IMG/VR virus record: IMGVR_UViG_3300007511_000019
DNA: 64,000 nt
Source of the DNA: a virus
Direction: 5' to 3' (one strand)
In this document: piece by piece, positions 1-64,000 of the stretch
How the letters are laid out: every line of letters begins with the position of its first letter
Numbering within the stretch: the first letter of the stretch is position 1
The notes under the pieces: generated by a model
What the model was told of the DNA's origin: nothing
The model's database searches: none
The model's input: only the letters and a program-made list of their open reading frames with translations
Program-made: the position numbers and the translations under genes

Positions 1-20
1 CTAGTGAAGCCAAGAAACCC

Positions 21-488
21 TTGCTAGACAAGGTTACGGCCAGCAACGTGCACTGGACGGCATACGTTATGCCCCGCAATGCCTGGGAAGGTATTAAGGC
101 GATTCTATACGAGTACGAGCGGAACTTCCTCGACGGGCGACACTATTCCAAGCGACCCCATGAGCACATCCGAACCTTCATGCGAGGATTGGTGCAGAAC
201 GCCGTGGCTCCGCGTGGTCCCCGACCCTTTACGGCTGGCACTTGGTGCGGTCTAGGGGCGGAAATGCTTCAACGAGGCAGCAAATGGCCGAGCGGGCAAG
301 ACGCCTGTACGGCCCTTGCCTGCTTCAACAAAGGATTATGCAAAGTGCATACGGTGGTCAACCGCGTGCAATACACTGGTCGCCATGGAATCCACGGCAC
401 TGACCAGAATTGGAAGGCATGGGGCTACGACGATGTCAAGCTTGACGTCTTCCCCGACGATACTGACCGCAAGGAATTTACGGCATGA
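21..488 (+). CDS. hypothetical protein, possibly truncated at the 5' end by the window edge
   Basis: The ORF is open from the window start with a + strand codon pattern consistent with its neighbours. No recognisable motifs were found. Confidence 0.3.
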   Translation: MLDKVTASNVHWTAYVMPRNAWEGIKAILYEYERNFLDGRHYSKRPHEHIRTFMRGLVQNAVAPRGPRPFTAGTWCGLGAEMLQRGSKWPSGQDACTALACFNKGLCKVHTVVNRVQYTGRHGIHGTDQNWKAWGYDDVKLDVFPDDTDRKEFTA

Positions 489-1525
489 CGACCAGAGCAT
501 TATTGACAGGTGTCGGCGGATTCATCGGGTCGCACACCGCCCAGTGGATTTTGGAACATACCGACTGGGACCTGGTCGGAATCGATAGCTGGCAACTCCG
601 ACATCGAAGCAGCCCGTCGCGACTGCAGGCCGTTCAAAAAAACGTAACACCAGAGCAATGGGATCGTCTCAAGCTAATGCAATGGGATTTATCCCACGAA
701 TTCACAACCCCATTCCGTAACGAACTATTTGACGCCGGACCGATTGACTACTGGATTAACATGGCCAGCGATAGCCATGTTGCTCGCTCTATTGACCGCC
801 CAGGGGCTTGCTGGCTGAACAACGTACACCTGGTCTACAACATGTTGGAACTGGCTCGCGTTGGCAAGCCGCGAGTTTTTATACAGGTTAGCACTGACGA
901 GGTTTACGGCGACTCCGGCTGGAGTGGGCCTGGTCACGCAGAGTGGTCTTCAATGCTGCCTAGCAACCCTTACGCAGCAAGCAAGGCAGCTCAAGAGGCT
1001 CTTGCCACATCTTACTGGCGAACGTACAACGTTCCCGTGGTAATCACCAATACCATGAACGCAGTAGGTGAGTGGCAAGATCCAGAGAAATTCTTGCCAA
1101 TGGTTATCAACAGGCTTACCAACGACAAACCAATCGTGCTGCACGGTGAGTCGGATAACAAACTGGCTAGGCGAGTTTGGCTCGACGCAAAAAACATGGC
1201 GGCGGCACTAGTCTATATCTGTAAACAGGGCCCACCGACTGCTTTCCGGCACCCAGAAGACCGCCCCGATCGATTTCACATAATCGGAGAGACTGAGCTT
1301 AATGTAGGCGAGCTTGTGCACAGAGTGGCGGGCAAGCTAGGTGTGGTCGCCAAAACACGACTGGTACACGGCGACACTGTTCGACCCGGATACGATCGCC
1401 GATACGCACTGCAAGACAACTTATTGCGAGCGAGCGGGTTTAACTACCCGTTCGAACTAGACACAACACTAGACCGTATCATCGAGTGGGTACGGGCGAA
1501 TCCTAACTGGATTTATGAGGACTGA
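485..1525 (+). CDS. NAD-dependent epimerase/dehydratase (NDP-hexose 4,6-dehydratase-like SDR)
   Basis: The N-terminal Rossmann motif is TGVGGFIGSH. A YxxxK-like catalytic region (YAASKAAQE) is present. Length and layout match dTDP-glucose 4,6-dehydratase / UDP-sugar epimerase family enzymes. Confidence 0.75.
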   Translation: MTTRALLTGVGGFIGSHTAQWILEHTDWDLVGIDSWQLRHRSSPSRLQAVQKNVTPEQWDRLKLMQWDLSHEFTTPFRNELFDAGPIDYWINMASDSHVARSIDRPGACWLNNVHLVYNMLELARVGKPRVFIQVSTDEVYGDSGWSGPGHAEWSSMLPSNPYAASKAAQEALATSYWRTYNVPVVITNTMNAVGEWQDPEKFLPMVINRLTNDKPIVLHGESDNKLARRVWLDAKNMAAALVYICKQGPPTAFRHPEDRPDRFHIIGETELNVGELVHRVAGKLGVVAKTRLVHGDTVRPGYDRRYALQDNLLRASGFNYPFELDTTLDRIIEWVRANPNWIYED

Positions 1526-1527
1526 TT

Positions 1528-2154
1528 ATGAGCAACCCCTATGTAGTGGTTGAAGAGTTTGAGCGAGAGGTGGCCAAGTACTGCGGTGCCCCTTATGCGG
1601 TGGCAGTCGATAGTTGCACCCACGCCCTCTTTCTCTGCTGCAAACACGAACACGTAGACAAACAACCTTACATCAAAATTCCGAAGCGGACCTATGTGTC
1701 TGTACCTTGCGAGATCATTCATGCAGGCGGCCGCGTCCGCTTCGCCGACTGGACCTGGTCTGGTGAATACCAGCTTGGTGACACCTGTATTTGGGATTCG
1801 GCCAAGAGATTCACCAGCGGCATGTTCGTACCTGGTCGTATGCAATGCCTGTCCTTCCACTTCTCCAAAATCCTCAACGCCGGTCGCGGTGGTATGATTC
1901 TTCACGACGATCCGGACGCCGATCGGTGGCTCCGTGAAGCTCGCTTTTCGGGACGACATCCGGAGGTGCCACTACGAGAGGATGATATCGAAATGGTGGG
2001 CTGGCACTACACGCTCGACCCTGTCTTCGCAGCAGCAGGCCTTCTACGGCTGAGTCGTTTGCCGGATTACAATGCCGATCAACAGGAAATCTACCCAGAC
2101 CTCTCTCAATTTGCGTGCTTCCAGGGGATGACCGATGAAGTTTCAGCGAGTTAG
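1528..2154 (+). CDS. compact DegT/DnrJ/EryC1/StrS-like PLP-dependent sugar aminotransferase/dehydratase (208 aa)
   Basis: FEREVAKYCGAPYAVAVDSCTHALFL matches the N-terminal DegT block. SFHFSKIL matches the PLP-lysine block (SFHxxK). GWHYTLDPVFAAAGLLRL matches the C-terminal Y-N-L block. The protein is about 170 aa shorter than canonical members. Confidence 0.55.
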   Translation: MSNPYVVVEEFEREVAKYCGAPYAVAVDSCTHALFLCCKHEHVDKQPYIKIPKRTYVSVPCEIIHAGGRVRFADWTWSGEYQLGDTCIWDSAKRFTSGMFVPGRMQCLSFHFSKILNAGRGGMILHDDPDADRWLREARFSGRHPEVPLREDDIEMVGWHYTLDPVFAAAGLLRLSRLPDYNADQQEIYPDLSQFACFQGMTDEVSAS

Positions 2155-2692
2155 CATGGCTATGGGAATTGAGGGGCTGACAACAGTCAAAGAACTCGAA
2201 TTCCTATATGACACGATTCTAAACGAGGTTCCAATTATCGGGTTGGTGGTAGAGCTAGGAACCTTCAAAGGCCGCTCCACCGCCGCTATTTGCGGAGCTG
2301 TAGTCGATCGACCTGGTCACCTATTTGTGATCGGCATCGATCATTTCAAGATGCAGCACCACGGCAAGAATGACCTGTGGACTACCCACAACAACCTGGC
2401 GGCACTGGGGTACTTTCCCGGACTTATGCGAGCCGAATCCACCAAACCTCAGCCCTCCATCAAACAAGTCTCAGCACTGATCATCGATACCGATCACAAG
2501 GCGTCGGTCCTAAACAAAGAGCTAGATGAGTGGCTGCCTAAGATCGTCGATGGTGGTGTGATCATCTTGCATGACTACGGTAGTGCTAAATGGCCCGAGA
2601 TCACCGACGTGGTAGACCAGAGGCTAACCAACAGCTCTGACTGGGAACTTCTCGGCCTGGCCGGGATGATGGTCGCTTTTAGAAAGCTATAA
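2135..2692 (+). CDS. class I SAM-dependent methyltransferase, TylF/MycF-like (macrocin-O-methyltransferase family)
   Basis: The motif GLVVELGTFKGRST resembles the TylF-family SAM-binding glycine-rich block. Downstream acidic residues are present (IDTDH). Confidence 0.55.
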   Translation: MKFQRVSMAMGIEGLTTVKELEFLYDTILNEVPIIGLVVELGTFKGRSTAAICGAVVDRPGHLFVIGIDHFKMQHHGKNDLWTTHNNLAALGYFPGLMRAESTKPQPSIKQVSALIIDTDHKASVLNKELDEWLPKIVDGGVIILHDYGSAKWPEITDVVDQRLTNSSDWELLGLAGMMVAFRKL

Positions 2693-2693
2693 C

Positions 2694-3545
2694 ATGACCG
2701 ACTACCGTTTGCCCGAGGGCAACGCTGAGTTCTGGGAACAACGTATCCAGAAACATGCCAACTCTTCCGACTCTTCCTGGGCTGACATTTTTGCCGTAGA
2801 GAAAGAGCGGGAGTCGTTGATCAGATGGTTGACCCCTTGGCTAACCCCCTACCCGATCACACTCGAGCCTACGCGGGCGTCTGTGATCCGACAAATCGAC
2901 TCATTTCTAGACGCTGGCTGCAACAACGGGCACTCTACTGCGGTTTACCGCAAGAATTTTCCCGAAATTGATTTTTACGGCTGTGATCTAAACCAGCAAG
3001 CGATCGATATAGCCTCAGCCGATTGCCCCAACTACTTCCAGCACGACGTTTGCGAACCCTTTGATCGGCAATGGGACGCCGTGTATACGTCTCGCGTTCT
3101 CTGTAACCTAGGCACTCGAGCCAGACAACATCAGGCGATCAAGAACCTAGCCGATGCAAGCCGCAAGCAGCTGATATTGCAGGAGCCTATTGGCGAGGGG
3201 TTCCGTACGCTGAATGCATTTCGAGTTGAGGTCGGGCTACCTGCGTTACAGATGCCGGAGCAAAATCTCTATCTTAATGGCGAGTTGACAACAAAGTGGC
3301 TACATGACCTAGGCTTTCGCCTGCTTGCTAGGCCATACGACAACCACAGCACCTACTTCGCTATCACCCGCGTTCTCAAGGACAAGTTGAACGTACCTGT
3401 TGCTGGGCAGGCATACACTTCTCAAATCAATAAGCTCGCCGCGTTACTGCCCAGCGTTGGCCAGTTTAGTCCTCACCGGTTTATGGTGTTTTACAATGAC
3501 CGCGAAACTGACGATGGGGTTGCTGACACACCGTCGGCCCAATAA
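2694..3545 (+). CDS. class I SAM-dependent methyltransferase
   Basis: Motif I is LDAGCNNGHS, post-I is YGCDLN, and motif II is DAVYTSRVL. Confidence 0.6.
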   Translation: MTDYRLPEGNAEFWEQRIQKHANSSDSSWADIFAVEKERESLIRWLTPWLTPYPITLEPTRASVIRQIDSFLDAGCNNGHSTAVYRKNFPEIDFYGCDLNQQAIDIASADCPNYFQHDVCEPFDRQWDAVYTSRVLCNLGTRARQHQAIKNLADASRKQLILQEPIGEGFRTLNAFRVEVGLPALQMPEQNLYLNGELTTKWLHDLGFRLLARPYDNHSTYFAITRVLKDKLNVPVAGQAYTSQINKLAALLPSVGQFSPHRFMVFYNDRETDDGVADTPSAQ

Positions 3546-4161
3546 CGTACGACGCGTTGTGAACAGTGTAGCAGCCCAAAGCTGTTCACCGGCTATCTGG
3601 ATGTGGAACAACTCTCCTGACAAGCTTCCTAGCGACCTTGTTGCTAGGTGCGATACGATTATTCGTAGCAGCCGCAATCTGCGGTGCGGAGCTTGGGCCA
3701 GCATGATGGCTCTTTGTGACACCGAGTTCGTTGGCAAAATTGACGACGACCTATCGCTGGCCGATCCGGCAGTCTTGCAGGATTGTTTGGGCTTCTTGGC
3801 CAAGCAGGACGACGATGTCATTATCGGGTCTCACGGGATTGTTCTCGAACCCGACAAGACCTACCGAGAGAGCCCCGGCGTCAACCTACCTAAGGTCGAC
3901 TCGCCGGTGGACATAGTCAAAGGCAGATTTTGGATAGCCCGTAGATCCGCCTTACTCAAAGCACCATTCGGGGCGATTGCCCACGATGGCGACGTGAGCT
4001 GGCCCGGCTTCTTGGCCAACGGAAGAAAGTGTTTTCACTGCGTTCCGGGCATGCTTCACGGTCGCTTTCACAATTTACCCGAAGGAAAGGAAGCGGTGTC
4101 GAGCGGACAGGGGCATTACGAGCGGCGAGAAGTTATTCGTCGTCAATGGTTTCCTTTCTAG
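3497..4161 (+). CDS. glycosyltransferase family 2-like (start chosen at the internal ATG; the tracker ORF begins at 3400)
   Basis: LTMGLLTHRRPNNVRRVVNSVAAQS resembles the GT2 N-terminal block. There is a DXD motif (KIDDDLSL). The 3400 start would overlap the upstream methyltransferase by 145 nt. Confidence 0.45.
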
Positions 4162-4170
4162 GGCACTACG

Positions 4171-4449
4171 ATGACAGATTACGATGCACAGTTAGGGCGG
4201 CACAAGCTCGCCACCCTGAAAGCACAGGATCGAATAAAGCGGCGTTGCCAAGCAATGCATGCAACCATGCAGTCGATCATTGACAATCTTGTAGACGGCT
4301 CTGATACTCGCGAAATACTATACAGTTCCCTGCGAAAGATCCAGGAGTCTGCCGATATGCTTTACGAAGAAGCTTGCTACTACCATACGCCTCGCCTTGA
4401 GTTGCGAGTGGCCAAACTCGAAACCATTATCGACGGACTGATCCAATGA
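4171..4449 (+). CDS. hypothetical protein
   Basis: The ORF is 92 aa and is coupled to the next gene by an ATGA overlap at 4446. Confidence 0.4.
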   Translation: MTDYDAQLGRHKLATLKAQDRIKRRCQAMHATMQSIIDNLVDGSDTREILYSSLRKIQESADMLYEEACYYHTPRLELRVAKLETIIDGLIQ

Positions 4450-4943
4450 ACGCTTTCACTCTTATTCTGTTGTTCGGAGCCAGTGGTCACGGCATGCCTT
4501 CGTTGATCATCCACGATCACTTCGATCGATTGGAGATCAACCATGTGTATGACGATGCTGGCCGTTGGCAGCTGACCCAGTTGCTGTGCTGTGACTTCAA
4601 AGAGATCTACCTGGACGCGAAGCAGCGGGAATACCTGGACGGCCCGCTTTGGTATCAGAAAAAGAATGGCCAGTTACCGCGAAGATATGTGGTACAGCAC
4701 TGGCATATGATCAGGGTCGACAAACCGGCTCTGTATCCGCACAAAGCCAAATCTGGGCTGTACACGATGATTTATCACGACAACAGCGGCGTGTTACGGA
4801 AGGTCACTGCACCAGTGTACGAAGAGACCCACACTGCTTTCGACCCCGAAGTCTGGGAACGTAGGATTTGGAGCAAGGATTCGAAACGTAGGGGCCTATC
4901 TGACGTGATTACTAAAGTAGCCCGCACGGCTACTTCCAACTGA
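4446..4943 (+). CDS. hypothetical protein
   Basis: The ORF is 165 aa and is ATGA-coupled to the preceding gene. Confidence 0.4.
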   Translation: MNAFTLILLFGASGHGMPSLIIHDHFDRLEINHVYDDAGRWQLTQLLCCDFKEIYLDAKQREYLDGPLWYQKKNGQLPRRYVVQHWHMIRVDKPALYPHKAKSGLYTMIYHDNSGVLRKVTAPVYEETHTAFDPEVWERRIWSKDSKRRGLSDVITKVARTATSN

Positions 4944-4982
4944 CCAAGGGCGGTCTTCGACTAACGAGTTCTAGGAATTCAA

Positions 4983-5459
4983 ATGTACGAGACCCAAACA
5001 AACGTGTCTTCTGGCGTGAACGTGTATCTGTCCGGACCTATTACCGGTGAGGGCTACGACACGGTCACTGACTGGCGAAAAGAAACATCTGACGTTCTAG
5101 CGGGCTACGGAATTACAGCCCTGTCGCCGTTACGACACAAACACTACTTGGCAGGCGAGACTGAGATTGCTCCCTCGTACGAGGAGCACACGATGTCTAA
5201 GCAAAAGTCCATCACTAACCGCGATCGGTGGGATGTGATGCGGTCCGACGTAGTGTTTGTTAACTTGCTCAACACCAATCGCATCTCAATCGGCACGGTG
5301 ATGGAAATCGCCTGGGCTGATGCTTTCCGTAAACCAATCGTCTTGGTGATGGAGCAGGACGGGATGCATTCTCACCCACTCCTCGAGGAGGTCTGTGCGT
5401 TTCATATCGAGACGCTAGAAGAAGGTATCGAGGTTTTGAAGGGCCTTCTGGTCCCGTAA
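4983..5459 (+). CDS. nucleoside 2-deoxyribosyltransferase-like / SLOG-fold protein
   Basis: The N-terminal VYLSGPITG motif is present. The C-terminal block DVMRSDVVFVNL...ISIGTVMEIAWADAFRKPIVLV matches the NDT/LOG-like signature (D..D....SD....DSGT.fElG.A.A.gKPv). Confidence 0.5.
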   Translation: MYETQTNVSSGVNVYLSGPITGEGYDTVTDWRKETSDVLAGYGITALSPLRHKHYLAGETEIAPSYEEHTMSKQKSITNRDRWDVMRSDVVFVNLLNTNRISIGTVMEIAWADAFRKPIVLVMEQDGMHSHPLLEEVCAFHIETLEEGIEVLKGLLVP

Positions 5460-5467
5460 AGGACAAC

Positions 5468-6292
5468 ATGTTTGAACGATTTACCGACAGAGCACACCAT
5501 AGCTTCACCGAAGCCAAGCGTTTTGCCAAACGCCTGCGGCACGAGTACATCGGCGTAGAGCATGTCGTGTACGGTCTGCTCAAAAGCGGTGGCATTGCCC
5601 AGACCGTGCTCAACAACGCTAATGTCTTTGCCGGAGATGTCGAACGATTTATGGCTGCTCGGCTTGGCGACGGTCCTAGCTATATAGTCTATGTGGACAG
5701 CCTACCGAGGACTCCTCGCTGTAAACGTGTGACGGACAAGGCGATAACCTACTCAAGTGACGTGGATGGTCTGTACGTAGGAACTGAGCATCTGCTACTG
5801 GCTATACTGGACGAAGAAGACAGTATGTGGCTTGATCTGCTTAGCAAAGTAGGCTCACGGACTGTTGAGCAGCTTCGCATGGACGTTAGACTGTCGCCCA
5901 GTTCAGCGAAGCCGGTCACCTACATGTTTGGCGTATTTGACCCATTTCACGTGGGTCATTACATGCAGTTGGAGCGTGCTGCCGAGTTGGGCAGCAGCCT
6001 GATAGTCGGCGTCCAGTCTGACGCTGCCGTCGAGAACGAGCATGGAAACCCGCCGCTCTTGACACTTTCATCGCGTAGGCGGCTGCTTAACGCGTTGCCT
6101 GTTGTAGATGCAACGGTAACCTATACCGAACCCGACCAGTCCAGTGTACTTAGCGTTTTAGCTCCGAGCATCTTTGTCTGCGACCCGCTTTACGATCAGG
6201 AGCAAACTCTGGCATACTGCAAAGACAATAACATCCGCGTTGAGCGAATGTTGTCGGAATCGGTGCCATGTAATCCTCGTTCGATGTCGTAA
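5468..6292 (+). CDS. fusion of a Clp N-terminal repeat domain and a cytidylyltransferase-like nucleotidyltransferase
   Basis: Residues 1-140 contain two Clp_N repeats (YIGVEHVVYGLLKSGGIAQTVL and YVGTEHLLLAILDEEDSMWLDLL). The C-terminal half has GVFDPFHVGHYMQLERAAELGSSLIVGV, matching the (H/T)xGH motif of glycerol-3-phosphate cytidylyltransferase / RfaE domain II enzymes. Confidence 0.65.
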   Translation: MFERFTDRAHHSFTEAKRFAKRLRHEYIGVEHVVYGLLKSGGIAQTVLNNANVFAGDVERFMAARLGDGPSYIVYVDSLPRTPRCKRVTDKAITYSSDVDGLYVGTEHLLLAILDEEDSMWLDLLSKVGSRTVEQLRMDVRLSPSSAKPVTYMFGVFDPFHVGHYMQLERAAELGSSLIVGVQSDAAVENEHGNPPLLTLSSRRRLLNALPVVDATVTYTEPDQSSVLSVLAPSIFVCDPLYDQEQTLAYCKDNNIRVERMLSESVPCNPRSMS

Positions 6293-6306
6293 GCCCTATA
6301 CGGCTT

Positions 6307-6340
6307 CACACCGCCCTGATGGTATACTAGGGGCGGTGTG
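6307..6340 (+). terminator. 10-bp GC-rich hairpin (CACACCGCCC / GGGCGGTGTG) 15 nt after the 5468-6292 stop; the loop carries an extended -10-like TGGTATACT
   Basis: Perfect inverted repeat at 6307-6316 and 6331-6340. There is no strong U-tract, so its role as a terminator is tentative. Confidence 0.35.
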
Positions 6341-6619
6341 AGTTGGAGTGGTTTGAGTGCGGTCAGTAACAACCACTCTTAGCCGCTGTTGGTTTTGCAT
6401 AGTGGGGCCAACTTTGGCGACGGTCTCCCTTACCCCGCACGTAGACCGTTCTGGTAGTTAGTGGACGACGGCCTTATGGCCTCGAGGGTTTTTGCGTAAG
6501 GGCGTATCCTCCCCTTGAAATCGAACGGCGTTATAACCTGTGATACGGAGCCTTTGGGGTTCGTTGCTTACCTGAAAGCTTAAACGGTCAGGGTGTGACT
6601 ACCTAGCACCATTTTTATT

Positions 6620-6931
6620 ATGAACAAACCAAAACAAGACGAACTCAATCGAATGGCCATGTGCACTACACGTGGGCTAATCGAGGCTGTACTACACCGG
6701 TTTGCAGAAAACCTGGGGCCAGATTTAGCCGCTCCGGAGACCCCCGACTCCCTCCGCAAACTCGAGAAGTCTATTCAACAAGGAGCCGAATTCGTAGACC
6801 GGTTAGAGAACTCTTTCCAGGTCAACCCACAAGGTACCCATTGTCGTTTTACGCTACACTATCCTGGCACCGACCTGGATTTTGACTTCGAAGGGAAGCT
6901 CGTGGTCAACTCGCTCCCTAGCTCTGAATAA
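6620..6931 (+). CDS. hypothetical protein
   Basis: The ORF is 103 aa with an AT-rich leader and no obvious Shine-Dalgarno sequence. Confidence 0.35.
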   Translation: MNKPKQDELNRMAMCTTRGLIEAVLHRFAENLGPDLAAPETPDSLRKLEKSIQQGAEFVDRLENSFQVNPQGTHCRFTLHYPGTDLDFDFEGKLVVNSLPSSE

Positions 6932-7021
6932 CGTGGCGAAACGTGTCATAATGAAATGATACGCCCCCAATTATGTCGGGACGATTTCCCCCTTATTCCT
7001 TAGCTAGGAGCTACGAGGAAC

Positions 7022-7567
7022 ATGACCACACGACCCCAGATGATTTATGTCGGTACGGAAGAGAATGCCAAGGCCGGGATCCTGACCCACGGCATTTTGG
7101 AAACCACAATGGAGAAGGCCAACGCAGCCGTTGAGGCACTGCAGGCCCTTCGACAATCCGTCAACAACCTTACGTTGTGTTGCGAGGCCACAGACCTCGC
7201 GGCCTGTCGGGACATCATCGACGGTGCCATCGACGAGATCAACGCCATGGCCGACGCGACGTCAACGACACTGGCGACAGCACTCGCGGCGGAGAGCCCG
7301 CATCGGCAAGGCCTAGCGGAACTAATGACCGAACGGCTTGGCGGACTCATGACGATGCTCAACAGCGGCGGCGGATCGAACACGGGCAGAAGCCTGAGTC
7401 TGGCTGAACTCTTTGGCCCGGGTACCGTGATCGAAGAACCTACTGCCCAGGACGGCTCATCGCAGCTTTCGCCAACCATGTCTTCGGAAACCTCCGAAGA
7501 TGGTGCGTCCTCGGACACTAGCGACCAAGCGGTTGACCCCAACCCTGCCAACCCGGTTTCGTCGTAG
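7022..7567 (+). CDS. hypothetical protein with an acidic, disordered C-terminus
   Basis: The ORF is 181 aa. An RBS (GGAG) lies upstream. It is followed by a strong intrinsic terminator. Confidence 0.4.
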   Translation: MTTRPQMIYVGTEENAKAGILTHGILETTMEKANAAVEALQALRQSVNNLTLCCEATDLAACRDIIDGAIDEINAMADATSTTLATALAAESPHRQGLAELMTERLGGLMTMLNSGGGSNTGRSLSLAELFGPGTVIEEPTAQDGSSQLSPTMSSETSEDGASSDTSDQAVDPNPANPVSS

Positions 7568-7589
7568 CCGGTCCGGCGGTCACAACTAA

Positions 7590-7627
7590 CACCCCTGGAT
7601 TGTAAGAAATCCAGGGGTGTTTTTCTT
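7590..7627 (+). terminator. rho-independent terminator
   Basis: Perfect 11-bp stem (CACCCCTGGAT / ATCCAGGGGTG) with an 8-nt loop, followed by TTTTTCTT. Confidence 0.75.
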
Positions 7628-7631
7628 ACAT

Positions 7632-8078
7632 ATGACCAGCACAATATTGCCTCTACCTCCCTTGTTGCCGAATTTCAGGCGAGAGTTGCATCTCGACGAT
7701 GTTGCGGTAATCTTACCTGGGTTTCAAAACTACATAGACGCGGAATGGCGTGTACTGTACTCTGCAGCCATGAACGTACAGCTGCGTACGGAGTTACCTT
7801 TCTTCGACTTTACGCAGCTGTATCCAGGCACTCGGCAGTTTCGTCACTTCTGCCGAGTTATTGGTAACATAGACACCGCTTCCGCCGAGTATCAGTACGC
7901 GGCAAAAGACGCTGACAAGGTAATGGAAGATTACCGAACAGCAATGCTCGAAGCTGCCGCTGGCCAACGCCTTTCGTTTATGCAAGAGGCGTTCGACCGA
8001 ACACGGTTGGTCGGTAATATAGCTCGAGCGTACGGTAAGCTCCAAGCACTGTACGCAGACGCCCGTCTCGATCTGTAG
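7632..8078 (+). CDS. hypothetical protein (start moved to the ATG at 7632, because the tracker GTG at 7617 lies inside the terminator)
   Basis: ORF in the same frame, 148 aa. Confidence 0.35.
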   Translation: MTSTILPLPPLLPNFRRELHLDDVAVILPGFQNYIDAEWRVLYSAAMNVQLRTELPFFDFTQLYPGTRQFRHFCRVIGNIDTASAEYQYAAKDADKVMEDYRTAMLEAAAGQRLSFMQEAFDRTRLVGNIARAYGKLQALYADARLDL

Positions 8079-8098
8079 CCAGTTCCGGAGAGGTAGGG

Positions 8099-8128
8099 TA
8101 GAATCAGGTAGATCGCCACCTGATTCTA
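8099..8128 (+). promoter_or_regulatory. TAGAAT -10-like hexamer embedded in a perfect 11-bp inverted repeat (TAGAATCAGGT-N8-ACCTGATTCTA); candidate promoter/operator or 5' hairpin
   Basis: The arms are perfectly symmetrical at 8099-8109 and 8118-8128. TAGCCA lies 17 nt upstream of TAGAAT. The element sits between the stop at 8078 and the ATG at 8138. Confidence 0.5.
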
Positions 8129-8137
8129 GGAACCCAA

Positions 8138-8968
8138 ATGACTGATCCCAGTTTTGCGGTATTTGACGAAGACCGATTTCCTCCCACGAGTAACCTCGCC
8201 GAAGCATATCAGCAAGAGGTTACCTACGGATACGAGGTAATGAAGGAACGATCGGTAGTGATCGCTGGTCTCGCTCGTAACATCGAAAAGGCAGTCCCGA
8301 TAACAACCTCCCGCATTGAGCGGCTAGGAGAGCTGTTTCAGGACTACCGTGTGGTGCTTTACGAAAACGACTCTCGCGACCGTACGCCTGAATTGTTACA
8401 GGCTTGGGCTGATTCCAACTCCAGCGTAGACCTTACGTCTGAACGCCGGGGCGATCCTGTGAATCCGCAAATCCGGTGTCTAAACCGGGCAGCCCGTATG
8501 GCTCACTACCGAAATCAGTGCCGACTCAAAATTGCGGAGAAGTACCCTGACGTAGATAACGTCATCGTACTTGATACCGACCTGACTGGCGGGTGGAGCT
8601 ACGACGGCATCGCCCACACCTTTTCCAAGACCGAGGCATGGGACTTCGTTGGAAGCAACGGGATCATGTTCAAACACTTTAACGGCCAGAACAACTACCC
8701 AGTCTACTTCGACGTCTGGGCATTTCGCTGGCAAGGCACCTATCAACCTTGCTTTGCACCAAAGATCAATCCCCGACGCTGGAACCGGGGCGAAGCTTTA
8801 GTTCCGCTCTACTCCTGCTTCGGCGGGTTAGGGGTTTATCGTGTAGAGGCAATGTTGCGGTGCTCGTACGACGGTTCGGACTGCGAGCATGTCCCATTTC
8901 ACCGCAAAATGCGGGAAGCCGGAATGGGCCGTATTTTCATGAACCCGAGCCAAATCGTACTCTATTGA
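8138..8968 (+). CDS. putative glycosyltransferase (GT-A-like)
   Basis: The protein is 276 aa with a DXD-like motif (VIVLDTDLTG). Its layout loosely resembles polysaccharide glycosyl/mannosyl transferases. Support is weak. Confidence 0.3.
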   Translation: MTDPSFAVFDEDRFPPTSNLAEAYQQEVTYGYEVMKERSVVIAGLARNIEKAVPITTSRIERLGELFQDYRVVLYENDSRDRTPELLQAWADSNSSVDLTSERRGDPVNPQIRCLNRAARMAHYRNQCRLKIAEKYPDVDNVIVLDTDLTGGWSYDGIAHTFSKTEAWDFVGSNGIMFKHFNGQNNYPVYFDVWAFRWQGTYQPCFAPKINPRRWNRGEALVPLYSCFGGLGVYRVEAMLRCSYDGSDCEHVPFHRKMREAGMGRIFMNPSQIVLY

Positions 8969-9118
8969 GGAAGAGGTGCACAATGGATTTGTTCGCTACG
9001 GAAGTTGGTCAATTCCCTGACTGGCTAAAAGGTATGCTGTTCATCGTCTTCTGTATCGGTGGCAGCCGACTACTAATGTCGATCTTCAAGTCGTAACAAC
9101 GACAACACTGGAGACCAC

Positions 9119-9721
9119 GTGCAACCACTACCAGGTGAATCTCTCCCGGAAGGCGAGATTCGTCGTCGACTACTTTCGATGCTGCGGGACGCACACAAGT
9201 GGTTATTTGTAAGCCCATCCGAGAAATCCTTCCTCACCGTCCTACGTATAATACAACCGCTGGTTGACGTGGACGATGAGGAAGTTGCGGCTGAGGCCGT
9301 TGACGCGTACACTATTGAAACCTCTGAGGGCGGCACGATCTACCTGCTGGCCTTCCCGAAGGAACTTCTTACACCTGCTAAGCTACTTCAGCGACTACAG
9401 GCTGTAAACGAACTTCCACCTGACTTAGGATCAGCCGACTGGATCGAGCGAGTTGAGCACGCAAACGTTATTACTCCGACGTGTCCGCCACAAGAGTTGG
9501 CGGCGATGCTGTCCTGGCTCTCTAAGCTCGTATCCGCCGAAGTCGAGATCAATGCCATGGCTACCTACCATGCAGAAAACAGCAGTGATCTGTCTGACGA
9601 AATCTTCAAAGCCTTAGGCGTAGCGGGACTCTCGGCCCTACACGAGGAGACCGGGTTTGAACTTTTTGACAAGCCTGAGGAGCGAGCACACCCGTACTAC
9701 GCACCGTTTAGCGATAACTAG
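9119..9721 (+). CDS. hypothetical protein
   Basis: ORF of 200 aa. Confidence 0.4.
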   Translation: MQPLPGESLPEGEIRRRLLSMLRDAHKWLFVSPSEKSFLTVLRIIQPLVDVDDEEVAAEAVDAYTIETSEGGTIYLLAFPKELLTPAKLLQRLQAVNELPPDLGSADWIERVEHANVITPTCPPQELAAMLSWLSKLVSAEVEINAMATYHAENSSDLSDEIFKALGVAGLSALHEETGFELFDKPEERAHPYYAPFSDN

Positions 9722-9764
9722 AGAGGAGTCGCATGGTCCCGACAACAAAGGAAGGATCGAAACA

Positions 9765-10307
9765 ATGACTACACAGTGTCAGCGGTACCTGGAGCTAACT
9801 GTAAGTTCCGAAGGAGTAATTCACCCGTCCGTAGGTGACTGCAGCTATTGTGGCAGCATACGACCACTGATCGCGGTCATGGACACGATCAGATACGAGG
9901 CCGGTAGGTGGACAGCACGTTGTCCCAATTGCAGTCGCGAACGTCAGGAAATCAGTGTCCTAAACTTCTTCGACGACAACGCCTGGTCTGTTGATCTGTC
10001 AAAACTTCGACAGTCGCTGCTGGACGAGTTTCGTCGGCGACAGAAACCGATCCCGTTTCCTGACCGTACCGGTACCGATACTTACCGCCGGTCGCGTCGG
10101 TTACGAAACCCTGGGCGTAACGGTGATCCGCCAGCATCGCCCCACAATTACTACGAACACGGTTCTGCCATATTCTCCCAGCCGTTTCACGACGAAATGT
10201 CCGGACGGACATACAGTGCGGGTTGTCAAACCTGCGGTTGCGAGCGGTGTCGTTTGTCTCGAGATCGCATCGCTCAAAGGATGTGGGAGGAAGAAGGGTT
10301 AAGGTAA
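9765..10307 (+). CDS. hypothetical zinc-ribbon protein (start at the internal ATG with RBS AAGGAAGGA)
   Basis: Cysteine pairs CSYCGS...CPNCS and a C-terminal CQTCGCERC are present. Confidence 0.4.
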   Translation: MTTQCQRYLELTVSSEGVIHPSVGDCSYCGSIRPLIAVMDTIRYEAGRWTARCPNCSRERQEISVLNFFDDNAWSVDLSKLRQSLLDEFRRRQKPIPFPDRTGTDTYRRSRRLRNPGRNGDPPASPHNYYEHGSAIFSQPFHDEMSGRTYSAGCQTCGCERCRLSRDRIAQRMWEEEGLR

Positions 10308-10600
10308 TGTTCATTCTGATTCGCTTGCTGATTGTTTTGGGGCTAGTCGCGGCCATCGTGTGGTTAGCCACTAAGCTGACGCATAGCCCATGGTTTGGAC
10401 GCCTTGTTGACGTATTTCTGGGGCACAAGCCCACTGACAGTGAATTGACTGGCAACATCGACGAAGCTCGAGCCGACCTTGCGAACAGGGTCGAGGCTAA
10501 CCGTCTTGAAGCCGAACGTCTTGACGCATCGCGTAGACGTCTGGAGGCACACGGCCTTGCAGACAAACAAGACCATGCAAATCCTGGCAAACCCAGGTAG
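10307..10600 (+). CDS. small membrane protein with one TM helix and a coiled-coil tail (start at the internal ATG)
   Basis: MFILIRLLIVLGLVAAIVWLA forms a TM segment, followed by a charged helical tail. The gene sits immediately upstream of the SPFH gene. Confidence 0.45.
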   Translation: MFILIRLLIVLGLVAAIVWLATKLTHSPWFGRLVDVFLGHKPTDSELTGNIDEARADLANRVEANRLEAERLDASRRRLEAHGLADKQDHANPGKPR

Positions 10601-10613
10601 GAGCAATTCACCC

Positions 10614-11960
10614 ATGGAACGTAAGCACTTTGCCTACGCAGCCGCCGCCGTTCTCGGCGTCGTCGCACTGATTGTTTTGTTTGGAAATATGGGGTACAAC
10701 CGCGACGACCAGTGGCAAATCCACCAGTCTGTTACGGGCAAGATCACGGTGATTGACCGTGGCGGTTACTACCTCAACATGTTCGGTACCGTAACTGACT
10801 ACCCGCGTTACCGTGACTCGTTCTACTCGGCCCACCACAAGGAAGGCGGTGAAGAGGACGATTCGATTCGGTGCACCTTTAACGACGGCGGCACCGCTAA
10901 GGTGTCGGTGTACGTTAGGTTCTCCACTCCCCCAGAGGAGGACCAACGTCGAGCATTCCACCGTGTGTATTCTGCGAACATTGACAACACCTCGCAGGCG
11001 GTACGGGCTCACCTTGTTAACTGCGTTAAAGCGGCGGCACCGCTAATGTCTGCTAGCGAGAACCAGGCGTCACGCAAAGCCGAGTTTGCTCAAGTCATTC
11101 AGAACATGATGCAAGACGGCCTATACGTGATGCGACAAACAAGAGTTACTCTCGAAGATCAGGCGTTGATCGAAGTAGAGGCCAACGCGGACGGTAAGGC
11201 TCCCGTTCTTCGCGAGAAGCCTACCGAGGTTATGGCGACAGAGATCGTGCGAGATACCGAGACAGGTAAGCCGCTGATCGCTGAAGCATCGCCACTGACC
11301 AAGTACGGTATCGGGGTTGAGCAATTCTCGGTTACCGATATTGACTATGATCCAGAGACCCTCAAACAGTTCGCTGCGAAGAAAGAATCGTTCTTGCTGG
11401 CGGAACAGGCTAAGGCCCAACGACAGCAGTTCGTACAAGAGAAGCTGAAGATCATCGCTGAAGGTGAATCTGAAGTTGCCCGTATCGAGCAAGAGGGAAA
11501 CAAAGAGAAGATGGCCGCGACAGTATCCGCCGAGAAAGAGGCGGCTGTGGCAATCATCAACAAAGATAAAGCCGTGACCGAGGCTACACAAAAGGTCGAG
11601 GTGGCCCAGCAAGAAAAGCTGGAAGCCGACACCCGATTTGAGATTGCCGAAGTCCAGGTCAAGATCGCGGAAGAGGATAAGAAGGCCGAGATTGCCGTCG
11701 CCGAAGCCAAACAAAAGGCTCTGGAGATCGGCGGTGCTCTGTCGGAAGAAGAACGCGTTCTTGCAGAGATCGCTGCCGAACGCGATGCTAAGGTCGCCAC
11801 AGCCCTTGCTGGGTTAAAGGTACCAGGCGTCGTCATCGTCGGCGGTAAAGGTAGTGACTCAGGTGGTGGCGGAGAAAATCTCCAAAGCAATCTGATCAAC
11901 CTTACACTGTTGCGAGCCCTGGGGATCATTCCCAAAGACGCGACGAAGCCCGTCGAGTAA
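10614..11960 (+). CDS. SPFH/band-7 (flotillin/YqiK-like) membrane protein (start at ATG 10614 with RBS AGGTAGGAG)
   Basis: An N-terminal TM segment (AAAAVLGVVALIVLF) is followed by an SPFH-like globular region. The long C-terminal E/A/K/Q-rich coiled coil (AEQAKAQRQQFVQEKLKIIAEGESEVARIEQEG...) is typical of flotillin/HflKC-type proteins. Confidence 0.65.
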   Translation: MERKHFAYAAAAVLGVVALIVLFGNMGYNRDDQWQIHQSVTGKITVIDRGGYYLNMFGTVTDYPRYRDSFYSAHHKEGGEEDDSIRCTFNDGGTAKVSVYVRFSTPPEEDQRRAFHRVYSANIDNTSQAVRAHLVNCVKAAAPLMSASENQASRKAEFAQVIQNMMQDGLYVMRQTRVTLEDQALIEVEANADGKAPVLREKPTEVMATEIVRDTETGKPLIAEASPLTKYGIGVEQFSVTDIDYDPETLKQFAAKKESFLLAEQAKAQRQQFVQEKLKIIAEGESEVARIEQEGNKEKMAATVSAEKEAAVAIINKDKAVTEATQKVEVAQQEKLEADTRFEIAEVQVKIAEEDKKAEIAVAEAKQKALEIGGALSEEERVLAEIAAERDAKVATALAGLKVPGVVIVGGKGSDSGGGGENLQSNLINLTLLRALGIIPKDATKPVE

Positions 11961-11992
11961 ACGTGAGTTGCCAACGCAACTGCTGAAGTGAA

Positions 11993-12028
11993 GCACCGGG
12001 ACCCAAAGATCCCGGTGCTTTTGCTTTT
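11993..12028 (+). terminator. rho-independent terminator after the SPFH gene
   Basis: The stem is GCACCGGGA / TCCCGGTGC with an 8-nt loop, followed by TTTTGCTTTT. Confidence 0.7.
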
Positions 12029-12051
12029 AACAACCATGGCTAGGAGTACGG

Positions 12052-12453
12052 ATGCCAACAACCAACCAACTGGTTCGCAAGAACCGCAGAAAGCCAAGGA
12101 ACAAGTCCAAGCACCGGCTGATGCAGGAAAACCCGCAGCGGCGAGGAACAGTGCTAAAGGCTTGGGTGATGTTGCCGCGTAAGCCCAACTCAGCTAACCG
12201 CAAGGTGTGTCGGGTCCGGTTTGCCGATGGCAACGAGGCGACGTGCCACATTCCGGGCGAAGGCCACAACATCGTGGAGCACAACACCGTGCTCGTGCGA
12301 GGCGGCGGCCCACCTGATCTGTCCGGCGTTAAGTACCGTGTTGTTCGCGGTACGCTTGACTGTATCGGCGTTACCGAAGGTGCTAACAAGCAGCGGCGAA
12401 ACCAAGGCCGCAGCAAGTACGGTTCGCCAAAACCGTCCAAAGCAAAGAAGTAG
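12052..12453 (+). CDS. rpsL: ribosomal protein uS12 (S12) homolog, bacterial type
   Basis: The match to bacterial S12 is near full length: [14 protein letters not shown]..., [51 protein letters not shown], and SKYG. An RBS (AGGAG) lies 9 nt upstream. Confidence 0.85.
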
Positions 12454-12610
12454 ACGATCGTGGTGTTCTGGCGAGTGATTTTTCATGGAGGAGCCCTCAT
12501 CGCTTTGGGACGGAGTCCCAACAAGGATCAGGGATTATCCAGTGGCGAGGGCAGTCGCCGCCGAATTGGAGTTGGCTCTTGCCAGAACACCTTTTTTACA
12601 TGGAGGGCAC

Positions 12611-13147
12611 ATGACCACCATACCTGAGTTGAAACCTTGCGATTGCGGCGTCAAGCCTGTGGTGTTTGGCGAAGCCCTGATGCTGAGTATCCGCTGCCCG
12701 ACCTGCAGTGGCCAATTTATTATGGGAGTAGATGTTCCAGATTTACGTGATCGCTGGAATAACGGCGAACGCGGGGTTGTGGCTAACTACAACCGCCCGG
12801 CCCGGCCTAACGTGGTCGATCTCGACGAAACATCGGATTACCCGCCCCTCAAGCCTCTACCCAAGCTGGGCATAGTTTGCACTATCGACCGAGTTAAGCC
12901 ACCCACCTTCTGGGATCGGCTGTGTGCCTCATTTTCCCAGGGGGGAAGATGTTACCTCGAGTTCGCTGCTTTGCATCCTTCCGCGTTTGTAATCGAGTGG
13001 GAACCAAAGTTTCGGGTATTATTCGGGCATCGAACTTACCTGGACGACCAAGGCCAACCATTCGCTACGAGAAAAGCTGCTGAGCAGTACGAAGCCGTCC
13101 TGATTAGGCGGCGTTGCTTCGAGGTGCAGGATAGCCGCCGCTCCTAA
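12611..13147 (+). CDS. Lar-family-like zinc-ribbon protein (start at ATG 12611 with RBS GGAGGG)
   Basis: ELKPCDCGVKP...IRCPTCSGQF...DLRDRWNNG resembles the Lar restriction-alleviation family signature (LKPCPFCG...C..CG...W). Confidence 0.4.
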   Translation: MTTIPELKPCDCGVKPVVFGEALMLSIRCPTCSGQFIMGVDVPDLRDRWNNGERGVVANYNRPARPNVVDLDETSDYPPLKPLPKLGIVCTIDRVKPPTFWDRLCASFSQGGRCYLEFAALHPSAFVIEWEPKFRVLFGHRTYLDDQGQPFATRKAAEQYEAVLIRRRCFEVQDSRRS

Positions 13148-13219
13148 TCGGAGAGGTGGCTAGGGCGAGGGAGGGCTCTATCCGAACCACTCCCCCTCGC
13201 TTTAGCTATTAGCTGCTGC

Positions 13220-13247
13220 TTGACAAATTGCTCTTGACAGGGATAAT
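13220..13247 (+). promoter_or_regulatory. sigma70-like promoter: TTGACA-16 nt-GATAAT, with a second TTGACA copy
   Basis: TTGACA is at 13220-13225, a second TTGACA at 13234-13239, and GATAAT at 13242-13247. The preceding hairpin (13185-13220) resembles a terminator. AGGAG lies 7 nt before the ATG at 13286. Confidence 0.5.
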
Positions 13248-13285
13248 CTAAAGGAGAACCGGTTCATCCTCCTTAGGAGCAGCGA

Positions 13286-14020
13286 ATGTCCAACATCCCG
13301 TTAGTGACTGCTGTAATGGTCACCGGGAAGGATCCTGAAAGAGCACCGTATGCTCTGGCGGCAGTACAGAGCTTCTTGTCGCAAACCTGGCCCAATAAGG
13401 AATTGGTCATCATCAATGACGGCAAAGTGCCGTTGTTACCGTTCCTGTCTACCAGTTTACCCCCTGGTACCGATATTAGAGAATCGACATTTCCGTCAGG
13501 AGCTTACACACTAGGCGATCTTCGTAACAAAGGCTTAGAGAAAGCTGACGGCGAATGGGTTATACAGTGGGACGATGACGACTGGTACCATCCTTGGCGA
13601 ATCGCTATGCAGATGGACGAGGCCGTTGACGACCACGCCGTTTTGCTAAAGTGTCAAGTCCGATACAGTTTTCCTAACGATTCTGCGAAAGCTTTTCGGT
13701 GGCCTTACAAACCCAACCCGGCCATTCCCGGCACCGTTCTGCACCCCAACAAACCAGGCCTGGCCTATCGTTCTGAGCGTAAAGCTGAGGACGACCACTT
13801 TTTGCAAGACCACTTCAAGGACAAAATGATCGTTCTTGATAATGCAGCCAACCCGCACCTCTACTTGCGGTTTTTCACAGGACACAACACGTGGGACCAT
13901 TTCCACGTCATGGGTCTGCACGCTAACCCGGACCATAAAGGTAGGTGGACCTTACCAGAAGAATCTTCTGATTACCTTCGTACGGTCATTGACACCCACT
14001 ACAAATTTGCGGTTAGCTAA
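13286..14020 (+). CDS. glycosyltransferase family 2
   Basis: VTAVMVTGKDPERAPYALAAVQSFLSQTWPNKELVIINDG matches the GT2 N-terminal block, and there is a DXD motif (QWDDDDWYH). Confidence 0.65.
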   Translation: MSNIPLVTAVMVTGKDPERAPYALAAVQSFLSQTWPNKELVIINDGKVPLLPFLSTSLPPGTDIRESTFPSGAYTLGDLRNKGLEKADGEWVIQWDDDDWYHPWRIAMQMDEAVDDHAVLLKCQVRYSFPNDSAKAFRWPYKPNPAIPGTVLHPNKPGLAYRSERKAEDDHFLQDHFKDKMIVLDNAANPHLYLRFFTGHNTWDHFHVMGLHANPDHKGRWTLPEESSDYLRTVIDTHYKFAVS

Positions 14021-14953
14021 ATGCCAGAATCCATCCAACAATATCTGATCACTGGAGCCAACGGCCAGCTAGGGATGGAACTGGTGCGGCAGCTGGGCGA
14101 GGAGTCTGTAATAGCCAAGCCCCGCGAGACCTTCAACGTATCCGACATGACGAAGGTCAAGGAACTGATTCCTTTGCTGCGACCAGCCGCTGTTATCCAT
14201 ACCGCTGCTATGACGGATTGGGTTACTGCCGAACACAAGCGGAATGATTGCTGGCAGACTAACGTTCAGGGGACGGACAATCTCGTTAAGGTATGTGCCT
14301 TGCACGGGATTCCTTTTGTACATATCAGTTGTGACAGTGTTTTCGGCTCCAACCGCGACCCTAGGCCGCGTACGGAGACCGATCCGGTGGTGCCTTGCCA
14401 CCAACTGGCTATTACGAAAGCATGTGCTGAGCACAGCGTGCTCCGACTTGGGCAATGTGTTTGCCCCGAGTTTTGGCAAAAAGGCTTCCGGTACTGGGTT
14501 ATTCGCACAGGACTTCTGTACGAACGCCCATGGCGACAAAACCAGAACCTCGTCAGCCGGATACTTCGTCAAGCGGATAACCGCCGTGGCGAAGAGGTGT
14601 CCCTTGCTTCCGACATGATCTTCACTCCGACATACGCTCCGCACCTGGCCAAGGCTCTGGTCTGGTTGGTGCGGCACTACCGTGAAATGCCGTCGGGTGT
14701 ATACCACGTTGGCAATCTAGGTCACTGTTCTGCCTACCAGTTTGGGCAAGAAATCTCGTCAAATTCACGACGTCCGCTAAAGATCCGGTCAACTACACGC
14801 GAACAGATGTCGCAGGCCTTCGGTGGCTGGGACGCTAAGCTCCTGCCATACCATACGGCTCTCGACTGTAGCAAATTCGCTGATGTAGTACCTATTCCTC
14901 TGCCGGATTGGCGGGAAGGTGTCGAGCAATTTTCGCTTGACTACGAGAGTTAA
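14021..14953 (+). CDS. RmlD-like NAD(P)H-dependent 4-ketoreductase (dTDP-4-dehydrorhamnose reductase family)
   Basis: The N-terminal LITGANGQLGMEL motif, followed by VIHTAAMTDWVTAEHKRNDCWQTNVQGTDNLVKVCALHGIPFVHISCDSVFG, matches the RmlD substrate-binding-domain family. Confidence 0.65.
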   Translation: MPESIQQYLITGANGQLGMELVRQLGEESVIAKPRETFNVSDMTKVKELIPLLRPAAVIHTAAMTDWVTAEHKRNDCWQTNVQGTDNLVKVCALHGIPFVHISCDSVFGSNRDPRPRTETDPVVPCHQLAITKACAEHSVLRLGQCVCPEFWQKGFRYWVIRTGLLYERPWRQNQNLVSRILRQADNRRGEEVSLASDMIFTPTYAPHLAKALVWLVRHYREMPSGVYHVGNLGHCSAYQFGQEISSNSRRPLKIRSTTREQMSQAFGGWDAKLLPYHTALDCSKFADVVPIPLPDWREGVEQFSLDYES

Positions 14954-15214
14954 GTCCATATTGGTGCAGCACATGCGATCGTGGTAAACTATTGGGCTGT
15001 TCAACAGGCCGAAGGCACCGGCTGGTTTGGAGACGCCTCTGCTCCGGAAAAGGAAACGAGCAAGCGTCCGGCAACCGTACTTGGTAACAACCGTGGTACG
15101 GGAGGTGGAGTGGTGGGTGTGCCTATTAGACGCCACAGTAACCGGTCAGAAAAGCCGGTAGGTCCTCGGGAGGGGAATCCGGGGTGTTGAGCACTCGTAA
15201 TGGAAACTAACTGA

Positions 15215-15664
15215 ATGAATCATCACGATGAACATCCAGAAGGGGCAGCCATGGACGGTAAAATCATTGAAGTCTTGGACCGGCTCGCTGATCGGCTACA
15301 CGATCAGGAACAACCGTCCGGCCTGTTGTCGATCGAAAAGATCGTCGCGGCGGTCATCATGTTACTTGTCACCGGTGTATGTCTTTGGGTTGGATCATCC
15401 TTGACCACGATGACTCAAAAGGTGATCGAGCTTCAGGCCAACGTTTCACACCAGAGCCAGACAGTCGCCGAACTCAAGGCGGAGGTTCGCGACTTACGTA
15501 CTGGGGCACTCAGTACCAGCACGAATAACACACAAAACATTCAACTCATTCTCGAGCGAATGAAAGCCGACGACGCCCGAGAGATTCGCGACGACGAAAC
15601 CATCGCAGAGATCCGTCGACAGATCCAGGCATTACAGGAACAAGTTAGAGGTAACAAACCGTGA
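15215..15664 (+). CDS. membrane protein with a coiled-coil region
   Basis: A central TM helix (VAAVIMLLVTGVCLWVGSSL) is flanked by charged helices. Confidence 0.4.
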   Translation: MNHHDEHPEGAAMDGKIIEVLDRLADRLHDQEQPSGLLSIEKIVAAVIMLLVTGVCLWVGSSLTTMTQKVIELQANVSHQSQTVAELKAEVRDLRTGALSTSTNNTQNIQLILERMKADDAREIRDDETIAEIRRQIQALQEQVRGNKP

Positions 15665-16176
15665 GCCTGTATCGTCCCAGTACAGTAACGACGCCAGGCC
15701 AGGCCCTCTACGAGCTGTCTCACGACTTCGTGAAGGTCTCCAGCAAACCATGGCTGTCGTATGGGCTGGCAGGCAAACTCTATATCTCCAACTCCGGCTG
15801 GGGCCTGCTTAGCGTCCCAAACGCCCTTGTTCACGGTGCTTTCGACGCCCTGGAAGAACCCGGCGTAGAGCTGCCGCGACAGGACAGCGGGACATTTAAT
15901 GCCCATATTTCTGTCTTTCGCAAGGACGAAATCGATAAAATCGGGGGATCTGGCAAAATCAGGGAACGCGGTCACACTTTTCGGTACACCCTCGGACCGG
16001 TAAAATGTGTGAAGCCCTATGGTTGGGACGAAATGTCCAAAGTGTGGATGATCGAGGTCCACTCACCCGAACTACAGAACCTGCGGAAAAGCTACGGGCT
16101 ATCTGCGTTGCCCAAGGACAATAGGTTCAAGTTCCATATCACCATAGGAGTCCGACGCAAGAACGCATTCAAGTAA
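15661..16176 (+). CDS. 2H phosphoesterase superfamily protein (LigT / cyclic phosphodiesterase-like)
   Basis: Two H-x-T/S-x motifs are present (AHISVF and FHITIG), spaced about 90 aa apart as in LigT/CPDase. The GTG start overlaps the upstream stop (GTGA). Confidence 0.55.
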   Translation: MSLYRPSTVTTPGQALYELSHDFVKVSSKPWLSYGLAGKLYISNSGWGLLSVPNALVHGAFDALEEPGVELPRQDSGTFNAHISVFRKDEIDKIGGSGKIRERGHTFRYTLGPVKCVKPYGWDEMSKVWMIEVHSPELQNLRKSYGLSALPKDNRFKFHITIGVRRKNAFK

Positions 16177-16198
16177 CGTCTACCCTAACGGAGTAGTA

Positions 16199-16651
16199 AT
16201 GGGCGACTACACTGTGCGACTTGAATACAGGCCAGGGGACAAGAACGACCATCTCGCCGAGGTCATCCGTCGCCTGGACGAAAAGTGCTTTCCGGACAAG
16301 GACGTACATCGAGAGCCGTTTGGTACAACCTGGTGGTGGATCGCCAGGGATAAGACTAACGGATCACCTGTTGGCTATGCTGGCCTCAGGTATCTTACAA
16401 AACCCGATGACTGTGCCTACTTCTGCCGAGCTGGGGTGATTGCCTCGCATCGTGGACAGGGGTTGCAAAAACGCCTCATACGGGCCAGAGTGGCGTATGC
16501 AAGGCGGCAAGGTTGGTCGGGTGTTTTGACGTACACTTCCGCCGACAACTATCCGTCGGCAAATTCTCTCGTCAGCCAAGGCTTTCGGCTTTACAGCCCA
16601 AGCTTCGCATGGTCTGGTAGAGAGATGTTGTATTTTCGACTATTGTTCTAG
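16199..16651 (+). CDS. GNAT family N-acetyltransferase
   Basis: Motif A is RGQGLQKRLI, and the GNAT-like beta/alpha layout is recognisable. Confidence 0.65.
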   Translation: MGDYTVRLEYRPGDKNDHLAEVIRRLDEKCFPDKDVHREPFGTTWWWIARDKTNGSPVGYAGLRYLTKPDDCAYFCRAGVIASHRGQGLQKRLIRARVAYARRQGWSGVLTYTSADNYPSANSLVSQGFRLYSPSFAWSGREMLYFRLLF

Positions 16652-16659
16652 AGGACATA

Positions 16660-17016
16660 ATGACTAAAGCAGATCTCCAGAGCCGCATCGCAACAGCGGC
16701 ACAAGGCGAGCTAGGAGGCCCACAAACAAGCCAGGGGAACAGCCCCCGCCTATTGGAGCAAATCATGGCAGCAGGAGAGCAACGAGCTGAACGCAAGATT
16801 GGTCGCGTCGAGTACTCAGAGGAAGAGTGGGCAGAACTGATGGAGCTGATTCAGGCATGGTACGACGGCGACAACCCGGTATTAGCCGAAATGACTGTAT
16901 GGACGCTGCAAAAAGAGATTAAACGTTTCATGCCACGTACGCCCTCGCCAAATACTTTCATCAAGTATTTGCAGGACAACAATCTCATGCCTAACCGAGA
17001 AAGCACTGACAAGTAA
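16660..17016 (+). CDS. hypothetical protein
   Basis: ORF of 118 aa. Confidence 0.4.
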   Translation: MTKADLQSRIATAAQGELGGPQTSQGNSPRLLEQIMAAGEQRAERKIGRVEYSEEEWAELMELIQAWYDGDNPVLAEMTVWTLQKEIKRFMPRTPSPNTFIKYLQDNNLMPNRESTDK

Positions 17017-17019
17017 CCC

Positions 17020-18213
17020 ATGGCCAAAAAGAAGCAGTCCCTCAAAGAGCAGGTAGAAGCTCGAGGACAGGAGGCCCAGGTAGCCGCAGACGACCGTGTG
17101 CGGCTTCTGACCAAGGAAAACAAACGCCTCTCTTCACAGCTATCGCGGGCCAAGTCCGACGCGGCTGTGTACATTCAAGAGGCCAAAGACATTCTCGGAG
17201 AGCAAGTTACATTTGTGCTTGCCCCACCCGAGGTTGCCCCTGACGACAAGCGTAAGGGCATTCGCGAGGAACGCCCCGTATTCTGTTTGGGTGACGCTCA
17301 CTTCGGACACTACGAGCCCAAAGGCCCGCACAAGTTCGATAAAGACATCGCCCGCGAACGTGTGCTGCAAGCCACTAGCAAGTTCATTGCTACTACAAGG
17401 GACAGGCGAAGCAGTGCCCGTATTGATACGTGCCATCTCTACTTCATCGGCGATATGGTCGAAGGTGAGATGATGCGGCTGGGGCAAGCACACGGTATCG
17501 ATAGCCCTGTGTTCCTGCAGGCGATGTATCACGCCCCTGGTGCTATGGCTGAAGCCATCGTAGCCCTGGCGGCTGAGTTCAAAGAACTGATCATCGTCGC
17601 AGTCCCGGGCAACCACGGACGTAACGGGCGGTTCGGTAACGGTGCCCACCCCATGACTAACTGGGATCGCGTAGCCTACCAAACCTGTCGACACATGGTC
17701 GAGTCTGCCTTACTCAAGCTGGGTAAGAAAGGCGAGAAGCTGTGGAAGCGTATCAAGTGGAATCTGCCTACCGATCGCTCGTTGGACGAAGACTGTCCGG
17801 ACGACGACTACTTGGCAATCGACTACGTGTTCGATTGGTGTAACTGCCTAGCCCATGGTGAAAACCTCAGGGGTAAAGGTTGGGGCGGTATTCCGTTCTA
17901 CGCTGTCGAAAAGATGGTTACCCGATACGACGCCATCCTCGACGACCCGATCGACTTTATGTACATGGGTCATATCCACGTACATGCAAGCATCCCGTCG
18001 AATTATCGGCAGGTGTTCGTGAACGGGGCGATCGAGTCCAGCACAACGTTCGTCCGAAAGGAACTCATGTCGGCGAACCCTCCGAGTCAATCGGCAGTGT
18101 TCTACGATCCGGAATTGGGACCGATTAGCGAACACACGTTCTATCTGTGTGATCGATTCCCGTCAGGCACGCGAGTCATGTCGGCACTCAAGAACCGGGG
18201 GATCATCCAGTGA
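17020..18213 (+). CDS. calcineurin-like metallophosphoesterase with an N-terminal coiled coil (phosphatase or SbcD/Mre11-like nuclease)
   Basis: All four MPP motifs are present: CLGDAHFGH, IGDMVEG, GNHGRNG and MGHIHVH. Confidence 0.65.
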   Translation: MAKKKQSLKEQVEARGQEAQVAADDRVRLLTKENKRLSSQLSRAKSDAAVYIQEAKDILGEQVTFVLAPPEVAPDDKRKGIREERPVFCLGDAHFGHYEPKGPHKFDKDIARERVLQATSKFIATTRDRRSSARIDTCHLYFIGDMVEGEMMRLGQAHGIDSPVFLQAMYHAPGAMAEAIVALAAEFKELIIVAVPGNHGRNGRFGNGAHPMTNWDRVAYQTCRHMVESALLKLGKKGEKLWKRIKWNLPTDRSLDEDCPDDDYLAIDYVFDWCNCLAHGENLRGKGWGGIPFYAVEKMVTRYDAILDDPIDFMYMGHIHVHASIPSNYRQVFVNGAIESSTTFVRKELMSANPPSQSAVFYDPELGPISEHTFYLCDRFPSGTRVMSALKNRGIIQ

Positions 18214-18260
18214 GATGGTGATCTAAATAAGCCAGACCTTCGCGTCACAATAAATTGGTA

Positions 18261-18294
18261 AGGGCTTAGCTCGGATGCTAAGCCCTCTTTTATT
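18261..18294 (+). terminator. rho-independent terminator
   Basis: Perfect 10-bp stem (AGGGCTTAGC / GCTAAGCCCT) with a 6-nt loop, followed by CTTTTATT. Confidence 0.7.
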
Positions 18295-18302
18295 GCCGTC
18301 AG

Positions 18303-18638
18303 ATGATGGAGGCTTTCATGCAAAGCCAGCGAAGTGTCGAGGTCGGGCCAGACTACCTGGATGTGGACGTCCGACAACTTGTCTTACACTGGAATAGTCA
18401 CATCCATACGTTTGGGTTCGATGTGATATACGTCAACAGCAATGACAACATTTCAGTTAAGCAAGGCGGACTTTACCGCAACGAAATCCCGACACTCTGT
18501 GAACTGGGCAGACGGGTACTTGACTTCTTCCCGTATGGCTTCTTCCCCCCTGAGATTGCAAGCCAGCTCGCGGCCATACGTGCCGAATCTACGTCGCTTA
18601 ACAGACGATCGCGACCACTGGCCGCGTTCATGAGTTAG
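18303..18638 (+). CDS. hypothetical protein
   Basis: ORF of 111 aa that sits between two terminators. Confidence 0.3.
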   Translation: MMEAFMQSQRSVEVGPDYLDVDVRQLVLHWNSHIHTFGFDVIYVNSNDNISVKQGGLYRNEIPTLCELGRRVLDFFPYGFFPPEIASQLAAIRAESTSLNRRSRPLAAFMS

Positions 18639-18660
18639 GCTGCGAGAAGTCACACTAGTG

Positions 18661-18689
18661 GGTCCCGACGAAAGTCGGGGCCTTTTTTT
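18661..18689 (+). terminator. rho-independent terminator whose U-tract is part of the conserved TTTTTTTAGCTATCAG motif
   Basis: Stem CCCGAC / GTCGGG with a GAAA loop and a 7-T run. Confidence 0.65.
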
Positions 18690-18711
18690 AGCTATCAGGG
18701 CCTGCTAGAAT
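18683..18711 (+). promoter_or_regulatory. conserved motif TTTTTTTAGCTATCAG followed 7 nt later by TAGAAT (copy 1)
   Basis: Identical 16-mers occur at 18683, 21930 and 62103. Here TAGAAT is at 18706-18711 and the ATG is at 18730. Confidence 0.5.
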
Positions 18712-18729
18712 CTTTGGGAGGAGATCCTT

Positions 18730-20509
18730 ATGCCCAATATCTTGCTGCCTGAACTCAGCACTGACGCCGAAGAGATGTCTATGCTCGGATTCCCGATCGG
18801 GAATTTGGAGAAGGTATCATCACCCCTAACAGGGGGTTTGTGGCCAGAACTTCTTTCGTATCTTCCCGTTCGGGAAAATCGCCTCCATGGGGAAATTCAC
18901 GAAAAGAGGGGTGAAGACGCGAAAGGCATTCCAGACCGAAAGTACTATGGCGACCTATCTAGAGTTTCTCCGCAGTTACTGGACTTCGTTATCCAACGGC
19001 ATCTTGCCGAGAGAGCTGGCCCTCACTTTGATTTCCGATTCGGAGACCCCAAAGGGCTCTTCTCCTGGGCAACCAGAAAACCGATGCCCGGCATTGGCGG
19101 ACGAACCGCCCTATTCCAGCAGCCCATGCACTCCTACAAGTACAAAGATTGGGAGGGCACAATTCCTAGCGGACGCTATGGGGCTGGACGGGTTAAGAAA
19201 CAAGAGGATGGCAAACTTCTCATTACCAAAGCCAGTCCGGAATCTATCCACTTCACCATGGCCCACAAGAAGCACCCGCAACGCTTCGTGATGATCAAAC
19301 CGAAGGGCTGGAAAGATAAAGACTGGTTGCTTATCAACAAGACCCCGACTGAGCAATTGCCGTACGAGAAAGTACGGTACAAAAAGATTCCAGCGGAGCA
19401 GGTCGACAAGTACATCGGCCAAATGCAAAAAGGCGATACTCTGGAGGCAAAGGTTGACGGGGCCTCCTCGCTGATTAAACTAATGAAAGAGGGCGTCGAG
19501 GTGATGTCCTACCGTACGTCCAAGGAAACGGGCCGACCGATACTTCACACAGAAAGATTGCTTCATGGTCTCCCCGCTTACAACATCCCAGACGACCTGG
19601 TTGGCACGGTACTTAAAGGCGAACTCTACGGAGTGCGACCTGGAGGATCCGGAGATGGTGATGGCTCCGCTGACAAGGGAGACCCTCTACGCGGCCATGT
19701 TGCTGATGAACCTCAGCTGGCGGAAGGGAGCTTTGAACCTGACGGAGGGCGAGAAAGAGATACTCGAGTTTCAGAGAGAGCAGACCAGGAGGATGTTCCC
19801 GGAACTGTTAGGCCCCAAGACGACGGACTCGGAGAATATCTTCAAGAGGCTCTTTCCGCCGGTACCGGTAGACCAACTCAGCGAGAGCGAGTACTCCGCC
19901 CTCAAGAACTTGGAGGACTGCTCAACTCCTCCGTCGCCAAATCAATCCAAGACCAGCGAGAGCGACAAGTAAAACTCAGAAATGCCGTTTACGATATCCA
20001 ACAGCTAGGCAACAAACCAATCGACTGGCATGTGACTCCCCGGCTCGAGCGTAGGGATATGATTCGAAAAGTTCTTGAGCACCTACCGCCCGAGACGTTT
20101 CACATCTCAGAAGCCGCAGAGACGCCCGAAGCCGCCCAGAGACTCTGGCAACAAATACAGTCTGGTGAGCACCCGATTACTCGAGAGGGTGTAGTCATGC
20201 ATCCGCTACACGGTCCCCCCACGAAAGGAAAAATTTTAGAAGACGTAGACGTGTATTATCGCCAAGCATTTCCGGGCAAAGGTAAACACGAAGGATCGGG
20301 TGCTGGCGGCTTCGAATACTCACTCACACCTGACGGGCCTATAATTGGTAAGGTAGGAACAGGTTTCACGGACGAGTTACGCAGGTCCCTTTTCGAGAAC
20401 GATCAAGACTATGCCGGAAGGATTGCACGAATCCAATCGCAAGAACAGCTTCCTAGCGGAGCTTATCGAGCACCGAGCTTTCTGGCTTTTCACGAGGATC
20501 AACCTTATG
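18730..20509 (+). CDS. LigD-type 3'-phosphoesterase domain fused to an ATP-dependent polynucleotide ligase (no in-frame stop, so the 3' end is uncertain; the tracker ORF runs to 21927)
   Basis: PE domain: GPHFDFRFGDPKGLFSWATRKPMPG...DWEGTIPSGRYGAGRV matches the LigD phosphoesterase signature. Ligase motifs: I is KVDGAS, III is LKGELYG, IIIa is AVYDI, IV is EGVVMH, plus an OB fold (GKVGTGFTDE...RAPSFLAFHED). A low-complexity insert of about 110 aa lies between motifs III and IIIa. Confidence 0.6.
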
Positions 20510-21046
20510 CAACAACGAAACAGTCTAGGCAGGTTTCTGCAAGGACACAAATCCAGAACGACTCACGGACAAAGTGGAACGAAAACATACAAGGTGTGGG
20601 CGGGGATGAAACGCCGCTGCCTGGACCCAAAACGGCACAATTACAAACACTACGGAGGACGAGGCATAAAGATATGTGCAAGGTGGCGGGACTCCTTCGA
20701 GAACTTTCTGGAAGACATGGGAACGTGCCCAGACGGTTATTCGCTGGAGAGGGAGAACAACGACAAAGACTACTGTCCCACGAATTGCACTTGGATACCT
20801 CTCGAGAAACAGGCAGCAAACACTCGGAGCAACGTGTGCTTGACTTTTCGCGGCGAAACCAAGCATCTGACACAATGGGCGAGAGAGTCGGGAATCAGGC
20901 AGCAGACATTGACCAGGCGTCTTCAGCGAGGTTGGTCCGTGCAGCGTGCACTAACCGAGAAGCCAGTAGTAGGCAAAAATCAATTCTCGTCCAGCCAGAC
21001 CTCGGACTCACGTCTGAAAAACTCGCTGAACTCGGGATCGGAATAG
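20507..21046 (+). mobile_element. free-standing HNH/AP2-like homing-endonuclease gene with a C-terminal helix-turn-helix (+1 frame relative to the ligase ORF)
   Basis: YKVWAGMKRRCLDPKRHNYKHYGGRGIKICARWRDSFENFLEDMG...GYSLERENNDKDYCPTNCTWIPLEKQAAN is typical of phage HNH homing endonucleases, and LTQWARESGIRQQTLTRRLQRGWSVQRAL is an HTH tail. The ATG at 20507 coincides with the expected C-terminus of the ligase OB domain. Confidence 0.6.
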
Positions 21047-21049
21047 ATC

Positions 21050-21927
21050 CCGACGAGCACACAGCCCTGGAAAAAGAAGCCTCACTTGCTAGACTTCTGA
21101 CACTACCTGGCGTCAAGCACCTACTTCGCTGGCAGTCAAAGCTTGGTCGGAAGGCTAACGACTACTTGTGGAACAAACTGCTAACCGCAAATCGCCGAAC
21201 CGCGTTGGGCACCGCAGGCGTCGTAGGCGGTGCCGGTTACGGCGGCTACCGGATGGGCCAAGGCGACTGGCAAACTCCAGGCGACATTCTACACGACCCG
21301 ATCATCCAAAAGCCGCTGGAATGGTCTACAGTTATCCCGGAGAAATATAACATCCCATTGTGGACAGCAGCAGGTATTGCTGGTGGCCGTAGTGTGGGCC
21401 GTCACGCGGCCCAAGCCGCCGTAGGCAGTGCCAACGCGTTGCGGCGGCTAGTTACGATGCAGCCCTTATCGCAAGCGTTGTCTGGTCAAATCGGTAGTAC
21501 CCTTGGTGTTGCTGGGCCTATCTTAGGCGGTGCCAAAGGCGGCGTCGGAACCTACTACACTCACCGGGCAGTAGAGAAAGCCAGGGAAGCTGCTGAGCAG
21601 CCAACAGTACCTGAAGTCAAGCACAGCACAGATTCGCACTACCTGCGAGCCTTCTCCCAAGTAAACCCTGCACACCTTTACCGAGGCGACCAGTCTGCTC
21701 TGCGTAACGCTAGCAACTACATCAACGCCTTGTTAATACAGGGTCGGCAAAACGTCGCCAAAGCCTATAATACTGATAGCCTCAACCTGGCCTTGGCTCC
21801 GATGGGGCAACGTTGGCAACGAGCCTTGGCCAGTCTTGAGGGTTACGATCCCATCATGTCCAATCCCCTTGATCGGGTGTTGCACATGATGCCAGCAACC
21901 CCGCAGCTGAGTCGTCCGTACGTATGA
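21050..21927 (+). CDS. Gly/Ala-rich putative membrane/virion protein encoded by the 3' part of the 18730-21927 ORF (start undefined)
   Basis: Segments such as TAGVVGGAGYGG, AAGIAGGRSVG and GVAGPILGGAKGG resemble the downstream gene 21953-22792. There is no ATG near the 5' end, so an alternative start or continuation of an upstream exon is possible. Confidence 0.3.
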
Positions 21928-21929
21928 CC

Positions 21930-21945
21930 TTTTTTTAGCTATCAG
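21930..21945 (+). promoter_or_regulatory. conserved motif TTTTTTTAGCTATCAG (copy 2), directly after the stop at 21927
   Basis: Exact 16-mer. There is no clear upstream hairpin and no TAGAAT downstream (the ATG is at 21953). Confidence 0.4.
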
Positions 21946-21952
21946 AGAAACC

Positions 21953-22792
21953 ATGGACCTACTGGAAAAGACTCGCGAGCTAATTGAATGGCAACGTGTG
22001 CCCGAGACGGCTGTGGCTCTCTTTAACGAGAAACGAGCCGAAATCCTTGAGGCGTTTGAAAAGGACGCCTACTCGCCCACGTTGCGTACTTTAGGCGAAT
22101 CCATGAATTTGTTGCCGGGCAAGTTTCCTGGCGGCATACCCAACGCCCCCTCCCCGTTGGCCTCAATGCTGGTCAGCGGCATGGCTGGCGGTGCTCTAGG
22201 CTACGGTCTGGGTACTGTTGGCGAAGCTGTCTTACCCAAGGAATGGAAACGTAGACGACTTCGCCGAACCCTCGCCCTACTGGGTGCCGGAGCCGGAATG
22301 GCTCCCGGAGCCGCCTGGGGCATGGTAAACATGGGGGATGATCGCAACTTCAACGACCCCTCGCTAATCACAGGACCGGCTTCTCCGTACCAGGGAGAGA
22401 AGACAGCGGTTCACGATGAGATCAAACAGTCCTATGATAATACAGGCCTGGAGGGTTCCTTTACACCGATCCCAGTTAACGAGTTCAACCAGATCATCTG
22501 GAAAGATCCTCGAGTGTCGCGACCTCTCTCACCGGCCGTTCAAGCTGCAGCCACCGGGCTTGTTACCGGAGCCGCTAATCTGCCGGGCCGACGTAATGTG
22601 AACTTTGTCACACCAATGGATATTGGACGTATGGCCGCAGGTATGGGCTCGGGTTACCTCTCTGGGGCCCTTGTCGGTAAAGCCCTCGGCACTATGATGG
22701 GAATGCCGCCGTCTACGCAGGACCGGCTAAAAAGTACCGGTATGTGGGCAGGTATGGTGGCTAATCTAGTTCCTATTGCCTTTGGAGGCTAA
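21953..22792 (+). CDS. Gly-rich putative membrane/virion protein
   Basis: The protein is 279 aa with GxxxG-rich hydrophobic segments. Confidence 0.4.
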   Translation: MDLLEKTRELIEWQRVPETAVALFNEKRAEILEAFEKDAYSPTLRTLGESMNLLPGKFPGGIPNAPSPLASMLVSGMAGGALGYGLGTVGEAVLPKEWKRRRLRRTLALLGAGAGMAPGAAWGMVNMGDDRNFNDPSLITGPASPYQGEKTAVHDEIKQSYDNTGLEGSFTPIPVNEFNQIIWKDPRVSRPLSPAVQAAATGLVTGAANLPGRRNVNFVTPMDIGRMAAGMGSGYLSGALVGKALGTMMGMPPSTQDRLKSTGMWAGMVANLVPIAFGG

Positions 22793-22793
22793 T

Positions 22794-23420
22794 GTGGCCA
22801 AGCGTTGCATCAAGATCTACGGGCTGACACGTACTTGCACCAACCTCACCATGCTGTTGCTACAGCGAAATTTCGATTGCACCGTCTGGTCGAACGAAGG
22901 TGACAGTTGGAAACACGGCAGAAACAAAATCGAGAACCGCAAGGTAAATCTACCTGAGCGTAACATGGTTGCAGAGGACATCCGCTTCGTTATCTGTACC
23001 AAACATCCATACACTTGGTTCTTCTCGCAGTTGCGTTGGGAGAACCGGCAAGGCGGATTTCGTCGGAATATGGACGACTTGCTCAAATACTCCAACACCT
23101 ATCAAGGGTGTCCGTTCAAAGCCTACAACGAACTCAACAAGCACTGGCTAACGCTTTCAGACGACCCAGCCATTTTGCAGCAAGTTACCCAGGAAGAACT
23201 GGAAGCAGACCAAGGCAAGGTATTAGCTCGCGTCGAAAAAGCATTCGACTTGCCCCGCCTTCATACAGATTGGCAGTTGGAGCACCGTAGTGTGCGGCCT
23301 AATCTGAAGCCGACTTCAGCTTACCAAAAACGGAATCAGCAGCTGTTGCCAGGGCAGAAAGCTTATGCGGACAGCAAGTTAGACCGCGAGACGTTACAAC
23401 TACTTGGCTACGAACTCTAG
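22794..23420 (+). CDS. hypothetical protein (GTG start with RBS GGAGGC; the tracker TTG start is at 22776)
   Basis: The N-terminus YGLTRTCTNLTML is Ser/Thr-rich and P-loop-like. Any resemblance to sulfotransferases is weak. Confidence 0.35.
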   Translation: MAKRCIKIYGLTRTCTNLTMLLLQRNFDCTVWSNEGDSWKHGRNKIENRKVNLPERNMVAEDIRFVICTKHPYTWFFSQLRWENRQGGFRRNMDDLLKYSNTYQGCPFKAYNELNKHWLTLSDDPAILQQVTQEELEADQGKVLARVEKAFDLPRLHTDWQLEHRSVRPNLKPTSAYQKRNQQLLPGQKAYADSKLDRETLQLLGYEL

Positions 23421-23446
23421 CGTACTTTCCCTCTGGAGGCTAGAAT
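23418..23446 (+). promoter_or_regulatory. candidate promoter TAGCGT-17 nt-TAGAAT
   Basis: It has the same TAGAAT hexamer and TAGC-type upstream element as the site at 8076-8104, and lies 43 nt before the ATG at 23489. Confidence 0.4.
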
Positions 23447-23488
23447 GTCTAAAGATAAAGTGCGGCAACCAACACACGAGGAAGACGG

Positions 23489-23953
23489 ATGACACATATT
23501 CTAGGTGGCAACACCCGGATGGCTATCCTTCGCTCAATGGACGGGAGAACCCAACTCCGGTTCTGGGCTGAGCGTGGCCTCATTTGCGTGGAGGACTCCC
23601 GCGATAACTCCTTCGAAACATTGTCAGTCAAGGAAGTATTGACACGTATGGCTGGTCTTAGCGATATGCTAGGCAACAAGACCACCTCCGACGAGTCGAT
23701 CATCGATAGTGCCTACCGCACGATGATTCAAAAGTACCTGGAAGACATGATCGACATCATCAAGCAGGCCCAGGAGCAGGGACAACCCACCGACGAGTCT
23801 GCCATTCGCGATCTTAATCGCCGACGAGCTAAGACGTTTACCTTACCTAACGGAGCCAAGGTAAGCCGCAACATCGCTTCGGCTGACGAAAACCGTTCTA
23901 GGAAGAAGGTAAAAGTACAGCCAAACGTTATTGACACTTCCGCTTTTGACTAA
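23489..23953 (+). CDS. hypothetical protein
   Basis: ORF of 154 aa. Confidence 0.4.
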   Translation: MTHILGGNTRMAILRSMDGRTQLRFWAERGLICVEDSRDNSFETLSVKEVLTRMAGLSDMLGNKTTSDESIIDSAYRTMIQKYLEDMIDIIKQAQEQGQPTDESAIRDLNRRRAKTFTLPNGAKVSRNIASADENRSRKKVKVQPNVIDTSAFD

Positions 23954-23961
23954 GGACCCAC

Positions 23962-24234
23962 ATGACCACTGCAACGATGCTCACCGTTATCGGCCAACGA
24001 CTACTCATTCGCCGCGATACTGCCCCAACAAAGAGCGAAGGCGGTATTCATCTACCCGAGCAGGTACGAGAGAAGCTGAGTGAGGGTAACGTAATCACCG
24101 CCGGTGCCAAGTGCGAACACGAATTTACCGAGGGCCAACGTGTGGTCTTCAACCCTTACTCGGGCGATACCGTCAAAATCGACGGAGAAGATTTGTTGGT
24201 CGTCCGCGAAGACGATATCCTACTGGCGTTCTAA
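23962..24234 (+). CDS. groES: co-chaperonin GroES (Cpn10) homolog
   Basis: The 90-aa protein matches GroES at IGQRLLIRRDTAPTKSEGGIHLPE, GNVITAGAK and GQRVVFNPYSGDTVKIDGEDLLVVREDDILLAF. An RBS (AAGGA) lies upstream. Confidence 0.75.
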   Translation: MTTATMLTVIGQRLLIRRDTAPTKSEGGIHLPEQVREKLSEGNVITAGAKCEHEFTEGQRVVFNPYSGDTVKIDGEDLLVVREDDILLAF

Positions 24235-24244
24235 GGAACCGAAC

Positions 24245-24637
24245 ATGTTGACGGAACGACAATCCTTTAAGGTGGCCTTTCTAAAGCGTTGTGCCGACGC
24301 AGGCCTGACGATCGAGGAAACGCACGGATGCGTCAAGGAAGCCCTGGACAGCATGAAACAGGCTGATGGCCTGTTCGGGGCTATCAATAGCTTGACGGCC
24401 AAGCCACTCAACACTGCATGGGACGTAGTTGGCGACACTGCGAAGACTCTCGGCAATATCGGTATTACTGGACTCGTGCTTGGCCCGCCTGCAGCAGGTG
24501 CAGGTGCAGGCTATCTAGCTTCTCGCCTTGGCGACGTTGACGACGACGACATCGAGGCTGCAAAGAAGAAAGAGTTGATCGAGGCCTACCGTATGCATGC
24601 GGAGAAGCTTCGTCGTAAACAGCAGGCTACGCTGTAA
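24245..24637 (+). CDS. hypothetical protein with a Gly-rich hydrophobic segment
   Basis: The start is at the internal ATG with RBS AAGGAACC. Confidence 0.4.
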   Translation: MLTERQSFKVAFLKRCADAGLTIEETHGCVKEALDSMKQADGLFGAINSLTAKPLNTAWDVVGDTAKTLGNIGITGLVLGPPAAGAGAGYLASRLGDVDDDDIEAAKKKELIEAYRMHAEKLRRKQQATL

Positions 24638-24642
24638 GACGC

Positions 24643-25116
24643 ATGAGCTTCTTAAAATTTCACGACCAGACCAATGGGAATGGTCGTGGGAACATCTACT
24701 ACCACCGTGCTGCTCAAGATGGTGCCCCGTTTCGTGGGCCAGCCGCCCCGCTTATGCGGGACGCGGAGTTCGAAGATCTTACGGAACAAGTATACGATTG
24801 CTACTCCGGAACTTTCGACACCTCCGACGCAACAATGACCCAGCACGGGCGAAGATACCACGAAATTCTAGAAGGAACCGCTATTAACTGGTTCCGGCTA
24901 TTATGCGAGCGACAGTACACTTGGACCGAAAAGACTGACGGACCGCCCAAAATGTACGTGTACATAGAGTGGGCGGAACCTTACAATGAATTGGCTCCGG
25001 AACGAGCGTCTGCTTCCGTCGGTACAAGAACACAAGTGGTCGAGAAGGAACGAAAGTATGACCAACCTAGCATTGGTTCTAAAAGCGTCCCGCCAATCCT
25101 CCGAGAAATCGGCTAA
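24643..25116 (+). CDS. hypothetical protein
   Basis: ORF of 157 aa. Confidence 0.4.
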   Translation: MSFLKFHDQTNGNGRGNIYYHRAAQDGAPFRGPAAPLMRDAEFEDLTEQVYDCYSGTFDTSDATMTQHGRRYHEILEGTAINWFRLLCERQYTWTEKTDGPPKMYVYIEWAEPYNELAPERASASVGTRTQVVEKERKYDQPSIGSKSVPPILREIG

Positions 25117-25894
25117 CCAACCTACCTTCTACGACGCTGTACAACACGTCACTGCTAAGGCTTTGCAACGTAAAGCTCTAGCTGGAGCAGGTACAGCGGC
25201 ACTAGCTGGTCTCGGTACTGGTGCAGGTCTACGAGGTATCCTCGGCCTGTTGGAAATGAGCAGGCAAGGTGCCCAGCCGCCCCAGGCTCAAGCCCCTACC
25301 GGTCAGATCGAGGTCCCGGTGGACGACGAGAAGATCGCTGCCTTGGCGGATTTCCTCAAAGGCGACTATGCCAAATCGACTTCTGGTGTGCCTTGGGCCA
25401 TTCCTGCCGCTGTTGGTGCCGGTGCTGCCGGAGCGTACGGTGGTTGGAAAGGTATCGACGCACTGCTCGAGCAAAGACGAAAAGGCGAACTAGAGGCTGA
25501 GCTTGAAAAAGCCAAGATGGACTACGAAGCTGCCTTGTCTGGCGACACCAAGTTAGCGGAAGACCTGGACGAACTCTACGACACAGTAGAGAAACAAGCT
25601 GTCTCCGCGTCAGACGCAGCAGGAACGGCTACAGGACTCTACGGAGTCTACGGCGGTACTTCAGCTTTGTTGGCCGCCATTATGGCTTACCAATACGGTA
25701 AGAAGCGACAACGCCGGTCCTTGCTTGAAGCGGCACAAGAGAAACGCCGCCGACAACGCTTTGCACGACAACCTGTGCCGATCCAAGTACGGCCAGTGCC
25801 TAAGCAGCATGAGCAGGACCCGCTGCAGGCAAGTAAGTCCCCGTTCCAGGCCGCACCTAGCTTGGACGAACAAGAAGATCAACTGGATAAGTAA
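25058..25894 (+). CDS. hypothetical Ala/Gly-rich membrane-associated protein with a charged C-terminus (start uncertain; the tracker start is 24986)
   Basis: An RBS (AAGGAA) precedes the ATG at 25058. It is TAATG-coupled to the RNAP gene at 25894. Confidence 0.35.
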   Translation: MTNLALVLKASRQSSEKSANQPTFYDAVQHVTAKALQRKALAGAGTAALAGLGTGAGLRGILGLLEMSRQGAQPPQAQAPTGQIEVPVDDEKIAALADFLKGDYAKSTSGVPWAIPAAVGAGAAGAYGGWKGIDALLEQRRKGELEAELEKAKMDYEAALSGDTKLAEDLDELYDTVEKQAVSASDAAGTATGLYGVYGGTSALLAAIMAYQYGKKRQRRSLLEAAQEKRRRQRFARQPVPIQVRPVPKQHEQDPLQASKSPFQAAPSLDEQEDQLDK

Positions 25895-28800
25895 TGCCAA
25901 ACATTCTGTCACCGCCCTCCGGCGTGCTAAGCGGGACCAAACCTGCTCTGCCGCAACCGGTACGTCCTCTGCAAAAAGAGGAACCGGAAAAGCGAGAGTT
26001 CGGTGACGCTTTGGCCACGCGGCGGCTTATCTACAACAACGTGCTGGCGTCGACTCAAACACTTGAGCCGATCTCTAACCAACGCCACACGCTACAACTG
26101 CGTGATGTTAAATACGCTGACGATCCCAAGTTCTCGTACAAGCAGCAAAAGGAAGCCATCCTCGGCGGTAAGAGTCTCAACCGTCGACTGCAAGGCACCT
26201 GGGAGCTGTCGGATAACGAAACTGGCGAAGTGCTTGACAGCAGGCCCGGCGTAGTTGCTCGTGTACCGCACCTGACGGATCGCGGTACGTTTATCCACAA
26301 CGGTAACGAGTACACCCTGTCCAACCAGATGCGGTTGCGGCCAGGCGTGTTTACCCGTGTCAAAGACAATGGAGAAATTGAAGCCCACGCAAACCTATTG
26401 CCGGGTAAAGGCGTCAGCCACCGGTACTTCCTAGACCCCGAGAAGGGTATTTTCCACATGCGGATGGGGCAGGCGAAAATACCGCTGATGCCTCTTCTCA
26501 AGTCGCTCGGAGCAACAGACAAACAATTGCAGGAAGCATGGGGCAACGAACTGTGGCAAGCTAACGCTCAAAAGGACAACCCAGGAACCCTATCGAAGCT
26601 GTACCAAAAACTGGTACGTAAGATTGACCCTGATGCCGACGAGCCAGCTAAACGCCTAGCCGTTGCCGAAGTCATGGAGAAAATGGAACTGGACCCCGAG
26701 GTTACACAACGAACCTTAGGTAACAGTTTCAACAGGATGGGGTTGGATGCGATTCTAGCCACCACCAATAAATTGCTCGCAGTATCCCGTGGAGAACAGG
26801 AGGTCGATGACCGTGATCATCTCGCTTATCAAAATGTCCTGGGCCCAGAAGATTTGTTCGCGGAACGTATCGCAAAGGATTATGGCGGACTCCGCCGACA
26901 ACTTTTGCATAGATCTAGCTTTAAGGGAGACTTGTCAGCCGCACAGTCCGGTATGCTAAGTCGCCAGTTAGAAGCCGCGTTACTCCATTCTGGATTAGGG
27001 CAAAGCCTTGAAGAAATCAACCCAGCAGACATCTTCGACAAACAATCAAGAATCTCACGTCTCGGTGAGGGCGGCATCCCGTCCATCGACGCCGTGCCAG
27101 ACGAAGCTAGGGCGGTTCAGCCGAGCCACTTGGCTTTCATGGACCCAGTACGCACGCCGGAATCATTTAAGGTCGGTGTGGATGTGCATATTGCCAACAC
27201 GGCTCGTAAAGGATCTGATGGCCGAATTTACTCACCGTTCGTTGATCCTCGTAGCGGAAAAGAGGTGTGGAAGTCGCCCCAGGACCTTGCAGATCTCACA
27301 GTCGCTTTTCCCGGCGAAATGCGTAGGGAAACTAAGCGGGTTGGTGCCATGCAAGGCGGCAAACTCAAGTTTGTCCCAAAACAGTCTGTGGACCTGGTTG
27401 TGCCCACTTTCGAAAACGCTTTCTCGCCGCTAGGTAACATGGTTCCCATGAAGTCAGCGGTCAAGGCCCAGCGTATGGCTATGGCTAGCCGTATGCTCAC
27501 ACAGGCCTTGCCGCTCGAGAACGCAGAGAGTCCGCTTGTACAGACCGGCATCTCTGGCGAAGAGGATACAAGTTACGAGCAGCGATATGGTCGTAAGATG
27601 GGTGCCGTCTTCGCCGACAAGCCAGGACGAGTAGTTTCAATAAGCGACCAAGGGATTAAGGTCAAGTACGACGACGGAACTACAGAAGAGAAGCAGCTCT
27701 ATAACAACTTCCCGTACAACCGCAAAAGCGTAACCGGTGACACTCGTATTGTGATCCGACGCAAGAATGGCGAACTGTGGACTGGATCAATCGATAAGTA
27801 CCACTGGGAAGATAGCGACCAAGTGCAGTCGGTGGACCCAGACTCCAAGCAGTCTGCCTGGAAACGCGTCACAGGTTACATTACGCACTGCAACGACAAA
27901 CAGCTGTTGCGGATAACTACTAAATCCGGGAGATCGGTCGTGGTCACGGAAGACCACAGCCTTATTACGCTGGACAAACACGGAGAACTGGTACCGGTCT
28001 ACCCTAAAGACTGCGAGATCGGGCTAACCCGCCTGCCTGTAGCCATGTTGCAGGGTCATCGATCTCGGCGACATGGCCAGGAGATTAGCAAAGACCCGAG
28101 CGGCATTCTGTGGGGGCTGTACGTAGCCGAGGGGCACTGTCCGCCTACCCAACCAGGGCTAGTTAACATTGCAGTAGAGCCAGACGACCGTGCAGAACAG
28201 GTGTTGGAAGTGGCTCGTCAGTGCGGTTATGAGGCGTACCGCAATGGCGGTAACGTATGCTTTACTGACCACGCCTTCGCCGCCAAGGCGACTGAGCACT
28301 TTGGCCACCTGTCGCACAACAAGCGAATTCCCGCCTGGGTGCTTGGTACTCCCGTCTGGTTTCGGGAAAGTTTTGTTCAAGGCTATATGGCTGGCGACGG
28401 GTGCTTGTGGGAGGACTCAAACGGGTCGCTACAGCTGCAGGCCGTTACGGTTTCTAGAGAGCTTCGCGACGGATTTGTCGAGTTGCTGTTAAGCCTAGGC
28501 ATTATGACGACGCTTTTCGATGCACCTAGAAAGCACCTCAACGACAACTGGCGTGACGCGTACGGTTGCCGCATAATCAGTAGCCACGTAGGGCGACTTC
28601 GTAAGTGGTTCTACTACGCAGACCGTGAGCGACAACTCCACGAGCTGCTAAAGCCTACGTATCGAGCCGCAAGCTTTGACCTGGTCCCGGTAGCCGCCGA
28701 GGCCCGTAAACTTCTGTACAAGGGTTATATCGGGACGGTTCCTAGCTATGTCTATAAGACCGCCAACCAGGGAGCAGTTGCTAAGCACCGGTTGAAAGAA

Positions 28801-31551
28801 AATACAGGCGTGTTCGGCGACTGGGCACGCTCTGATGTACTGTGGGACCCTATCGAAGAAATTATCCCTGTTGCTTACGAGGAACGAGTATATGACCTTT
28901 GCGTCCAGCACTCCGAGGCATTTTGCGTCAACGGCGGACTGCTCGTGCACAACACCTACATTCACAATACTCCGACAGTCAAGCCAGGTGACACCTTTGG
29001 TGTGGGGCAGGCCTTGGCTAAATCCAACTTTACCGATGCTGGTGGCACTACCGCTCTCGGTAAGAACGCTCGCGTTGCGTACATCCCATTCCGAGGGCAG
29101 AACTTCGAGGACGCTCTTGTGATCTCCGAGTCTTTCGCCAAGCGAATGAGTTCGGAGCACATGTATCAACACGGCGTGGACTTCGCAGACGACAAGAAAA
29201 CCAAACGACGCGACTATGTCTCACTCTTCCCATCCAAGTATGACAAACAAACTTTAGAGAGCATCGACGAAGACGGCGTCATCAAGCAGGGCACTATCGT
29301 CAGTCACGGCGACCCCCTTATTCTGTCGGCACGGCAGAAGGACGTTGCTCAGCATAAAGTCCATCGTCGCAAGGCTCCTGGCTTTACCGACCAATCCGAG
29401 ATCTGGAAGCACCATGCCCCTGGCGTGGTTACTGATGTATTCAAGGGCAAGAAGGGCACCACGGTCCTAGTCAAATCGCTCTCAGCTATGCAAAAGGGCG
29501 ACAAGCTATCAGGCCGCTACGGTGACAAAGGTGTTATCTCGGCGATCGTGCCGGATAACGAGATGCCCCACTCAAAGGACGGACAGGCTTTCGAAGTTTT
29601 GCTTAACCCTCTTGGTATTATCTCCCGTACAAACCCGGCCCAAATGGTTGAGGCCGCACTGGGAAAGATTGCTGCCAAGACAGGGAAACCTTACAAGGTG
29701 GTTGATTTTGAAGACATACAAGATTTGACGGACTTTGCGATCCAGGAACTCAAGAAGAACCAAATGGAGGACCTGGAGGACATAACCGACCCGTCGAACG
29801 AGAGAAAGATTCCCGGCGTCTTCACCGGCAACCGCTTCTTCATGAAACTCCACCATACGGCGGAGGGAAAGGGGCAGGGTCGTGGTACAGGAGGTTATAC
29901 GATGGAAGGTACTCCCGCGAAAGGCGGTGAGACCGGTTCCAAGCGAATTTCACTTCTCGATAACAACGCACTCCTCTCGCACGGTGCCACTGAGGTTCTT
30001 CGAGACGCAGGAGCAATTCGAGGACAACGTAATGAGGAGTTCTGGCTCCCATTCATGCGTGGTGTTACTCCCCCAAAGCCCAAGGTACCCATTGTCTATC
30101 AAAAGTTCGTGAACGAGCTTAAGGCATCAGGTATTAACGTGGTGGAGGACGGAACACAAACACACATTATGGCCCTCACCGACAAAGACGTCGGTGAGCT
30201 GGCTGGACAGAGATACCTCAAGAGCGGCGACACGGTTCAATTTGAAAAAGGATTGAAACCGATCACCGGCGGTCTGTTCGACCCCGCACTAACCGGCGGA
30301 CACAACGGCAATCGCTGGTCGGCAATCAAACTCGCAGAACCTATGCCGAACCCGGTAATGGAAGAACCCATTCGCCGCGTCTTGGGACTTACACAAAAGC
30401 GATTCGAGGCCGTCCTATCCGGGCAGGAAGAGTTGCAAGGACACCGTGGTCCTGCAGCCTTTACCAAGGCCCTAGGTAAGATGGACCTGGATAAAGAGAT
30501 TGCTTACGCACAAGCGGAATTCAAATCCGGACGTAAGGCCTCTCGAGATATGGCCATACGTAAACTGGGTTACCTCAAGTCCGCCAAGAAACTAGGCATA
30601 CACCCTAAAGACTGGATGCTGACCAAGGCTCCTGTATTGCCCCCGATGTTTCGTCCGGTGTCGGTGATGTCCGACAACCGCCTTCCTTTGGTATCGGATG
30701 CTAATTTCCTTTACAAGGAATTACTGGAAGCTAACGACAACCTAACAGAGATGTCAAAAGAGGTGGACGATGTCGCCGACGAACGTCTTGCGGTCTACAA
30801 CGCTTTCAAAGCAGTCACAGGACTTGGAGATCCAATACACCCAAAACTGCAGGAGAAACGCGTCAAGGGGATTCTTAAGCACGTATTTGGTTCTAGCCCT
30901 AAGCTGGGTGCTGTGCAGCGTAGGCTTGTATCCAGTACTGTGGATCTTGTTGGCCGTGCAGTTATTACTCCTAACCCTGACCTGGACATGGACCATGTTG
31001 GGCTTCCAGAGAATAGAGCCTGGGACATCTACAAGAACTTCATCGTACGAAGACTCAAGCGGCGGGGTATGCCGCTGGTCGAAGCGGCCAAGCAGGTCGA
31101 GAACCGTTCAGAAGTAGCTAAACAAGAGTTGGTCAAAGAGATGGGCGAACGGCCCGTGGTGATCAACCGAGCCCCGGTTTTGCACCGTTTCGGCATCATG
31201 GCTTTCTACCCCAGACTTACCAAGAGCGACACTCTGGAGGTCTCCCCGTTGATCGTGAAAGGCTTCGGAGCTGACTTCGATGGGGATGCTATGCAATACC
31301 ACGTACCGGTCTCCGACGAGGCCAAAGACGAGGCCGTGGACCGTATGTTGCCAAGTCGCAACCTCTTAAGCCCGGCTGACTTCAAGTCGCCTATCCACGT
31401 ACCGAGTCAAGAATACACCGGTGGATTGTACGCTGCGTCGTCCACCAAATCTAAGCGGCGGGTGCGTACCTTCCGCAATACCAAGGATATGCTCGCAGCC
31501 TATCGGCGTGGTGAGCTAGACATCAACGATGAAGTGGAGGTGATGGAGTAG
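25894..31551 (+). CDS. rpoB: phage multisubunit RNA polymerase: beta subunit fused to the N-terminal (rpoC1/gamma-like) part of beta', interrupted by an intein
   Basis: Beta blocks include LTDRGTFIHNGNEY...RPGVFT, GKNARVAYIPFRGQNFEDALVISE, GDKLSGRYGDKGVIS...LLNPLGIISRTNP and GNRFFMKLHHTAEGKGQGRGTGGYT. Beta' blocks follow in the same ORF: PITGGLFDP, VLPPMFRPV, NRAPVLHRFGIMAFYP and GADFDGDAMQYHVP. The ORF ends about 90 aa after the DFDGD motif. Confidence 0.85.
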   Translation: MPNILSPPSGVLSGTKPALPQPVRPLQKEEPEKREFGDALATRRLIYNNVLASTQTLEPISNQRHTLQLRDVKYADDPKFSYKQQKEAILGGKSLNRRLQGTWELSDNETGEVLDSRPGVVARVPHLTDRGTFIHNGNEYTLSNQMRLRPGVFTRVKDNGEIEAHANLLPGKGVSHRYFLDPEKGIFHMRMGQAKIPLMPLLKSLGATDKQLQEAWGNELWQANAQKDNPGTLSKLYQKLVRKIDPDADEPAKRLAVAEVMEKMELDPEVTQRTLGNSFNRMGLDAILATTNKLLAVSRGEQEVDDRDHLAYQNVLGPEDLFAERIAKDYGGLRRQLLHRSSFKGDLSAAQSGMLSRQLEAALLHSGLGQSLEEINPADIFDKQSRISRLGEGGIPSIDAVPDEARAVQPSHLAFMDPVRTPESFKVGVDVHIANTARKGSDGRIYSPFVDPRSGKEVWKSPQDLADLTVAFPGEMRRETKRVGAMQGGKLKFVPKQSVDLVVPTFENAFSPLGNMVPMKSAVKAQRMAMASRMLTQALPLENAESPLVQTGISGEEDTSYEQRYGRKMGAVFADKPGRVVSISDQGIKVKYDDGTTEEKQLYNNFPYNRKSVTGDTRIVIRRKNGELWTGSIDKYHWEDSDQVQSVDPDSKQSAWKRVTGYITHCNDKQLLRITTKSGRSVVVTEDHSLITLDKHGELVPVYPKDCEIGLTRLPVAMLQGHRSRRHGQEISKDPSGILWGLYVAEGHCPPTQPGLVNIAVEPDDRAEQVLEVARQCGYEAYRNGGNVCFTDHAFAAKATEHFGHLSHNKRIPAWVLGTPVWFRESFVQGYMAGDGCLWEDSNGSLQLQAVTVSRELRDGFVELLLSLGIMTTLFDAPRKHLNDNWRDAYGCRIISSHVGRLRKWFYYADRERQLHELLKPTYRAASFDLVPVAAEARKLLYKGYIGTVPSYVYKTANQGAVAKHRLKENTGVFGDWARSDVLWDPIEEIIPVAYEERVYDLCVQHSEAFCVNGGLLVHNTYIHNTPTVKPGDTFGVGQALAKSNFTDAGGTTALGKNARVAYIPFRGQNFEDALVISESFAKRMSSEHMYQHGVDFADDKKTKRRDYVSLFPSKYDKQTLESIDEDGVIKQGTIVSHGDPLILSARQKDVAQHKVHRRKAPGFTDQSEIWKHHAPGVVTDVFKGKKGTTVLVKSLSAMQKGDKLSGRYGDKGVISAIVPDNEMPHSKDGQAFEVLLNPLGIISRTNPAQMVEAALGKIAAKTGKPYKVVDFEDIQDLTDFAIQELKKNQMEDLEDITDPSNERKIPGVFTGNRFFMKLHHTAEGKGQGRGTGGYTMEGTPAKGGETGSKRISLLDNNALLSHGATEVLRDAGAIRGQRNEEFWLPFMRGVTPPKPKVPIVYQKFVNELKASGINVVEDGTQTHIMALTDKDVGELAGQRYLKSGDTVQFEKGLKPITGGLFDPALTGGHNGNRWSAIKLAEPMPNPVMEEPIRRVLGLTQKRFEAVLSGQEELQGHRGPAAFTKALGKMDLDKEIAYAQAEFKSGRKASRDMAIRKLGYLKSAKKLGIHPKDWMLTKAPVLPPMFRPVSVMSDNRLPLVSDANFLYKELLEANDNLTEMSKEVDDVADERLAVYNAFKAVTGLGDPIHPKLQEKRVKGILKHVFGSSPKLGAVQRRLVSSTVDLVGRAVITPNPDLDMDHVGLPENRAWDIYKNFIVRRLKRRGMPLVEAAKQVENRSEVAKQELVKEMGERPVVINRAPVLHRFGIMAFYPRLTKSDTLEVSPLIVKGFGADFDGDAMQYHVPVSDEAKDEAVDRMLPSRNLLSPADFKSPIHVPSQEYTGGLYAASSTKSKRRVRTFRNTKDMLAAYRRGELDINDEVEVME
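27727..28953 (+). mobile_element. intein (409 aa) with a LAGLIDADG homing-endonuclease domain in RNAP beta
   Basis: The flanks (...YNRK and TYIHNTPTV) match the beta region ...YTRSNQN / TCINQMPCV. Hint block A is SVTGDTRIV (Ser1). The C-terminus is ...LLVHN with Thr at +1. LAGLIDADG-like motifs are ILWGLYVAEGH and FVQGYMAGDGCL. Confidence 0.7.
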
Positions 31552-31612
31552 CCTAGTCTGTGCTAAACTGCTGGTTACTACACCCTTTACGTCCAATGGA
31601 AGGCTATTCCTC

Positions 31613-32296
31613 ATGACCATGTTTTCTGGAAAACTCCAAGAACTCGTGAAGATCGCCCGAGCCCAAAACGGTAAACAGGCCTTTGTCGACCCCGCAATGG
31701 CTGCGGGTGGTGGAATGCCCCCAGGTGGCGATCCCGCCGCGATGGGTATGGATCCTGCCGCAATGGGCGGTGCTCCCCCTGCAGATCCTGCTGCGATGGG
31801 TGGAGCCCCTCCGGCTGATCCTGCTGCTGGTGGCGGAGGTATTTCTCGACCAGAAGTCGAGGCAATGATTCAACAAGCCGTAATGGCTGGTGGCGGGGGC
31901 GGTGCTGGAGGTCCTGGCGGAGAAGCCGGACTCAAACCTAAAATCGATGTCAACGTCGAGATCATGCAGATGAAGAACCTGCTGGCCAAGGTTGTTGACA
32001 CTCTTGGTATTCCGGTACCTGCTGAAGAAATGACAGCTACGACTGACAAACTCACCGCGATGGCCCAGGGTCAAGACCCAATGGCTGGCGGCGGAGGTGC
32101 TCCCGGCGGAGACCCAGCTGCGGCTGGTGGTGCAGGCGGAAGTGCGATTGCTCCGATTGGCCCGATGGCTGGGGCGTCTCCCGAGCTTGCTAAGTCCGGC
32201 TGCGATATGGGCACTGCGGCAGACCCGATTGATATGGTAGGTCTGCGAGACAAGGCGTCAGCTTTGGCTGCTGTGCTGCGGCGGAAAGATTCGTAA
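31613..32296 (+). CDS. Gly/Pro/Ala-rich protein with DPAAMGG repeats
   Basis: GDPAAMGMDPAAMGGAPPADPAAMGGAPPADPAAGGGG is repeated. The same motif type occurs in the scaffold-like protein at 46182. Confidence 0.4.
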   Translation: MTMFSGKLQELVKIARAQNGKQAFVDPAMAAGGGMPPGGDPAAMGMDPAAMGGAPPADPAAMGGAPPADPAAGGGGISRPEVEAMIQQAVMAGGGGGAGGPGGEAGLKPKIDVNVEIMQMKNLLAKVVDTLGIPVPAEEMTATTDKLTAMAQGQDPMAGGGGAPGGDPAAAGGAGGSAIAPIGPMAGASPELAKSGCDMGTAADPIDMVGLRDKASALAAVLRRKDS

Positions 32297-32571
32297 TGAA
32301 AGTCGTCAGTACTGATGGCCAGCTTAGATCGATTACTCAGGAAAACATTTCCCAAGTAATCGTTTACGATCTGTTCGATAACCCTATAATGGTTGTGGTG
32401 GAAGTTCAGCCGGGTGTTCACACTTGCGTGGCTGCCAACGACAAGGACTTCAATCGCATCATGGCCGGACTGGGTATTGACAAGGTTGTGATAGATACTC
32501 CGCTGATCCCTGACAGGGAGATTCCTGCGGAGGCCAAACTTATTTCTGGCCCCTTTGGGAGCGTACAATGA
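32296..32571 (+). CDS. hypothetical protein
   Basis: The 91-aa ORF is TAATG-coupled upstream and ATGA-coupled downstream. Confidence 0.35.
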   Translation: MKVVSTDGQLRSITQENISQVIVYDLFDNPIMVVVEVQPGVHTCVAANDKDFNRIMAGLGIDKVVIDTPLIPDREIPAEAKLISGPFGSVQ

Positions 32572-32792
32572 CACGACGCGGAGCAAAAGACGAACGAGCC
32601 AAACGCATTGCCGCCTCCGAGCGGCATTTTGGCATGACGCCTGCCGACCACGACGCCGCTTTGTTACAAGTAGCCGAGGAGCTGGCGGCGTTCGACAGAA
32701 AATCTGATAAGCTAGATGCGTTCCTACATATGCTCGAAGACAAAGTGGACGGAATAAGCGATGGCTCTGCAGGGCGGATTCGGGGTTCCTGA
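32568..32792 (+). CDS. hypothetical protein
   Basis: The ORF is 74 aa, with an ATGA overlap. Confidence 0.3.
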   Translation: MTRRGAKDERAKRIAASERHFGMTPADHDAALLQVAEELAAFDRKSDKLDAFLHMLEDKVDGISDGSAGRIRGS

Positions 32793-33045
32793 GCAATTGC
32801 GGGCTCGAATGGCCCGACCAGCTACCCCCACACTCAAAGTTCTGTCTGTCTGGGTACAGCACGGAGTAGAACAGCAGTTACTGCCCATAGCATCTGGCGA
32901 TGACGACGCCCAGCTGCGTGGACTGCTTGCAAATTGGGAGCAGCAACTGGACTACGGGGAAATGGTCGCTTCAAACATGCGGTATCTAGGGCGGCACCGG
33001 ATTGTAACAGTTCCTTTCATCGGACGGCAAAATGGCAAAGCGTAA
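32761..33045 (+). CDS. hypothetical protein
   Basis: The 94-aa ORF overlaps both neighbouring genes. Confidence 0.25.
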   Translation: MALQGGFGVPEQLRARMARPATPTLKVLSVWVQHGVEQQLLPIASGDDDAQLRGLLANWEQQLDYGEMVASNMRYLGRHRIVTVPFIGRQNGKA

Positions 33046-36000
33046 GGCTACTGCTGGCCAGATCCTCATCAACGAAGTGTTGCCTGAAGACATGCGGGAC
33101 TACAACCGCACGCTCGACAAGAAGGGTCTGTCCAAACTGCTTACCGAGGTAGCCCAGAAGCACCCGGACGACTATCGAGATATCTCCCACCGACTGGGCA
33201 AGATCGGACGCGAAGCCGCCTTTACATCAGGCGGCAATTCTTTTGGCCTAGCCCACATGAAGCGTGCTTTGGTCGCCCGCAAAATGCAGTCTGGCCTGAA
33301 AACCCGTATCAACGCATTGCTGGACAACGACAGCCTTGACGATGACGCAAGAGACGCAGCCATTATCAAACTGGTTGGTAAGGCCATGCCGCAGCTGCAG
33401 GACGCCATTCTTGAAGAGAGCGACGCCGAAGGTAACCCGCTCGCCCAACAACTCAAAGGTGCCGGTCGCGGTAACAAGATGAACCTCTCTTCGTTACGAG
33501 GTAGCGACGGGCTGTATCAAGATCACCGTGACAACATCATCCCGATTCCTGTACTCAAGAGTTACTCAGAAGGGCTCTCGCCGCTAGAGTATTGGGGCGG
33601 GACTTACGGTGCCCGGCAAGGTGTTATGGCGGTTAAGTTCGCTACACAGGACGCTGGCTTTCTATGCCTTGCGGAAGGCACGGAAGTGCGGATGGCTGAC
33701 TGGAGCACCAAGCCTATCGAAGAGATCCAAGTAGGTGACACGGTACTGGGAGCTAACAAGTACGGAACGACCTTTCCCGTCAAAGTGACCGCCACTTTTG
33801 ACAACGGTGTGCGGCAGCTAACAAAGTTCCGCTTCCGGTACGGCAAGGCCCGCAACCGTTTTATTGAGGTGACAGCCACCGACAAACACAAAGCCCTGGC
33901 CGAGCATCTTCGTCGCCGACGCAAACGCCCTGATCCTAGGTTACATATTGAGATCAGCCAAGACGTTATGCCAATGGGTACGTTCGAACGACGGACAGTT
34001 TCGCGGCACGCTCTAGTCCCACCTCAAGGCTACTCCTGCCCGCAAACCGGTCCGAGAGACGAGTACTGCTGGCTGCTAGGCCTCCTGACTGCCGAAGGCG
34101 GTTTAACTACGAATCACGTAGGACTGTCTTGTGGAGATCCGGAGCTGCTAAAAGAGGCTCGACGGTTGACAAAGCCAATGGGTTTCGAGATACGCCAAAA
34201 GAAAAATGCCCAGTACGAATACAGCTTTTATGACACCCAGCCCTTGCCCGCAAAAGGTAAGCCTGGCGGAGGCATTGCCACCGGTTCTTTCCGAAACCGG
34301 CTCAAGGCCAAGCTGGCTGAACACGGGCTGCTAGGTAAACTGGCCCAGGACAAGGAATTGCCCGAACAAATTTGGGCGTGGCCCAACTCACATGTCTGCG
34401 GTTTTCTTCGTTGGCTCTTCGCCGGTGACGGGGGTGTCAGTCCGTCGAACAACGCTACGCTGCCTGTAGTCACGTTGGGCATGACAGCGGAGCCGGTTGT
34501 GCGGGGCGTCGAACGCTTGTTGGCCGATCGTTTTGGCATCTACGGTCAGATTAGTATGGACAAGGCGGAGAACTGCCCTAAAGCCAACCATGACTGCCAT
34601 GTTCTTGCCATTTCCGATCCCCAGTCGGTGGAACGCTTCGCACAACACATAGGTTTTGTTGCTGGTAGTAAGCAGGCCCGTCTAATGACGCTGCTGGCCG
34701 AGGCCGACCCTTGCGAGAGGCACAGCCGCTTTCTCTTCCATTACCTCGACTCCGAGGACGTTGGCGAAGGTCCTACTTACGATATCGAGGTCGACAACGA
34801 GGACCACCTATTTGTACTGGCCAACGGGGCAATTGTCTCCAATTCCAAACAACTCAATCAAATCGCACACCGCTCAGTCGTGATCGACGAAGACAGCGAT
34901 GGCGAGCCCGACACCCTCATTGGTCTGCCTGTCGATACTGACGACATGGACAGCGAGGGTTCGTTGTTGGCGGCTCCTGCGGGCAAGTATAAACGAAACA
35001 CAGTGCTCACTCCTAAGATCATCCGCGAATTGAAGCAAGCGGGAATCAAACGGCTCTTGGTGCGAAGCCCAGCAATCGGTGGTACGCCAGACGGCGGTGT
35101 GTACGGCAGGGACGTCGGTATTAGAGAATTCGGTCGACTTCCTACACGAGGCGAAAATGTTGGACTCACAGCTGCTCAAGCCCTATCTGAACCGCTGTCT
35201 CAGGCTCAACTCTCGGCGAAGCATACAGGCGGGGTGGCTGGCGAATCCCAAGCAGTCTCTGGATTTGATTACATCAACCAACTCGTACAAGTTCCCAAAA
35301 CCTTCAAAGGCGGAGCAGCCCATTCAACGCTTGACGGTATCGTACAAGCTGTCGAGCCCGCTCCTGCCGGTGGTACCTATGTCTCCATCAACGGAGAACG
35401 ACATTACATCGCAGGAGGGTTCGAGCCAAAGGTTAAGAAAGGCGATCACGTCGAAGCTGGAGACGTTATTTCTGACGGCACTCCGAACCCTTCGTTGATT
35501 ACCAAACACAAAGGCGTGGGCGAAGGCCGACGTTACTACATCAAGTCGTTTGCTGACGCCATGAGTTCTGCTGGCATCAAATCCCACCGCCGCAACGTCG
35601 AACTACTAGCGAGAGGGCTTATCAACCACGTTCGCCTTACAGACGAGATCGGGGACTTTGCACCTGACGACGTGGTGCCCTACTCCATGATGGCCGCTCG
35701 GTACATTCCCCGAGAAGGGTTCAAAACAATGGATCCCAATCGTGCAACAGGTAAGTATCTTGAGAGGCCCTACCTGCACTATTCGATCGGCACCAAGATC
35801 CGCCCATCGATGATGAAAGACTTCAAAGACTTTGGCGTGAAAAGCGTTGATGTACATGACGACGAACCGCCTTTTGAACCAGAAATGATCCGAGGCATGG
35901 CTAACCTGCAACACGACCCAGACTGGATGACCCGTATGTTCGGTTCTGGTCTGAAAGGTAGCCTGCTTCGCGGTGTACATCGAGGCGGCACTTCGTCGGA

Positions 36001-36094
36001 GACCGGAACCAGCTTTGTGGCCGGTCGGGCGAAGGCCGTTGACTTTGGTCGTACAGGTATTATCCAAACTCCGAAGGAGCCTCCCAAACCATGA
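33032..36094 (+). CDS. rpoC: RNA polymerase beta' C-terminal (rpoC2-like) subunit, interrupted by an intein
   Basis: [12 protein letters not shown]...KKGLSKLL matches beta' at AILNEILP...KKAISKML. Further matches are [25 protein letters not shown] to [41 protein letters not shown] to TRRLVDVAQDLVVTEDD, and [23 protein letters not shown] to [23 protein letters not shown]. Confidence 0.85.
   Translation: [1020 protein letters not shown]
33665..34843 (+). mobile_element. intein (393 aa) with a LAGLIDADG endonuclease domain in RNAP beta'
   Basis: It begins [10 protein letters not shown] (Cys1, Hint block A) directly after the GFL of the GYL|TRRL-equivalent site, and ends ...NGAIVSN with Ser at +1. 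LAGLIDADG-like motifs are [14 protein letters not shown] and [12 protein letters not shown]. There is no penultimate His. Confidence 0.65.
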
Positions 36095-36204
36095 TCGATC
36101 CTACCGCCGTATTTGTTGAAATCGCTTTCGGTCTCGGACTGCTCGGTAGCATAGTTGCCCTTGGGGCGTACGCAATCTACCGTATCCTCAAAATCAAACG
36201 ATGA
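36091..36204 (+). CDS. unlisted 37-aa single-TM peptide, ATGA-coupled to the beta' stop and to the next gene
   Basis: MIDPTAVFVEIAFGLGLLGSIVALGAYAIYRILKIKR has a hydrophobic core plus a basic tail. Its ATG at 36091 overlaps the TGA at 36092-36094, and its own TGA at 36202-36204 overlaps the ATG at 36201. Confidence 0.4.
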   Translation: MIDPTAVFVEIAFGLGLLGSIVALGAYAIYRILKIKR

Positions 36205-36383
36205 GCAAGACTACCTACAAACAGTGCAGGCTCGAGAAAAAGATGCCTGGAGCGTTACAACGAAAAGTTACTCACCTCCCTGGTAAGTTTGCCAAGGTAG
36301 GTAAGGTGTTAAAACTCAAAGACGATCAAGGTGACTGGGACGCCGGTTGGAAGGTTGTGTCGGTAGACACATTGCCAAAATGA
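36201..36383 (+). CDS. small basic protein (60 aa)
   Basis: It is ATGA-coupled on both sides. Confidence 0.35.
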   Translation: MSKTTYKQCRLEKKMPGALQRKVTHLPGKFAKVGKVLKLKDDQGDWDAGWKVVSVDTLPK

Positions 36384-37024
36384 ACGCACAAGAGCTAGGG
36401 AAAGCGACAAGAGAGAAGCAGGCCGTTGTAGCCCACGGCCAGCAAGGCTCTCCGTACATGCAGGGTGGCCCGATGGGTCAGCAGAGTTTTGGCGGCTTCG
36501 GCCAACAAAGCCAGGCTCAGGCACCTGTGCAAACTCCTGGAATGTCGCAGTACGTACCACAACGTTTCCAGCAACAGTTCAAACAACAGCCTGGCCGCAC
36601 CTGGGGCCAGTGGTGGAACCATGTTCGTAGTCCGCAGGGCCGAAACGAATATCACCAGTACCAAACCCCCGATAACCTCGACGCCGGTATGAACTACGGC
36701 TGGGCAGCAATGTCAGCTAATCCTGCCGGTATGGTATTCGGCCCACTGGGCGAGGCTGCCAGCTGGGGTTTGTACGGTATGCCGAGCAAAGCACAGATCA
36801 ACGATGTCAACCGTCCTGGCAGCTATATGAATGCTTACCACATCGACCCCGATATGAGTGCTGGTGAGAAATTCAGGCGTGTCGGCGGGGCAGTTGCCCC
36901 TTGGCGATGGGCTTCCGGAATGAAAAACGTCTATCACGAGGCTCAGAAGGGCCAGGCGGCCCACCAGGCAAATAAGCCTGAGGCCATTCGTAACATGCCA
37001 TGGATTCATAAGGACTGGTTCTAA
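36380..37024 (+). CDS. Gln/Gly-rich hypothetical protein (start at the ATGA overlap; the tracker start is 36347)
   Basis: Low-complexity N-terminus (QQGSPYMQGGPMGQQSFGGFGQQSQ) with aromatic-rich C-terminus. Confidence 0.4.
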   Translation: MNAQELGKATREKQAVVAHGQQGSPYMQGGPMGQQSFGGFGQQSQAQAPVQTPGMSQYVPQRFQQQFKQQPGRTWGQWWNHVRSPQGRNEYHQYQTPDNLDAGMNYGWAAMSANPAGMVFGPLGEAASWGLYGMPSKAQINDVNRPGSYMNAYHIDPDMSAGEKFRRVGGAVAPWRWASGMKNVYHEAQKGQAAHQANKPEAIRNMPWIHKDWF

Positions 37025-37077
37025 ACCCTCAAAGGGTTTACAATCAAAGTCGAGTCCACCATTGGAGATACACACGG

Positions 37078-38229
37078 ATGTCAACCAGTTTTAACATGCT
37101 CAAGCTGGCAGCACAGGCCCGAGTAGCCCGCGAGAAGCAAGCGGAAGGTGAAGGCCCTGGCCTTAACGAGGGTATTGGCAACATTCTCGGTACGCTCGGC
37201 GGTGGAGCTGCTGGTGGGTTTGCTGGTGCCGATGCTGGCGACTATCTGGGGCACTTGTTGGGCCAAAAGAACAAAGACCTTGTTGCAGGCAACGCTGTAA
37301 TGGATCACCTAGGCCGGGCCGGAAAAGGCCTTAGCGGTTTGGCTGATCGATTTGGTAGTGCCACCAAGGCCGTTGGTAAGGGTGCCTTGGGCAGTGGTTT
37401 GGCGTCCGCACCAGGATTCGCGGGCAAGCTGGCCAAGTACTTGTCGTTGCTTCGCCGAGGCGGTGCAGTAGGCGGCGGACTCGCTGGTATCCTCGGAGGT
37501 GCTGCACTAGGCGGTTCCGCGTTGAGCGGCGTCGGTAGCTACTTCGACAAAAACAGTTCAGAGAAACGAGCCAACATCGGTATCCTCAAAGGGCTCGGTG
37601 GTTTGGCCGATGACGCTATCCGCTACGGCGGCAAGGCTCTCGGCTCTGGCTTCATGACCGGTATGAAACAACCTGGGCTGATTCCGAAGGGACTTACCCT
37701 GGGTGCTTACGGTATTGGTGGTACGGCGGCTAACGAAGCCCTTGCTTCTGCTGGCCTACCGCATATCGGCGGTTCAGAACACTGGTCACCACACCGACAA
37801 GGTTTGCGAAACCAGGAGGCTAACGCTCGCGGACCACTTGCCTCACTAACACAAATGGCCACTCGGCCAATTCAGAGCACCATGCACGCGATGGGCTGGA
37901 CACCACCAGCTGGCGGTGCTGGCGACTTTATCAACAACATTGATAAAGGTGACGCCACCGTTCAGTCGCAGGGCTGGGATCCCCAGACCGGGGAGGCACG
38001 CTACCGATTTGGTGGTGGCGGCAAGGGTCAAATGGACCCGGCCTTCCTTAGCCGCATGGAGCAGATCAAACGTGACGTGGCCCAATTAAAGGCCATGGGC
38101 ATCAGTATTGACGGCTTGGGCGGCGACGCCCCGGGTCGAGGTGGCAGCGGATCCGGCGGCGGCTCCAACAGCCATATATTCCGTTTTGAAGACCAACCAC
38201 CGGGCCTTTCTCTGGGTTCTACGTACTAA
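37078..38229 (+). CDS. Gly-rich putative internal virion/ejection protein
   Basis: The protein is 383 aa, dominated by GxGxxG-type glycine-zipper segments. Confidence 0.4.
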   Translation: MSTSFNMLKLAAQARVAREKQAEGEGPGLNEGIGNILGTLGGGAAGGFAGADAGDYLGHLLGQKNKDLVAGNAVMDHLGRAGKGLSGLADRFGSATKAVGKGALGSGLASAPGFAGKLAKYLSLLRRGGAVGGGLAGILGGAALGGSALSGVGSYFDKNSSEKRANIGILKGLGGLADDAIRYGGKALGSGFMTGMKQPGLIPKGLTLGAYGIGGTAANEALASAGLPHIGGSEHWSPHRQGLRNQEANARGPLASLTQMATRPIQSTMHAMGWTPPAGGAGDFINNIDKGDATVQSQGWDPQTGEARYRFGGGGKGQMDPAFLSRMEQIKRDVAQLKAMGISIDGLGGDAPGRGGSGSGGGSNSHIFRFEDQPPGLSLGSTY

Positions 38230-38234
38230 AGTCC

Positions 38235-40670
38235 ATGGACGGCAGAATGAACAACATCTCCGCACTTCGTAAGAAGCTCGCAAGCTACAAAATGGATCGT
38301 ATGAAATTCGCGGCCATCGGTGGCGATCAGGAGCAGGGCTTCGAACAGTCCTTCGCTAGCCTCGCCTACGCCTACATACAGGACAAGGCCCCCGGTCTTT
38401 TGGACTACATGGTGGGCTTCCAACTTGTCGACCGCAACGATGACAACACCAAAGCGGTTGGCATTTTTGGTTTTAAGGTAGGCCCGCAGTGGGTATACGC
38501 ACCAGTCTTCTTCATCAACGGCGACTTGAAAGGGCACGAGCTGCTCTACATCAAGAACAAAGACACCTTTGTCCCGATGAAGGAAAACTGGATCAACTAC
38601 CTGCTCTCCAACCGCCCGCATATTCTCGGCGAGCCGACTCCAGATAACGAGAACCAACTCGGTATTCTGCAGCCCGATCTTACGGACATGTCCAATCCTC
38701 CCGAGGACGGCAAGTTCGCTTCGGATCGTACACGCATTCCGAAACTGCCTAAGCGGGCACTCGACGAGGTTATGCCTAAGCTAGCCTCCTGGGCGACTAA
38801 GAATCCGTACACCCTGACTAAATTCGCTGGCCTGAACGATCGTTCAGGTCTTCAGGATTTTCTCAAGTCGGACGTTCGCCTGGTCAAGCTGGCCATGGAC
38901 ATCGCCAAGTCGTACCCGTCTGTCAAGTCGGCAATGCGGCAATTTTATGGGCCTACGCTTTTCCGGGACGTGCTCTTGGGGATGCGGAAAGAGGCCTCCC
39001 ACTCGTCTATCCTGGACGCGGCCAGCCAACCAGCACAATCGGTAGTCAGTGGTGGTATCCTCGCCAAGGAAGCCGCCGCAGACAAGGCTCCCAAGGTCAA
39101 GGTGATCACAGATCAAGTGACCACCGAGAACATGCCGGAGCTGACAGAGACCGAGCGAGGCAAACTATTAACCGACAGCTACTTGATCAAAGATCATCGA
39201 GACGGGAAAGAAGTCTCGCGAGTCTACAACACTCAAGTCGAGATGTCGTTGGTCAACCCAGACTGCACAGATACCTACGAAGTCCTAGTCAAGCCAAACG
39301 GCTTCGAGAAGTGCTTGGTGATTCATCACCCGCACGGACCAAGAGGTCGTAAGCCTCACTGCGTCGTAATTCGTCTTGACGGCAAGAAAAACTACTGCAA
39401 CGTCCACAAGACCAAATTGTTCGTGAAAGAACAAGCACGCGGTAAGTCTGACGTAGAGGAGTGGGCAGACTGGTACAAGAATAACGGCAGTGACAGGACC
39501 GATCTGCGAAAAGGCACTGTCGCGGTTATCGTATCAGACAACGGCCAGGGCACCTGTGCTTTCGAAGTCGAAGAGGACTTGGGCGACGATTGCTACCAGG
39601 TCTACTGGAAGGATTACGGCGGAGACACCCGACCTGATTATCTTCCCGACGTGGATTACGACCGGGGTATTGACACGTGCAGCAACGATTGTGACATCAT
39701 ATATTTCAATCAACGCGAGGGCTCTGGTTTTAAGTCGGTGAACGGCAAACTGTATATCCCGCCGGAAGCCAAGGTTGTAAAGATCCACGACCCAGACAAG
39801 TGCAAGAAATGCAGTAAAGAAGAATACGACTGCACCTGCGAATACTTCCGCCGCGACCACAAACGTAAGAGTGATCCTGTCAAGCCAGGCAACCTAGTTG
39901 ACTTGCAGATGGAGATCATGCAGAAGTCGGCGTCAGGCGAACTGCCGCAGTTGAAGATCATCGTAGACAACCAAGAGGTTTGCGTTAACCGTGCACGCAT
40001 GTCCAAGAAGGCTGCCCTCTTCCACCTAGTGGTTGAGCATGGTTTGCGTGAGAAGGTTGCTAAGCGAATGATTCGCGAAGCGGAGCTAGACCGCACAGGC
40101 GGTAAACGCTACTACGTCAAGTACGCCCAGCCTTATCCGGCCATGGAAGGTCCTGGTGCTCCAGGTATGCCTGGCCCACAATACGGCATGGATCCAGCGT
40201 ACGGTGGCGTTCCAATGCAGAACCCGCAAACCGACTACATGGGTGTACCGGAACTCAGTGCGGGCAACACTGACCCGTCAGTGTACGATCCAATGCAAAA
40301 TATAGACCCCATGGCCATGCAAGTGGCTCAACAGGCAGGACAAACGGGACAGAAAGAAGTCTTCGACACGGCTATGCTCTCGAGCATGCTCAAGGCTGTA
40401 CGGGAAGACTCTATCGTAGATCGTTACCTTGGCGACCTGATGAAAGCATTGGATCGTCTAGGCAGAATCCTGTTTATGTTCTACTGGCACAACGAAGAGT
40501 TCACGGGCCGTTACGGTAAGCAGGACTTACCGGAACTCGAAGATACTCTACGTAACGCTTTTGAGGTCATGGGTGACCTAGTGCTTTGGCTGAAAGAGAA
40601 AACTATCAGTCCTCTCGGAACAGCCGTTGAGGCGGGCGTTCCGGGTATCGACGAAGCTGCGAGGAACTAA
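38235..40670 (+). CDS. large virion protein, possibly the portal
   Basis: The protein is 811 aa and sits at the head of the morphogenesis block upstream of the scaffold and capsid genes. The assignment rests on size and position only. Confidence 0.3.
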   Translation: MDGRMNNISALRKKLASYKMDRMKFAAIGGDQEQGFEQSFASLAYAYIQDKAPGLLDYMVGFQLVDRNDDNTKAVGIFGFKVGPQWVYAPVFFINGDLKGHELLYIKNKDTFVPMKENWINYLLSNRPHILGEPTPDNENQLGILQPDLTDMSNPPEDGKFASDRTRIPKLPKRALDEVMPKLASWATKNPYTLTKFAGLNDRSGLQDFLKSDVRLVKLAMDIAKSYPSVKSAMRQFYGPTLFRDVLLGMRKEASHSSILDAASQPAQSVVSGGILAKEAAADKAPKVKVITDQVTTENMPELTETERGKLLTDSYLIKDHRDGKEVSRVYNTQVEMSLVNPDCTDTYEVLVKPNGFEKCLVIHHPHGPRGRKPHCVVIRLDGKKNYCNVHKTKLFVKEQARGKSDVEEWADWYKNNGSDRTDLRKGTVAVIVSDNGQGTCAFEVEEDLGDDCYQVYWKDYGGDTRPDYLPDVDYDRGIDTCSNDCDIIYFNQREGSGFKSVNGKLYIPPEAKVVKIHDPDKCKKCSKEEYDCTCEYFRRDHKRKSDPVKPGNLVDLQMEIMQKSASGELPQLKIIVDNQEVCVNRARMSKKAALFHLVVEHGLREKVAKRMIREAELDRTGGKRYYVKYAQPYPAMEGPGAPGMPGPQYGMDPAYGGVPMQNPQTDYMGVPELSAGNTDPSVYDPMQNIDPMAMQVAQQAGQTGQKEVFDTAMLSSMLKAVREDSIVDRYLGDLMKALDRLGRILFMFYWHNEEFTGRYGKQDLPELEDTLRNAFEVMGDLVLWLKEKTISPLGTAVEAGVPGIDEAARN

Positions 40671-41086
40671 TGAGCGTACCATACACCAACAAGCTGATTT
40701 TTACTGCACCCAGCGGCGAGCCTACGTGTGTAGCTATTGATGCTCCGCCTCGTGGTGCGGTCACTAAGCTTGTAGTCAAACAAGTTGACGGGGCGTTGGC
40801 TGGTTTCGACGTGGATCTTTACGACTCCGAAACCGCATGCAGCTCACTCTCGTCGTCGTCAGGCGACGTGGATGACGAATTACACCGTGTCCTTGCTACG
40901 GATACGGTTTCAGCGGCTGCCGATATTTCCGAGCGATACGGGATTGCGGCTCCGTATACCAATCAAGACCCTCGTGATGACCGACAAATACCGACTTCAA
41001 AGCTTTATCTAGAGGTCGTGCCCGCAGGTAGCGGTGTCAAGACTTTCCACGCCAGCTGGACTATTACCGTCGCTGAGCTTACGTAA
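40670..41086 (+). CDS. hypothetical protein
   Basis: ORF of 138 aa. Confidence 0.4.
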   Translation: MSVPYTNKLIFTAPSGEPTCVAIDAPPRGAVTKLVVKQVDGALAGFDVDLYDSETACSSLSSSSGDVDDELHRVLATDTVSAAADISERYGIAAPYTNQDPRDDRQIPTSKLYLEVVPAGSGVKTFHASWTITVAELT

Positions 41087-41109
41087 ACCAATTGTCGCTT
41101 ATGGGATTA

Positions 41110-42128
41110 TGAACACACGGCTGCTTAGCAAAGAGTTCCAACAGTTTGATCCTTATCGTTCGCCAGCATGGCGTTACGAAGAGGCTGCCCGTCTGAACGA
41201 ATCTCGGCTACGTGACGCGGAGAACAGTGCCCCGGATAACGAAAGCCGGGAATGCGTTAAGTTTCTTCGAGCATGGAACCGGTGCACACGAGGCAACGTA
41301 ACGGACAACACGGTTGAGGAACGCAAGCGGCGACTCGCCCTCAAGTTCCCCGGGCTGTTCTGGGCGTACATGGTTTACTCACGCCCAGAGGGCGACTGGA
41401 TTCGAACAGAGATTGACGCCCGCGTACTTGCCGGGCAAACCGACGAGGAAATTGCACAAAAAGTAAGCACACGCCCCGAAGCCATCAAATGGTACGAGGC
41501 GTTGTGGTTTAACGTACGAGACCGGCTAGCTAACCAAGGTTACATTTCCAATCACATCATCGGCCCTACGGTGGGTTTCGGATTGACTGGCAGCACCCTG
41601 GATATGTCGGCTAAGTTCTTCGGCTACTTCGGTGGCCCGTACGTACTTGAATACATACTGCGGGGCTCCAACGGGACTGTGGCAAAACCGTCTAAGCCAG
41701 ATGACGACGTGGCACCGTTTTTCAATGCACATTGGGACGCGGCGGTTCGTCGACGATCAGCTGAGGCGGCAAATACATTCGACGTTAACCAGTTCAACGT
41801 GATGCAGCTGTTTGACGTTCACGAACGGCTTATTGCTGAGGCTAACCGTCGAGACGAGATGGACGGGGCAAAGACCCCGATCGAAGAGAATGTGTCAGCC
41901 ATGCTTATGTCCATTCCGTGGTGCGTAGGCAAAGGCCGCAAACAGGTATTGGAAGCGTCTCCACTTGGCGAATATACTGGACACGCAGCGGAAATTCGTG
42001 CAGACGACATGTACAAGATCGCCGCTGGTGAGCCGGTCCCGCACTTGGCTGATCTCTCCGAGCGAAAGTTGCGGCCTCCTAGCAAGAAGGAAAACAAAAC
42101 CGATGAAGACGATGGGCAAGGAAGCTGA
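41110..42128 (+). CDS. hypothetical protein (internal ATG start)
   Basis: ORF of about 339 aa. Confidence 0.35.
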
Positions 42129-43476
42129 GCAGCTCGTCCTTGATTCTATCAAGGACATGTGCAGTGAGGTTAACGCAGGCTCGGATCCCACAGATGCCGC
42201 CGTTAAGGTAGCTGAGGATCGCGGTCTGTCCAAGAACTTCATCAAGCTCATGTGCACTGGGTATAACTCCGGTGCTTCAACATATCAGCGGGAGTCGGGG
42301 AGCGGCGTTCTCGAGAAATTCGCCGAAGTGCCTCTCTCCCGCACGGAACAGGTTGTGGAGAAGTTGTACCCTTCACAAGTCCTGTCACCAGCGGAAGAGA
42401 AAGCTGCTGGTGCCGTGTCTGCCGAATACTCGCAACCTGTGCAGGTGTTTGCCAAGGAGGCCGAAGCCGACAGCAAGAACCTCTTGGCAGTCAACTTGAA
42501 AGAAGCCTACGGTATTCAAGACCAGGCTCCTGTCGAGATTCCCGTAGCAGACCAGATGAAGCGGGCCTACAGTGAAGCCTTGAGCATGCGGCGAGACCAC
42601 GAATTGTCTCGCCGCACATACACGCGGCTCCAGGATGAACTCCTGTCAGGCATTAGCCGGTTGACGGACTACTTCAAGGTCAGTTCCTACGATCGCAAAT
42701 GGACGCTCGAGGAAGTCGACTACGCTGTGAGTGAGCGGTTTAGCAAAGCTGGATCATTGCTGATGCAAGCAGTGACCTCGCGGTTGCCAAAAACCGAAAA
42801 GCGAGCCAGCGGCCCACCGAAAACCGTTCGGCCTATCGAATGGAACGACACCCCGTTCAAACTGGCAGCTTATTGCATCGACAAGGCCAAACAGGTCAAT
42901 GTGATCCGGCAGGACTTCCGTGACAACGAAGCCCACCTCAACGAGAAGATTGCGGAGACCCTCCGCCCTTTCGACTCAGCCCCTACGGAAAAGAACGACG
43001 GGATTTTGAGCCAGCCAGCTCAGGAGAAAGAAGCGTCCTTTCTGGGGGCCATGTTAGGAAGCGGAGCAGTGCGAGGAGTTGCCTCGACCTTGGGCAGCCC
43101 GCCGGACCGGGGCAACATGGTGCAGGGTATGGCGGATGATCTGGCTGATCCTGCTCACGAAGCCCAGCTACGGCAGATCCAGACGCAGACGATGCTTCAG
43201 GATCTAATGAACAACGACGAGGTGGTTTCCGGTTACGACCCTGACACTGTGGCCGACGCCTTCAACGAGATCTCCGAAAGCATGCCGCGAGCGTCCAACC
43301 GCGTAGCTTTCGTCCGACCTCTGTTGCGAAAGCGTTTGACCCAGGGTGCCATGGAGCCGTTTGAGGCGGCTGAAATGGCCAACATCGAGAAGACCCTCGG
43401 ACAGTCTGAAGACTCTCAAGTAAATCCAATGGCGAAGGAATCCGATGTCCTCAAAAACCGATCGATCCTGGACTAA
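42103..43476 (+). CDS. hypothetical structural protein (start at ATG 42103 with RBS AAGAAGGA)
   Basis: ORF of about 457 aa. Confidence 0.4.
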   Translation: MKTMGKEAEQLVLDSIKDMCSEVNAGSDPTDAAVKVAEDRGLSKNFIKLMCTGYNSGASTYQRESGSGVLEKFAEVPLSRTEQVVEKLYPSQVLSPAEEKAAGAVSAEYSQPVQVFAKEAEADSKNLLAVNLKEAYGIQDQAPVEIPVADQMKRAYSEALSMRRDHELSRRTYTRLQDELLSGISRLTDYFKVSSYDRKWTLEEVDYAVSERFSKAGSLLMQAVTSRLPKTEKRASGPPKTVRPIEWNDTPFKLAAYCIDKAKQVNVIRQDFRDNEAHLNEKIAETLRPFDSAPTEKNDGILSQPAQEKEASFLGAMLGSGAVRGVASTLGSPPDRGNMVQGMADDLADPAHEAQLRQIQTQTMLQDLMNNDEVVSGYDPDTVADAFNEISESMPRASNRVAFVRPLLRKRLTQGAMEPFEAAEMANIEKTLGQSEDSQVNPMAKESDVLKNRSILD

Positions 43477-44659
43477 CGGGACGACCAAGGAAGCAGCGGA
43501 AATGCTGGCGAAGGCGGCTGTAACAGGCCGCTATCGTCGTATGCACAAGCAAGCTGATCTCGGCGAGTTACTTTCTCAGGCCAAAGATGGTGTTGGCAGT
43601 TTCGTGCAAAACAACCCCGGCCTGATGGCTACGGGTGCCGGTGCTTTGGCCGGTGGTGCTATCGGTGCGGGAACGGGCGATAAAGACGACAGCATGTCGA
43701 GTCGAGCCTTAACAGGTGCTTTGGCCGGTGGTGCTATCGGCGGCGGCGGTTACCTGGCCTCCCAGGCACTACCCTCGGCGGGAAGAAACGCTGGCGAGTT
43801 TTTCGACAGCCGTGGTAACAAGCGAAAAATCCTCGACCGACTGGTGGGCGGCAACCCGGACCTAGTAAAACAGCTTGATGAACTCAACAACAGGTCCCCG
43901 GTTACCCAGGCTGTCGGCAAGACCTGGGACTTCGGTACTGGTTACGCTAAGAACCACCCGCTTCTGGCTACGTTGCTAGCAGGCGATATCGGTACACAGA
44001 CGCTGGGTACTGCTAACCGGATTATGAATCAGGGTCGAGGTAGTCTTCGCGTAGACCACTTACGTCAGGGCCTAGCCAAGGCTGTTGGCAAAGGCGGTGA
44101 AGAGTTCTTTCCGGAAGTAGCCGGTAAGCTCGACGGCGGCAAAGTCGCGATTAAAGACCTGCTCTCACAACTTTCAAGCCAGTCCGACGAACAACTAGGT
44201 GGCATGCTTCGCAGTCTCCGAGCTGGTAGAAGCCACGAAATGCTCGGTGGTGCAGGCAAGCTGAACCCCGACCAGATCCGTCGATTGCTGGAGGGTGGAA
44301 GCCAAGGCCCGCAGCGTGGCGGCGTTGATGCAGTACTGCAACTAGTCAACAAGATCCGAGGCAAGGAAGTCTTCAAGCCCATGATGGGTACAGGCTTCAA
44401 CGCCGGTGGTCAGGCTCTGCGTAGTTCACGGCCAGGCGTCCTTGGCGGTCTAGAAAACGTAGGCTACAAGGGTATGCGTACCTTGAGTACAGCCAAGAAC
44501 CCCTTCGGGCGGTCACTTGCGGGTCGACTGGGACCCCGTGCTGCTCTATACTTAGGGATACCGGCCCTCGCGGCGTACTGGGGATTGGGTAGTCAAGAAT
44601 CGGCCAACCAGTCCAAGTACCAGGATTTGATGAGGCAACTGTCGGAGAAGGTACGATAA
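43445..44659 (+). CDS. Gly-rich putative internal virion protein
   Basis: The protein is 404 aa with glycine-zipper segments. Confidence 0.4.
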   Translation: MSSKTDRSWTNGTTKEAAEMLAKAAVTGRYRRMHKQADLGELLSQAKDGVGSFVQNNPGLMATGAGALAGGAIGAGTGDKDDSMSSRALTGALAGGAIGGGGYLASQALPSAGRNAGEFFDSRGNKRKILDRLVGGNPDLVKQLDELNNRSPVTQAVGKTWDFGTGYAKNHPLLATLLAGDIGTQTLGTANRIMNQGRGSLRVDHLRQGLAKAVGKGGEEFFPEVAGKLDGGKVAIKDLLSQLSSQSDEQLGGMLRSLRAGRSHEMLGGAGKLNPDQIRRLLEGGSQGPQRGGVDAVLQLVNKIRGKEVFKPMMGTGFNAGGQALRSSRPGVLGGLENVGYKGMRTLSTAKNPFGRSLAGRLGPRAALYLGIPALAAYWGLGSQESANQSKYQDLMRQLSEKVR

Positions 44660-46131
44660 TGGAAAAGACTTTCACCCCCTCGTCCTGGGAGATGGGCGAT
44701 CAGATCGTACAGTTGGTTAAGGTAGCCAGCGGCGGTCGGCTCATCGGCAAAGACTACAACATCCTGGTAAAACGAGCTGGTGAGGAGTTTGCCTGGCGAG
44801 TCAAGAACGAGCTTGATATTGATCCAGGACACGTCCCCGTCCACATTCTGGCGATGGGTGCGACGGAAGGTTACGGTTCCAATCGTAATGGTGACGGCTT
44901 TAAGGAAGCCTCCCTAATCGACTATCACCCCACCTTCGTCAAGTACGCCCGACACTACCGCCATCACAAAAACAAAGACCCGAGTAAGTCGTACGGCCAG
45001 GTAAAAGCTTCCTGCTACAACAAGGCCATGCGTCGGGTAGAACTCCTCAACACCCTCTTCGCCACAAAGGAAGCAGCGGAAAAGGGTGGGGGGTTCGTAG
45101 CAGACAAAGAGATGGACATGCTGGAATCTGGGAAGGACATCCCAGTCAGTATGGCCTGTAAGATTGCATACGACGTGTGTTCTGGCTGCGGCAACAAGGC
45201 CAAGAACCGATCAGAGTATTGCGACGCAACTACCTGTAAGTACGGCGGCTGCAAGCACAATCTAACCAAGGTGGCTGAGGACGGACACGTGTTGCACGTG
45301 GATAACCCGCATCCCAGCTTCTTTGACATGTCCACGGTTATCCGTGGGGCAGACCGCAACGCGTTTGGCGTTGGTGCAGACTATTTCTCCAAAGCTGCGT
45401 CCGCTGAAGTTATCGGCGGGGCCCAGTGGGCGGAGATCTACGGGGTGATCGCACCACTAGAGATCGCCCTAGAGAAAGTCTCCAACCCACGCATTGCAAA
45501 CCAAATCAAGCTCGCATATCTTCTCGCTGATCGAGAAGATATCGTGCAAGAAACCAGTCTTAGCGAACTGAACAGGGCATTTTCCTCTGAACTACAGCCT
45601 GAGGCGGACCTTAGTCCGTTGGGCAAAGTAGGCAGCACCAAGTGTGCTACGGGATTGGCAGCCCTGGCGAGCCAGAAGATCTCGCTACCTGTGAGGGATT
45701 TCCTCCGACTGGCCCTAGATGGCGACAGTGAAAAAACGGCTGCCGTTGTCGATAGTGTTACCCAGGCCTTGCCAGGGATTTACAACCGTCTGATCTCGAG
45801 CGGCACCCTTGAGTCCGCTATTCAGAGCAACCCGTTTACGCCGTCACAGAAGCTGGCTTCTGCATCTCAACGGCAATGGGCAATCGGAATGGCCGAAAAA
45901 TACTCACTGGATGTCGATCACGTTCGGCAACGAGTGGCGAGATCAGCGATTCGTGAGATAACCAGGCCCAGCCTGCTTCAGTCAGCTGGTACTAAGTCAG
46001 CAGCGGAGTCGAGCGAGGTCGAAAGCCTCGCTCGGCGTTACGCTCTCTACAAACTAGCTATGCTAGCTAGCCAAGAGCGTGATGTGCCGTTGACATACGA
46101 CCTCGCTGTAAGGCAAAATTACCTTATCTGA
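44659..46131 (+). CDS. morphogenesis protein (candidate prohead protease or portal) with a Cys-rich insert
   Basis: The 490-aa protein lies directly upstream of the scaffold-like gene. It carries a CSGCGNK...CDATTCKYGGCKH cysteine cluster. The call rests on position only. Confidence 0.3.
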   Translation: MEKTFTPSSWEMGDQIVQLVKVASGGRLIGKDYNILVKRAGEEFAWRVKNELDIDPGHVPVHILAMGATEGYGSNRNGDGFKEASLIDYHPTFVKYARHYRHHKNKDPSKSYGQVKASCYNKAMRRVELLNTLFATKEAAEKGGGFVADKEMDMLESGKDIPVSMACKIAYDVCSGCGNKAKNRSEYCDATTCKYGGCKHNLTKVAEDGHVLHVDNPHPSFFDMSTVIRGADRNAFGVGADYFSKAASAEVIGGAQWAEIYGVIAPLEIALEKVSNPRIANQIKLAYLLADREDIVQETSLSELNRAFSSELQPEADLSPLGKVGSTKCATGLAALASQKISLPVRDFLRLALDGDSEKTAAVVDSVTQALPGIYNRLISSGTLESAIQSNPFTPSQKLASASQRQWAIGMAEKYSLDVDHVRQRVARSAIREITRPSLLQSAGTKSAAESSEVESLARRYALYKLAMLASQERDVPLTYDLAVRQNYLI

Positions 46132-46181
46132 AGCATGGTTGGCGGAATATCCTAACCAACCAGTTAACCTGGAGTACAGGG

Positions 46182-47750
46182 ATGACTACACGACAAAAAC
46201 AAGCTTCCTTCGCCGGTACGATTGAAAGCCTTCTGGCTGAACTCGGTGAGGAAGAAAAAGTCGCCGAGGCGAAAAGTGAGCCGGGCGGCTACCAGGGTGG
46301 GACGACTCACCCCGTAGCGAACGTTGACGATCGTTTGGATGACGCTCAAGAAGGTGCTCGATCTTCCGAGAACACCGAAGATGTCAAGACCGAACCAAAC
46401 CGTGGCCAGACCGTGGATGAAACCACGCCGGGTCCGGGCGGCGGACAAGAGAGCGTTCAAATGGATGTCGGTATCACGTCCAAAGCCACTGGCGACGACT
46501 CCTCAGCTGAGACTGACTCGGCCAAGGATGGTAAGCAAGATGGCGGGACACATCGTGGTGGCTCTGCCCACCCCGCTCGAACCGACAACGAACAACTTGA
46601 CGGTCACAAATACTCGAGCGACCTCGAAGCCCTTCGGGCTCTCTGCAAGCAGGCAGAAGATCTTGGCTCCGCTATCTGTGCTTCCATTGCGGTTGGTACA
46701 GAAAAAGGTGCTGAGGGTGCCGGTAAAGCGGACCCTAAGGGAGCGGGCAACACTAACAGCCAAGCTGGCGGTTGTGGCGTCAAAGACGGCCCAATCACCG
46801 AAGACGGCAAAGTGAATGCTCGCGACGAGAGCGGCGGCAACGCTGCAAAGCAATCCGCAGACGCTGGCGATGAGTTGGCTGCTCGGTTTGCAGGTCTCGA
46901 CTTGAGTGCGGAAGACAAAGTGGCTACCGACAACATGGTTGTCGAGACGTTGCAAGAAGTCGTCGAGACTGCTTGGCGTCGAGCCGAGAAGTGTGCAGAG
47001 TTTTATGCTGAGCACTTCAAAGCGGAGAACCCCTCGGATTTTCCGAAGGGCAGCACGAGTAAGGTCGCAATGCCCGAAGGTGAGGGCGATGCTGGTGCTG
47101 CCGAAGAGAAGGACGACTCCGACGAATCAAAGTCCGAGTCCGAAGGCGGCGAAGGCGGCGGACCACCTGTCGAAGGTGGCGATGCTAGCATCCCGGCTGA
47201 GGGCGGAGGCGGCGGTGAGGAAGAAGCCTTGCTCAGTATGCTAGAAGGCGGCGAAGGCATGGGTGCCGAAGACGCAGCTGGCGGTATGGGCTTGGGTGGC
47301 GGAGAACCTCCTGTCGATCCGATGGCTGGTGGCGGTGACGCTGCTGGTGCGGATCCTCTTGCTGCCATGGGCGGTGGTGATCCAATGGCTGCTCTCGGTG
47401 GCGGTGACCCCGCAGCCGCAGGCGGCGACCCGATGGCGGCTCTTGGTGGTGGTCCAGAAATGGGCGGCGATCCGGCAGCTATGGGCGGAGCACCTGGCCT
47501 CGGCGGTGAAGTCGGTGGCGATATGGGTGGACTCGGCGGGGGCGGTGACGAACTGGCCCAACTCGAAGCTATCCTTCAAGAACTCGGCATCACCCCGGAA
47601 GAACTGGAAATGGCCATTGCGGGCAAGCAGGCATCTTTGCTTCGGCAAAAGCAGGCTGCAGCCAAGCAAGCTGCTGGCAAAAAGGCTCATGACGCGAAAT
47701 ACGCGGCCATGAAAGCCATGGTCCAGGAACTTGTCGGTCGTTCTCGCTAA
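46182..47750 (+). CDS. scaffolding-like acidic low-complexity protein with GGDPAAMGG repeats
   Basis: The 522-aa protein is highly acidic and Gly/Ala/Pro-rich. It has a helical C-terminus and sits between the morphogenesis and capsid genes. Confidence 0.45.
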   Translation: MTTRQKQASFAGTIESLLAELGEEEKVAEAKSEPGGYQGGTTHPVANVDDRLDDAQEGARSSENTEDVKTEPNRGQTVDETTPGPGGGQESVQMDVGITSKATGDDSSAETDSAKDGKQDGGTHRGGSAHPARTDNEQLDGHKYSSDLEALRALCKQAEDLGSAICASIAVGTEKGAEGAGKADPKGAGNTNSQAGGCGVKDGPITEDGKVNARDESGGNAAKQSADAGDELAARFAGLDLSAEDKVATDNMVVETLQEVVETAWRRAEKCAEFYAEHFKAENPSDFPKGSTSKVAMPEGEGDAGAAEEKDDSDESKSESEGGEGGGPPVEGGDASIPAEGGGGGEEEALLSMLEGGEGMGAEDAAGGMGLGGGEPPVDPMAGGGDAAGADPLAAMGGGDPMAALGGGDPAAAGGDPMAALGGGPEMGGDPAAMGGAPGLGGEVGGDMGGLGGGGDELAQLEAILQELGITPEELEMAIAGKQASLLRQKQAAAKQAAGKKAHDAKYAAMKAMVQELVGRSR

Positions 47751-47791
47751 CTTGTAACACCTAACGCGGCCACGCGGCCCCGGAGGAAATA

Positions 47792-48229
47792 ATGAGTGCT
47801 CAATTGAACGAGCAGGTCCTCGGTTACATCGAGACCACTGGCCAGGCTTTGGGTATTGCCCTGAAAATGGCCGAAGCGAACGAAGCCCAAAAGGCCGAGT
47901 CCGCTGAAAAAGTCGCCAAGTTGGCTGACCTGTTGAAACAGGCCGGTCTGGTTGACGATCACGAAACCGAGAAGGCTGCTGGCCAACTGGCCAATCCTTC
48001 TCAAGCTCTCGACATTCTACAGAACGTGCTGACCCACTATCATGGTGAGTTGAAGCAGGCTCAGGCGAAGGTCGCAAGCGTTACGATGGGTGGCGGTGTC
48101 AGCGACGAAGCTGGCGATCCTGCAGTTGCCCGATACGAGAAGCAGTCCAACTACACCGGCCACCGCCGGGGTAATGACGAACTTGCTCCCTCGGACATGG
48201 CGATCCTGAGTCTACTGGAACGTCGTTAA
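47792..48229 (+). CDS. hypothetical helical protein
   Basis: ORF of 145 aa. Confidence 0.4.
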   Translation: MSAQLNEQVLGYIETTGQALGIALKMAEANEAQKAESAEKVAKLADLLKQAGLVDDHETEKAAGQLANPSQALDILQNVLTHYHGELKQAQAKVASVTMGGGVSDEAGDPAVARYEKQSNYTGHRRGNDELAPSDMAILSLLERR

Positions 48230-48312
48230 TCTCAACTTACTTTTTCCGTCTTTGGAGATAGCACACAGTCTGTTAAACTGACAGCACTGTTGAAAATACC
48301 AAGGAGGTAGCA

Positions 48313-48867
48313 ATGGTAGCTCCACGACAAATGACCGACCACACGCTGGAGGCACCGAAAGGTTGGCCCAGTCCGCACGCCGTGGACTTCCAAGCCAAGC
48401 ACGATGCCACCCAGTTGTCAACTATCAGCGGCAACGTTGCGTTTGCTGGTCGCGTCGTTCACCTCGCCTCTGACGGCGAGTTCGAATTCGGTATCACTAA
48501 CCGATCAATGGCTCTCTTCCTCTTCCAAAACAGCGATGATCCCGACGTCAGCAATGACGGTGGTGATCCTTCCACTGATGCTCATGCTTGGGTCCCTGTC
48601 GCACCGACAGGCAAGCTGAACGCTTTGGTTGCTGCGGGTGCCTACGAGTTGGCGTCGACCGAATTCAATTCGGCTTTGACGTACAACCCGAATGACACGC
48701 TGACTGCCGTTACGGGCACGACTCTGGCTACGGCCGGTGTCTTGACCAACGCGTCGGCCACCCCCTACACCAACCCGGTGTGTGGCGTTGTTTCTAAGGG
48801 TGTTCAAACGAACAGCCACGGGAAGTCGGAACTTCACTTCTGGCCGGTATACTTGCCAGTTGCGTAA
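48313..48867 (+). CDS. hypothetical structural protein (possible decoration or minor capsid protein)
   Basis: The 184-aa ORF has an RBS (GGAGG). Confidence 0.4.
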   Translation: MVAPRQMTDHTLEAPKGWPSPHAVDFQAKHDATQLSTISGNVAFAGRVVHLASDGEFEFGITNRSMALFLFQNSDDPDVSNDGGDPSTDAHAWVPVAPTGKLNALVAAGAYELASTEFNSALTYNPNDTLTAVTGTTLATAGVLTNASATPYTNPVCGVVSKGVQTNSHGKSELHFWPVYLPVA

Positions 48868-48878
48868 TCGTTAACCAT

Positions 48879-48914
48879 GTGGGTGCTCTCGCCGCAGAGG
48901 GTCACCCACTTTTT
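48879..48914 (+). terminator. hairpin plus T5 run immediately upstream of the major capsid gene RBS
   Basis: Stem GTGGGTG(CTCT) / (AGAG)GGTCACCCAC, followed by TTTTT. Confidence 0.5.
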
Positions 48915-48933
48915 CAAAACAGGGAGGTGCAGT

Positions 48934-49878
48934 ATGGCTACTGCGACTCTTTCGCAGGAAGACTCAAAACTCCTGAACGAAGTCGTGTTCGAGAAACTTT
49001 CGAGCCGCGACCCGATCATGGAAAAAGAAGCCATTGATGCGGTCAATGACTTTACCCGCCTGAAAATGCGGGAAGACGGGTTTTACCGGCGAATCATGCC
49101 GCCTCTGCCCATCACCAACGATGAGCTGGATCGGCAAGTCAATACGGACAAACCCGTTAAGGTGGTTGACAAGGAACCCGATAGTCCTGCGGCTATCTCG
49201 ATCCCATTCGCCACCCTGCCCATGAACCTCTATATTCGTGGTCAACGATACCTGGTCATGCTTGACCGTATCGTGACTCCGCGTTTCACAAAAGACGCGG
49301 ACGAACTACGAACTTGGATCATGGACATTCGCCAAGTCCTGTCGGACAACGCCATCAAAGATATGTTGGCGGAAGAAGACGGCAAATTCATCACGGCTGT
49401 GGATACAGCCCTGGTTGGTGCAGGCGTCACCCTCCCGACCTCGAACACGGTCCAATTCGAGCAGATTGCCGGTGGTATCACTCGTGATACATTGTGGGAT
49501 TCGTTCAAGACGATGCCCAACACGCCGTTCAACCTCGAAGTCCACACGGTGTTGGTCAACAACATCACCATCAAAGAAGTTGCGAAATTCGGTCGTAACG
49601 AAATGGGCGGTGACTTGTCGGTCGATATCATGCGGAATGGTTGGTCCGAGCAAGAGTTCATGGGCGTTCGATGGATCGTCACGATCAAGAAGGATCTTGT
49701 CGCCACGAACCACATGTATCATTTCTCTGACCCGAAATTCATCGGCAAGCACTACCAGCTGGAAGACACCACGATGTACATTCGTCGTGAAGCTTACATG
49801 CTCGAGTTCTTCGCCTACGAAACCTCGGGCGGTACGCTGGGTCACACCGGCGGACTGGCTCACATCCAATTCACGTAA
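48934..49878 (+). CDS. major capsid protein (HK97-fold-like)
   Basis: The start is taken at ATG 48934 with RBS AGGGAGG. The protein is 314 aa. It lies after the scaffold-like gene and is followed by a strong terminator. Its composition and length are typical of an MCP. Confidence 0.55.
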   Translation: MATATLSQEDSKLLNEVVFEKLSSRDPIMEKEAIDAVNDFTRLKMREDGFYRRIMPPLPITNDELDRQVNTDKPVKVVDKEPDSPAAISIPFATLPMNLYIRGQRYLVMLDRIVTPRFTKDADELRTWIMDIRQVLSDNAIKDMLAEEDGKFITAVDTALVGAGVTLPTSNTVQFEQIAGGITRDTLWDSFKTMPNTPFNLEVHTVLVNNITIKEVAKFGRNEMGGDLSVDIMRNGWSEQEFMGVRWIVTIKKDLVATNHMYHFSDPKFIGKHYQLEDTTMYIRREAYMLEFFAYETSGGTLGHTGGLAHIQFT

Positions 49879-49896
49879 ACCGATACTGATCATAGG

Positions 49897-49930
49897 CTCG
49901 CCAGTTTTCGGACTGGCGAGTTTCGATCTT
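49897..49930 (+). terminator. rho-independent terminator after the capsid gene
   Basis: Perfect 9-bp stem (CTCGCCAGT / ACTGGCGAG) with a TTTCGG loop, followed by TTTCGATCTTTCGTTT. Confidence 0.7.
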
Positions 49931-49952
49931 TCGTTTACGCACGGAGACCCCA

Positions 49953-50381
49953 ATGTCCGACAACAAACAAGCTGACATCCAGCTTCCTGGGCTTGATGAA
50001 TCTGCTGCCCTGTTGGATCGTGTCTACGGTGACGCCTTCTTCGCGAAGATGGCTGAGCTAGGTCACGTCCCGCAAACGCAACAAGATGCCATCGGCATGC
50101 TGGAAACGGCTTTTTCACTGGATATGGTCGATCCTGGCCAGCCAGAGAAGCAAGCATCGGAAAGCCCCTACGCCTCAGCTAACGAAAGCCTCAAGCAGGT
50201 TCTCAACGAGCAAGGTATTGGTCCGGGGCCGGAAGGTGAGAAGCAGGCTGCGGCCAAGCAAACGGCTTACGCGTTGGCCCACGACGTCAACGTCTACAAG
50301 TCGGTCCTTGGTGTGAAGGCTGCCGAAGCTGCTTATCAGGCTCAGGCGACCGATAGTGGCGATCAGGAAGCCGCTGAATAA
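49953..50381 (+). CDS. hypothetical protein
   Basis: ORF of 142 aa. Confidence 0.4.
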   Translation: MSDNKQADIQLPGLDESAALLDRVYGDAFFAKMAELGHVPQTQQDAIGMLETAFSLDMVDPGQPEKQASESPYASANESLKQVLNEQGIGPGPEGEKQAAAKQTAYALAHDVNVYKSVLGVKAAEAAYQAQATDSGDQEAAE

Positions 50382-50411
50382 ACGCAATAAGGCCATGGAG
50401 GGAAACGAACC

Positions 50412-50768
50412 ATGCCTATCAATACCAACTGCCTTCTGACGACCGTGAAGAACACTTCCGGCGGCACGAAGAAATTCGGGTTCCTGCCTCCTCATGGTAA
50501 AGAACTCGCGAACAACGAGGAACTCACGTTCATCGGCGACCCGTATGACGGCGTCAACCGTGGTGAGCGTGTAACGAGCAAGCGTCACTTTGACGCTTTG
50601 ACGGCAAGCCTCGAAGCTGAAGACCTCGATATTATCTCGACCCCGACTCCTGTGCTGTACGACGAGACGAATGACTCTTCGCACATTCTCAAGATTGAGG
50701 GTGGTGCATTGTTCGCTGTCGACGGTTGCTGGATCGATCCTGCTTCAAGCTCGTCGATCGCTCTGTAA
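50412..50768 (+). CDS. hypothetical protein
   Basis: ORF of 118 aa. Confidence 0.4.
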   Translation: MPINTNCLLTTVKNTSGGTKKFGFLPPHGKELANNEELTFIGDPYDGVNRGERVTSKRHFDALTASLEAEDLDIISTPTPVLYDETNDSSHILKIEGGALFAVDGCWIDPASSSSIAL

Positions 50769-50804
50769 GACTAACCTCTTACTTCCAAGTCCAATCAACG
50801 GCTT

Positions 50805-50840
50805 GGCCTGGAAAGCCGGGTCAGGCCGTTTTTTCTTTTC
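50805..50840 (+). terminator. GC stem (GGCCTG / CAGGCC) plus TTTTTTCTTTT
   Basis: It sits between the stop at 50768 and the ATG at 50851. Confidence 0.55.
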
Positions 50841-50850
50841 GGGAGAGTGT

Positions 50851-51259
50851 TATGGCTAATACCCTGTTCGATGCAGGCCGCGAAGCCTTCTTGGCCGGTA
50901 ACGCGGACTGGGATGCTGACGACATCAGAATGATCCTGATTGATGCGGCTGACGACGACCCTAATACATCGGTCGACGACAACCTTGACGACATCGCTGC
51001 CGGTGCTCGGGTTGCCACCTCAGGTGCATTCACAAGTAAGACAACAACTGCTGGCGTTGCCGACGCTGCCGACGTTACGTTCTCAAGCGTTTCTGGCGAC
51101 GAGTCCGAAGAGCTGTTGATCTACAAACATACTGGTGTCGAGACCACAAGTACATTGCTCGTTAGTATCGACACCGCAACTGGCCTACCTGTTACACCTA
51201 ACTCGGGCGACATTACCGTACAGTGGGACAGCGGAGCCAACAAAATCTTCAAACTGTAA
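50851..51259 (+). CDS. hypothetical acidic structural protein (internal ATG start)
   Basis: The 136-aa ORF follows a terminator. Confidence 0.4.
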
Positions 51260-51267
51260 AGGCGGCT

Positions 51268-51600
51268 ATGAGCATCGTGGATTTACGCGTTCGACAGGAA
51301 GGTCGTAACGTATTGGTACTCCAGGATGGTAAGGTCTTGTTCGACATGCCTTACGAGGCAGCCCTACAACTAGCCAAGGCTCTACAGGCCAAGGCTAAGT
51401 GCTGTGAGCAACTGGTCAGAGCGGAGAGAGTCATTGCCGACCAGGTTGTTTTACTTAAGGCGGGTGTTCCGCTAAACCTGTCCGGACCCCTTCCTAAAAT
51501 TTTCACAGAGGCAGCCAAACAACTGCCTGGTGCCGGTAATGTTCCGAGTCGGATGAAAGTCGGGACGCCAGGAGTCACCCAACATCCGCCTAGGAGTTAG
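51268..51600 (+). CDS. hypothetical protein
   Basis: The ORF starts at an internal ATG and encodes 110 aa. Confidence 0.35.
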   Translation: MSIVDLRVRQEGRNVLVLQDGKVLFDMPYEAALQLAKALQAKAKCCEQLVRAERVIADQVVLLKAGVPLNLSGPLPKIFTEAAKQLPGAGNVPSRMKVGTPGVTQHPPRS

Positions 51601-51602
51601 CG

Positions 51603-51848
51603 ATGGATTTTGACACATTGAGTATCGCCGAACTACAAGAAGTGCAGCGACAATACGGACTAGAGCATGCAGAGTTGCGACAGAAACGGGTTGCAGTGGC
51701 CGCTGCTTTGGACAAAAAGATCACAGCAGAGAACGTCAAGCGTAAGCTACGCCGGTTGTCTCCTGGTGAGGCCCTAGCATTGCAACAACTTGTACAGGCA
51801 CCAGCCCCTACCTCTCAATCTGTAGTGGGCGAACCTGGAGCCAACTAA
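51603..51848 (+). CDS. hypothetical protein
   Basis: ORF of 81 aa. Confidence 0.35.
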   Translation: MDFDTLSIAELQEVQRQYGLEHAELRQKRVAVAAALDKKITAENVKRKLRRLSPGEALALQQLVQAPAPTSQSVVGEPGAN

Positions 51849-51869
51849 TCTGCCGGTTGAGGGAACACC

Positions 51870-53180
51870 ATGGCACACGTCGTTGCGAACGCGGTGGAGG
51901 ATACCACTGCCACCACACTTACTGGTAGCTATACGGTTGATGGCGTACCCCCGACAGGGGCACAGTCATTTGATACTGTATTGGCTGACGGTGACACCTG
52001 TGTCTATCAAATTGACGACCTCGATATTGCAGGTAGCGATGTCGAGGTCGGTCTAGGTACCTGGACCGAGATTGGCGGGATACTAACCCGCACAACGATC
52101 TTCTACTCAACTAACGGCGGCTCTGCGGTTAGTTGGGGCTCTGGCACCAAAAAGCTTCGAATGGTCTTCGCTGCCGACAGGCACTGTGACAGCGAAGCTG
52201 GTATCGGCATCGGAACACTAACCGATAATACCCTACCGTTCTATGACGCTGCCGCTGGCCAAGTGATTGACAGCTCGGTCACCGACGATGGTTCGATCGT
52301 ACGAGTGTCGAGCGATCTGCGTGTGGATACCAACACAGTTGTCGGCGACACTACGCAAAACCCAAAGACTGTCGCATCTTGGACGTCCGGCGGAGACCAC
52401 GCCTACCTTAATCTCTATGAAGGTACAAACGACGCCTATATTGTTTGCCAAGGGCAAGGCGGTGCCTACCTAGCGATGGTCGACCTGGGCGGCGGAGTTA
52501 ACGACAAGTTCGGTATGTGGTGTGTCGAAAGTGGTCGTATGGATTTGCATTCATACAACGACAACGGCACAGCTAGAACACAGAACATCATCTCGTGCGA
52601 CATGGGTACGGGTGGTGTTGGTATCGGTGTAGTTAACTCCGGTACGTCGGCTTTGTATGTTAGCGGTGGGCGTATACAGCTAGCCAATGACGAAGACTTC
52701 ATGGTACTCAACTCCACCAGCGGCGTAGGCGGTACGTGGACATGCGATACTAGCAACGACGTACACCTCACCGTCGGCACCGGTGGGACGAAGATGATTA
52801 CGTTCGACGAAACCAACACCGAGCTGGAGTTCGGGCAGAACGCACACTTTGGAACAAACACCAAGGTAATATCCGCTAACGCAGTTACGCTTGACCTTGG
52901 CGAATCGAACCACTTCGAGTTGGACCTCGCCGCCGCAACTGCTGATCCCACGATTACGTACACCGAACCCGTGGGTCAGTCTGCTGGCTGTGTTCTAATG
53001 AAGCAAGACACAACGGTTCGCAGCCCTTCCTTCGCGACAACTGGCTCTGCTGTAATCAAGTGGCCCGAGGGCGAGCCGATATGGGCCAGCGATACAGCGA
53101 GCTACTATCGCCTGATTAGCTGGTCGTATTGTCCCGACGCAGACTTCCTGATTCTCATCGCTTCTGCTGAATTCAACTAA
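51870..53180 (+). CDS. putative tail spike/fibre (beta-helix-like, Thr/Gly/Asn-rich)
   Basis: The 436-aa protein has a repetitive polar beta-strand composition. Confidence 0.35.
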   Translation: MAHVVANAVEDTTATTLTGSYTVDGVPPTGAQSFDTVLADGDTCVYQIDDLDIAGSDVEVGLGTWTEIGGILTRTTIFYSTNGGSAVSWGSGTKKLRMVFAADRHCDSEAGIGIGTLTDNTLPFYDAAAGQVIDSSVTDDGSIVRVSSDLRVDTNTVVGDTTQNPKTVASWTSGGDHAYLNLYEGTNDAYIVCQGQGGAYLAMVDLGGGVNDKFGMWCVESGRMDLHSYNDNGTARTQNIISCDMGTGGVGIGVVNSGTSALYVSGGRIQLANDEDFMVLNSTSGVGGTWTCDTSNDVHLTVGTGGTKMITFDETNTELEFGQNAHFGTNTKVISANAVTLDLGESNHFELDLAAATADPTITYTEPVGQSAGCVLMKQDTTVRSPSFATTGSAVIKWPEGEPIWASDTASYYRLISWSYCPDADFLILIASAEFN

Positions 53181-53189
53181 GGGGCGAAC

Positions 53190-54335
53190 GTGAAGTTCTA
53201 CTTAACAAAGCCCCGAATAGCAACCAAAATAGACGACACGGGCTACCACCCAGCCGCCAGCGATTGGCTACAACTCTCGCCGCAATGTTCAATTGTCGCC
53301 TTACCCAACCGGGTTGCTGCACCAATTGACCATCAGTGGCTAGGAACTGGGCCTGATCTAGCCAAAGTCCAGGTTACTCGACCGCTTCGAAAACTCCTAT
53401 TTGATCAAGCTAGGTTGAAGACACCTGTACGGGCCAATCGTCTCGGGCCAGCGTTATTCGAAGCTATGTCTTTAGGTGCAGACGTAGCTAACGCAAACGC
53501 TCCAAACCCATTGGAGCCTGCTCGAAACAAAACTATGACTCTCTGGTTCGGCGGTGAACCGCTCCACCAAGAGGTCTTTGATTGTAAGCAAGAATATGCC
53601 TTAGAGACCATCGCCAACAAGAAGAAAGGCTACTCGGAACTTCGGACAGTCGAGGTGGCTCAAGCACGAAAGTGGTTATACCTACAGGCCCGTAAAGGCT
53701 TTGACTGGAAAGAGATTCAGAATACATTCACCGTAGATGGGCCGCCCTTGAAGCCGTCGACGGTTGTTACGGAAATAGCCGCGACGATCCCCGTCAACAC
53801 ATGGACCGGATATAATTGCACGCCGGACTTTTCGAACAGCACAATCAGCATTGTCGAAAGTACGGGCCACAGAGCGATGCACTGCGAGACCGGTGTAAGT
53901 GACGGCGATCATACCTGTACAGGGACGGTGACCGCAGGCACGTCAACCACCCCACTCGGACCGGCTGTGCGTATGCCTGCTCCCTTGTTTATCGGAACAA
54001 AGTGGTTTTACGTACTGTACTGGTGGAGTGGTACTTGGTACTTACGCCGCCACGACCTTAACAACGTCGGTAACTTCAGTACGCTTGCTTCCGCCTCGAT
54101 GGGCGGAGGATCGCACCTTGTTGAGTGGGTTACCGAAGCTAGTGGCTCCGACATCTCCGGTTCACACGATGGAAACGCTATAGGGCCGTACACTGACACT
54201 AACGGACCGGATACACAACTCTACGGCGGGGCGTACGTTTACAGCAACGCCGCTGAGATGATTCCGTGGGAGCTTAGCGATGAGGCCGGAGGTGGCGGAG
54301 GGTCCAGCCACACAACATTTCTAATGCCTTTTTAG
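53190..54335 (+). CDS. hypothetical structural protein
   Basis: ORF of 381 aa. Confidence 0.4.
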   Translation: MKFYLTKPRIATKIDDTGYHPAASDWLQLSPQCSIVALPNRVAAPIDHQWLGTGPDLAKVQVTRPLRKLLFDQARLKTPVRANRLGPALFEAMSLGADVANANAPNPLEPARNKTMTLWFGGEPLHQEVFDCKQEYALETIANKKKGYSELRTVEVAQARKWLYLQARKGFDWKEIQNTFTVDGPPLKPSTVVTEIAATIPVNTWTGYNCTPDFSNSTISIVESTGHRAMHCETGVSDGDHTCTGTVTAGTSTTPLGPAVRMPAPLFIGTKWFYVLYWWSGTWYLRRHDLNNVGNFSTLASASMGGGSHLVEWVTEASGSDISGSHDGNAIGPYTDTNGPDTQLYGGAYVYSNAAEMIPWELSDEAGGGGGSSHTTFLMPF

Positions 54336-54345
54336 GGACGGTGCC

Positions 54346-55623
54346 ATGAGTATTGGTGGAATCGGCGTTAGAACTATCGGGCTTCAGACGATTGCCTACT
54401 TCCCCGCCGAAGCAGCCGATCAGTTTCTATCGCCAACAGGTATCGCTTCGGCTGAGGTTTTCGGCTCGGCGTCGGTACTGGTCGGTACCGTTACGCTTAA
54501 CCCATCCGGTGTTGCCGCTGTCGACGCCTACGGCTCCGCAACAATCTTGGCTGGTGCAGTCATACTGACACCATCCGGCATCACTACTGCAGATGCCTAC
54601 GGCTCGGCGACTGTTTCAGTAGGTGCAGTTACTCTCAGCCCGACTGGTTTGGCCGCTGCAGATGCCTATGGCTCGGCGACAGTTATAGCGGGCAGTGTTG
54701 TACTTACACCGAGTGGGTTGGCCTCGGGTGAGGCGTACGGAACAGCGACCCTCGATATCGCAGTCAGTGTAACCGGCCTGTCTTCTGCCGAGGGGTACGG
54801 TTCTGCTACGTTAAGTCCTGGGGCAGTAACGCTTGCCCCAACAGGCATCGGTTCGCTAGAGAGTTTCGGCGTAACGGTATTGTTAGCCGGGCCAGTTACG
54901 CTGACACCAACCGGTTTAGTCGCTGTCGATGCTTACGGCTCGGCAATCGTTTCTCCGGGAACTATTTCAATCACCCCGACAGGGGTAGCGTCCGCAGCTG
55001 CTGTGCCTAGTCCTACGCTGAACCTCTCGCTTCTGCTCGGAGGTATAGCCACGGCGGAAGCCCACGGTGCCAGCGTTGTAGCTACTGCCACTACGGTGCT
55101 CGAGCCAGGGGGTATAGCTACAGCCGAAGCCCACGGGACAACAACAGTAATACCTGGTGCGGTAGCCATTGTTGGAGCGGGAATTGTTACAGATGAGGCG
55201 TACGGTACAGTAAGTTTGCTGCCCGGAGAGGTTACACTGTTGCCGACAGGGCTGGCCACGACCGACGCCTACGGCAGTGCCACGCTTCAACCCGGGGCGG
55301 TAACCGTAAATCCAACAGGGTTTACCGACGAGGTCGTGGGCAACGCTACGCTAGCTGCATCCGTATCCGTACAACCTGCAGGACTAGCTTCCGACCAAGC
55401 TATACCCAGTCCGGCTCTAGCAATGACGCTCGCGATTGTAGGAATAGCCACGGCGGAAGCTTACGGCTCGCCTTCTGTACTAGCAGGCGTTGTGGTAATA
55501 TCACCTACAGGATTAGCGGACGAATTTGCCCTGGGGCTGGGTCTATTTGTATTTGCTGGCTCGGGTGAGAAGGGCATGTGGAGCCCAACTCTCTGGGGAA
55601 CAGAAAGCACAGGAATGTTTTAA
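54346..55623 (+). CDS. fibre-like protein with about eighteen tandem 21-aa repeats
   Basis: The consensus repeat is P(T/S)G(L/I)AxxDAYGSATxxxGAVTL(T/S). Confidence 0.5.
   Translation: MSIGGIGVRTIGLQTIAYFPAEAADQFLSPTGIASAEVFGSASVLVGTVTLNPSGVAAVDAYGSATILAGAVILTPSGITTADAYGSATVSVGAVTLSPTGLAAADAYGSATVIAGSVVLTPSGLASGEAYGTATLDIAVSVTGLSSAEGYGSATLSPGAVTLAPTGIGSLESFGVTVLLAGPVTLTPTGLVAVDAYGSAIVSPGTISITPTGVASAAAVPSPTLNLSLLLGGIATAEAHGASVVATATTVLEPGGIATAEAHGTTTVIPGAVAIVGAGIVTDEAYGTVSLLPGEVTLLPTGLATTDAYGSATLQPGAVTVNPTGFTDEVVGNATLAASVSVQPAGLASDQAIPSPALAMTLAIVGIATAEAYGSPSVLAGVVVISPTGLADEFALGLGLFVFAGSGEKGMWSPTLWGTESTGMF
54420..55520 (+). repeat. in-frame tandem repeat of about 63 bp inside the fibre-like gene
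   Basis: Cores such as GA(T/C)GC(C/T)TA(C/T)GGCTCGGC recur every 63-66 nt. Confidence 0.6.
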
Positions 55624-56276
55624 TGGCAACAACTCTTGACCGCGACGTCTTTACCGGTATCGACATCAGCAGCTACATACAGGTGTCGTCTTATACCAAT
55701 ACAACCAGCAAATCACAGGTTGTATTGGGCCAAGTACAGTTGAGTCCGGTAGTCGGGGGCGGGGCTTATGCTCTACGTACCGATATCGACGCCTTGCGAA
55801 TGGCACCAGACAGTAATGTAGTGGTCGCCTCCGGTGCGACTGCCGCAGCGATACAGAGCCGCAGCCTAATTCTCGAAGCCGGGGCTACATTGACTGTGCA
55901 AGTTCTGGGGCTCCCCGGCGATACAGCAGTTAACACTGTTGCGGAAATCGTAGACGTCGGACCCCTTACTGCAACAGATCTATACGGCCTTAGCGGAGAG
56001 GTAGTGGACCACAATTACGGAAGCACCGACGCCTATACTGTCCTAGACACCAGCGGAGCTGCAATTGCTGACGTGCAGATTCTGCTGTACTTACAGACCG
56101 ATTATAATGCCGGTAACCGAGGCCAGGCCTACATCAAGGCTCGGTCAAGTACCAATGTGTCTGGCCAATGGCGTGAGCCCGTACTGCTTGAGCCAGCAAC
56201 CTACGTTGCCGTGTTCTCCAAATCCGGCTCCTTCCAAACCAAGGCGGTGTCGATCACTGTCACAGCATCACCCTAA
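55623..56276 (+). CDS. hypothetical structural protein (TAATG-coupled; internal ATG start)
   Basis: ORF of 217 aa. Confidence 0.4.
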   Translation: MATTLDRDVFTGIDISSYIQVSSYTNTTSKSQVVLGQVQLSPVVGGGAYALRTDIDALRMAPDSNVVVASGATAAAIQSRSLILEAGATLTVQVLGLPGDTAVNTVAEIVDVGPLTATDLYGLSGEVVDHNYGSTDAYTVLDTSGAAIADVQILLYLQTDYNAGNRGQAYIKARSSTNVSGQWREPVLLEPATYVAVFSKSGSFQTKAVSITVTASP

Positions 56277-56285
56277 GGAGCGATT

Positions 56286-57233
56286 ATGACAGTTATCCTA
56301 ACTCCGCTCACGAGCGATCTTGCTTCCGGCAACGTAAGCTGCGTAGAGCTGGATGTCGTTTCGCCCGAAGATACGGAGTACTTGGAATGCCCGATCCTCA
56401 ACAAGGTCCGAACAGTATCGTTGACGCCAGGCGTTTGCTCTACAATACTTTGGCCAATACGGGATCGGTCGGGGAATGCAGTGGACCTGACTACATGCTT
56501 GGACTCCTCCTTGTCGTCCAGCAGCGAAAGCTCCGCCGCAGCAACCGGAAGCCAGGTAATCGCTCGGTTCAAAGACATCTTCAGCGTAAGTCCGACCGTA
56601 CATCAGATCATCGGCGAAAGTCTCGAGCCCTCTACTGGCCAGGTCCGAATCACGTTGGATGACGCCTTGCTGGACTCTCCGGGCATCTACCACATGGAGA
56701 TCGGTATTACCGACGTTGACGGGTTGTTGCAGTTCACCGACAAGGGACTGGTCTCTATCGAACGAGGTCTATTCGAGTCTGCTCTAAGCCTGAGTGGCCC
56801 AATCACATTGGGCGAGATTCGCACGGAGCTGCAGGATCACCAAGTACAGAACGACCTGTTGGACGATGTACAGTTCAAGGATTCAGATCTGATCCATGCG
56901 ATGATTCAACCTATTCGCTACTGGAACGAAATGCCGCCGCCGTTGCAGGGCATGAACGCAGGCAATTTCCCGTTTCATTACTGGTGGCTGCAAGCCACTA
57001 CGGCACATTTGCTTAAGATGGCTGCCCACTGGTACCGGCGTAACAAGTTACAGGCATCGCACGGCGGCATCAAAGTAGACGATAAGAACAAGGACCAGGA
57101 ATACTACGCCATTGCCAGAGACATCGAGAAGCAGTGGAAAGAATTCGTCATCCTCAAGAAAGCCTCGATCAACGCTGGCCTAGCTATGGGCTCGGTCAAC
57201 TCGGTTTACGGCTACGGCTTCTTCGGAAGGTAA
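56286..57233 (+). CDS. hypothetical structural protein
   Basis: ORF of 315 aa. Confidence 0.4.
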   Translation: MTVILTPLTSDLASGNVSCVELDVVSPEDTEYLECPILNKVRTVSLTPGVCSTILWPIRDRSGNAVDLTTCLDSSLSSSSESSAAATGSQVIARFKDIFSVSPTVHQIIGESLEPSTGQVRITLDDALLDSPGIYHMEIGITDVDGLLQFTDKGLVSIERGLFESALSLSGPITLGEIRTELQDHQVQNDLLDDVQFKDSDLIHAMIQPIRYWNEMPPPLQGMNAGNFPFHYWWLQATTAHLLKMAAHWYRRNKLQASHGGIKVDDKNKDQEYYAIARDIEKQWKEFVILKKASINAGLAMGSVNSVYGYGFFGR

Positions 57234-57244
57234 AGGAATAAGTT

Positions 57245-58597
57245 ATGACTTTCAGTACAGTTACGGTCGTAGATGCCTCTGCTGGTGTTGAGATCCTAGT
57301 GGATGACGTGTCGGGCCAACTGCTTCAGTGTATCAAGCCCTTCTTCGGAAAAGAAGGTTCGGCGACCGCCGTGTCCGCTGACAATCCGATGCCAGTAGTT
57401 AGGCAAAACGGAGAGTACGACGCGTTTGGTCGCCAGCGAGTTAGCCTACCAGTTACGCTGTTCGATTTCAAACAAACGTCGGACATGATAGACGCATTGG
57501 TGTGGAGCACGTTAGCTACGGGGTCCGGAACCGGTACTTTTCGTACTAACGAGTCCGCGTTCAGACTGGAGGTTGGTACCGGCAACGGTGACGAGTTTGT
57601 GCGACAAAGCAAGTCGCGGCCAATGTATCAGCCCGGGAAGTCGATGCTGTATCACTTCACCTGCTCTCTCGGGGCCAATGACGCAAACGTACTCAAGCGT
57701 ATTGGATTCTTCGACAACGACAACGGTCTATTCTTCCAGAAAATCGGTGGGACGGCCTCGGTAGGTTTGCGATCCAAAGTCACCGGAAGCGTTGTAGACA
57801 CCTTACACGACCAATCCACCTGGAACGTAGACAAGATGGACGGAACCGGTCCGTCGGGCATTACTATAGACTGGACCAAGTCGCAAATATTTGTGGTGGA
57901 TTACCAGTGGCTGGGTGTGGGCCGCGTTCGATTTTGCATGGTTGTAGACGGTGTACTGCGTATTGTGCACGAGCTAATGCACACCAACACGCTCAGTACA
58001 GTCTACATGAGCTACCCGAACCTGCCCGCTCGAGCTGAGATTAAGAACTTGGCTACGACTACGGGCAGTAGCTATTTGGACCAGATCTGCGTCAACGCTG
58101 TTCTGGAGGGCGGCGATGTAACTCCACAAGGTGTTCGGCACTCGGTTAACCGAGATGTAACCGCACTGGCCAACGACGACACTGCACCCAAACCACTGAT
58201 CTCTATTCGACTTGACAACACCAAAGCCATCTACAGCCAACTTCGTGGGCTGACCGGCAGCATAATGACTTCGAGCAAGTCCAACTTTTTGTGGGAGGCC
58301 TACCTTAACCCGGTATTTGCCAGCCCTATTGGGCACGTGTGGGGTAGTGTTCCGTTTAGTGCAGTGGAATACGACACAACCGAAACATCAGACATATCTG
58401 GCGGACTGCTGCTAGACAGCGGCTACGTAGCCGACAGTGCCGAGTCGGTAGGCTACTCGGCCTTACCTGAGGCATCGGAGCTGTCGCTCGGTCGAAACTT
58501 AGACGGTAGCCAGGATGTTTTGGCAATAGCCGTACGAAACCTGGCAGCGGCCACCGAAAGCTACTATGGATCCGTAACCTGGCTCGAGGTTTCCTAA
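57245..58597 (+). CDS. hypothetical structural protein
   Basis: ORF of 450 aa. Confidence 0.4.
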   Translation: MTFSTVTVVDASAGVEILVDDVSGQLLQCIKPFFGKEGSATAVSADNPMPVVRQNGEYDAFGRQRVSLPVTLFDFKQTSDMIDALVWSTLATGSGTGTFRTNESAFRLEVGTGNGDEFVRQSKSRPMYQPGKSMLYHFTCSLGANDANVLKRIGFFDNDNGLFFQKIGGTASVGLRSKVTGSVVDTLHDQSTWNVDKMDGTGPSGITIDWTKSQIFVVDYQWLGVGRVRFCMVVDGVLRIVHELMHTNTLSTVYMSYPNLPARAEIKNLATTTGSSYLDQICVNAVLEGGDVTPQGVRHSVNRDVTALANDDTAPKPLISIRLDNTKAIYSQLRGLTGSIMTSSKSNFLWEAYLNPVFASPIGHVWGSVPFSAVEYDTTETSDISGGLLLDSGYVADSAESVGYSALPEASELSLGRNLDGSQDVLAIAVRNLAAATESYYGSVTWLEVS

Positions 58598-59493
58598 TGT
58601 CGTTACTGCTTCTTTTTAGAAACGCAGCCACAATACCGGTAGTCGATACCACCGTAGTTAGTTGCGAGATCAAGTGCGGTCCGGAGTGCGAGTGGATTTT
58701 CGGGCGACTACGGTCGTGGCCGCTGATCGATGGCGGTACGCGTGTAGAGTGGGCAGTCCACCCGCAATTCGAAGACGCGATGCCCTACACATTTCAGCTG
58801 CAAATGGGCCGCACGGGCAATCCGGATGCTGATGACTGGTGCGACGTTGGGCTTCCGGTAACAGACACGTACTTTGCTGTGGACGATACTCAGCGAGTGT
58901 ACAGTAAGTTTCCCTGGACACATTACCGGGTCCTGATGACGACAAGTGAGGCTACCTACGCCTCTAAGCCGATTAAGGCCTATAATAACATGTCCAAGCG
59001 GGACTGGTTACGGGCACGGGAAATCACCCGGCTCGAAACAACCATGTTCCGTAAAGAGTCTGGTACGGAGGGTTACCTACTAAAGCGGCGTCACTTCGGT
59101 ACGGCTTGCGACTGTGTCGACAGCATGACTGGCGAGCCGAGAAAACACAACTGCCCAAACTGTTATGGTACGGGGATTCTTAATGGTTACTACGATCCTT
59201 ATCCTTGCTTTTATGTCGACGCAGATCTTCAAAAATTTCGTAACGAAATCACTGATGGCCGTGGCACTACTCAAGACGGACCCCGCGTTTTTGGCCGGAT
59301 GCTTAATGATCCTCAGCTCTTCTCTTATGATGTCTGGGTTGATCGCTATAGCGATCATCGCTGGATGCTGCATCGAATCGTGGGCCTGGTGGAAATCGGG
59401 GGAGTTCCAGTTGTGGTAAAAGCCGAGATGCGACTATTGCCCTTCTCGCACCCTGTATACGACATACCGATCGCCGGACAGATTCCGAGCTAA
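58597..59493 (+). CDS. hypothetical structural protein
   Basis: The ORF is 298 aa with a cysteine cluster (CDCVDSMTGEPRKHNCPNCYGTG). Confidence 0.4.
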   Translation: MSLLLLFRNAATIPVVDTTVVSCEIKCGPECEWIFGRLRSWPLIDGGTRVEWAVHPQFEDAMPYTFQLQMGRTGNPDADDWCDVGLPVTDTYFAVDDTQRVYSKFPWTHYRVLMTTSEATYASKPIKAYNNMSKRDWLRAREITRLETTMFRKESGTEGYLLKRRHFGTACDCVDSMTGEPRKHNCPNCYGTGILNGYYDPYPCFYVDADLQKFRNEITDGRGTTQDGPRVFGRMLNDPQLFSYDVWVDRYSDHRWMLHRIVGLVEIGGVPVVVKAEMRLLPFSHPVYDIPIAGQIPS

Positions 59494-59532
59494 ATAACCC
59501 CCACTCCCGCGTCACAATCAAGTGTATAAGGT

Positions 59533-59567
59533 TACCCCGTACTAGTCGTGCGGGGTATTTTCTTTTT
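59533..59567 (+). terminator. rho-independent terminator (stem ACCCCGTAC / GTGCGGGGT, then TTTTCTTTTT), followed by a second 7-bp hairpin at 59569-59587
   Basis: Direct sequence inspection. Confidence 0.6.
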
Positions 59568-59609
59568 ACTACGGGCAGAACCCGTAGAACCTTTCTTGAT
59601 TGAGGTGAA

Positions 59610-60269
59610 GTGATGAAGAGTCGTTATCTGGCAGGGGCAGCGAGAGTTTCGTTGGCCGGGATGGTATTGTTGGCGACCATAACGGTTGGCAACGTGGCAA
59701 AGGCGAACACGGAGCAGGATGCGGACAATGCGTTGATTGCCGCCAGCAACGCGGCGGCGGCAATGGCTGCCAAGAGGACTGAAGCAGCTAGTGCGATGAC
59801 AGCAGCACAACAGGCTATTGTCGACGCGTTAGCCGCCCGGCCTGGGTGCTCTGATCCGGTCGAGCTGTTACTTGGCGACGGGGCCGTACTGCTCGCCTAC
59901 GAGCTTATGAGCGGTAACGGAGTCGGGGGCTTCTGCGACTATGCTGAGCATGCCTGGGAACAGGGTGAGTCGGTTATGACGTCGGCTGGTACGAAGTTCA
60001 CAAACGCCGCGAACCAGCATGATCTGCTAGCGGCTCGGGCCCACGACTGGGACTTTACCAACGATCCGACAGCAGCCGAGTGGACAGCGGTAGTCAATGC
60101 CTACAATGCGGCTATTACGGAAACCAATTTGGCTACAGCCTGGTTTAACAATGCCAAGAACTATGCCAATGCGTCTAAGTCCGCTGCCGACGACGCAAAG
60201 CAACACTACCTGGACGGGTTCATCCCCGGAGGACCTGGCCCAGGCACACCGCCGCCGCTAGTGCCGTAA
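59610..60269 (+). CDS. secreted Ala-rich helical protein (Sec signal peptide, AKA cleavage site)
   Basis: The signal peptide is MMKSRYLAGAARVSLAGMVLLATITVGNVAKA. The protein is paralogous to the product of 61519. Confidence 0.45.
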   Translation: MMKSRYLAGAARVSLAGMVLLATITVGNVAKANTEQDADNALIAASNAAAAMAAKRTEAASAMTAAQQAIVDALAARPGCSDPVELLLGDGAVLLAYELMSGNGVGGFCDYAEHAWEQGESVMTSAGTKFTNAANQHDLLAARAHDWDFTNDPTAAEWTAVVNAYNAAITETNLATAWFNNAKNYANASKSAADDAKQHYLDGFIPGGPGPGTPPPLVP

Positions 60270-60375
60270 CCCCCAGCATCTGTTTGTTCTGGCGATCGCA
60301 AGTGATAGATTAGTACGTTGGCTGAATTAGCCAGGTACACTCTACACTGCGATCGCCTACGGGCAGGAGATTGGG

Positions 60376-61476
60376 ATGCTGCATTTCTTTGGAGACTCGA
60401 TTGGTATGGGTAAGTTGGCAGTACCTGCGTCATGGTACTTAGCTGACCTAACCTCCGTCACTAATCACGCTGTTGCTGGGGCCGACCTCGACGCTATCAA
60501 AGGCCAGATTCAGGCCGCGTCGTTTGCCCCAGGAGATATAGCCGTCATCAATGGTGGCGTCAACGACTTGGCACTAGGCAGTACGCCAGCCCAAGTGGAC
60601 AGTAAGATGCAAGATTGTGTCGATGCTGTTCCTGCCGGGTATGCCTACCGGGTGCTACCCGTGTTCCCGTATCTGCCACAGGCAAGCAATATCTCGGCAG
60701 CTAACGCCCTACTACAAACCCGGTTCGGTAACGAGTTCGACAGTACGGTTTTTGCTGCGTTAGAGGATCCCGTCACGAGCGGCTTGCTACTCAAGTATTA
60801 CGGCGTAGATGGTCTCCACTTATCACCGGCAGGGCAGCGTGTCGTAGCGGAGTCGTTACATAACACGTTGTTTACCCCTGACCCGACGCTATGGCGTTTT
60901 CCCAGCTTGTCGGCTGACATTACTGACGGGCTGACACCGGGAACTGCCTCGCCGTGTCTGGGCCGTCGGTGGGAGGTATGGCACTCTCCGATCGGTTATG
61001 ACGGCAGCAAGGTCTCCACTATCGGTTACGCGGGAGCACTAGCAGCTCTGCAAACTGCCCCAGATAACTTTACTATGCGTGCAAACGTAGCACTGAACCG
61101 AACGAGCCAGCATTCCTGGTTCTCGTTTGTTTCGCGAGCTACTCCGACAGAGTGGATCCAAAGTGGTTTCAACTTTGCAGGACAACAGTTACGGGTGGCT
61201 CACTGGAAGTCGTTGGTGCACACTAACAACTTGACGCCACCTGTGGATGATTTCGAATTCAAGGTGGCAGCGAATAAGTTCTTTGACGCCCGCGTCGACA
61301 TTGAACTATCCTTGTCACATTTTGACGGCGACGTGTACCTGGCCGTCAACGGCGAGCCTGTTCTACAGGCCGCTATTCCTGGCACCTTACCCGGTGACAA
61401 GATAGGTGTCTGGATACGAGACTGCCATGTACATAGTTTGACTATCGAAGACCTACAATGCCTACCGCTCCCCTAA
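60376..61476 (+). CDS. SGNH/GDSL hydrolase fused to a C-terminal beta-rich domain (candidate polysaccharide deacetylase of the tail)
   Basis: Block I is FFGDSIGMG, block III is GGVNDL, and block V is DGLHLSPAG. Confidence 0.55.
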   Translation: MLHFFGDSIGMGKLAVPASWYLADLTSVTNHAVAGADLDAIKGQIQAASFAPGDIAVINGGVNDLALGSTPAQVDSKMQDCVDAVPAGYAYRVLPVFPYLPQASNISAANALLQTRFGNEFDSTVFAALEDPVTSGLLLKYYGVDGLHLSPAGQRVVAESLHNTLFTPDPTLWRFPSLSADITDGLTPGTASPCLGRRWEVWHSPIGYDGSKVSTIGYAGALAALQTAPDNFTMRANVALNRTSQHSWFSFVSRATPTEWIQSGFNFAGQQLRVAHWKSLVHTNNLTPPVDDFEFKVAANKFFDARVDIELSLSHFDGDVYLAVNGEPVLQAAIPGTLPGDKIGVWIRDCHVHSLTIEDLQCLPLP

Positions 61477-61518
61477 GGAGTCGGTAGGTTACTACCAACT
61501 TCAGGGAGTGTTTAGGAC

Positions 61519-62025
61519 ATGTTGAGCAAAGGACTAACAGCGGTTGCAATGGTTTTCGCCTTGTGTGGCTCGGTTTTGGCCGGGGCCAAAGAGGATGCTG
61601 AGGCAGCAATCGCCTCAGCAGATACCATGAAAGGTCAGGTCGGAGAAGAGCTTCTCGACGTGCAGGAACAGAAAGAAACTCTGGAAGCGAGAAAGACCGC
61701 CCTAATCCAGCAATATACTGCGTTACCCACTGGGCCAGTACGAACCGCGTGTCACAACCACATGCTTGCTGCCACGCCACACCTGGTGCAAGGCAGCGTA
61801 GACGTGGGTGCCGGATGGTATCTCTTGCAGTTCGGTGACGCTGAGCTAACCAACGCTATCGACAGCTACACACAGGTGCAGTACGGTACAGCGATAACTC
61901 AAGCGAACGCCGCCGAAGATCTGTACACCAGCGGTAGCGAAAAAGCGTGTAAAGCGTTTCAGGAATTTTACGAAGTCGAGGGGGAGTTTGACGCCATTGA
62001 CGTCTTGCTGGGGGCACAGCCCTAG
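61519..62025 (+). CDS. secreted helical protein (signal peptide, AGA cleavage site); paralog of the 59610 product
   Basis: The signal peptide is MLSKGLTAVAMVFALCGSVLAGA. It shares a segment of the form NAxxxYxxxxxxAxTxxNxA...Y with the 59610 product. Confidence 0.45.
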   Translation: MLSKGLTAVAMVFALCGSVLAGAKEDAEAAIASADTMKGQVGEELLDVQEQKETLEARKTALIQQYTALPTGPVRTACHNHMLAATPHLVQGSVDVGAGWYLLQFGDAELTNAIDSYTQVQYGTAITQANAAEDLYTSGSEKACKAFQEFYEVEGEFDAIDVLLGAQP

Positions 62026-62067
62026 AACTTCCCGAAACAGTCGTCGAGGGCCCCTCGACGGCCTACT

Positions 62068-62109
62068 GCCCTGGGTGCCACTGCCCCGGCCCCAGGGCGG
62101 GCTTTTTTT
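62068..62109 (+). terminator. rho-independent terminator (8-bp stem GCCCTGGG / CCCAGGGC plus T7) leading into motif copy 3
   Basis: It is preceded by a second hairpin at about 62041-62062. Confidence 0.6.
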
Positions 62110-62131
62110 AGCTATCAGCGACCGGTAGAAT
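62103..62131 (+). promoter_or_regulatory. conserved motif TTTTTTTAGCTATCAG followed 7 nt later by TAGAAT (copy 3)
   Basis: The geometry is identical to copy 1. The ATG is at 62138. Confidence 0.5.
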
Positions 62132-62137
62132 GGTACT

Positions 62138-62380
62138 ATGCCACACGTACCTGAGAACTTTCGTCCAAAGCCCAAGTTCGTTCCGAACAAAAAGGCTATC
62201 TCCACCGTGCCGGATCTGGGCGTACCGCAGAATATGCCGCCTACCCCGAAGCCTGCTATGGGGCCACGGAAGCCAAGGGTGAGAACACTCCGCAAGGTGT
62301 CCTTACGAGAGAAGCCCGTCAGCATAGCCGACTGGGACGTACCGCCTGCCCGAATCCTTCAAGACTTTGAGGGCGTATAA
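62138..62380 (+). CDS. small basic Pro-rich protein
   Basis: ORF of 80 aa. Confidence 0.35.
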   Translation: MPHVPENFRPKPKFVPNKKAISTVPDLGVPQNMPPTPKPAMGPRKPRVRTLRKVSLREKPVSIADWDVPPARILQDFEGV

Positions 62381-63042
62381 TGGCTGATACCAGCTCAAGC
62401 AGCTCAGCCTCTACTCTACCGACACAGTTCGTAGGGCTCAATCCATCGGCCCTGTGTTCGTTGCTCCCCCGGCCCCTGATTATCAGCGGTATCCTACGGG
62501 ACTGGCTTACACGGCATTTTGCCTCAGCAGACTATATTGAGGAGCCCGATCTCCGGGAGCTGATCTGGAAACCAGGTGAGGATACTGGTATCTTGATAGA
62601 GACGGATACTCGCTGGAGACCGGAACTTACGGAGTTTCGACCAGGGGTGATCCTCAAACGTAACACCTATCAAAACATGCGACGTGGCATCGGAGATAGG
62701 CGTCAGGGTCCTCCCGCTGACATCTATGGCCAGGACAAAAGGGTTACCTTCTGGACTGGGTCCCATACGTTGTTTTGCGTTGGTGGGACTGGTGCACAGG
62801 CCGAATTACTCGGTGCGGAAGTGCAAAGAGAGCTGACACAGTTCGCTCTGGAAATTGCGAGGGATTTGCGGTTGATCAGATTTCAGGTCACACAAATCGG
62901 AGCACCTGCTTCCCTTGAGGAAGCCCAAGAGAACTTTGTTGTTCCAGTAACCGTTGGTTACACCTACGAGGAGCGTTGGGCTGTTCGACGCCAATCTCCT
63001 CTGTTGTCAGGTATATCACTGTCGATGCTTTTGGAGTGCTAA
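62380..63042 (+). CDS. hypothetical protein
   Basis: ORF of 220 aa. Confidence 0.4.
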   Translation: MADTSSSSSASTLPTQFVGLNPSALCSLLPRPLIISGILRDWLTRHFASADYIEEPDLRELIWKPGEDTGILIETDTRWRPELTEFRPGVILKRNTYQNMRRGIGDRRQGPPADIYGQDKRVTFWTGSHTLFCVGGTGAQAELLGAEVQRELTQFALEIARDLRLIRFQVTQIGAPASLEEAQENFVVPVTVGYTYEERWAVRRQSPLLSGISLSMLLEC

Positions 63043-63071
63043 CCCACAATTACTAGGCAGGGAGGCCAAGA

Positions 63072-64000
63072 ATGGCAACCTACGTCCTTCCGCAAGTTCG
63101 CGTCTTTCAGGAATTCAATATCGCCGCTGAGGCTGATATACGGGACCTGTTCGCCTTCATTACTGGCGGTCACGCATACTTGCTTCGCTGCGACGTCGCA
63201 GACGAAAAGGCTCTGGCGGGCCTTGGCGAATACGACGACGTCGGCACACTCATCGACGGCGACTTCAAAACCTGTTACAGTTGGCCGACGAAGCCCGCTG
63301 GCAGCGTTATCGATACTACTTACACAAAGCTGTGCATCGACGATGCTCTGCTTAAGTATTTCGAAGACACGTCGCACACGATGACCAAGACGGATTCCAA
63401 CAAGATTCGTCACCCAACCAAATCTTTCAAAGACAACCCGTCCGATCCGACGACCTACCCTCGCTCGGCTGCGGACTTTTTTGATCGTGACGTAGCTGTC
63501 GGTGACATCGTTAAGGTGTCGGCTCGGCCAGTTACGGGAACGATCTCATCCTCGTCTGTGCTGGGCACCCGAGCGGGTCTATGCACTTACGTCAAAGACA
63601 TTGAGGCGGAAGTTGTTGCGGCAAGTATCGCAGCAGCTACTGGCGATACCGCCAACCAGGCTACTCAGTCGGCTTCGTCTTCGGACTCAGCCAATGCCGG
63701 TAATAGCGGTGACGCTACTATCGCATCGACTGACGAGACCAGCTACGACGGGCACGACGACGGCGACATGACGGAAGTCTATACCGTTCGCGTTATCGTC
63801 AGCTCAACTGGTGGTGATGCAACTACGGGTCGCCTCCAGGTTATCTCGGCATCCGGCAACGACGACGTGTCCTCGGTTACGCCGGTGGCTTTCGGTGTTG
63901 CTCAACCTATTGGTGCTCGAGGCGGCACGGCAACGTTCTCCGGCGGTTCCACTAACTTCACAGCTGGTGATGAGTGGACCGTGACGATGAACCAGGCGTT
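63072..64000 (+). CDS. hypothetical structural protein, 3'-partial (runs off the window; not in the ORF track)
   Basis: The frame is open from the ATG at 63072 with RBS GGGAGG. The product begins MATYVLPQVRVFQEFNIAAEADIRDLFAFITGG and has a Ser/Thr/Gly-rich C-terminal part. Confidence 0.4.
   Translation, partial: MATYVLPQVRVFQEFNIAAEADIRDLFAFITGGHAYLLRCDVADEKALAGLGEYDDVGTLIDGDFKTCYSWPTKPAGSVIDTTYTKLCIDDALLKYFEDTSHTMTKTDSNKIRHPTKSFKDNPSDPTTYPRSAADFFDRDVAVGDIVKVSARPVTGTISSSSVLGTRAGLCTYVKDIEAEVVAASIAAATGDTANQATQSASSSDSANAGNSGDATIASTDETSYDGHDDGDMTEVYTVRVIVSSTGGDATTGRLQVISASGNDDVSSVTPVAFGVAQPIGARGGTATFSGGSTNFTAGDEWTVTMNQA

Follow-up and report, generated by a model that had tools for sequence, protein, structure and literature searches.

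A 16-mer that recurs in the viral DNA stretch analysed here (the window, 64,000 nucleotides), TTTTTTTAGCTATCAG, consists of the T-run of a terminator (T7) joined at zero spacing to a strictly conserved 9-base tail, AGCTATCAG, hereafter the box. The reading that we favor, to which we assign a probability of about 0.5 on the basis of sequence comparisons, is that these elements form a box-type subclass of intrinsic terminators that marks the 3' ends of transcription units, is shared by phages and Planctomycetota, and has a conserved host factor as its probable reader. The box itself is asymmetric, and its core, TTAGCTATCAG, is often followed by CG.

Exact copies of the 16-mer occur on the + strand at 18683-18698, 21930-21945 and 62103-62118, as an earlier sequence-only reading of the window had reported. 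Counting the motif throughout the window, a check proposed in that reading, returned these three copies and no fourth match with up to 3 mismatches (0.30 expected; 0 of 100 shuffles reached 3); for an exact 16-mer, the uniform expectation over 64 kb is 3e-5. One further AGCTATCAG, located at 29504 inside the RNA polymerase gene and lacking a T-run, is probably a chance occurrence. Strain variants recovered from metagenomes were identical around the motif and hence uninformative.

Copies 1 and 3 lie behind GC-rich hairpins and ahead of nearby gene starts, in agreement with the earlier description. At copy 1, a terminator scan identified a + strand hairpin of 10 pairs, 7 of them GC (GGGTCCCGAC-gaaa-GTCGGGGCCT, 18660-18683), which is located downstream of the gene at 18303-18638 and folds as RNA with -20.3 kcal/mol (z = -2.77). 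The T-run (18683-18689) and box (18690-18698) are followed by ggcctgc and then by TAGAAT (18706-18711), which forms part of an extended -10-like sequence, TGcTAGAAT (18703-18711, + strand), and may act as a promoter. Behind it come an SD sequence, GGGAGGAG (18716-18723), and an ATG at 18730, 18 nt from the hexamer, which opens a gene for a LigD-phosphoesterase/ATP-ligase-like protein of 1065 aa (Pfam, PHROGs).

The arrangement at copy 3 is similar. Two + strand hairpins precede it, one at 62040-62062 and one, identified by the terminator scan, at 62066-62100, downstream of the gene at 61519-62025; the segment 62040-62120 folds with -46.7 kcal/mol (z = -4.38). The T-run (62103-62109) and box (62110-62118) are followed by cgaccgg, a -10-like TAGAAT of putative function (cgGTAGAAT; hexamer at 62126-62131, + strand), ggtact and an ATG at 62138, which opens an 80-aa ORF, with a conserved 220-aa gene next at 62380. 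TAGAAT therefore stands 7 nt past the box at both copies, as had been noted. Its position 6 nt before the ATG at copy 3 would imply a leaderless or near-leaderless mRNA, and the same TAnAAT-N6/7-ATG layout was seen again in relatives. At the sequence level, both TAGAAT elements have the layout of a sigma-70 extended -10 (TGn or G at -14), with a predicted start ~7 nt downstream that would suit the gene start; this layout also recurs in relatives.

A near copy, TTTAGCTATTAG (13201-13212, + strand), combines a hairpin (13165-13200), TTT and the box variant AGCTATTAG (13204-13212), which is the commonest one-mismatch variant among relatives, with 14 non-redundant sites. The TTGACA promoter that had been reported behind it is present: a sigma-70-type TTGACA-16-GATAAT (13220-13247, + strand; promoter scan, 11 of 12 matches) begins 7 nt past the near copy, upstream of a glycosyltransferase gene at 13286 (Pfam GT2). 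A stem, a T-run and a position just past a co-directional gene, all characteristic of intrinsic terminators, are found at copies 1 and 3 as well as at the near copy, and we read these three sites as probable terminator hairpins, each with an independent host-type promoter behind it.

Copy 2, also on the + strand and consisting of the T-run and box, departs from this pattern. It resides in a 25-nt intercistronic gap, between the TGA (21925-21927) of the 1065-aa gene and an ATG at 21953, 7 nt downstream, and has neither TAGAAT nor any other -10. No significant hairpin precedes it (fold z = -0.05), so that the stem-loop of an intrinsic terminator is missing, and it is among only three hairpin-less copies with a homology-supported gene downstream on the same strand. 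The terminator-promoter cassette suggested by the sequence-only reading thus holds, at the level of sequence, for copies 1, 3 and the near copy, and does not extend to copy 2.

To compare the motif across relatives, we scanned sequence collections; the resulting counts are of matches listed, and hence lower bounds, many instances are orthologous and hence not independent, and gene strands were assigned heuristically. The motif was present in more than 120 IMG/VR stretches, at loci spanning 31-64% GC. A directly adjoining upstream hairpin of -10 kcal/mol or lower was found for 69% of the 187 non-redundant instances listed, compared with 30% of other T7 runs. While the T-run varied in length and purity (T5-T10, TTTTCTT, TTTCTTT), the box always abutted it.

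The same association emerged from a motif-blind set of 72 loci chosen by capsid homology (1.38 Mb). Here, the gene strand carried 28 copies of the 9-mer and the opposite strand 4, where chance predicts about 5 for each; a T-run preceded 27 of the gene-strand copies. For the 12-mer TTTAGCTATCAG, gene-strand versus other-strand counts were 14 versus 0 at 0 mismatches and 16 versus 1 at 1 mismatch (p = 3e-8). In these loci the box was carried by 17 of 226 terminator-like hairpins, and the box-less terminators displayed no residual or graded consensus past the T-run. Hairpin, T-run and box together form a discrete terminator subclass.

The motif is also biased with respect to gene junctions. Essentially all canonical copies had their upstream gene on the same strand, 57 cases being supported by homology; inspection by hand resolved the apparent exceptions, save one that stayed ambiguous. 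Convergent gene ends are occupied by at least 8 independent ortholog groups, often with the stop codon of the downstream gene 0-3 nt from the box (examples are L030, L012/17/75/107 and L023/55/56), and no clear canonical copy was found at a divergent junction. Metagenome contig ends, used as a proxy for transcript ends, were not enriched at the motif. We rejected the box as a symmetric operator, since the palindromic form CTGATAGCTATCAG is absent from 3.1 Mb. A second, box-less terminator-promoter composite came to light at a junction other than the one upstream of the g56286 homolog.

The window is a member of a deep clade of uncultured giant phages, with contigs of ~150-235 kb, that encode their own multisubunit RNA polymerase. 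Proteins of the window are shared by 26 of 120 short loci (RNA polymerase, 27-61% identity; capsid protein, 57-70%), and the window itself encodes a beta-beta'N fusion and a beta'C subunit, with inteins in both. No close relatives emerged when 17-23 kb were compared with deposited phages by megablast. The motif occurs in this clade at a density of ~1 copy per 16-20 kb, more than 10-fold that of Planctomycetota chromosomes.

The chromosomal copies speak against the earlier proposal that the 16-mer is phage-specific. Among the genome matches listed, 21 Planctomycetota matches had a hairpin and 9 did not, versus 13 and 77 in other taxa (Fisher p = 3e-8). The Planctomycetota carriers include the isolate Neorhodopirellula pilleata Pla100 (contig NZ_SJPM01000004.1, near 223,403-223,418), a Bythopirellula chromosome and contigs of 3.7-3.9 Mb, in which the units of hairpin, T7 and box are flanked by cellular or accessory genes and have no -10 downstream. 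Hairpin, T-run and box also occur in an unrelated planctomycete mobile operon (ubiquitin-like/E2-like/ThiF), and some host copies may reside in mobile DNA. In ~200 kb of planctomycete DNA we found only one copy beyond those selected by the search itself, indicating that host usage is sparse. Taken as sequence matches, these occurrences make Planctomycetota the probable host phylum of the phage clade. A cyanobacterial host, hinted at by GCGATCGC, was discarded after this sequence proved not to be enriched (2 observed, 1.2 expected).

In the favored reading, copies 1 and 3, like the near copy, would close their upstream genes, and separate, self-sufficient host-type promoters would restart transcription. 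Copy 2 would be a rare version with a weak hairpin between cistrons that attenuates transcription at most; efficient termination at this copy, or at the few other hairpin-less copies between a stop codon and an SD or ATG, would silence the next gene. We infer a role for the box in termination or 3'-end formation; its candidate reader is some conserved host component, belonging either to the transcription or to the RNA-3'-end machinery. This factor could sense the box as downstream duplex or as non-template DNA while the polymerase is on the U-tract, or, alternatively, in the first bases of read-through RNA, and its action would reinforce or define the transcript end. The phage signal would have been copied from the host. 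We know of no precedent in bacterial intrinsic termination for a 9-nt box past the release site.

A bolder proposal, which we hold only tentatively, is that the T-run plus AGCTATCAG constitutes a new bacterial transcript-end signal, factor-dependent, partly independent of a hairpin, specific to Planctomycetota and copied by viruses and mobile elements. Its reader would be a protein or the polymerase itself, and its function would be like that of the sequence-specific T7 RNA polymerase, Pol I and poxvirus signals, although with a multisubunit polymerase of the bacterial type. Full-text searching for AGCTATCAG yielded only primers and unrelated sequences, and the literature searched, which dealt with planctomycete promoters, phages of planctomycetes and the RNA polymerases of jumbo phages, contained no description of the motif.

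The -10-like hexamers downstream of the motif raise the question of whether the box serves these promoters instead, as an upstream activator site or UP-like element for a host-type extended -10 within a regulated, Mot-box-like cassette. At copies 1 and 3 the box lies at about -28 to -20 relative to TAGAAT, and in relatives offsets 6-11 and 17 show an excess of -10-like hexamers. A -10-like hexamer was found within 40 nt of 28 of 61 box-bearing terminators (46%) versus 33 of 126 box-less ones (26%; p = 0.008), an enrichment that makes a functional tie to downstream promoters possible. Box variants also precede CTAAAT promoters by 4-8 nt at orthologous sites, and at two sites in one subclade the reverse complement CTGATAG abuts CTAAAT.

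However, the spacing between box and promoter argues against such a role. The -10-like hexamers of relatives are spread over offsets 5-11 and 17-18 nt, their peaks are out of helical phase, and the -10 spacing varies by at least 5 nt. A downstream -10, -35 or CTAAAT may stand as little as 3 nt or as much as 60 nt from the box (TTGACA, 3-10 nt), and a single orthologous site already covers 8-11 nt; in locus L354, CTTAAT promoters (related to CTAAAT) lie 9, 18, 18 and 60 nt from the box. Owing to this variation we also rejected the box as the -35 of the downstream -10. Moreover, for 41% of canonical copies the next 40 nt contain nothing promoter-like, the copies at convergent junctions are conserved without a -10, the host chromosomal copies have no -10 downstream, and the downstream -10s have G at -14, such that no upstream element should be needed. 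These observations leave an activator site doubtful.

It is also unlikely that the box acts at the RNA level, where U7-AGCUAUCAG in read-through transcripts would be the site of a sequence-specific endoribonuclease or RNA-binding protein, either defining a hairpin-protected 3' end, separating cistrons or trimming antisense read-through. This mechanism would cover all contexts in which the motif is found, namely after terminators, without a hairpin between cistrons (copy 2, L039/L059) and at convergent ends, and it is consistent with a motif that is strand-specific, asymmetric and without a palindromic form in 3.1 Mb. It would also fit locus L325, in which an ORF-less segment of ~95 nt leads from a CTAAAT promoter to a hairpin-less T8 and box. 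Yet we know of no nuclease with a linear recognition sequence as long as this. No covariation or structure involving the box was detected, Rfam returned nothing at the gathering threshold in the window (only sub-threshold hairpin matches, E > 0.3, around copies 1 and 3), and nothing in this model calls for the box to adjoin the T-run without a gap, as it always does.

The sequence-only reading took the 16-mer for part of what looked like a phage-specific terminator-promoter cassette that may be recognised by the phage RNA polymerase or a phage sigma-like factor. The 16-mer would then be a promoter, or an element of one, placed right behind terminators and served by the multisubunit polymerase of the phage or by such a factor. 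The window does encode RNA polymerase subunits, relatives encode sigma-like proteins, and the motif is highly conserved across this polymerase-encoding clade, intergenic and co-oriented with genes. Among ~60 window proteins, no sigma factor was found by Pfam/PHROGs, nor a homolog of gp10 from Arash, a distant cultured relative with its own RNA polymerase and the sigma-like gp10 and gp196; homologs of gp10 are present in two motif-bearing loci (L018 and L069). In the whole 180,819-bp Arash genome both the 16-mer and CTAAAT-N17-CATATT are missing, and the repeated words present are its own; the lack of the 16-mer argues against recognition of the motif by the polymerase of the clade as such; the Arash paper contains no promoter data.

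Several further observations make a phage promoter very improbable. The motif is not confined to polymerase-encoding genomes, as its presence in Planctomycetota chromosomes and in the ubiquitin-like/E2-like/ThiF operon demonstrates. The convergent ortholog groups have nothing downstream on the same strand, the distance to the -10 is variable, and a density of only ~1 copy per 16-20 kb is low. In several copies an SD and ATG follow directly behind the box, where transcription starting downstream of the box would cost the SD. A better candidate for a clade-specific phage promoter, judged by its layout, is CTAAAT-N17-CATATT, a bipartite sigma-type motif of the clade that is separate from the box. 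Locus L063 had appeared to have alternating gene strands in greedy ORF calls; its + ORFs proved spurious by codon-position GC, and its "+" motifs are reverse-oriented CTGATAG-CTAAAT promoters.

Least probable of all is a recombination junction like that proposed for PeSLs, at which short identical terminator-tail sequences would flank gene cassettes and promote their gain, loss and exchange, with conservation reflecting module spread rather than a role of the box in transcription: two direct copies (18683 and 21930) do flank the ligase gene, the stretch between the 2H-phosphoesterase gene and the g21953 homolog measures ~5.7 kb in the window and ~1.5 kb in L008/L096, the g58597-to-g62380 interval is variable among relatives, L354 contains dense arrays of small cassettes, and one junction (L141) shows that a box-type module can be exchanged for a box-less one, but 16 nt is short for homologous recombination, there is no associated recombinase or inverted partner site, and the motif is exact at orthologous sites with both flanks diverged across 31-64% GC, pointing to purifying selection on the sequence itself.

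Should the box of this terminator subclass aid termination or the formation of 3' ends, it would be the first element of its kind, conserved and sequence-specific, to be described past the U-tract of an intrinsic terminator in bacteria, and would offer a handle on gene expression in Planctomycetota, whose transcription signals are uncharacterised in the literature searched. The motif provides a sequence tag that ties an uncultured phage clade to its probable host phylum and, combined with CTAAAT-N17-CATATT, should allow transcription units to be mapped in genomes of the clade. Finally, it carries a caution, in that a phage with its own polymerase may have a conserved repeat beside a -10 without this repeat being the promoter of that polymerase.

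Compared with known systems, the elements resemble Rho-independent terminators in their GC-rich stem-loop, their run of 5-10 T and their location behind a co-directional gene, and, as with some of these terminators at convergent ends, may work in both directions. They differ in the invariant box of 9-11 nt at zero spacing and in the few copies that have T-run and box without a hairpin; to our knowledge, canonical intrinsic terminators have no conserved sequence past the U-tract. The PeSL/PmSL cassettes of T4-type phages (Arbiol 2010, PMC2839356; Comeau 2014, PMC4122927) likewise combine stem-loop terminator and promoter modules as intergenic repeats, with variable cassettes and several module types per clade. 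What is conserved in them is the sigma-70-like promoter, -35/N17/-10, or else a Mot box whose distance is fixed (PMC4122927), whereas the conserved part here is neither a -35 nor a -10, the promoter stands at a variable distance or is absent, and the element is common to host chromosomes. Copies 1 and 3 have a -10 without a -35, and TTGACA-16-GATAAT occurs only at the near copy. The incomplete genomes compared show variable gene content beside motif sites, which may or may not amount to the preference for gene-content breakpoints (hyperplastic regions) that PeSLs show.

T4 middle promoters, in which a box of ~9 bp behind T/A residues lies upstream of the -10 and replaces the -35, are superficially like copies 1 and 3. 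The MotA box, at -30 and acting with a sigma-70 -10, requires a fixed spacing of 11-13 bp to that -10, whereas the spacing here runs from 5 to at least 18 nt and the box also occurs without any -10. The stoperators of cluster A mycobacteriophages are also short, asymmetric intergenic sites, co-oriented with transcription and proposed to halt elongating polymerase. Their ligand is the immunity repressor of temperate phages, and they are not joined to the U-tract of a terminator; in contrast, neither a repressor nor an integrase turned up here, and host chromosomes also carry the motif.

Terminators composed of a T- or U-run and a specific sequence include the class II signals of T7 RNA polymerase (ATCTGTT and a U-run), the vaccinia early signal U5NU, and the T-rich element of Pol I with Reb1 or TTF-I, and we know of none for bacterial RNA polymerase. 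These signals belong to other polymerases and differ in geometry, the T7 element being located upstream of the U-run and the Reb1 site ~10-15 bp downstream. In joining a T/U-run to a specific sequence, and in being workable without a hairpin, they would offer the closest functional analogy to the T-run and box described here.

A scan of the whole window found three exact copies of the 16-mer TTTTTTTAGCTATCAG, a terminator T-run joined without spacing to a 9-nt tail box, at 18683, 21930 and 62103, all on the + strand and just as the sequence-only reading had counted them. Allowing up to three mismatches added no site in the window to these (0.30 expected), none of 100 shuffles reached three copies (0/100), and the repetition is real and non-random. 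Copy 1 lies directly behind a 10-bp, GC-rich hairpin (18660-18683, + strand) and is followed on the same strand by ggcctgc, TAGAAT, a strong SD (GGGAGGAG) and ATG 18730; copy 3 has a strong hairpin upstream (62066-62100, + strand) and, downstream on the + strand, cgaccgg, TAGAAT, 6 nt and ATG 62138. A degenerate near copy at 13201 (TTTAGCTATTAG, + strand) is also preceded by a hairpin, and the TTGACA promoter earlier noted behind it proved to be a sigma-70-type match (11/12) starting 7 nt downstream. The proposal of a terminator-promoter cassette, with hairpin before and TAGAAT and gene start after, holds for copies 1 and 3 and fails for copy 2 (21930, + strand), which occupies the 25-nt gap between the stop of a 1065-aa gene and ATG 21953, with no TAGAAT and no significant hairpin in its surroundings (a weak, 5-bp one only) and no promoter downstream. 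Judged by their sequence, copies 1 and 3, like the near copy, are predicted to be full terminators, each with an independent promoter behind it; copy 2 can be at most a putative attenuator or processing site, because the next gene depends on read-through transcription.

The window, at ~54% GC and with all plausible genes on the + strand, is phage DNA. It encodes a multisubunit RNA polymerase as a beta-beta'N fusion (25894-31551, + strand, 1885 aa) and a beta'C subunit (33032-36094, + strand, 1020 aa), each with an intein carrying a LAGLIDADG homing-endonuclease domain. As in Salmonella phage Arash, a distant cultured relative, these genes lie inside the virion structural module, which also encodes a capsid protein with homology to Arash gp226 as well as a minor tail protein and a virion structural protein; Arash virions contain beta, beta' and a sigma-like protein (PMC10585845). 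Arash and three Vibrio phages are the closest cultured relatives (~30% identity in polymerase and capsid proteins), a DNA-level search against deposited phages found no close relative, and the same phage is present in several marine metagenomes. The lineage fits the "mReC" type of polymerase-encoding tailed phages, whose promoters were not analysed in the paper describing the type (PMC7481178). Other genes include an exonuclease, a ribosomal protein S12/S23-like gene (12052-12453, + strand; precomputed Pfam hit in the JGI record), a GroES/Cpn10 co-chaperonin (23962-24234, + strand) and a large sugar and cell-envelope modification cluster (485-14953, + strand) with epimerases/dehydratases, a DegT aminotransferase, methyltransferases, a GT2 glycosyltransferase, RmlD, a cytidylyltransferase with a Clp_N domain and a nucleoside deoxyribosyltransferase. 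The 1065-aa gene (18730-21927, + strand) fuses a LigD 3'-phosphoesterase domain to an ATP-dependent ligase-like region; it has the 16-mer on either side and is missing from the matching interval of some relatives (loci L008/L096). Two further intergenic features were observed. The 106-nt gap before gene 60376 holds an inverted repeat, GGCGATCGCA...TGCGATCGCC, around ~47 nt (60291-60357), whose two arms are the sole sites of GCGATCGC in the window. A stretch of 327 nt without an ORF (6293-6619) has an extended -10-like TGGTATACT inside an inverted repeat (CACACCGCCC...GGGCGGTGTG) and several more hairpins; it may be a non-coding RNA, and comparison of this stretch with Rfam returned no match.

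The exact 16-mer occurs in at least 120 IMG/VR stretches, many on contigs of 150-225 kb. Among the matches listed, there are several contigs with 2-4 copies, GC content across the loci spans 31-64%, their flanking sequences are unrelated, and nearly every copy has a GC-rich hairpin upstream; 26 of the 120 short loci listed have proteins in common with the window, with polymerase identities of 27-61%. Because circularity was to be avoided, we also assembled a motif-blind set of 72 loci (1.38 Mb), picked solely via capsid-protein homology. In this set the gene strand has 28 occurrences of the 9-mer core and the opposite strand 4 (~5 expected per strand), with a T-run directly before 27 of the 28; the 12-mer TTTAGCTATCAG occurs 14 versus 0 times exactly and 16 versus 1 with one mismatch, many instances of the box being orthologues, so that counts are not independent. 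Phage box density is ~1 copy per 16-20 kb, and one-base variants (AGATATCAG, AGCTATCGG, AGCTATTAG) occur at individual sites independently of lineage. Searches of Rfam and the literature found no description of the motif.

Several features tie the box to the terminator. Among the matches listed, 69% of 187 non-redundant box instances have a hairpin of <=-10 kcal/mol in the upstream 40 nt, compared with 30% for the remaining T7 runs of these loci and 23% for random 40-mers. T-run length varies, with interruptions as in ordinary U-tracts, and the spacing from T-run to box is always zero. Downstream spacing is variable: -10-like hexamers lie at offsets 5-11 and 17, TTGACA lies 3-10 nt away, a clade motif CTAAAT lies 4-8 nt away at orthologous sites, and the related CTTAAT promoters of one locus (L354) lie at 9, 18, 18 and 60 nt. 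Ahead of a leaderless gene, one orthologous site has TATAAT/TACAAT at distances varying from 8 to 11 nt; some copies run directly into an SD and ATG, and others into the stop codon, in reverse complement, of a convergent gene. With coding strands called heuristically from protein conservation across phages, 77 cases have a same-strand gene downstream and 21 an opposite-strand one; after removal of ~7 reverse-oriented promoter-associated variants and 3 chance matches within coding sequence, canonical copies remain at convergent junctions in at least 8 independent ortholog groups (for example loci L030; L012/17/75/107; L023/55/56). Apparent cases of an opposite-strand gene upstream of the box vanished on inspection. 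Since a promoter is expected at divergent and never at convergent junctions, and the reverse was observed, the box is very unlikely to be a promoter.

It could instead be an activator or UP-like element serving a downstream -10, and a -10-like hexamer does lie within 40 nt of 28/61 box-bearing versus 33/126 box-less terminators (p = 0.008). We consider this unlikely: 41% of box-bearing terminators have no promoter-like element whatever, and most -10s downstream of the box have G at -14 and an ATG 6-7 nt further on, resembling self-sufficient extended -10 promoters that give leaderless mRNAs. In the motif-blind loci the box sits on 17 of 226 terminator-like hairpins, and the box-less terminators there have no leftover consensus after the T-run; box-bearing terminators would thus be a discrete subclass. 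Hairpin, T-run and box together correspond at the sequence level to an intrinsic terminator, and the element is best classed among the intrinsic terminators, as one that bears a conserved tail box.

A clearer promoter-like signal than the box is a second clade motif, CTAAAT-N17-CA(T/C)A(T/A)T, with conserved cGG/cGT directly 5' of the -10; in related loci its spacer is exactly 17 in 43/54 non-redundant matches (~3.5 expected per spacing), and it is likely a clade-specific sigma-type promoter. Both window copies (18222-18250 and 59489-59517, + strand) are followed within ~15 nt, ahead of a gene start, by a strong hairpin and T-run (hairpins at 18261-18286 in region 18251-18302, and at 59533-59557 and 59569-59587 in region 59518-59609), a layout that recalls the promoter-proximal terminators of Q-type antitermination or attenuation. 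One subclade has stop-CTGATAG-CTAAAT-N17-CATATT on the coding strand; since the reverse complement of CTGATAG is CTATCAG and TAGCTA reads as a palindrome, the promoters there were scored as reverse-oriented box variants. No fully palindromic box was found in 3.1 Mb scanned.

Other modules were observed in relatives. Upstream of homologs of window gene g56286, many (L145-L181 and other MCP-selected loci) share a conserved box-less terminator-promoter composite, hairpin GGGCTGGCCG-loop-CGGCCAGCCC, T-run and, immediately after, GTATACT; in L141 a box-type module, TTTTTTTAGCTATGG, stands at this junction. L354 (1-2300) packs 4-5 box-type terminators into 2.3 kb, each followed by CTTAAT-N17-gcgtCATAAT, in a small-cassette array with an ORF-poor, highly structured stretch of ~500 nt. 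In L325 (1600-1800), ~95 nt with no ORF extend from a CTAAAT promoter as far as a T8 plus box that lacks a hairpin; this segment may be a small RNA. Arash (OQ632216; L193-L196) has two sigma-like genes, gp10 and gp196, and repeated words, GGTTACAACGTTTG (x10), TTACTTATACCAG (x10) and TCTATATATAACTATTTTTAG (x5), unanalysed in the literature found, which are candidate promoters of its packaged polymerase.

We infer that the box may act with the U-tract to end or delimit transcripts, its reader probably being a conserved host component. With the polymerase on the U-tract, this reader would act on the downstream duplex or non-template DNA; alternatively, its target may be the first bases of read-through RNA. 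Geometry speaks against a simple protein roadblock at the box, because a protein at +1 to +9 would halt polymerase short of the U-tract, given the RNA polymerase footprint. That the box is a site of RNA processing or binding, a reading that would accommodate copy 2, seems improbable, since it does not call for the fixed zero spacing to the T-run.

The 16-mer also occurs in cellular DNA. Scanning one genome per bacterial or archaeal species, with matches ranked by upstream hairpin strength, gave at least 120 matches; among those listed, copies with versus without a hairpin number 21/9 in Planctomycetota and 13/77 in all other taxa (Fisher p = 3e-8). Planctomycetota make up 25% of the matches listed and an estimated few percent only of the species sampled. 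Hits include the isolate Neorhodopirellula pilleata Pla100, a complete Bythopirellula chromosome and contigs of 3.7-3.9 Mb, and only 2 of the 120 matches listed are phage-clade contigs. Next to these copies lie cellular or accessory genes (a GntR-type regulator, ThiF, DUF4956, a P-domain protein), several copies are again at convergent sites, and three Pirellulales genomes share one orthologous site, beyond which the sequence has diverged. Density in host DNA is low, a single extra copy in ~200 kb beyond search-selected ones. In L276 and L300 a box-type terminator ends a cluster of a ubiquitin-like protein, an E2-like protein and ThiF (E1), also found in the small viral contig L118. This cluster, its E2-like protein Cys-rich (L276 1986-4680, L300, L230, L265 and L118), is thus common to planctomycete chromosomes and a viral contig, and a conjugation system of the defence type is its probable identity. 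Planctomycetota are very probably the hosts of the phage clade. Being shared by unrelated planctomycete-associated replicons, the box is not private to a phage polymerase, and the earlier suggestion that the 16-mer belongs to a phage-specific promoter read by that enzyme, which the phage does encode, or by a phage sigma-like factor is very unlikely, given the variable downstream spacing, the convergent junctions and the Planctomycetota copies.

Among known systems, the PeSL and PmSL cassettes of T4-type phages combine a stem-loop with a promoter, their conserved repeat being a sigma-70 promoter or a Mot box at fixed distance (PMC4122927). The box unit, whose conserved part is T-run plus box, falls outside that definition, and a recombination junction of the PeSL kind is a very unlikely reading. 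The unit also falls outside the definition of a polymerase-specific phage promoter. Sequence-specific terminators adjoining T-runs include T7 class II, Pol I with Reb1/TTF-I and poxvirus U5NU. Such T-run-adjacent terminators, together with mycobacteriophage stoperators, would be the nearest functional analogies of the box unit.

Follow-up and report, generated by a model that had tools for sequence, protein, structure and literature searches.

Free-standing homing endonuclease genes (HEGs) lie between genes or split a gene into two open reading frames (ORFs), and intron-borne ones are spliced; examples include I-HmuI and the T4 mob genes. To our knowledge, homing endonucleases have been thought to persist within genes solely through splicing, in introns or inteins. 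Hidden HNH genes that lie out of frame in a coding gene were first reported in 2025, in a handful of mycobacteriophage DNA methylases, as ShiLan-domain elements, together with the Pacc40 gp60 insert (Arsenault, Gosselin & Gogarten 2025, Genes 16:178, PMC11855218). Out-of-frame homing endonucleases have also been described in inteins of actinobacteriophages (bioRxiv 10.1101/2025.01.02.630785) and in a cyanobacterial dnaX intein (bioRxiv 10.64898/2026.09.14.751524). Phages and conjugative elements encode polyvalent proteins, long multidomain polypeptides in which InPase, 2H, NUDIX, GNAT, SNF2, and peptidase modules are shuffled and for which packaging and injection are predicted (Iyer, Burroughs, Anand, de Souza & Aravind 2017, J Bacteriol 199:e00245-17, PMC5512222).

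Here, a locus in a 64,000-nucleotide stretch of viral DNA (the whole stretch is called the window) is compared with these systems. Of the known cases, the ShiLan hidden HNH (PMC11855218) comes closest, and the two share the following features: (i) an HNH ORF on the same strand as a phage coding gene and in an alternative frame; (ii) a host frame without a stop; (iii) no detectable intron or intein; (iv) an insert that is absent from homologues and patchy among related genes; and (v) an in-frame translation that is featureless and predicted to be unstructured. They differ in the HNH family, which here is of the PHROG 3377 type, has a C-terminal HTH, and, going by the published description, lacks the flanking zinc fingers of ShiLan; in the host, which is a methylase for ShiLan and here a ligase polyvalent protein of a jumbo phage, with the gene in an interdomain linker; and in the frame, +1 here and the third frame in ShiLan. 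Here the HNH gene comes with Shine-Dalgarno (SD)-like motifs, which were not found for ShiLan. Stop statistics, a wobble-T rule, and a profile search suggesting hundreds of clusters are added by the present analysis.

The inteins with an out-of-frame endonuclease likewise combine an alternative-frame gene with a host frame that reads through, and one locus found here (L043) fits this pattern and carries an HNH gene of the same family; the window differs in having no intein, so that its read-through would not be spliced out. The window's protein belongs to the polyvalent family, with the same module shuffling, but its core of LigD-type phosphoesterase plus ligase was not highlighted in the polyvalent-protein paper, where "LigD" is absent and "ligase" appears 3 times (PMC5512222). 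With free-standing and intron-borne HNH genes, the locus shares a sporadic distribution and a phage family whose usual annotation is HNH or homing endonuclease; unlike them, the HEG here overlaps a continuous host ORF.

The host ORF encodes one multidomain protein

The first-pass annotation had described a 3.2-kb ligase ORF without a stop, and this was borne out: the host frame contains zero stops over its whole length (Table 1). Two related proteins (P0005 and P0015) aligned to the host protein starting at residue 1. The match to PF13298 exceeded that model's cut-off (E = 5e-10; 39.9 bits versus 31.1), and the NCBIfam model LigD_PE_dom scored under its cut-off in the same region. PHROG 114, "ATP-dependent DNA ligase," was matched at aa 241 to 613 (E = 1.4e-14), beginning at ligase motif I (KVDG, nt 19450 to 19461), in which K241, D243, and G244 are invariant columns. 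The Pfam model DNA_ligase_OB_2 matched aa 515 to 586 below its cut-off (21 versus 28 bits), in a region with a pLDDT of >90. By its KxDG motif, OB domain, and phosphoesterase domain, the host is an ATP-dependent DNA ligase with a LigD-type 3'-phosphoesterase. The ligase domain ends in FLAFHED (D590, nt 20499), 8 nt upstream of the HNH ATG.

Table 1. Features of the host gene and the nested gene (positions in the window)
Feature	Position	Strand	Basis or remark
Host gene, polyvalent-type protein, 1065 aa	18730..21927	+	Single frame: phosphoesterase, ligase, linker, Gly-rich region, C-terminal domain
LigD-type 3'-phosphoesterase domain, aa 89-190	18994..19299	+	Pfam PF13298 (LigD_N)
ATP-dependent DNA ligase nucleotidyltransferase and OB domains, aa ~216-590, with loop insert inside	19375..20499	+	PHROG 114
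Low-complexity loop insert, aa 304-387 (84 aa), between GELYG (motif III) and PQELGG	19639..19890	+	Ligase frame
SD-like GAGGA, from host codons H-E-D, 8 nt before HNH ATG	20494..20498	+	Sequence
Host-frame read-through of HNH gene, aa 591-757	20500..21000	+	Hydrophilic, predicted unstructured, missing in most relatives
Nested HNH-family homing-endonuclease-like gene, 179 aa plus stop, +1 relative to host	20507..21046	+	PHROG 3377
Host linker motif LAELGI, aa 765-770, where host sequence restarts	21022..21039	+	Motif alignment
Gly-rich, weakly hydrophobic segment, aa ~820-945, with glycine-zipper-like runs	21187..21564	+	Hydropathy, composition; low pLDDT
Conserved C-terminal helical domain, aa ~965-1055	21622..21894	+	BLASTP, motif alignment, pLDDT 83-91

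An AF2 model of the host protein was confident at aa 70 to 305, 385 to 590, and 965 to 1055. The last of these stretches is the helical domain, which BLASTP matched at the C termini of P0002, P0005, P0009, P0011, P0013, and P0015 and which forms the extreme C terminus in many relatives. The domain order is the same in relatives, minus the inserts. The LAELGI motif is found, as L(A/E)ELGI(V/I)K, after the ligase in P0002, P0011, P0012, and L001, and the HNH stop codon (21044 to 21046) lies just downstream of it. Relatives that are free of the HNH gene carry the ligase, the LAELGI linker, and the C-terminal domain in direct succession on a single polypeptide. The fused C-terminal domain is not universal, because in L001 that domain is in a different frame. 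The Gly-rich segment has a counterpart in composition in the adjoining gene (21953 to 22792), which also gave a weak Gly-zipper match.

Pfam domains among the 120 homologues listed included InPase, 2H-SAK, SNF2, NUDIX, GNAT, C39 peptidase, and inteins, and P0039 and P0040 are one domain cassette apart; this is the domain shuffling by which polyvalent proteins are recognized. Homologues occur on contigs of up to ~230 kb, and the window also encodes, downstream, a multisubunit RNA polymerase and virion structural proteins. On this comparative evidence, the host is one multidomain polyvalent protein of a jumbo phage and not a ligase that lacks its stop. Of the explanations offered at first, a "fused multi-domain virion protein" came closest, in view of the contiguity seen in HNH-free relatives, while a free-standing HEG that had replaced the ligase stop did not hold: the HEG lies within a linker between domains and took the place of no stop. 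When the 3.2-kb region was searched at the DNA level against 50,697 phage records, nothing matched.

The ligase loop insert is an ordinary expansion

An insert of 110 aa between ligase motifs III and IIIa had also been proposed. The insert is real and of low complexity, but it spans only 84 aa (Table 1). It has a pLDDT of ~40 and no tandem repeats. Among 117 homologues with both anchor motifs, the loop is mostly 3 to 5 aa long, with ~40% having loops of 12 to 189 aa; the long versions are rich in G, A, D, E, R, and P. The +1 ORF in this stretch (19565 to 19972), earlier favored as the true frame, exists, but its product matched no Pfam or PHROG model and had no match among the 120 homologues listed. 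Synonymous resampling that kept the ligase-frame protein left the +1 frame of the loop open in 30% of cases (P = 0.30). At all seven loci with long loop inserts, stops numbered 0 in the +1 frame and 2 to 8 in the +2 frame, a pattern that is expected when T seldom occupies the second codon position. No plus-strand ORF was found in the 110-aa loop insert of L146. A hidden gene in the +1 frame of the loop was rejected on the basis of the absence of matches and an openness expected from composition. The loop insert is an ordinary low-complexity expansion at a family-wide hotspot and is read in the ligase frame.

An HNH-family, homing-endonuclease-like gene is nested in the linker after the ligase

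The out-of-frame ORF noted on first inspection as an HNH gene was confirmed in the +1 frame. Its product matched PHROG 3377, "HNH endonuclease" (E = 1.1e-55), with strong matches also to PHROG 374 and PHROG 2081, both labelled HNH endonuclease; neither Pfam nor NCBIfam HNH models were matched, and a PDB sequence search with the protein returned chance matches only. The AF2 model of the product had a mean pLDDT of 85.6, with core residues 21 to 150 at 89 or higher in each 10-residue block. A Foldseek search of BFVD retrieved phage proteins named "HNH endonuclease" and "HTH homing endonuclease" (E = 1e-16 to 1e-9), and 270 homologues were found at E ≤ 1e-10. In the nested gene, the first His of the canonical HNH motif is replaced by Arg, and the N-terminal Cys-rich module typical of most free-standing relatives is missing from the nested copies that reside in polyvalent proteins.

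The GAGGA before the HNH ATG has counterparts of comparable spacing at L146 (AAGGA, 8 nt, ATG) and L148 (AAGGAG, 7 nt, ATG); at L001, the SD-like sequence before the ATG is weak. The nuclease might instead be a recoded domain, made as a ligase-HNH fusion by programmed +1 frameshifting alongside the full-length protein, and would then not be a selfish gene. The +1 frame is indeed open from 20411 to 21046, beginning 96 nt before the ATG at 20507, L152 and L153 have no ATG where HNH homology begins, and polyvalent proteins are known to recruit nuclease domains (PMC5512222). We nevertheless consider frameshifting quite improbable, given that the ATG follows an SD-like motif at a suitable distance in the window, L146, and L148 and that the junction has neither a host-frame stop nor any other known stimulator of +1 shifts. 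The occurrence of the HNH lineage in unrelated hosts (see below) also fits a mobile gene better.

The nested arrangement recurs in independent loci

Ten nested copies were verified on DNA (the window, L001, L043, L146/L147, L148, L149, L150, L151, L152, and L153). All ten are in the +1 frame of their host, and all are stop-free in the host frame. The nine loci other than the window are independent, come from different samples, and have the same layout, with HNH genes that are only 40 to 58% identical. The HNH gene occurs at the same HED site in three ligase lineages that are 41 to 64% identical, and a second insertion site, after InPase, is represented by at least 10 protein clusters. Unrelated hosts carry the HNH lineage as well, namely, a terminase intein, DNA polymerase A, and a 4876-aa methylase-helicase protein. 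Intein splicing domains were present in 3 of 59 host proteins, and 0 of 63 ligase-family loci from IMG/VR contained the HNH gene. A neighbor-joining tree of HNH copies was star-like, with four polyvalent-protein copies grouping loosely with the free-standing L003 and L031 and with L043 apart. A read-through profile, built from a four-sequence alignment whose own members score >200 bits, matched 533 protein clusters, which suggests, at the level of profile similarity, that the lineage is widespread.

Homing is inferred because the distribution is patchy, covering the diverged ligases and the second site. It is improbable, in our assessment, that the nested gene is no longer mobile, as a domesticated or decaying resident or with the read-through peptide as the selected product. 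The ligases of the window and L001 are more closely related to each other than to any other, and both loci have the gene, so vertical inheritance is possible; the Arg in place of the first HNH His and the missing Cys-rich module could also be read as lost mobility. Against this, the gene is absent in most relatives yet occupies the same site in ligases as far apart as those above, in addition to the site after InPase. Furthermore, the HNH frame is better conserved than the host frame, with identities between the window and L001 of 49% and 31% (read-through), respectively, and disorder is predicted for the read-through.

The host frame is held open by selection

The read-through segment is missing from P0005, P0011, P0012, and other relatives, and its pLDDT was 31 to 43 in the AF2 model; its disorder is a prediction, and the low pLDDT could stem from a shallow alignment. 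Across the HNH gene, 0 host-frame stops were observed versus 8.95 expected, and 0 of 3,000 synonymous resamplings were stop-free. L001 and L043 were likewise stop-free, with at most 1 of 3,000 resamplings stop-free in any of these tests. Of 80 homologous HNH loci, 79, which are free-standing, had 3 to 27 stops in the corresponding frame, and the sole exception was L043, itself nested in a terminase intein.

A potential host-frame stop in this arrangement always consists of an NNT codon of the HNH gene followed by AA, AG, or GA. Wobble T before such codons was used in 0 of 293 cases in the six nested copies examined versus 353 of 1,780 in the window's long genes. The host frame is held open by selection. 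Every nested copy found may be +1 to its host because a T-to-C change at the wobble position never changes the endonuclease protein.

These statistics also bear on whether the layout is an artifact of sequencing or assembly indels, or of compensating frameshifts in a chimeric contig, as the first-pass annotation had allowed. The window is probably a metagenomic assembly, and the C-terminal domain of L001 is in another frame. An artifact is extremely improbable all the same: a protein identical to the window's is on record from 3 contigs (P0001), the layout is repeated in the nine independent, diverged loci, and indels cannot yield a total absence of stops together with a wobble-specific avoidance of T. 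The same layout on independent contigs refutes the earlier proposal.

No intron or intein was detected

An Rfam search over positions 18000 to 23000 (E ≤ 10) gave no intron and returned two unrelated weak matches, a minus-strand fluoride riboswitch (E = 0.053) and P10 sRNA (E = 0.31); nothing was found at five related loci (E ≤ 1). The earlier proposal of a group I intron is not supported by this covariance-model check. Neither direct nor inverted repeats of note flank the insert. We regard as very improbable a self-splicing intron of any kind (group I, group II, or other) that contains the HNH gene and whose removal joins the ligase to the C-terminal part, despite the facts that phage HNH genes are often intron-borne (discussed in PMC11855218) and that Rfam is blind to novel or very divergent ribozymes. 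Aside from the empty Rfam searches, the insert is taken up completely by the HNH ORF, which runs into conserved host codons on either side, so that a ribozyme core would not fit, and a spliced insert needs no stop-free host frame, yet the ten copies are stop-free and the six examined avoid wobble T.

An intein was considered and rejected. The host protein contains no Hint or intein domain by Pfam at E ≤ 0.1, and the insert boundaries (HED/QPYATT and ILVQPD/LGLT) have neither an N-terminal Cys or Ser nor a C-terminal His-Asn, in contrast to the intein boundaries of L043 (CIAEGT...LVHNC). In addition, a splicing domain cannot fit because the insert is 165 aa long. From the absence of an intein in the window, it follows that the read-through would remain in the mature protein.

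A working model and its implications

We consider it very likely that the locus is one polyvalent-protein gene with an unspliced +1 HNH gene in a linker and a host frame that is read through. In this model, translation of the HNH gene would probably start at 20507 by internal initiation on the host mRNA, with the SD-like GAGGA supplied by host codons. Ribosomes translating the host would pass straight across the HNH gene, there being no host-frame stop, and the read-through would add ~165 hydrophilic, predicted unstructured residues between two domains, an extra linker that would be tolerated at an interdomain site. The host frame would be kept open by never using wobble T before AA, AG, or GA. 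The endonuclease presumably cuts HNH-free alleles of co-infecting relatives and is then copied in by repair.

With moderate confidence, we propose further that the window is one of a large and essentially unannotated guild of "frame-transparent" PHROG 3377 HNH genes that lie unspliced within long phage ORFs, in the +1 frame. Each of the following parts of that proposal is offered with the same moderate confidence. The sites of the guild would be polyvalent linkers (mainly after InPase and the LigD-type ligase), DNA polymerase A genes, and inteins. Its members would persist because avoidance of wobble T makes the +2 frame of the HNH gene a stop-free, disordered linker. Gene callers would overlook them because the host ORF wins.

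If this is true, unspliced overlap with a host gene would be a third general lifestyle of homing endonucleases, besides introns or inteins and intergenic free-standing genes. The locus extends the hidden-HNH phenomenon to another endonuclease family, to jumbo phages, and to the interdomain linkers of polyvalent proteins. The wobble-T rule and the constant +1 frame may explain how a host frame can stay open at no cost to the endonuclease. The 533 clusters suggest that many such genes are absent from annotations, and featureless "linker" stretches of giant phage proteins may be the shadow of a hidden gene.

The host ORF encodes a multidomain polyvalent protein

The reading frame that contains the DNA ligase (here, the host ORF) was uninterrupted in an ORF scan. 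Its coordinates and description in the first-pass annotation, and those of the HNH ORF, agreed with the scan and with PHROG 114, PHROG 3377, and Pfam matches; the placing of the ligase end and the HNH start at about 20510 was likewise accurate. A search among 5.8 billion proteins found 160 relatives of the host protein, many of them carried by contigs of 100 to 230 kb. In these relatives the phosphoesterase-ligase core is joined to InPase, 2H-SAK, SNF2 helicase, NUDIX, GNAT, C39 peptidase, and intein modules, the same combinatorial architecture that is the hallmark of phage "polyvalent proteins" (PMC5512222).

Mapped onto the query, the relatives continue past FLA(F/L)HEDYP into a short linker bearing L(A/E)ELGI(V/I)K, followed by variable modules and then by a conserved ∼80-aa domain at the extreme C terminus. 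In one 602-aa relative (P0005), just 37 residues separate the ligase from this domain. Judged by these sequences, the ligase and the C-terminal domain are parts of one polypeptide, as the earlier option of a fused multidomain protein had it. Because the relatives join the two, no ligase stop codon is "missing," and the proposal that an inserted element had replaced one is not upheld. An AF2 model of the host protein, built on 65 sequences, was confident at residues 70 to 305, 385 to 590, and 965 to 1055; pLDDT was below 50 across the loop insert and the region overlapped by the HNH gene, as well as most of the Gly-rich segment.

The C-terminal domain is helical and ends many otherwise unlike polyvalent proteins (P0002, P0003, P0004, P0005, P0011, P0013, P0029, P0039, and P0040); it matched no Pfam or PHROG family and may serve in packaging or targeting. 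The weakly hydrophobic Gly-rich segment resembles in composition the product of the next gene, which has several glycine-zipper-like runs; the two may be ejected and act on membranes. Multisubunit RNA polymerase genes and virion structural genes are also present in the window, which comes from a jumbo phage.

Coordinates of features in the window and in related viral loci (L numbers)
Feature	Nucleotides	Host residues	Basis or remark
Host ORF	18730-21927 (+)	1065 aa	ORF scan
LigD-type 3'-phosphoesterase domain		89-190	Pfam PF13298, 39.9 bits (cut-off, 31.1)
ATP-dependent DNA ligase match		241-613	PHROG 114
Ligase motif I (KVDG)		K241	
Loop insert	19639-19890	304-387	84 aa, between GELYG (motif III) and PQELGG
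+1 ORF over loop insert	19565-19972		
Ligase OB domain		515-586	Pfam, score below cut-off
Ligase domain end (APSFLAFHED)	20499	D590	8 nt 5' of HNH ATG
HNH ORF, +1 frame	20411-21046; first ATG 20507; stop 21044-21046	∼591-757 (read-through)	PHROG 3377 "HNH endonuclease," E = 1.1e-55
Gly-rich segment	21187-21564		
Conserved C-terminal domain	21622-21894	∼965-1055	
Next gene	21953-22792		Weak Pfam Gly-zipper_YMGG match
RNA polymerase genes	25894-31551; 33032-36094		Phage beta-type subunit matches
Large gene	57245-58597		Matches virion structural protein
L001 C-terminal domain	1958-2221		Third frame
L043 terminase large subunit with intein	2430-5288		HNH gene at 2794-3516
L146 CsrA-family gene	2725-2907 (-)		PF02599
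L152 polA	501-3146		HNH in +1 frame
L153 second HNH copy	2-349		

A complete HNH gene lies in the +1 frame of the linker

Host residues ∼591 to 757, which result from reading the HNH gene in the host frame (the read-through), were missing from almost all relatives. The +1 product was modeled by AF2 with a mean pLDDT of 85.6 (at least 89 in each 10-residue block of core residues 21 to 150), and its BFVD matches included many phage proteins annotated as "HNH endonuclease" or "HTH homing endonuclease" (E values down to 8e-17). Nearly all of its 270 relatives at E ≤ 1e-10 are unnamed and lack a Pfam domain. The nested protein itself is absent from the protein collection, where the best match is 53 to 57% identical; gene callers retain the host ORF instead.

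Both ends of the HNH ORF overlap host-conserved codons: the ATG lies within P592-Y593-A594, and the stop falls directly past LAELGI. No flanking repeats were found around the insert. Shine-Dalgarno (SD)-like motifs built of host codons precede the ATG in the window (GAGGA, 8 nt) and in related loci L146 (AAGGA, 8 nt) and L148 (AAGGAG, 7 nt); the motif is weak in L001, the closest relative with the same layout, and L152 and L153 have no ATG where HNH homology begins. An N-terminal Cys-rich module (W.C.C.CG...SCGC) is found in most free-standing HNH relatives and in the intein-nested copy of L043. It is missing from the copies nested in polyvalent proteins, which begin just before the conserved HG...Y..W..MK.RC block.

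A spliced element had been offered as an explanation, with intron covariance models as the check. In Rfam searches, no intron model matched the window at E ≤ 10 or any of five related loci at E ≤ 1; Pfam detected no intein Hint domain at the insert, which has no space for one. A spliced element is improbable here also because it would need no stop-free host frame.

The host frame is held free of stop codons

The openness of the host frame exceeds chance on four independent grounds: resampling, stop counts in 80 contigs, absence of wobble T, and identity by frame. With the HNH protein held fixed and codons drawn by window codon usage, 8.95 host-frame stops were predicted in the window HNH gene and none was observed; none of 3,000 synonymous resamplings was stop free. 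L001 and L043 gave the same outcome (at most 1 stop-free resampling in 3,000 in every test). Homologous HNH genes were compared in 80 viral contigs, and the equivalent frame holds 3 to 27 stops in 79; the sole stop-free case, L043, is itself nested, in the +1 frame of an intein (CIAEGT...LVHNC) in the terminase large subunit.

Third-base T preceded a codon starting with AA, AG, or GA at 0 of 293 sites in the six nested copies that were analyzed, versus 353 of 1,780 in the long genes of the window, and T use at third positions elsewhere in the six genes was normal. Any NNT codon can be exchanged for its synonym NNC, and therefore the host frame can be cleared of stops with the endonuclease sequence unchanged. 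The window and L001 are 49% identical in the HNH frame versus 31% in the host-frame reading; thus, it is the endonuclease that is conserved, with the host frame only held open.

Nested HNH genes recur at defined linker sites

L001 is diverged from the window (64% identity in the C-terminal half of the ligase). In the homologous polyvalent proteins P0019 (L146/L147) and P0029 (L148), the same HNH family occupies another site, directly after the InPase domain, again in the +1 frame and stop free. This recurrence in independent, diverged contigs refutes the assembly error that had been considered. In L146, a CsrA-family gene lies directly upstream of the polyvalent protein gene.

A profile made from the read-through peptides was searched against 1.84 billion representative proteins, giving 533 matches at E ≤ 1e-3, of which 84 reached E ≤ 1e-10. 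Among the 148 top-ranking proteins, the match lay at least 100 aa from both protein ends in 96, and 21 proteins exceeded 2,000 aa. All five matches checked on DNA carried a nested HNH gene in the +1 frame, in hosts with 2H-SAK and InPase (L149), Eco57I, helicase, and ART-PolyVal (L150; 4,876 aa), LigD_N and ligase (L151; at the HED site, as in the window), DNA polymerase A (L152), and helicase and NUDIX (L153). A second copy of the family lies just upstream of the L153 host.

Among 59 hosts with an internal match, Pfam domains were InPase (18), 2H-SAK (13), DNA_pol_A (12), SNF2 (7), intein splicing (3), and LigD_N (2). The match began 2 to 29 residues past InPase in 7 of 10 hosts examined. DNA polymerase hosts (within P0121 to P0268) are of family A; some show intein-like ends beside the read-through (e.g., P0191 and P0265), and others show none. 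In L043, the HNH gene replaces the endonuclease region of the intein, whose frame is stop free. None of 63 ligase-family loci of IMG/VR carried the HNH gene. This distribution is patchy, as would be expected of a mobile gene.

The loop insert is an ordinary expansion

The low-complexity insert in the ligase frame is genuine, as first described, at 84 rather than 110 aa. The same loop is 3 to 5 aa in most of 117 homologues with both anchor motifs, and in ∼40% of homologues precisely this position is filled by 12 to 189 aa of comparable G/A/D/E/R/P-rich sequence. The loop accommodates an entire NUDIX domain in P0070 and 458 aa in P0016; across 120 homologues, the site is a family-wide expansion hotspot. 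A hidden +1 gene was rejected, and the more protein-like look once ascribed to that frame is a composition artifact: a stop in the +1 frame can arise only where the second codon base is T, which is uncommon in hydrophilic low-complexity sequence. Synonymous resampling left the +1 frame open in 30% of trials, stops numbered 0 in +1 and 2 to 8 in +2 in each of the seven loci with long inserts, and the +1 product matched no family (Pfam, PHROG, or the homologue set). The insert is an ordinary expansion of the loop that uses the ligase frame and is predicted to be unstructured.

DISCUSSION

We propose that translation of the host protein continues across the insert and that the protein would tolerate the ∼165 additional disordered residues owing to their position between domains. 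The endonuclease would be produced by internal initiation and would spread by cutting empty alleles in coinfecting relatives, followed by repair. The host frame may be held open because the C-terminal domain must remain attached. This last argument is weakened by L001, in which the C-terminal domain is encoded in the third frame, its ATG lying inside the end of the ligase-frame ORF (stop at 1994) so that the two overlap by 37 nt; this arrangement could reflect a gene that is truly split, a site of -1 frameshifting, or an indel.

The nearest precedent is the "ShiLan domain," in which an HNH gene lies out of frame within a mycobacteriophage methylase gene; the host frame there is likewise free of stops, and no splicing element could be detected (PMC11855218). 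The window differs in endonuclease family, host gene, phage type, site (an interdomain linker), relative frame (+1, versus the third frame in ShiLan), and the presence of SD-like motifs. Out-of-frame endonucleases inside inteins were described in 2025-2026 preprints (bioRxiv 10.1101/2025.01.02.630785; 10.64898/2026.09.14.751524), and L043 is of the same kind. To this recently described phenomenon the window adds quantitative evidence of selection and an indication of a large lineage. The hidden nested HNH gene is real, unusual, only recently recognized, and probably far more widespread than the literature shows.

What the first reader, a model, noticed from the sequence alone, without database searches (positions are those of the whole stretch)
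18730..18750. Shared N-terminal heptapeptide MPNIL(L/S)P on the ligase fusion and the RNAP beta-beta' fusion
Both large enzymes begin MPNILxP (nucleotides 18730-18750 and 25894-25914). The DNA differs at synonymous positions (ccc/cca, aat/aac, atc/att, ttg/ctg), which suggests selection on the peptide rather than a recent duplication. It could be an N-terminal targeting or processing signal, for example a capsid-targeting sequence cleaved by a prohead protease. That would imply a virion-packaged RNAP and repair enzyme.
Basis: seen in the sequence. Interest (0 to 1): 0.5.

Follow-up and report, generated by a model that had tools for sequence, protein, structure and literature searches.

The report
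Shared N-terminal tag on phage enzymes
Two unrelated giant enzymes of an uncultured marine phage, its RNA polymerase and a DNA-repair ligase, begin with the same short peptide on a floppy leader. Related phages keep a looser form of it, so it looks like a shared address label, most plausibly for loading the enzymes into the virus particle, though this is untested.

Summary
ORF 18730-21927 (LigD-phosphoesterase + ATP-ligase) starts MPNILLP. ORF 25894-31551 (RNAP beta + intein + beta' N-half) starts MPNILSP. All five shared non-Met codons differ synonymously and the flanking DNA is unrelated.

Chance alone is unlikely (P about 0.02 within the window). The strict heptapeptide is not what is conserved. 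The conserved core is a small or polar residue followed by [I/V]-L near the N-terminus, usually then P, D or E.
- It is 6-fold enriched in 123 non-redundant beta leaders, often in two copies.
- It heads many homologues of the ligase protein, whatever domain follows.
- In both window proteins it sits on a predicted flexible leader.
- In ten genomes the two N-termini resemble each other more within than between genomes (P = 0.001, or 0.06 without the two pairs noticed first).

The ligase protein belongs to the "polyvalent / Swiss-army-knife" class, which is predicted to be injected. In the distant cultured relative Arash, RNAP beta is the most detected virion protein. The RNAP genes lie directly upstream of the head genes.

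Best reading (about 0.4): a virion-loading docking tag, analogous to the T4 capsid-targeting sequence. Cleavage by a prohead protease is unsupported. Packaging is inferred, not shown.

The parts
18730..18750 (+). N-terminal tag MPNILLP of the ligase (SAK / polyvalent) protein
   Evidence: Homologues start MAGILLPE, MTNILAAE, MTGILAAE, MSILLPDD, MSVLVPEH, MSDILLPE.
18730..18924 (+). Predicted flexible leader of the ligase protein (aa 1-65): tag, then a short helix at aa 13-18 (DAEEMS), then a disordered linker
   Evidence: AlphaFold2 with a 25-sequence alignment. pLDDT is below 50 for aa 1-10 and 25-63. The phosphoesterase domain at aa 70-210 has pLDDT above 90.
18730..21927 (+). Polyvalent repair protein: leader + LigD 3'-phosphoesterase + ATP-dependent ligase + about 450 aa of unassigned C-terminus
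   Evidence: Pfam and PHROGs. Homologues share only the phosphoesterase module and carry varied other domains.
25894..25914 (+). N-terminal tag MPNILSP of the RNAP beta-beta' fusion
   Evidence: The beta proteins of L125 start MPNILSA and of L124 MTTPNILSPS.
25918..25935 (+). Second, weaker motif copy SGVLSG (aa 9-14) in the beta leader
   Evidence: Read from the sequence. Second copies are common in relatives, for example NSILSP, PSILSP, PSLLKP and SPVLAG. At least 2 copies occur in 26 of 123 leaders against 0.9 expected.
25894..25992 (+). Pro-rich leader of beta (aa 1-33), preceding the conserved R-E-F-G-D start of the folded polymerase
   Evidence: In alignment A1 the first invariant or nearly invariant residues are R34 and D38. 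The leaders of 130 relatives are 22% Pro and vary in length from 8 to 78 aa.
25894..31551 (+). RNAP beta + intein + beta' N-terminal half. The fusion is the norm in this clade.
   Evidence: Pfam. Most IMG/VR homologues are 1460-1490 aa.
33032..36094 (+). RNAP beta' C-terminal half with a LAGLIDADG intein. It has no tag.
   Evidence: Pfam. N-terminus MAKRKATAGQ.
15661..16176 (+). Stand-alone 2H-SAK phosphoesterase with a weak tag-like start (GTG) MSLYRPS. Possible third bearer.
   Evidence: PF22547, E = 9e-13. Family members start MSLVLLPT, MSLIQPIG, MSLIHPKC, MSLLFPDT.
18660..18683 (+). Strong terminator-like hairpin just upstream of the ligase gene, with a second at 18261-18286. The ligase gene opens a transcription unit that runs into the RNAP genes.
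   Evidence: No comparably strong + strand terminator follows before the RNAP genes.
48877..49878 (+). Major capsid protein (context): the head/tail module follows the RNAP genes on the same strand
   Evidence: tblastn with Arash gp226 (MCP): 29% identity, E = 4e-29. Arash gp218, gp222, gp233, gp234 and gp236 also match, in the same order.

Best explanation
The heptapeptide is this phage's version of a short N-terminal docking motif. The motif is M, then 1-2 small residues (longer prefixes occur in some relatives), then [I/V]-L, usually followed by P, D or E. It sits on a flexible leader.

The same motif heads the RNAP beta-beta' fusion and the polyvalent ('Swiss-army-knife') repair proteins of a clade of large, uncultured marine phages. 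I propose that one phage-encoded receptor in the assembling head (scaffold, portal or capsid interior) binds this tag. The polymerase, probably as a pre-assembled complex, and the repair enzyme would then be loaded into the virion and delivered with the DNA.

Shown here:
- the motif exists;
- it is conserved;
- it lies on disordered leaders;
- it stays at the N-terminus while the downstream domains change;
- it tends to change in step in the two proteins of one genome.

Inferred:
- that it binds a receptor;
- that the receptor is in the prohead;
- that the proteins are packaged.

Removal by a protease is not required by this model, and nothing here supports it.
For: 1. Conservation in beta. 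In 123 non-redundant leaders the core [SNDTGA][ILV][LMI][PGSDE] occurs 96 times against 16.7 +/- 3.9 in composition-preserving shuffles. At least two copies occur in 26 leaders against 0.9 expected. Pro is residue 2 in 45% of leaders against 9% of other proteins. Otherwise the leaders vary widely in length and sequence.
2. Conservation in the ligase family. The motif lies in the first 12 aa of 34 of 139 proteins, against 10.4 +/- 3.9 for internal 12-aa windows. It stays N-terminal whether the next domain is phosphoesterase, 2H, helicase or UDG. The phosphoesterase module starts anywhere from about aa 20 to beyond aa 500.
3. Flexible leaders. AF2 gives pLDDT below 50 for aa 1-10 and 25-63 of the ligase protein. 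The beta leader is Pro-rich.
4. Change in step. In ten genomes the pairs include MPNIL/MPNIL, MSIL/MSIL, MSVL/MSVL, MSVL/MSIL, MEDSPTSIL/MDDSPYNLM and MTNIL/MTTPNIL. Identities at positions 2-6 average 2.1 within genomes and 0.87 between them, permutation P = 0.0014. The motif register agrees in 8 of 10 genomes.
5. Virion link. In Arash the beta protein Gp206 is the most detected protein of purified particles (128 unique peptides). Beta', sigma and the adjacent helicase are also abundant (PMC10585845). Arash and D69 share the fused beta-beta' architecture and the gene order, and their beta proteins start MPKSASELTPIF and MPKKASDLIPIF.
6. Polyvalent link. The ligase family has the domain repertoire of polyvalent proteins (2H-SAK, InPase, SNF2, NUDIX, GNAT, papain-like peptidases). 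Such proteins are predicted to be packaged and injected (PMC5512222).
7. Genomic position. The ligase and RNAP genes form one apparent transcription unit directly upstream of the head genes.
8. Precedent. T4 CTS peptides of 10-20 aa are shared by unrelated internal head proteins, and SPN3US gp53 and gp54 have identical N-termini (PMC5694885).
Against: - There are no virion data for this phage or any close relative. Arash is only about 30% identical, and its authors warn that abundant enzymes may be carry-over.
- The conserved core is only 3-5 residues. A loose M-x(1,2)-[ILV]-[LM] start occurs in 15% of proteins in these loci.
- Without the two pairs that were noticed first, the within-genome test gives only P = 0.05-0.06. 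For the 2H-type proteins upstream of beta in 24 other genomes it is also P = 0.06.
- A subgroup of beta proteins has MPxPELPPLK instead of the motif.
- No receptor, scaffold or prohead protease could be identified. Pfam and PHROGs find nothing in the 37-54 kb region.
- No convincing tag was found on other abundant Arash virion proteins.
Confidence: 0.4

Rival explanations
1. The tag is a docking motif for a hub inside the infected cell, not in the virion. Candidates are a sliding clamp, an SSB-like protein, a genome-end-binding protein or a host factor. Such a hub would bring the phage polymerase and the repair enzyme to the same DNA.
For: - The tag is a short motif on a flexible leader, which suits any protein-protein docking.
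- Ligases commonly carry terminal clamp-binding peptides, and the T4 clamp binds transcription factors through terminal peptides (my own knowledge, not tested here).
- Change in step within genomes fits any shared partner.
Against: - The motif does not fit the bacterial clamp consensus (QL[SD]LF or QLxLxL) or the PIP box (QxxLxxFF). It has only two adjacent aliphatic residues and no aromatic pair (sequences).
- Tagged family members include domains with no obvious business on DNA, such as GNAT, papain-like peptidase and kinase.
- No clamp gene was seen in the roughly 84 kb examined, though this is not the whole genome.
- This model does not explain why the genes sit with the head module, or why RNAP is so abundant in Arash virions.
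Confidence: 0.2
2. There is no shared function. Each family has its own N-terminal peculiarity, for example an interaction specific to RNAP in beta and a small structural element in the repair proteins. The identical MPNIL in this phage is then coincidence on top of two similar, low-complexity preferences.
For: - The within-window chance estimate is only about 0.02.
- The loose pattern is common, in 15% of N-termini.
- The co-variation is borderline once ascertained pairs are removed (P = 0.06).
- The ligase family has an extended module (PE.GCD..EL..LG) that beta lacks.
- The small protein family at 23489 also starts MTHILGG, where the motif may simply be a beta strand.
Against: - Three different registers (I/V-L at residues 3-4, 4-5 or 8-9) change concordantly in both proteins.
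- The L009/L084 pair shares a quite different decapeptide, MDDSPYNLMP / MEDSPTSILS.
- PNILS persists in beta proteins only 56-71% identical while the rest of the leader diverges.
- In both window proteins the motif lies on a leader that is predicted disordered or is Pro-rich, not in a fold.
Confidence: 0.2
3. The similarity reflects constraints on the start of translation or on N-terminal processing. Examples are A/T-rich, unstructured early codons, or a small second residue that allows methionine removal. It would then not be a binding motif.
For: - Residue 2 is P, S, T, A or G in nearly all cases.
- Codons 2-5 are 58% A+T in both genes, in a 46% A+T genome.
Against: - There is no nucleotide conservation and synonymous sites vary freely.
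- The motif recurs as second and third copies 5-25 residues downstream, where initiation effects do not reach.
- The enrichment is specific to two gene families, not to highly expressed genes such as the capsid protein.
Confidence: 0.06

Closest known systems
T4 capsid-targeting sequences (CTS) of the internal proteins IPI-III and Alt
   Same: Both are short peptides at the extreme N-terminus, shared by otherwise unrelated proteins of one phage. Both have a hydrophobic pair that is often followed by an acidic residue. Both are proposed to direct enzymes into the head for co-injection (PMC5694885).
   Different: There is no sequence similarity to MKTYQEFIAE (recalled from memory). No T4-type protease or scaffold was identified here. 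Cleavage is not indicated for the window's beta. The cargo here is a multisubunit RNAP and a polyvalent repair enzyme rather than small internal proteins. Packaging is unproven.
Virion RNAPs and ejection proteins of phiKZ-like giant phages (SPN3US, 201phi2-1)
   Same: A multisubunit RNAP is carried in the head. SPN3US gp53 and gp54 keep identical N-termini despite 34% overall identity, and the authors read this as CTS-like. The vRNAP seems to be incorporated as a pre-assembled complex, which would explain why only one subunit needs a tag.
   Different: Those RNAPs are highly diverged and split into five subunits. This one is bacterial-like, a fused beta-beta'N plus beta'C, and relatives also encode sigma factors. 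Their propeptides are mostly longer than 100 aa and are cleaved at A/S-x-E.
Encapsulin cargo-loading peptides
   Same: A short conserved terminal motif on a flexible Pro/Ala-rich linker, sometimes repeated, docks cargo enzymes to the inside of a shell protein. For encapsulins that shell protein has the HK97 fold (my own knowledge).
   Different: Encapsulin peptides are usually C-terminal and have an alternating pattern (LxIGSL-like), not an adjacent I-L pair. The fold of the capsid protein here was not determined. Only homology to the annotated Arash MCP is shown.
Polyvalent proteins of phages and conjugative elements (Iyer, Burroughs, Anand, de Souza, Aravind 2017); Pfam '2H-SAK'
   Same: The ligase protein and its homologues combine 2H, InPase, LigD-phosphoesterase, ligase, SNF2 helicase, NUDIX, GNAT and peptidase domains in shuffled orders. 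That class is predicted to be injected with the DNA.
   Different: The passages read do not describe a common N-terminal tag, nor one shared with an RNAP. The paper was not searched for this specifically. The usual MuF or portal fusions that signal packaging are not seen here.

Membership tests
T4-type capsid-targeting sequence | Short N-terminal peptide shared by unrelated proteins of the same phage | tested here: met
   MPNILLP and MPNILSP sit on two unrelated proteins. Analogous pairs occur in nine other genomes.
T4-type capsid-targeting sequence | Bearer proteins are located inside the mature head | not testable with these tools
   The evidence is only indirect. RNAP beta and beta' are abundant in Arash virion preparations (PMC10585845).
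T4-type capsid-targeting sequence | Peptide removed by the prohead protease at a consensus site ([L/I]-x-E in T4, recalled from memory; A/S-x-E in phiKZ-like phages) | tested here: inconclusive
   The ligase family often has [PA]-E at residues 7-8 (LPE, APE, AAE). The window's beta has none (NILSPPSG). No protease gene was recognised.
T4-type capsid-targeting sequence | Sequence similarity to the known CTS (MKTYQEFIAE-like) | tested here: not met
   By inspection of the sequences there is no resemblance beyond a hydrophobic pair plus an acidic residue.
T4-type capsid-targeting sequence | Sufficient to package a foreign protein | not testable with these tools
   This needs an experiment.
Bacterial sliding-clamp-binding motif / PIP box | Consensus QL[SD]LF or QLxLxL, or QxxLxxFF | tested here: not met
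   The tags have two adjacent aliphatic residues, no Q anchor and no aromatic pair.
Encapsulin cargo-loading peptide | Terminal short motif on a flexible linker | tested here: met
   AF2 predicts disorder for the ligase leader. The beta leaders are Pro-rich and of variable length.
Encapsulin cargo-loading peptide | Motif of the LxIGSL / GSL type that binds an HK97-fold shell | tested here: not met
   The motif pattern differs (an adjacent I-L pair). Shell binding was not tested.
Sec / lipoprotein signal peptide | Basic n-region, hydrophobic h-region of at least 7 residues, cleavage site | tested here: not met
   MPNILLPELSTDAEE and MPNILSPPSGVLSG are acidic or Pro-rich and have no h-region.
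Polyvalent / SAK proteins (for the ligase ORF) | Several disparate enzymatic domains in one chain, shuffled among homologues, drawn from the repertoire 2H, InPase, NUDIX, GNAT, SNF2, peptidases | tested here: met
   The ORF has LigD_N and a ligase. Its homologues carry PF22547, PF18823, PF00176/PF00271, PF00293, PF00583, PF03412 and PF03167 in many combinations.
Multisubunit RNAP beta-beta' fusion (for the second ORF) | Rpb2 domains followed by Rpb1 N-terminal domains in one ORF | tested here: met
   Rpb2_6 (E = 1.5e-49) and Rpb1_2 (E = 5.6e-23) lie in one ORF. The fusion is the norm in 80 IMG/VR loci.

The most novel reading that the evidence does not exclude
A clade of large uncultured phages uses a tiny, co-evolving N-terminal 'zip code' on a flexible leader: M, 1-2 small residues, I/V-L, then P/D/E, often repeated. 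The zip code would load a bacterial-type RNA polymerase and modular polyvalent repair enzymes into the capsid for co-injection. This would be a cargo-loading system like the T4 CTS or encapsulin peptides, but with a new motif, new cargo and an unidentified receptor. It would be portable enough that domain-shuffled proteins keep it at their N-terminus.
Probability: 0.33. Interest if true: 0.7.

Novelty: new variant of a known kind. Interest (0 to 1): 0.5.

Why it matters
If the tag is a virion-loading signal, it would show how a phage lineage with a bacterial-like RNA polymerase gets that enzyme, and a changing toolkit of repair and counter-defence enzymes, into the host at the moment of infection. 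It would also give a very short, transferable packaging tag. It would allow prediction, from sequence alone, of which proteins of uncultured phages are injected. Finally, it offers a testable case of two unrelated proteins co-evolving with a common receptor. If it is instead an intracellular docking motif, it still marks a physical link between phage transcription and nucleic-acid repair.

Tried and rejected
- **Single-protein scan of IMG/VR** with beta found nothing. An alignment was needed.
- **Strict regex** for the tag across 81 loci returned mostly internal, spurious starts.
- **Gibbs sampling** on whole leaders locked onto the PxxMRE anchor at the start of the folded domain instead of the tag. 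I switched to counting a defined core against shuffles.
- **Arash as a test bed.** I looked for tag-like N-termini among its virion proteins. Only vague resemblances turned up (gp13 MADIFS, gp14 MSNFISG, gp223 MSVLSLDSLID), with no usable enrichment. Its proteome of 116 proteins is too inclusive to separate cargo from carry-over.
- **Pfam and PHROGs** on 30 ORFs of the structural region and flanks gave almost nothing. No protease, scaffold, portal or clamp could be named.
- **PDB sequence searches** with the gene just upstream of beta (24986-25894) and with the small protein 23489 found nothing.
- **Other tag-like starts in the window.** 56286 (MTVILTP), 58597 (MSLLLLF) and 63072 (MATYVLPQ) are tail or baseplate proteins homologous to Arash gp233, gp234 and gp236 and have no Pro-rich leader. 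I treat them as chance matches.
- **Extending the genome** by 10 kb on each side added no further bearer.
- **Literature searches** for 'Swiss army knife' RNA-repair proteins and for RNAP packaging signals returned nothing specific.
- **Rejected on sequence grounds:** clamp-binding motif, PIP box, signal peptide, and the Fpg-type catalytic N-terminal proline.
Full report
**1. What is there**

The window is part of a large uncultured marine phage. Identical genes lie on JGI and ENA marine metagenome contigs of up to 88 kb.

- ORF 18730-21927 (+) encodes 1065 aa and starts MPNILLPELS.
- ORF 25894-31551 (+) encodes 1885 aa and starts MPNILSPPSG.
- The first protein has a LigD 3'-phosphoesterase domain (aa 89-190) and an ATP-dependent ligase (aa about 241-613).
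- The second is RNAP beta, interrupted by an intein (aa 640-1020) and fused to the N-terminal half of beta'.
- The C-terminal half of beta', with its own intein, is at 33032-36094.

Both start codons are secure.
- The ligase ATG is the first possible start after an in-frame stop and has a GGAGGAG Shine-Dalgarno sequence upstream.
- One database gene call for this protein begins at residue 119 (P0117). That start would cut the phosphoesterase domain in half.
- The RNAP ATG overlaps the stop of the upstream gene. Relatives repeat this arrangement.

**2. Is it more than chance?**

- At the DNA level the two starts share 13 of 21 bases. Every shared non-Met codon differs at a synonymous position, and the flanks are 22-26% identical. 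This is not a DNA repeat or a recent conversion.
- 'PNIL' occurs twice in all six frames of the window, both times at these starts.
- A simulation with position-specific N-terminal composition gives about 0.02 for any such pair among the 70 window proteins. That is suggestive but not decisive on its own.

**3. Conservation in the RNAP family**

Beta homologues were collected from the protein database (116 proteins) and from 80 IMG/VR loci on contigs of up to 235 kb. The beta-beta'N fusion is the norm in these.

The leaders:
- Before the conserved R-E-F-G-D start of the folded enzyme they carry a leader of 8-78 residues that is 22% proline.
- The leaders are otherwise very variable, but they keep a small motif. 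Examples are MPDSLIPD, MPSVLD, MPSILP, MAGVLPD, MAGILDD, MPDSILSG, SNSILG, LNILPQ and MSGILGPTNSILSP.

Enrichment:
- In 123 non-redundant leaders the core [SNDTGA][ILV][LMI][PGSDE] occurs 96 times, against 16.7 +/- 3.9 in shuffles.
- 69 leaders have at least one copy (15.8 expected) and 26 have two or more (0.9 expected).
- Residue 2 is Pro in 45% of leaders, against 9% of other proteins.

Spread and exceptions:
- PNILS itself recurs in the beta proteins of L124 (MTTPNILSPS, 71% identical) and L125 (MPNILSA, 56% identical).
- The cultured, very distant relatives Arash and D69 (about 30% identity) start MPKSASELTPIF and MPKKASDLIPIF.
- One subgroup has MPxPELPPLK instead.

**4. Conservation in the ligase family**

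Homologues of the ligase protein share only the phosphoesterase module. The rest is a shuffled set of ligase, SNF2 helicase, NUDIX, GNAT, papain-like peptidases, UDG, kinase, InPase and 2H-SAK domains. This is the architecture of 'polyvalent proteins' (PMC5512222).

- Many start like the window protein: MAGILLPELGCDAEEL, MTNILAAEIGCD, MTGILAAELGCD, MSILLPDDE, MSVLVPEHGCD, MSDILLPETGC, MATVLRPDYGCD. The 2H-first versions start MSLLFPD, MSLLLPQ, MDSLSALDP and MDGFSILDP.
- The motif lies in the first 12 residues of 34 of 139 non-redundant members, against 10.4 +/- 3.9 for internal windows.
- It stays at the N-terminus even where the phosphoesterase module begins at residue 210, 325 or beyond 500.
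- AlphaFold2 on residues 1-260 with a 25-sequence alignment puts residues 1-10 and 25-63 below pLDDT 50. A short helix lies at 13-18, and the phosphoesterase domain (70-210) is above 90.

In both window proteins, therefore, the tag sits on a flexible leader and not in a fold.

**5. Do the two tags change together?**

Gene order is conserved: repair protein, a few small genes, a protein of about 300 aa, then beta. I could therefore read both N-termini from the same contig in nine further genomes.

| Genome | Repair protein | RNAP beta |
|---|---|---|
| window | MPNILLPE | MPNILSPP |
| L124 | MTNILAAE | MTTPNILSPS |
| L125 | MTGILAAE | MPNILSAN |
| L123 | MATVLRPD | MSRILSSSPSILSP |
| L126 | MSILLPDD | MSILDQPP |
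| L129 | MSVLVPEH | MSILPADT |
| L130 | MSVLKPEM | MSVLDTNP |
| L131 | MSVLEPIP | MGVLDTNP |
| L009/L084 | MEDSPTSILS | MDDSPYNLMP |
| L132 | MSLLFPDT | MAGILGKY |

- Identities at positions 2-6 average 2.1 within genomes and 0.87 between genomes (permutation P = 0.0014).
- A set reduced for close relatives gives exact P = 0.007.
- The position of the first I/V-L agrees in 8 of 10 genomes, across three registers.
- Caveat: two pairs were noticed before being tested. Without them P = 0.05-0.06.
- For the 2H-type proteins upstream of beta in 24 other genomes the same test gives P = 0.06.

I call this suggestive of concerted change, not proven.

**6. Context**

- Two strong terminator hairpins (18261-18286 and 18660-18683) precede the ligase gene. 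No comparable terminator follows before the RNAP genes.
- Downstream, on the same strand, the order of homologues matches Arash: gp218 (38235), gp222 (44659), the major capsid protein gp226 (48877-49878; 29% identity, E = 4e-29), gp233, gp234 and gp236.
- In Arash, LC-MS of purified particles detected RNAP beta (Gp206) more than any other protein (128 unique peptides, 3516 spectra). Beta', a sigma factor and the neighbouring helicase were also abundant. The authors note that carry-over cannot be excluded (PMC10585845).

**7. Interpretation**

The best-supported reading is a docking tag that a common receptor recognises during head assembly, so that RNAP and polyvalent enzymes are packaged and injected.

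Known precedents:
- T4 capsid-targeting sequences.
- The identical N-termini of SPN3US gp53 and gp54.
- Incorporation of a pre-assembled vRNAP in SPN3US (PMC5694885). This would explain why beta' C-half needs no tag.

The design is a short motif, a flexible Pro-rich linker and frequent duplication. It also recalls encapsulin cargo-loading peptides (my own knowledge).

What is missing:
- any direct evidence of packaging;
- the receptor;
- any sign of cleavage.

Rival readings are a non-virion hub, unrelated family-specific N-termini plus coincidence, and translation or processing constraints. They are weighed in the rivals section. The clamp, PIP and signal-peptide patterns are not met.

**8. 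Verdict**

The protease-cleavage part does not. I rate this a good lead, a new variant of a known kind, at moderate interest, because the mechanism rests on analogy and on one distant relative's proteome.

Noticed in passing
window 12052-12453 (+): This ORF encodes a ribosomal protein S12/S23 homologue (PF00164, E = 2.9e-23; starts [14 protein letters not shown]). The gene is syntenic in related phage contigs L124 (1146-1532) and L127 (3964-4356), so it is a conserved phage gene and not contamination.
   Followed up: partly
window about 27811-28953 and about 33665-35000 (+): Both RNAP genes carry inteins with LAGLIDADG homing-endonuclease domains. In beta the intein is at aa 640-1020. In beta' C-half it starts at aa 212. 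Relatives vary in intein content, and some of their repair proteins also have inteins.
   Followed up: no
window 7632-8078 (+): This 148-aa ORF starts MTSTILPLPPLLPNF, a tag-like motif on a Pro-rich stretch. It is a real gene, called on 7 contigs. Only three close homologues exist (MTVALLPLPPPLP, MVKALLPLPPQLP), so conservation is uninformative. Its function is unknown.
   Followed up: partly
window 23489-23953 (+): A small conserved protein (domain RFWAERGLIxxED) lies between the repair protein and beta. It starts MTHILGG. Relatives start MTHLLGQ, MTTLLGQ and MHILGQ, usually in the same register as the tags of that genome. This could be a fourth bearer or simply a beta strand.
   Followed up: partly
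window 485-6292 and 13286-14953 (+): A cluster of sugar and nucleotide modification genes. It includes an NAD-epimerase/dehydratase, a DegT-type aminotransferase, two methyltransferases, a nucleoside 2-deoxyribosyltransferase, a Clp_N + cytidylyltransferase fusion, a GT2 glycosyltransferase and an RmlD-like reductase. It may serve DNA or virion glycosylation.
   Followed up: no
window 15661-18638 (+): Modules that are fused in the polyvalent proteins of relatives are separate genes here. A 2H-SAK (15661-16176) and a GNAT (16199-16651) are followed by three unknown ORFs, just upstream of the ligase protein. The same order (RmlD, 2H-SAK, GNAT..., repair protein) holds in L126, L130 and L131.
   Followed up: partly
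window 10479-11960 (+): An SPFH/Band-7 domain protein (PF01145, E = 1e-8) is encoded by the phage.
   Followed up: no
window 60376-61476 (+): A GDSL-type lipase/acylhydrolase lies within the tail/baseplate gene block. It may be a virion-associated esterase that acts on host surface polysaccharide.
   Followed up: no
L128 2673-3197 and 7239-7841; L081 and L082: Relatives encode sigma-70-family factors, and Arash carries one in its virion proteome. L128 also encodes NAMPT, a phosphoribosyltransferase and a T4-type RNA ligase next to the repair protein.
   Followed up: no
L082 9926-11665 and L081 10006-11787: In Arash and D69 the portal gene lies directly upstream of beta, separated by one small ORF. 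These portals start MSMFGLNP and MSFIGLDP, which loosely resembles the MDGFSILDP starts of the 2H-type polyvalent proteins. No portal was recognised in the window.
   Followed up: no
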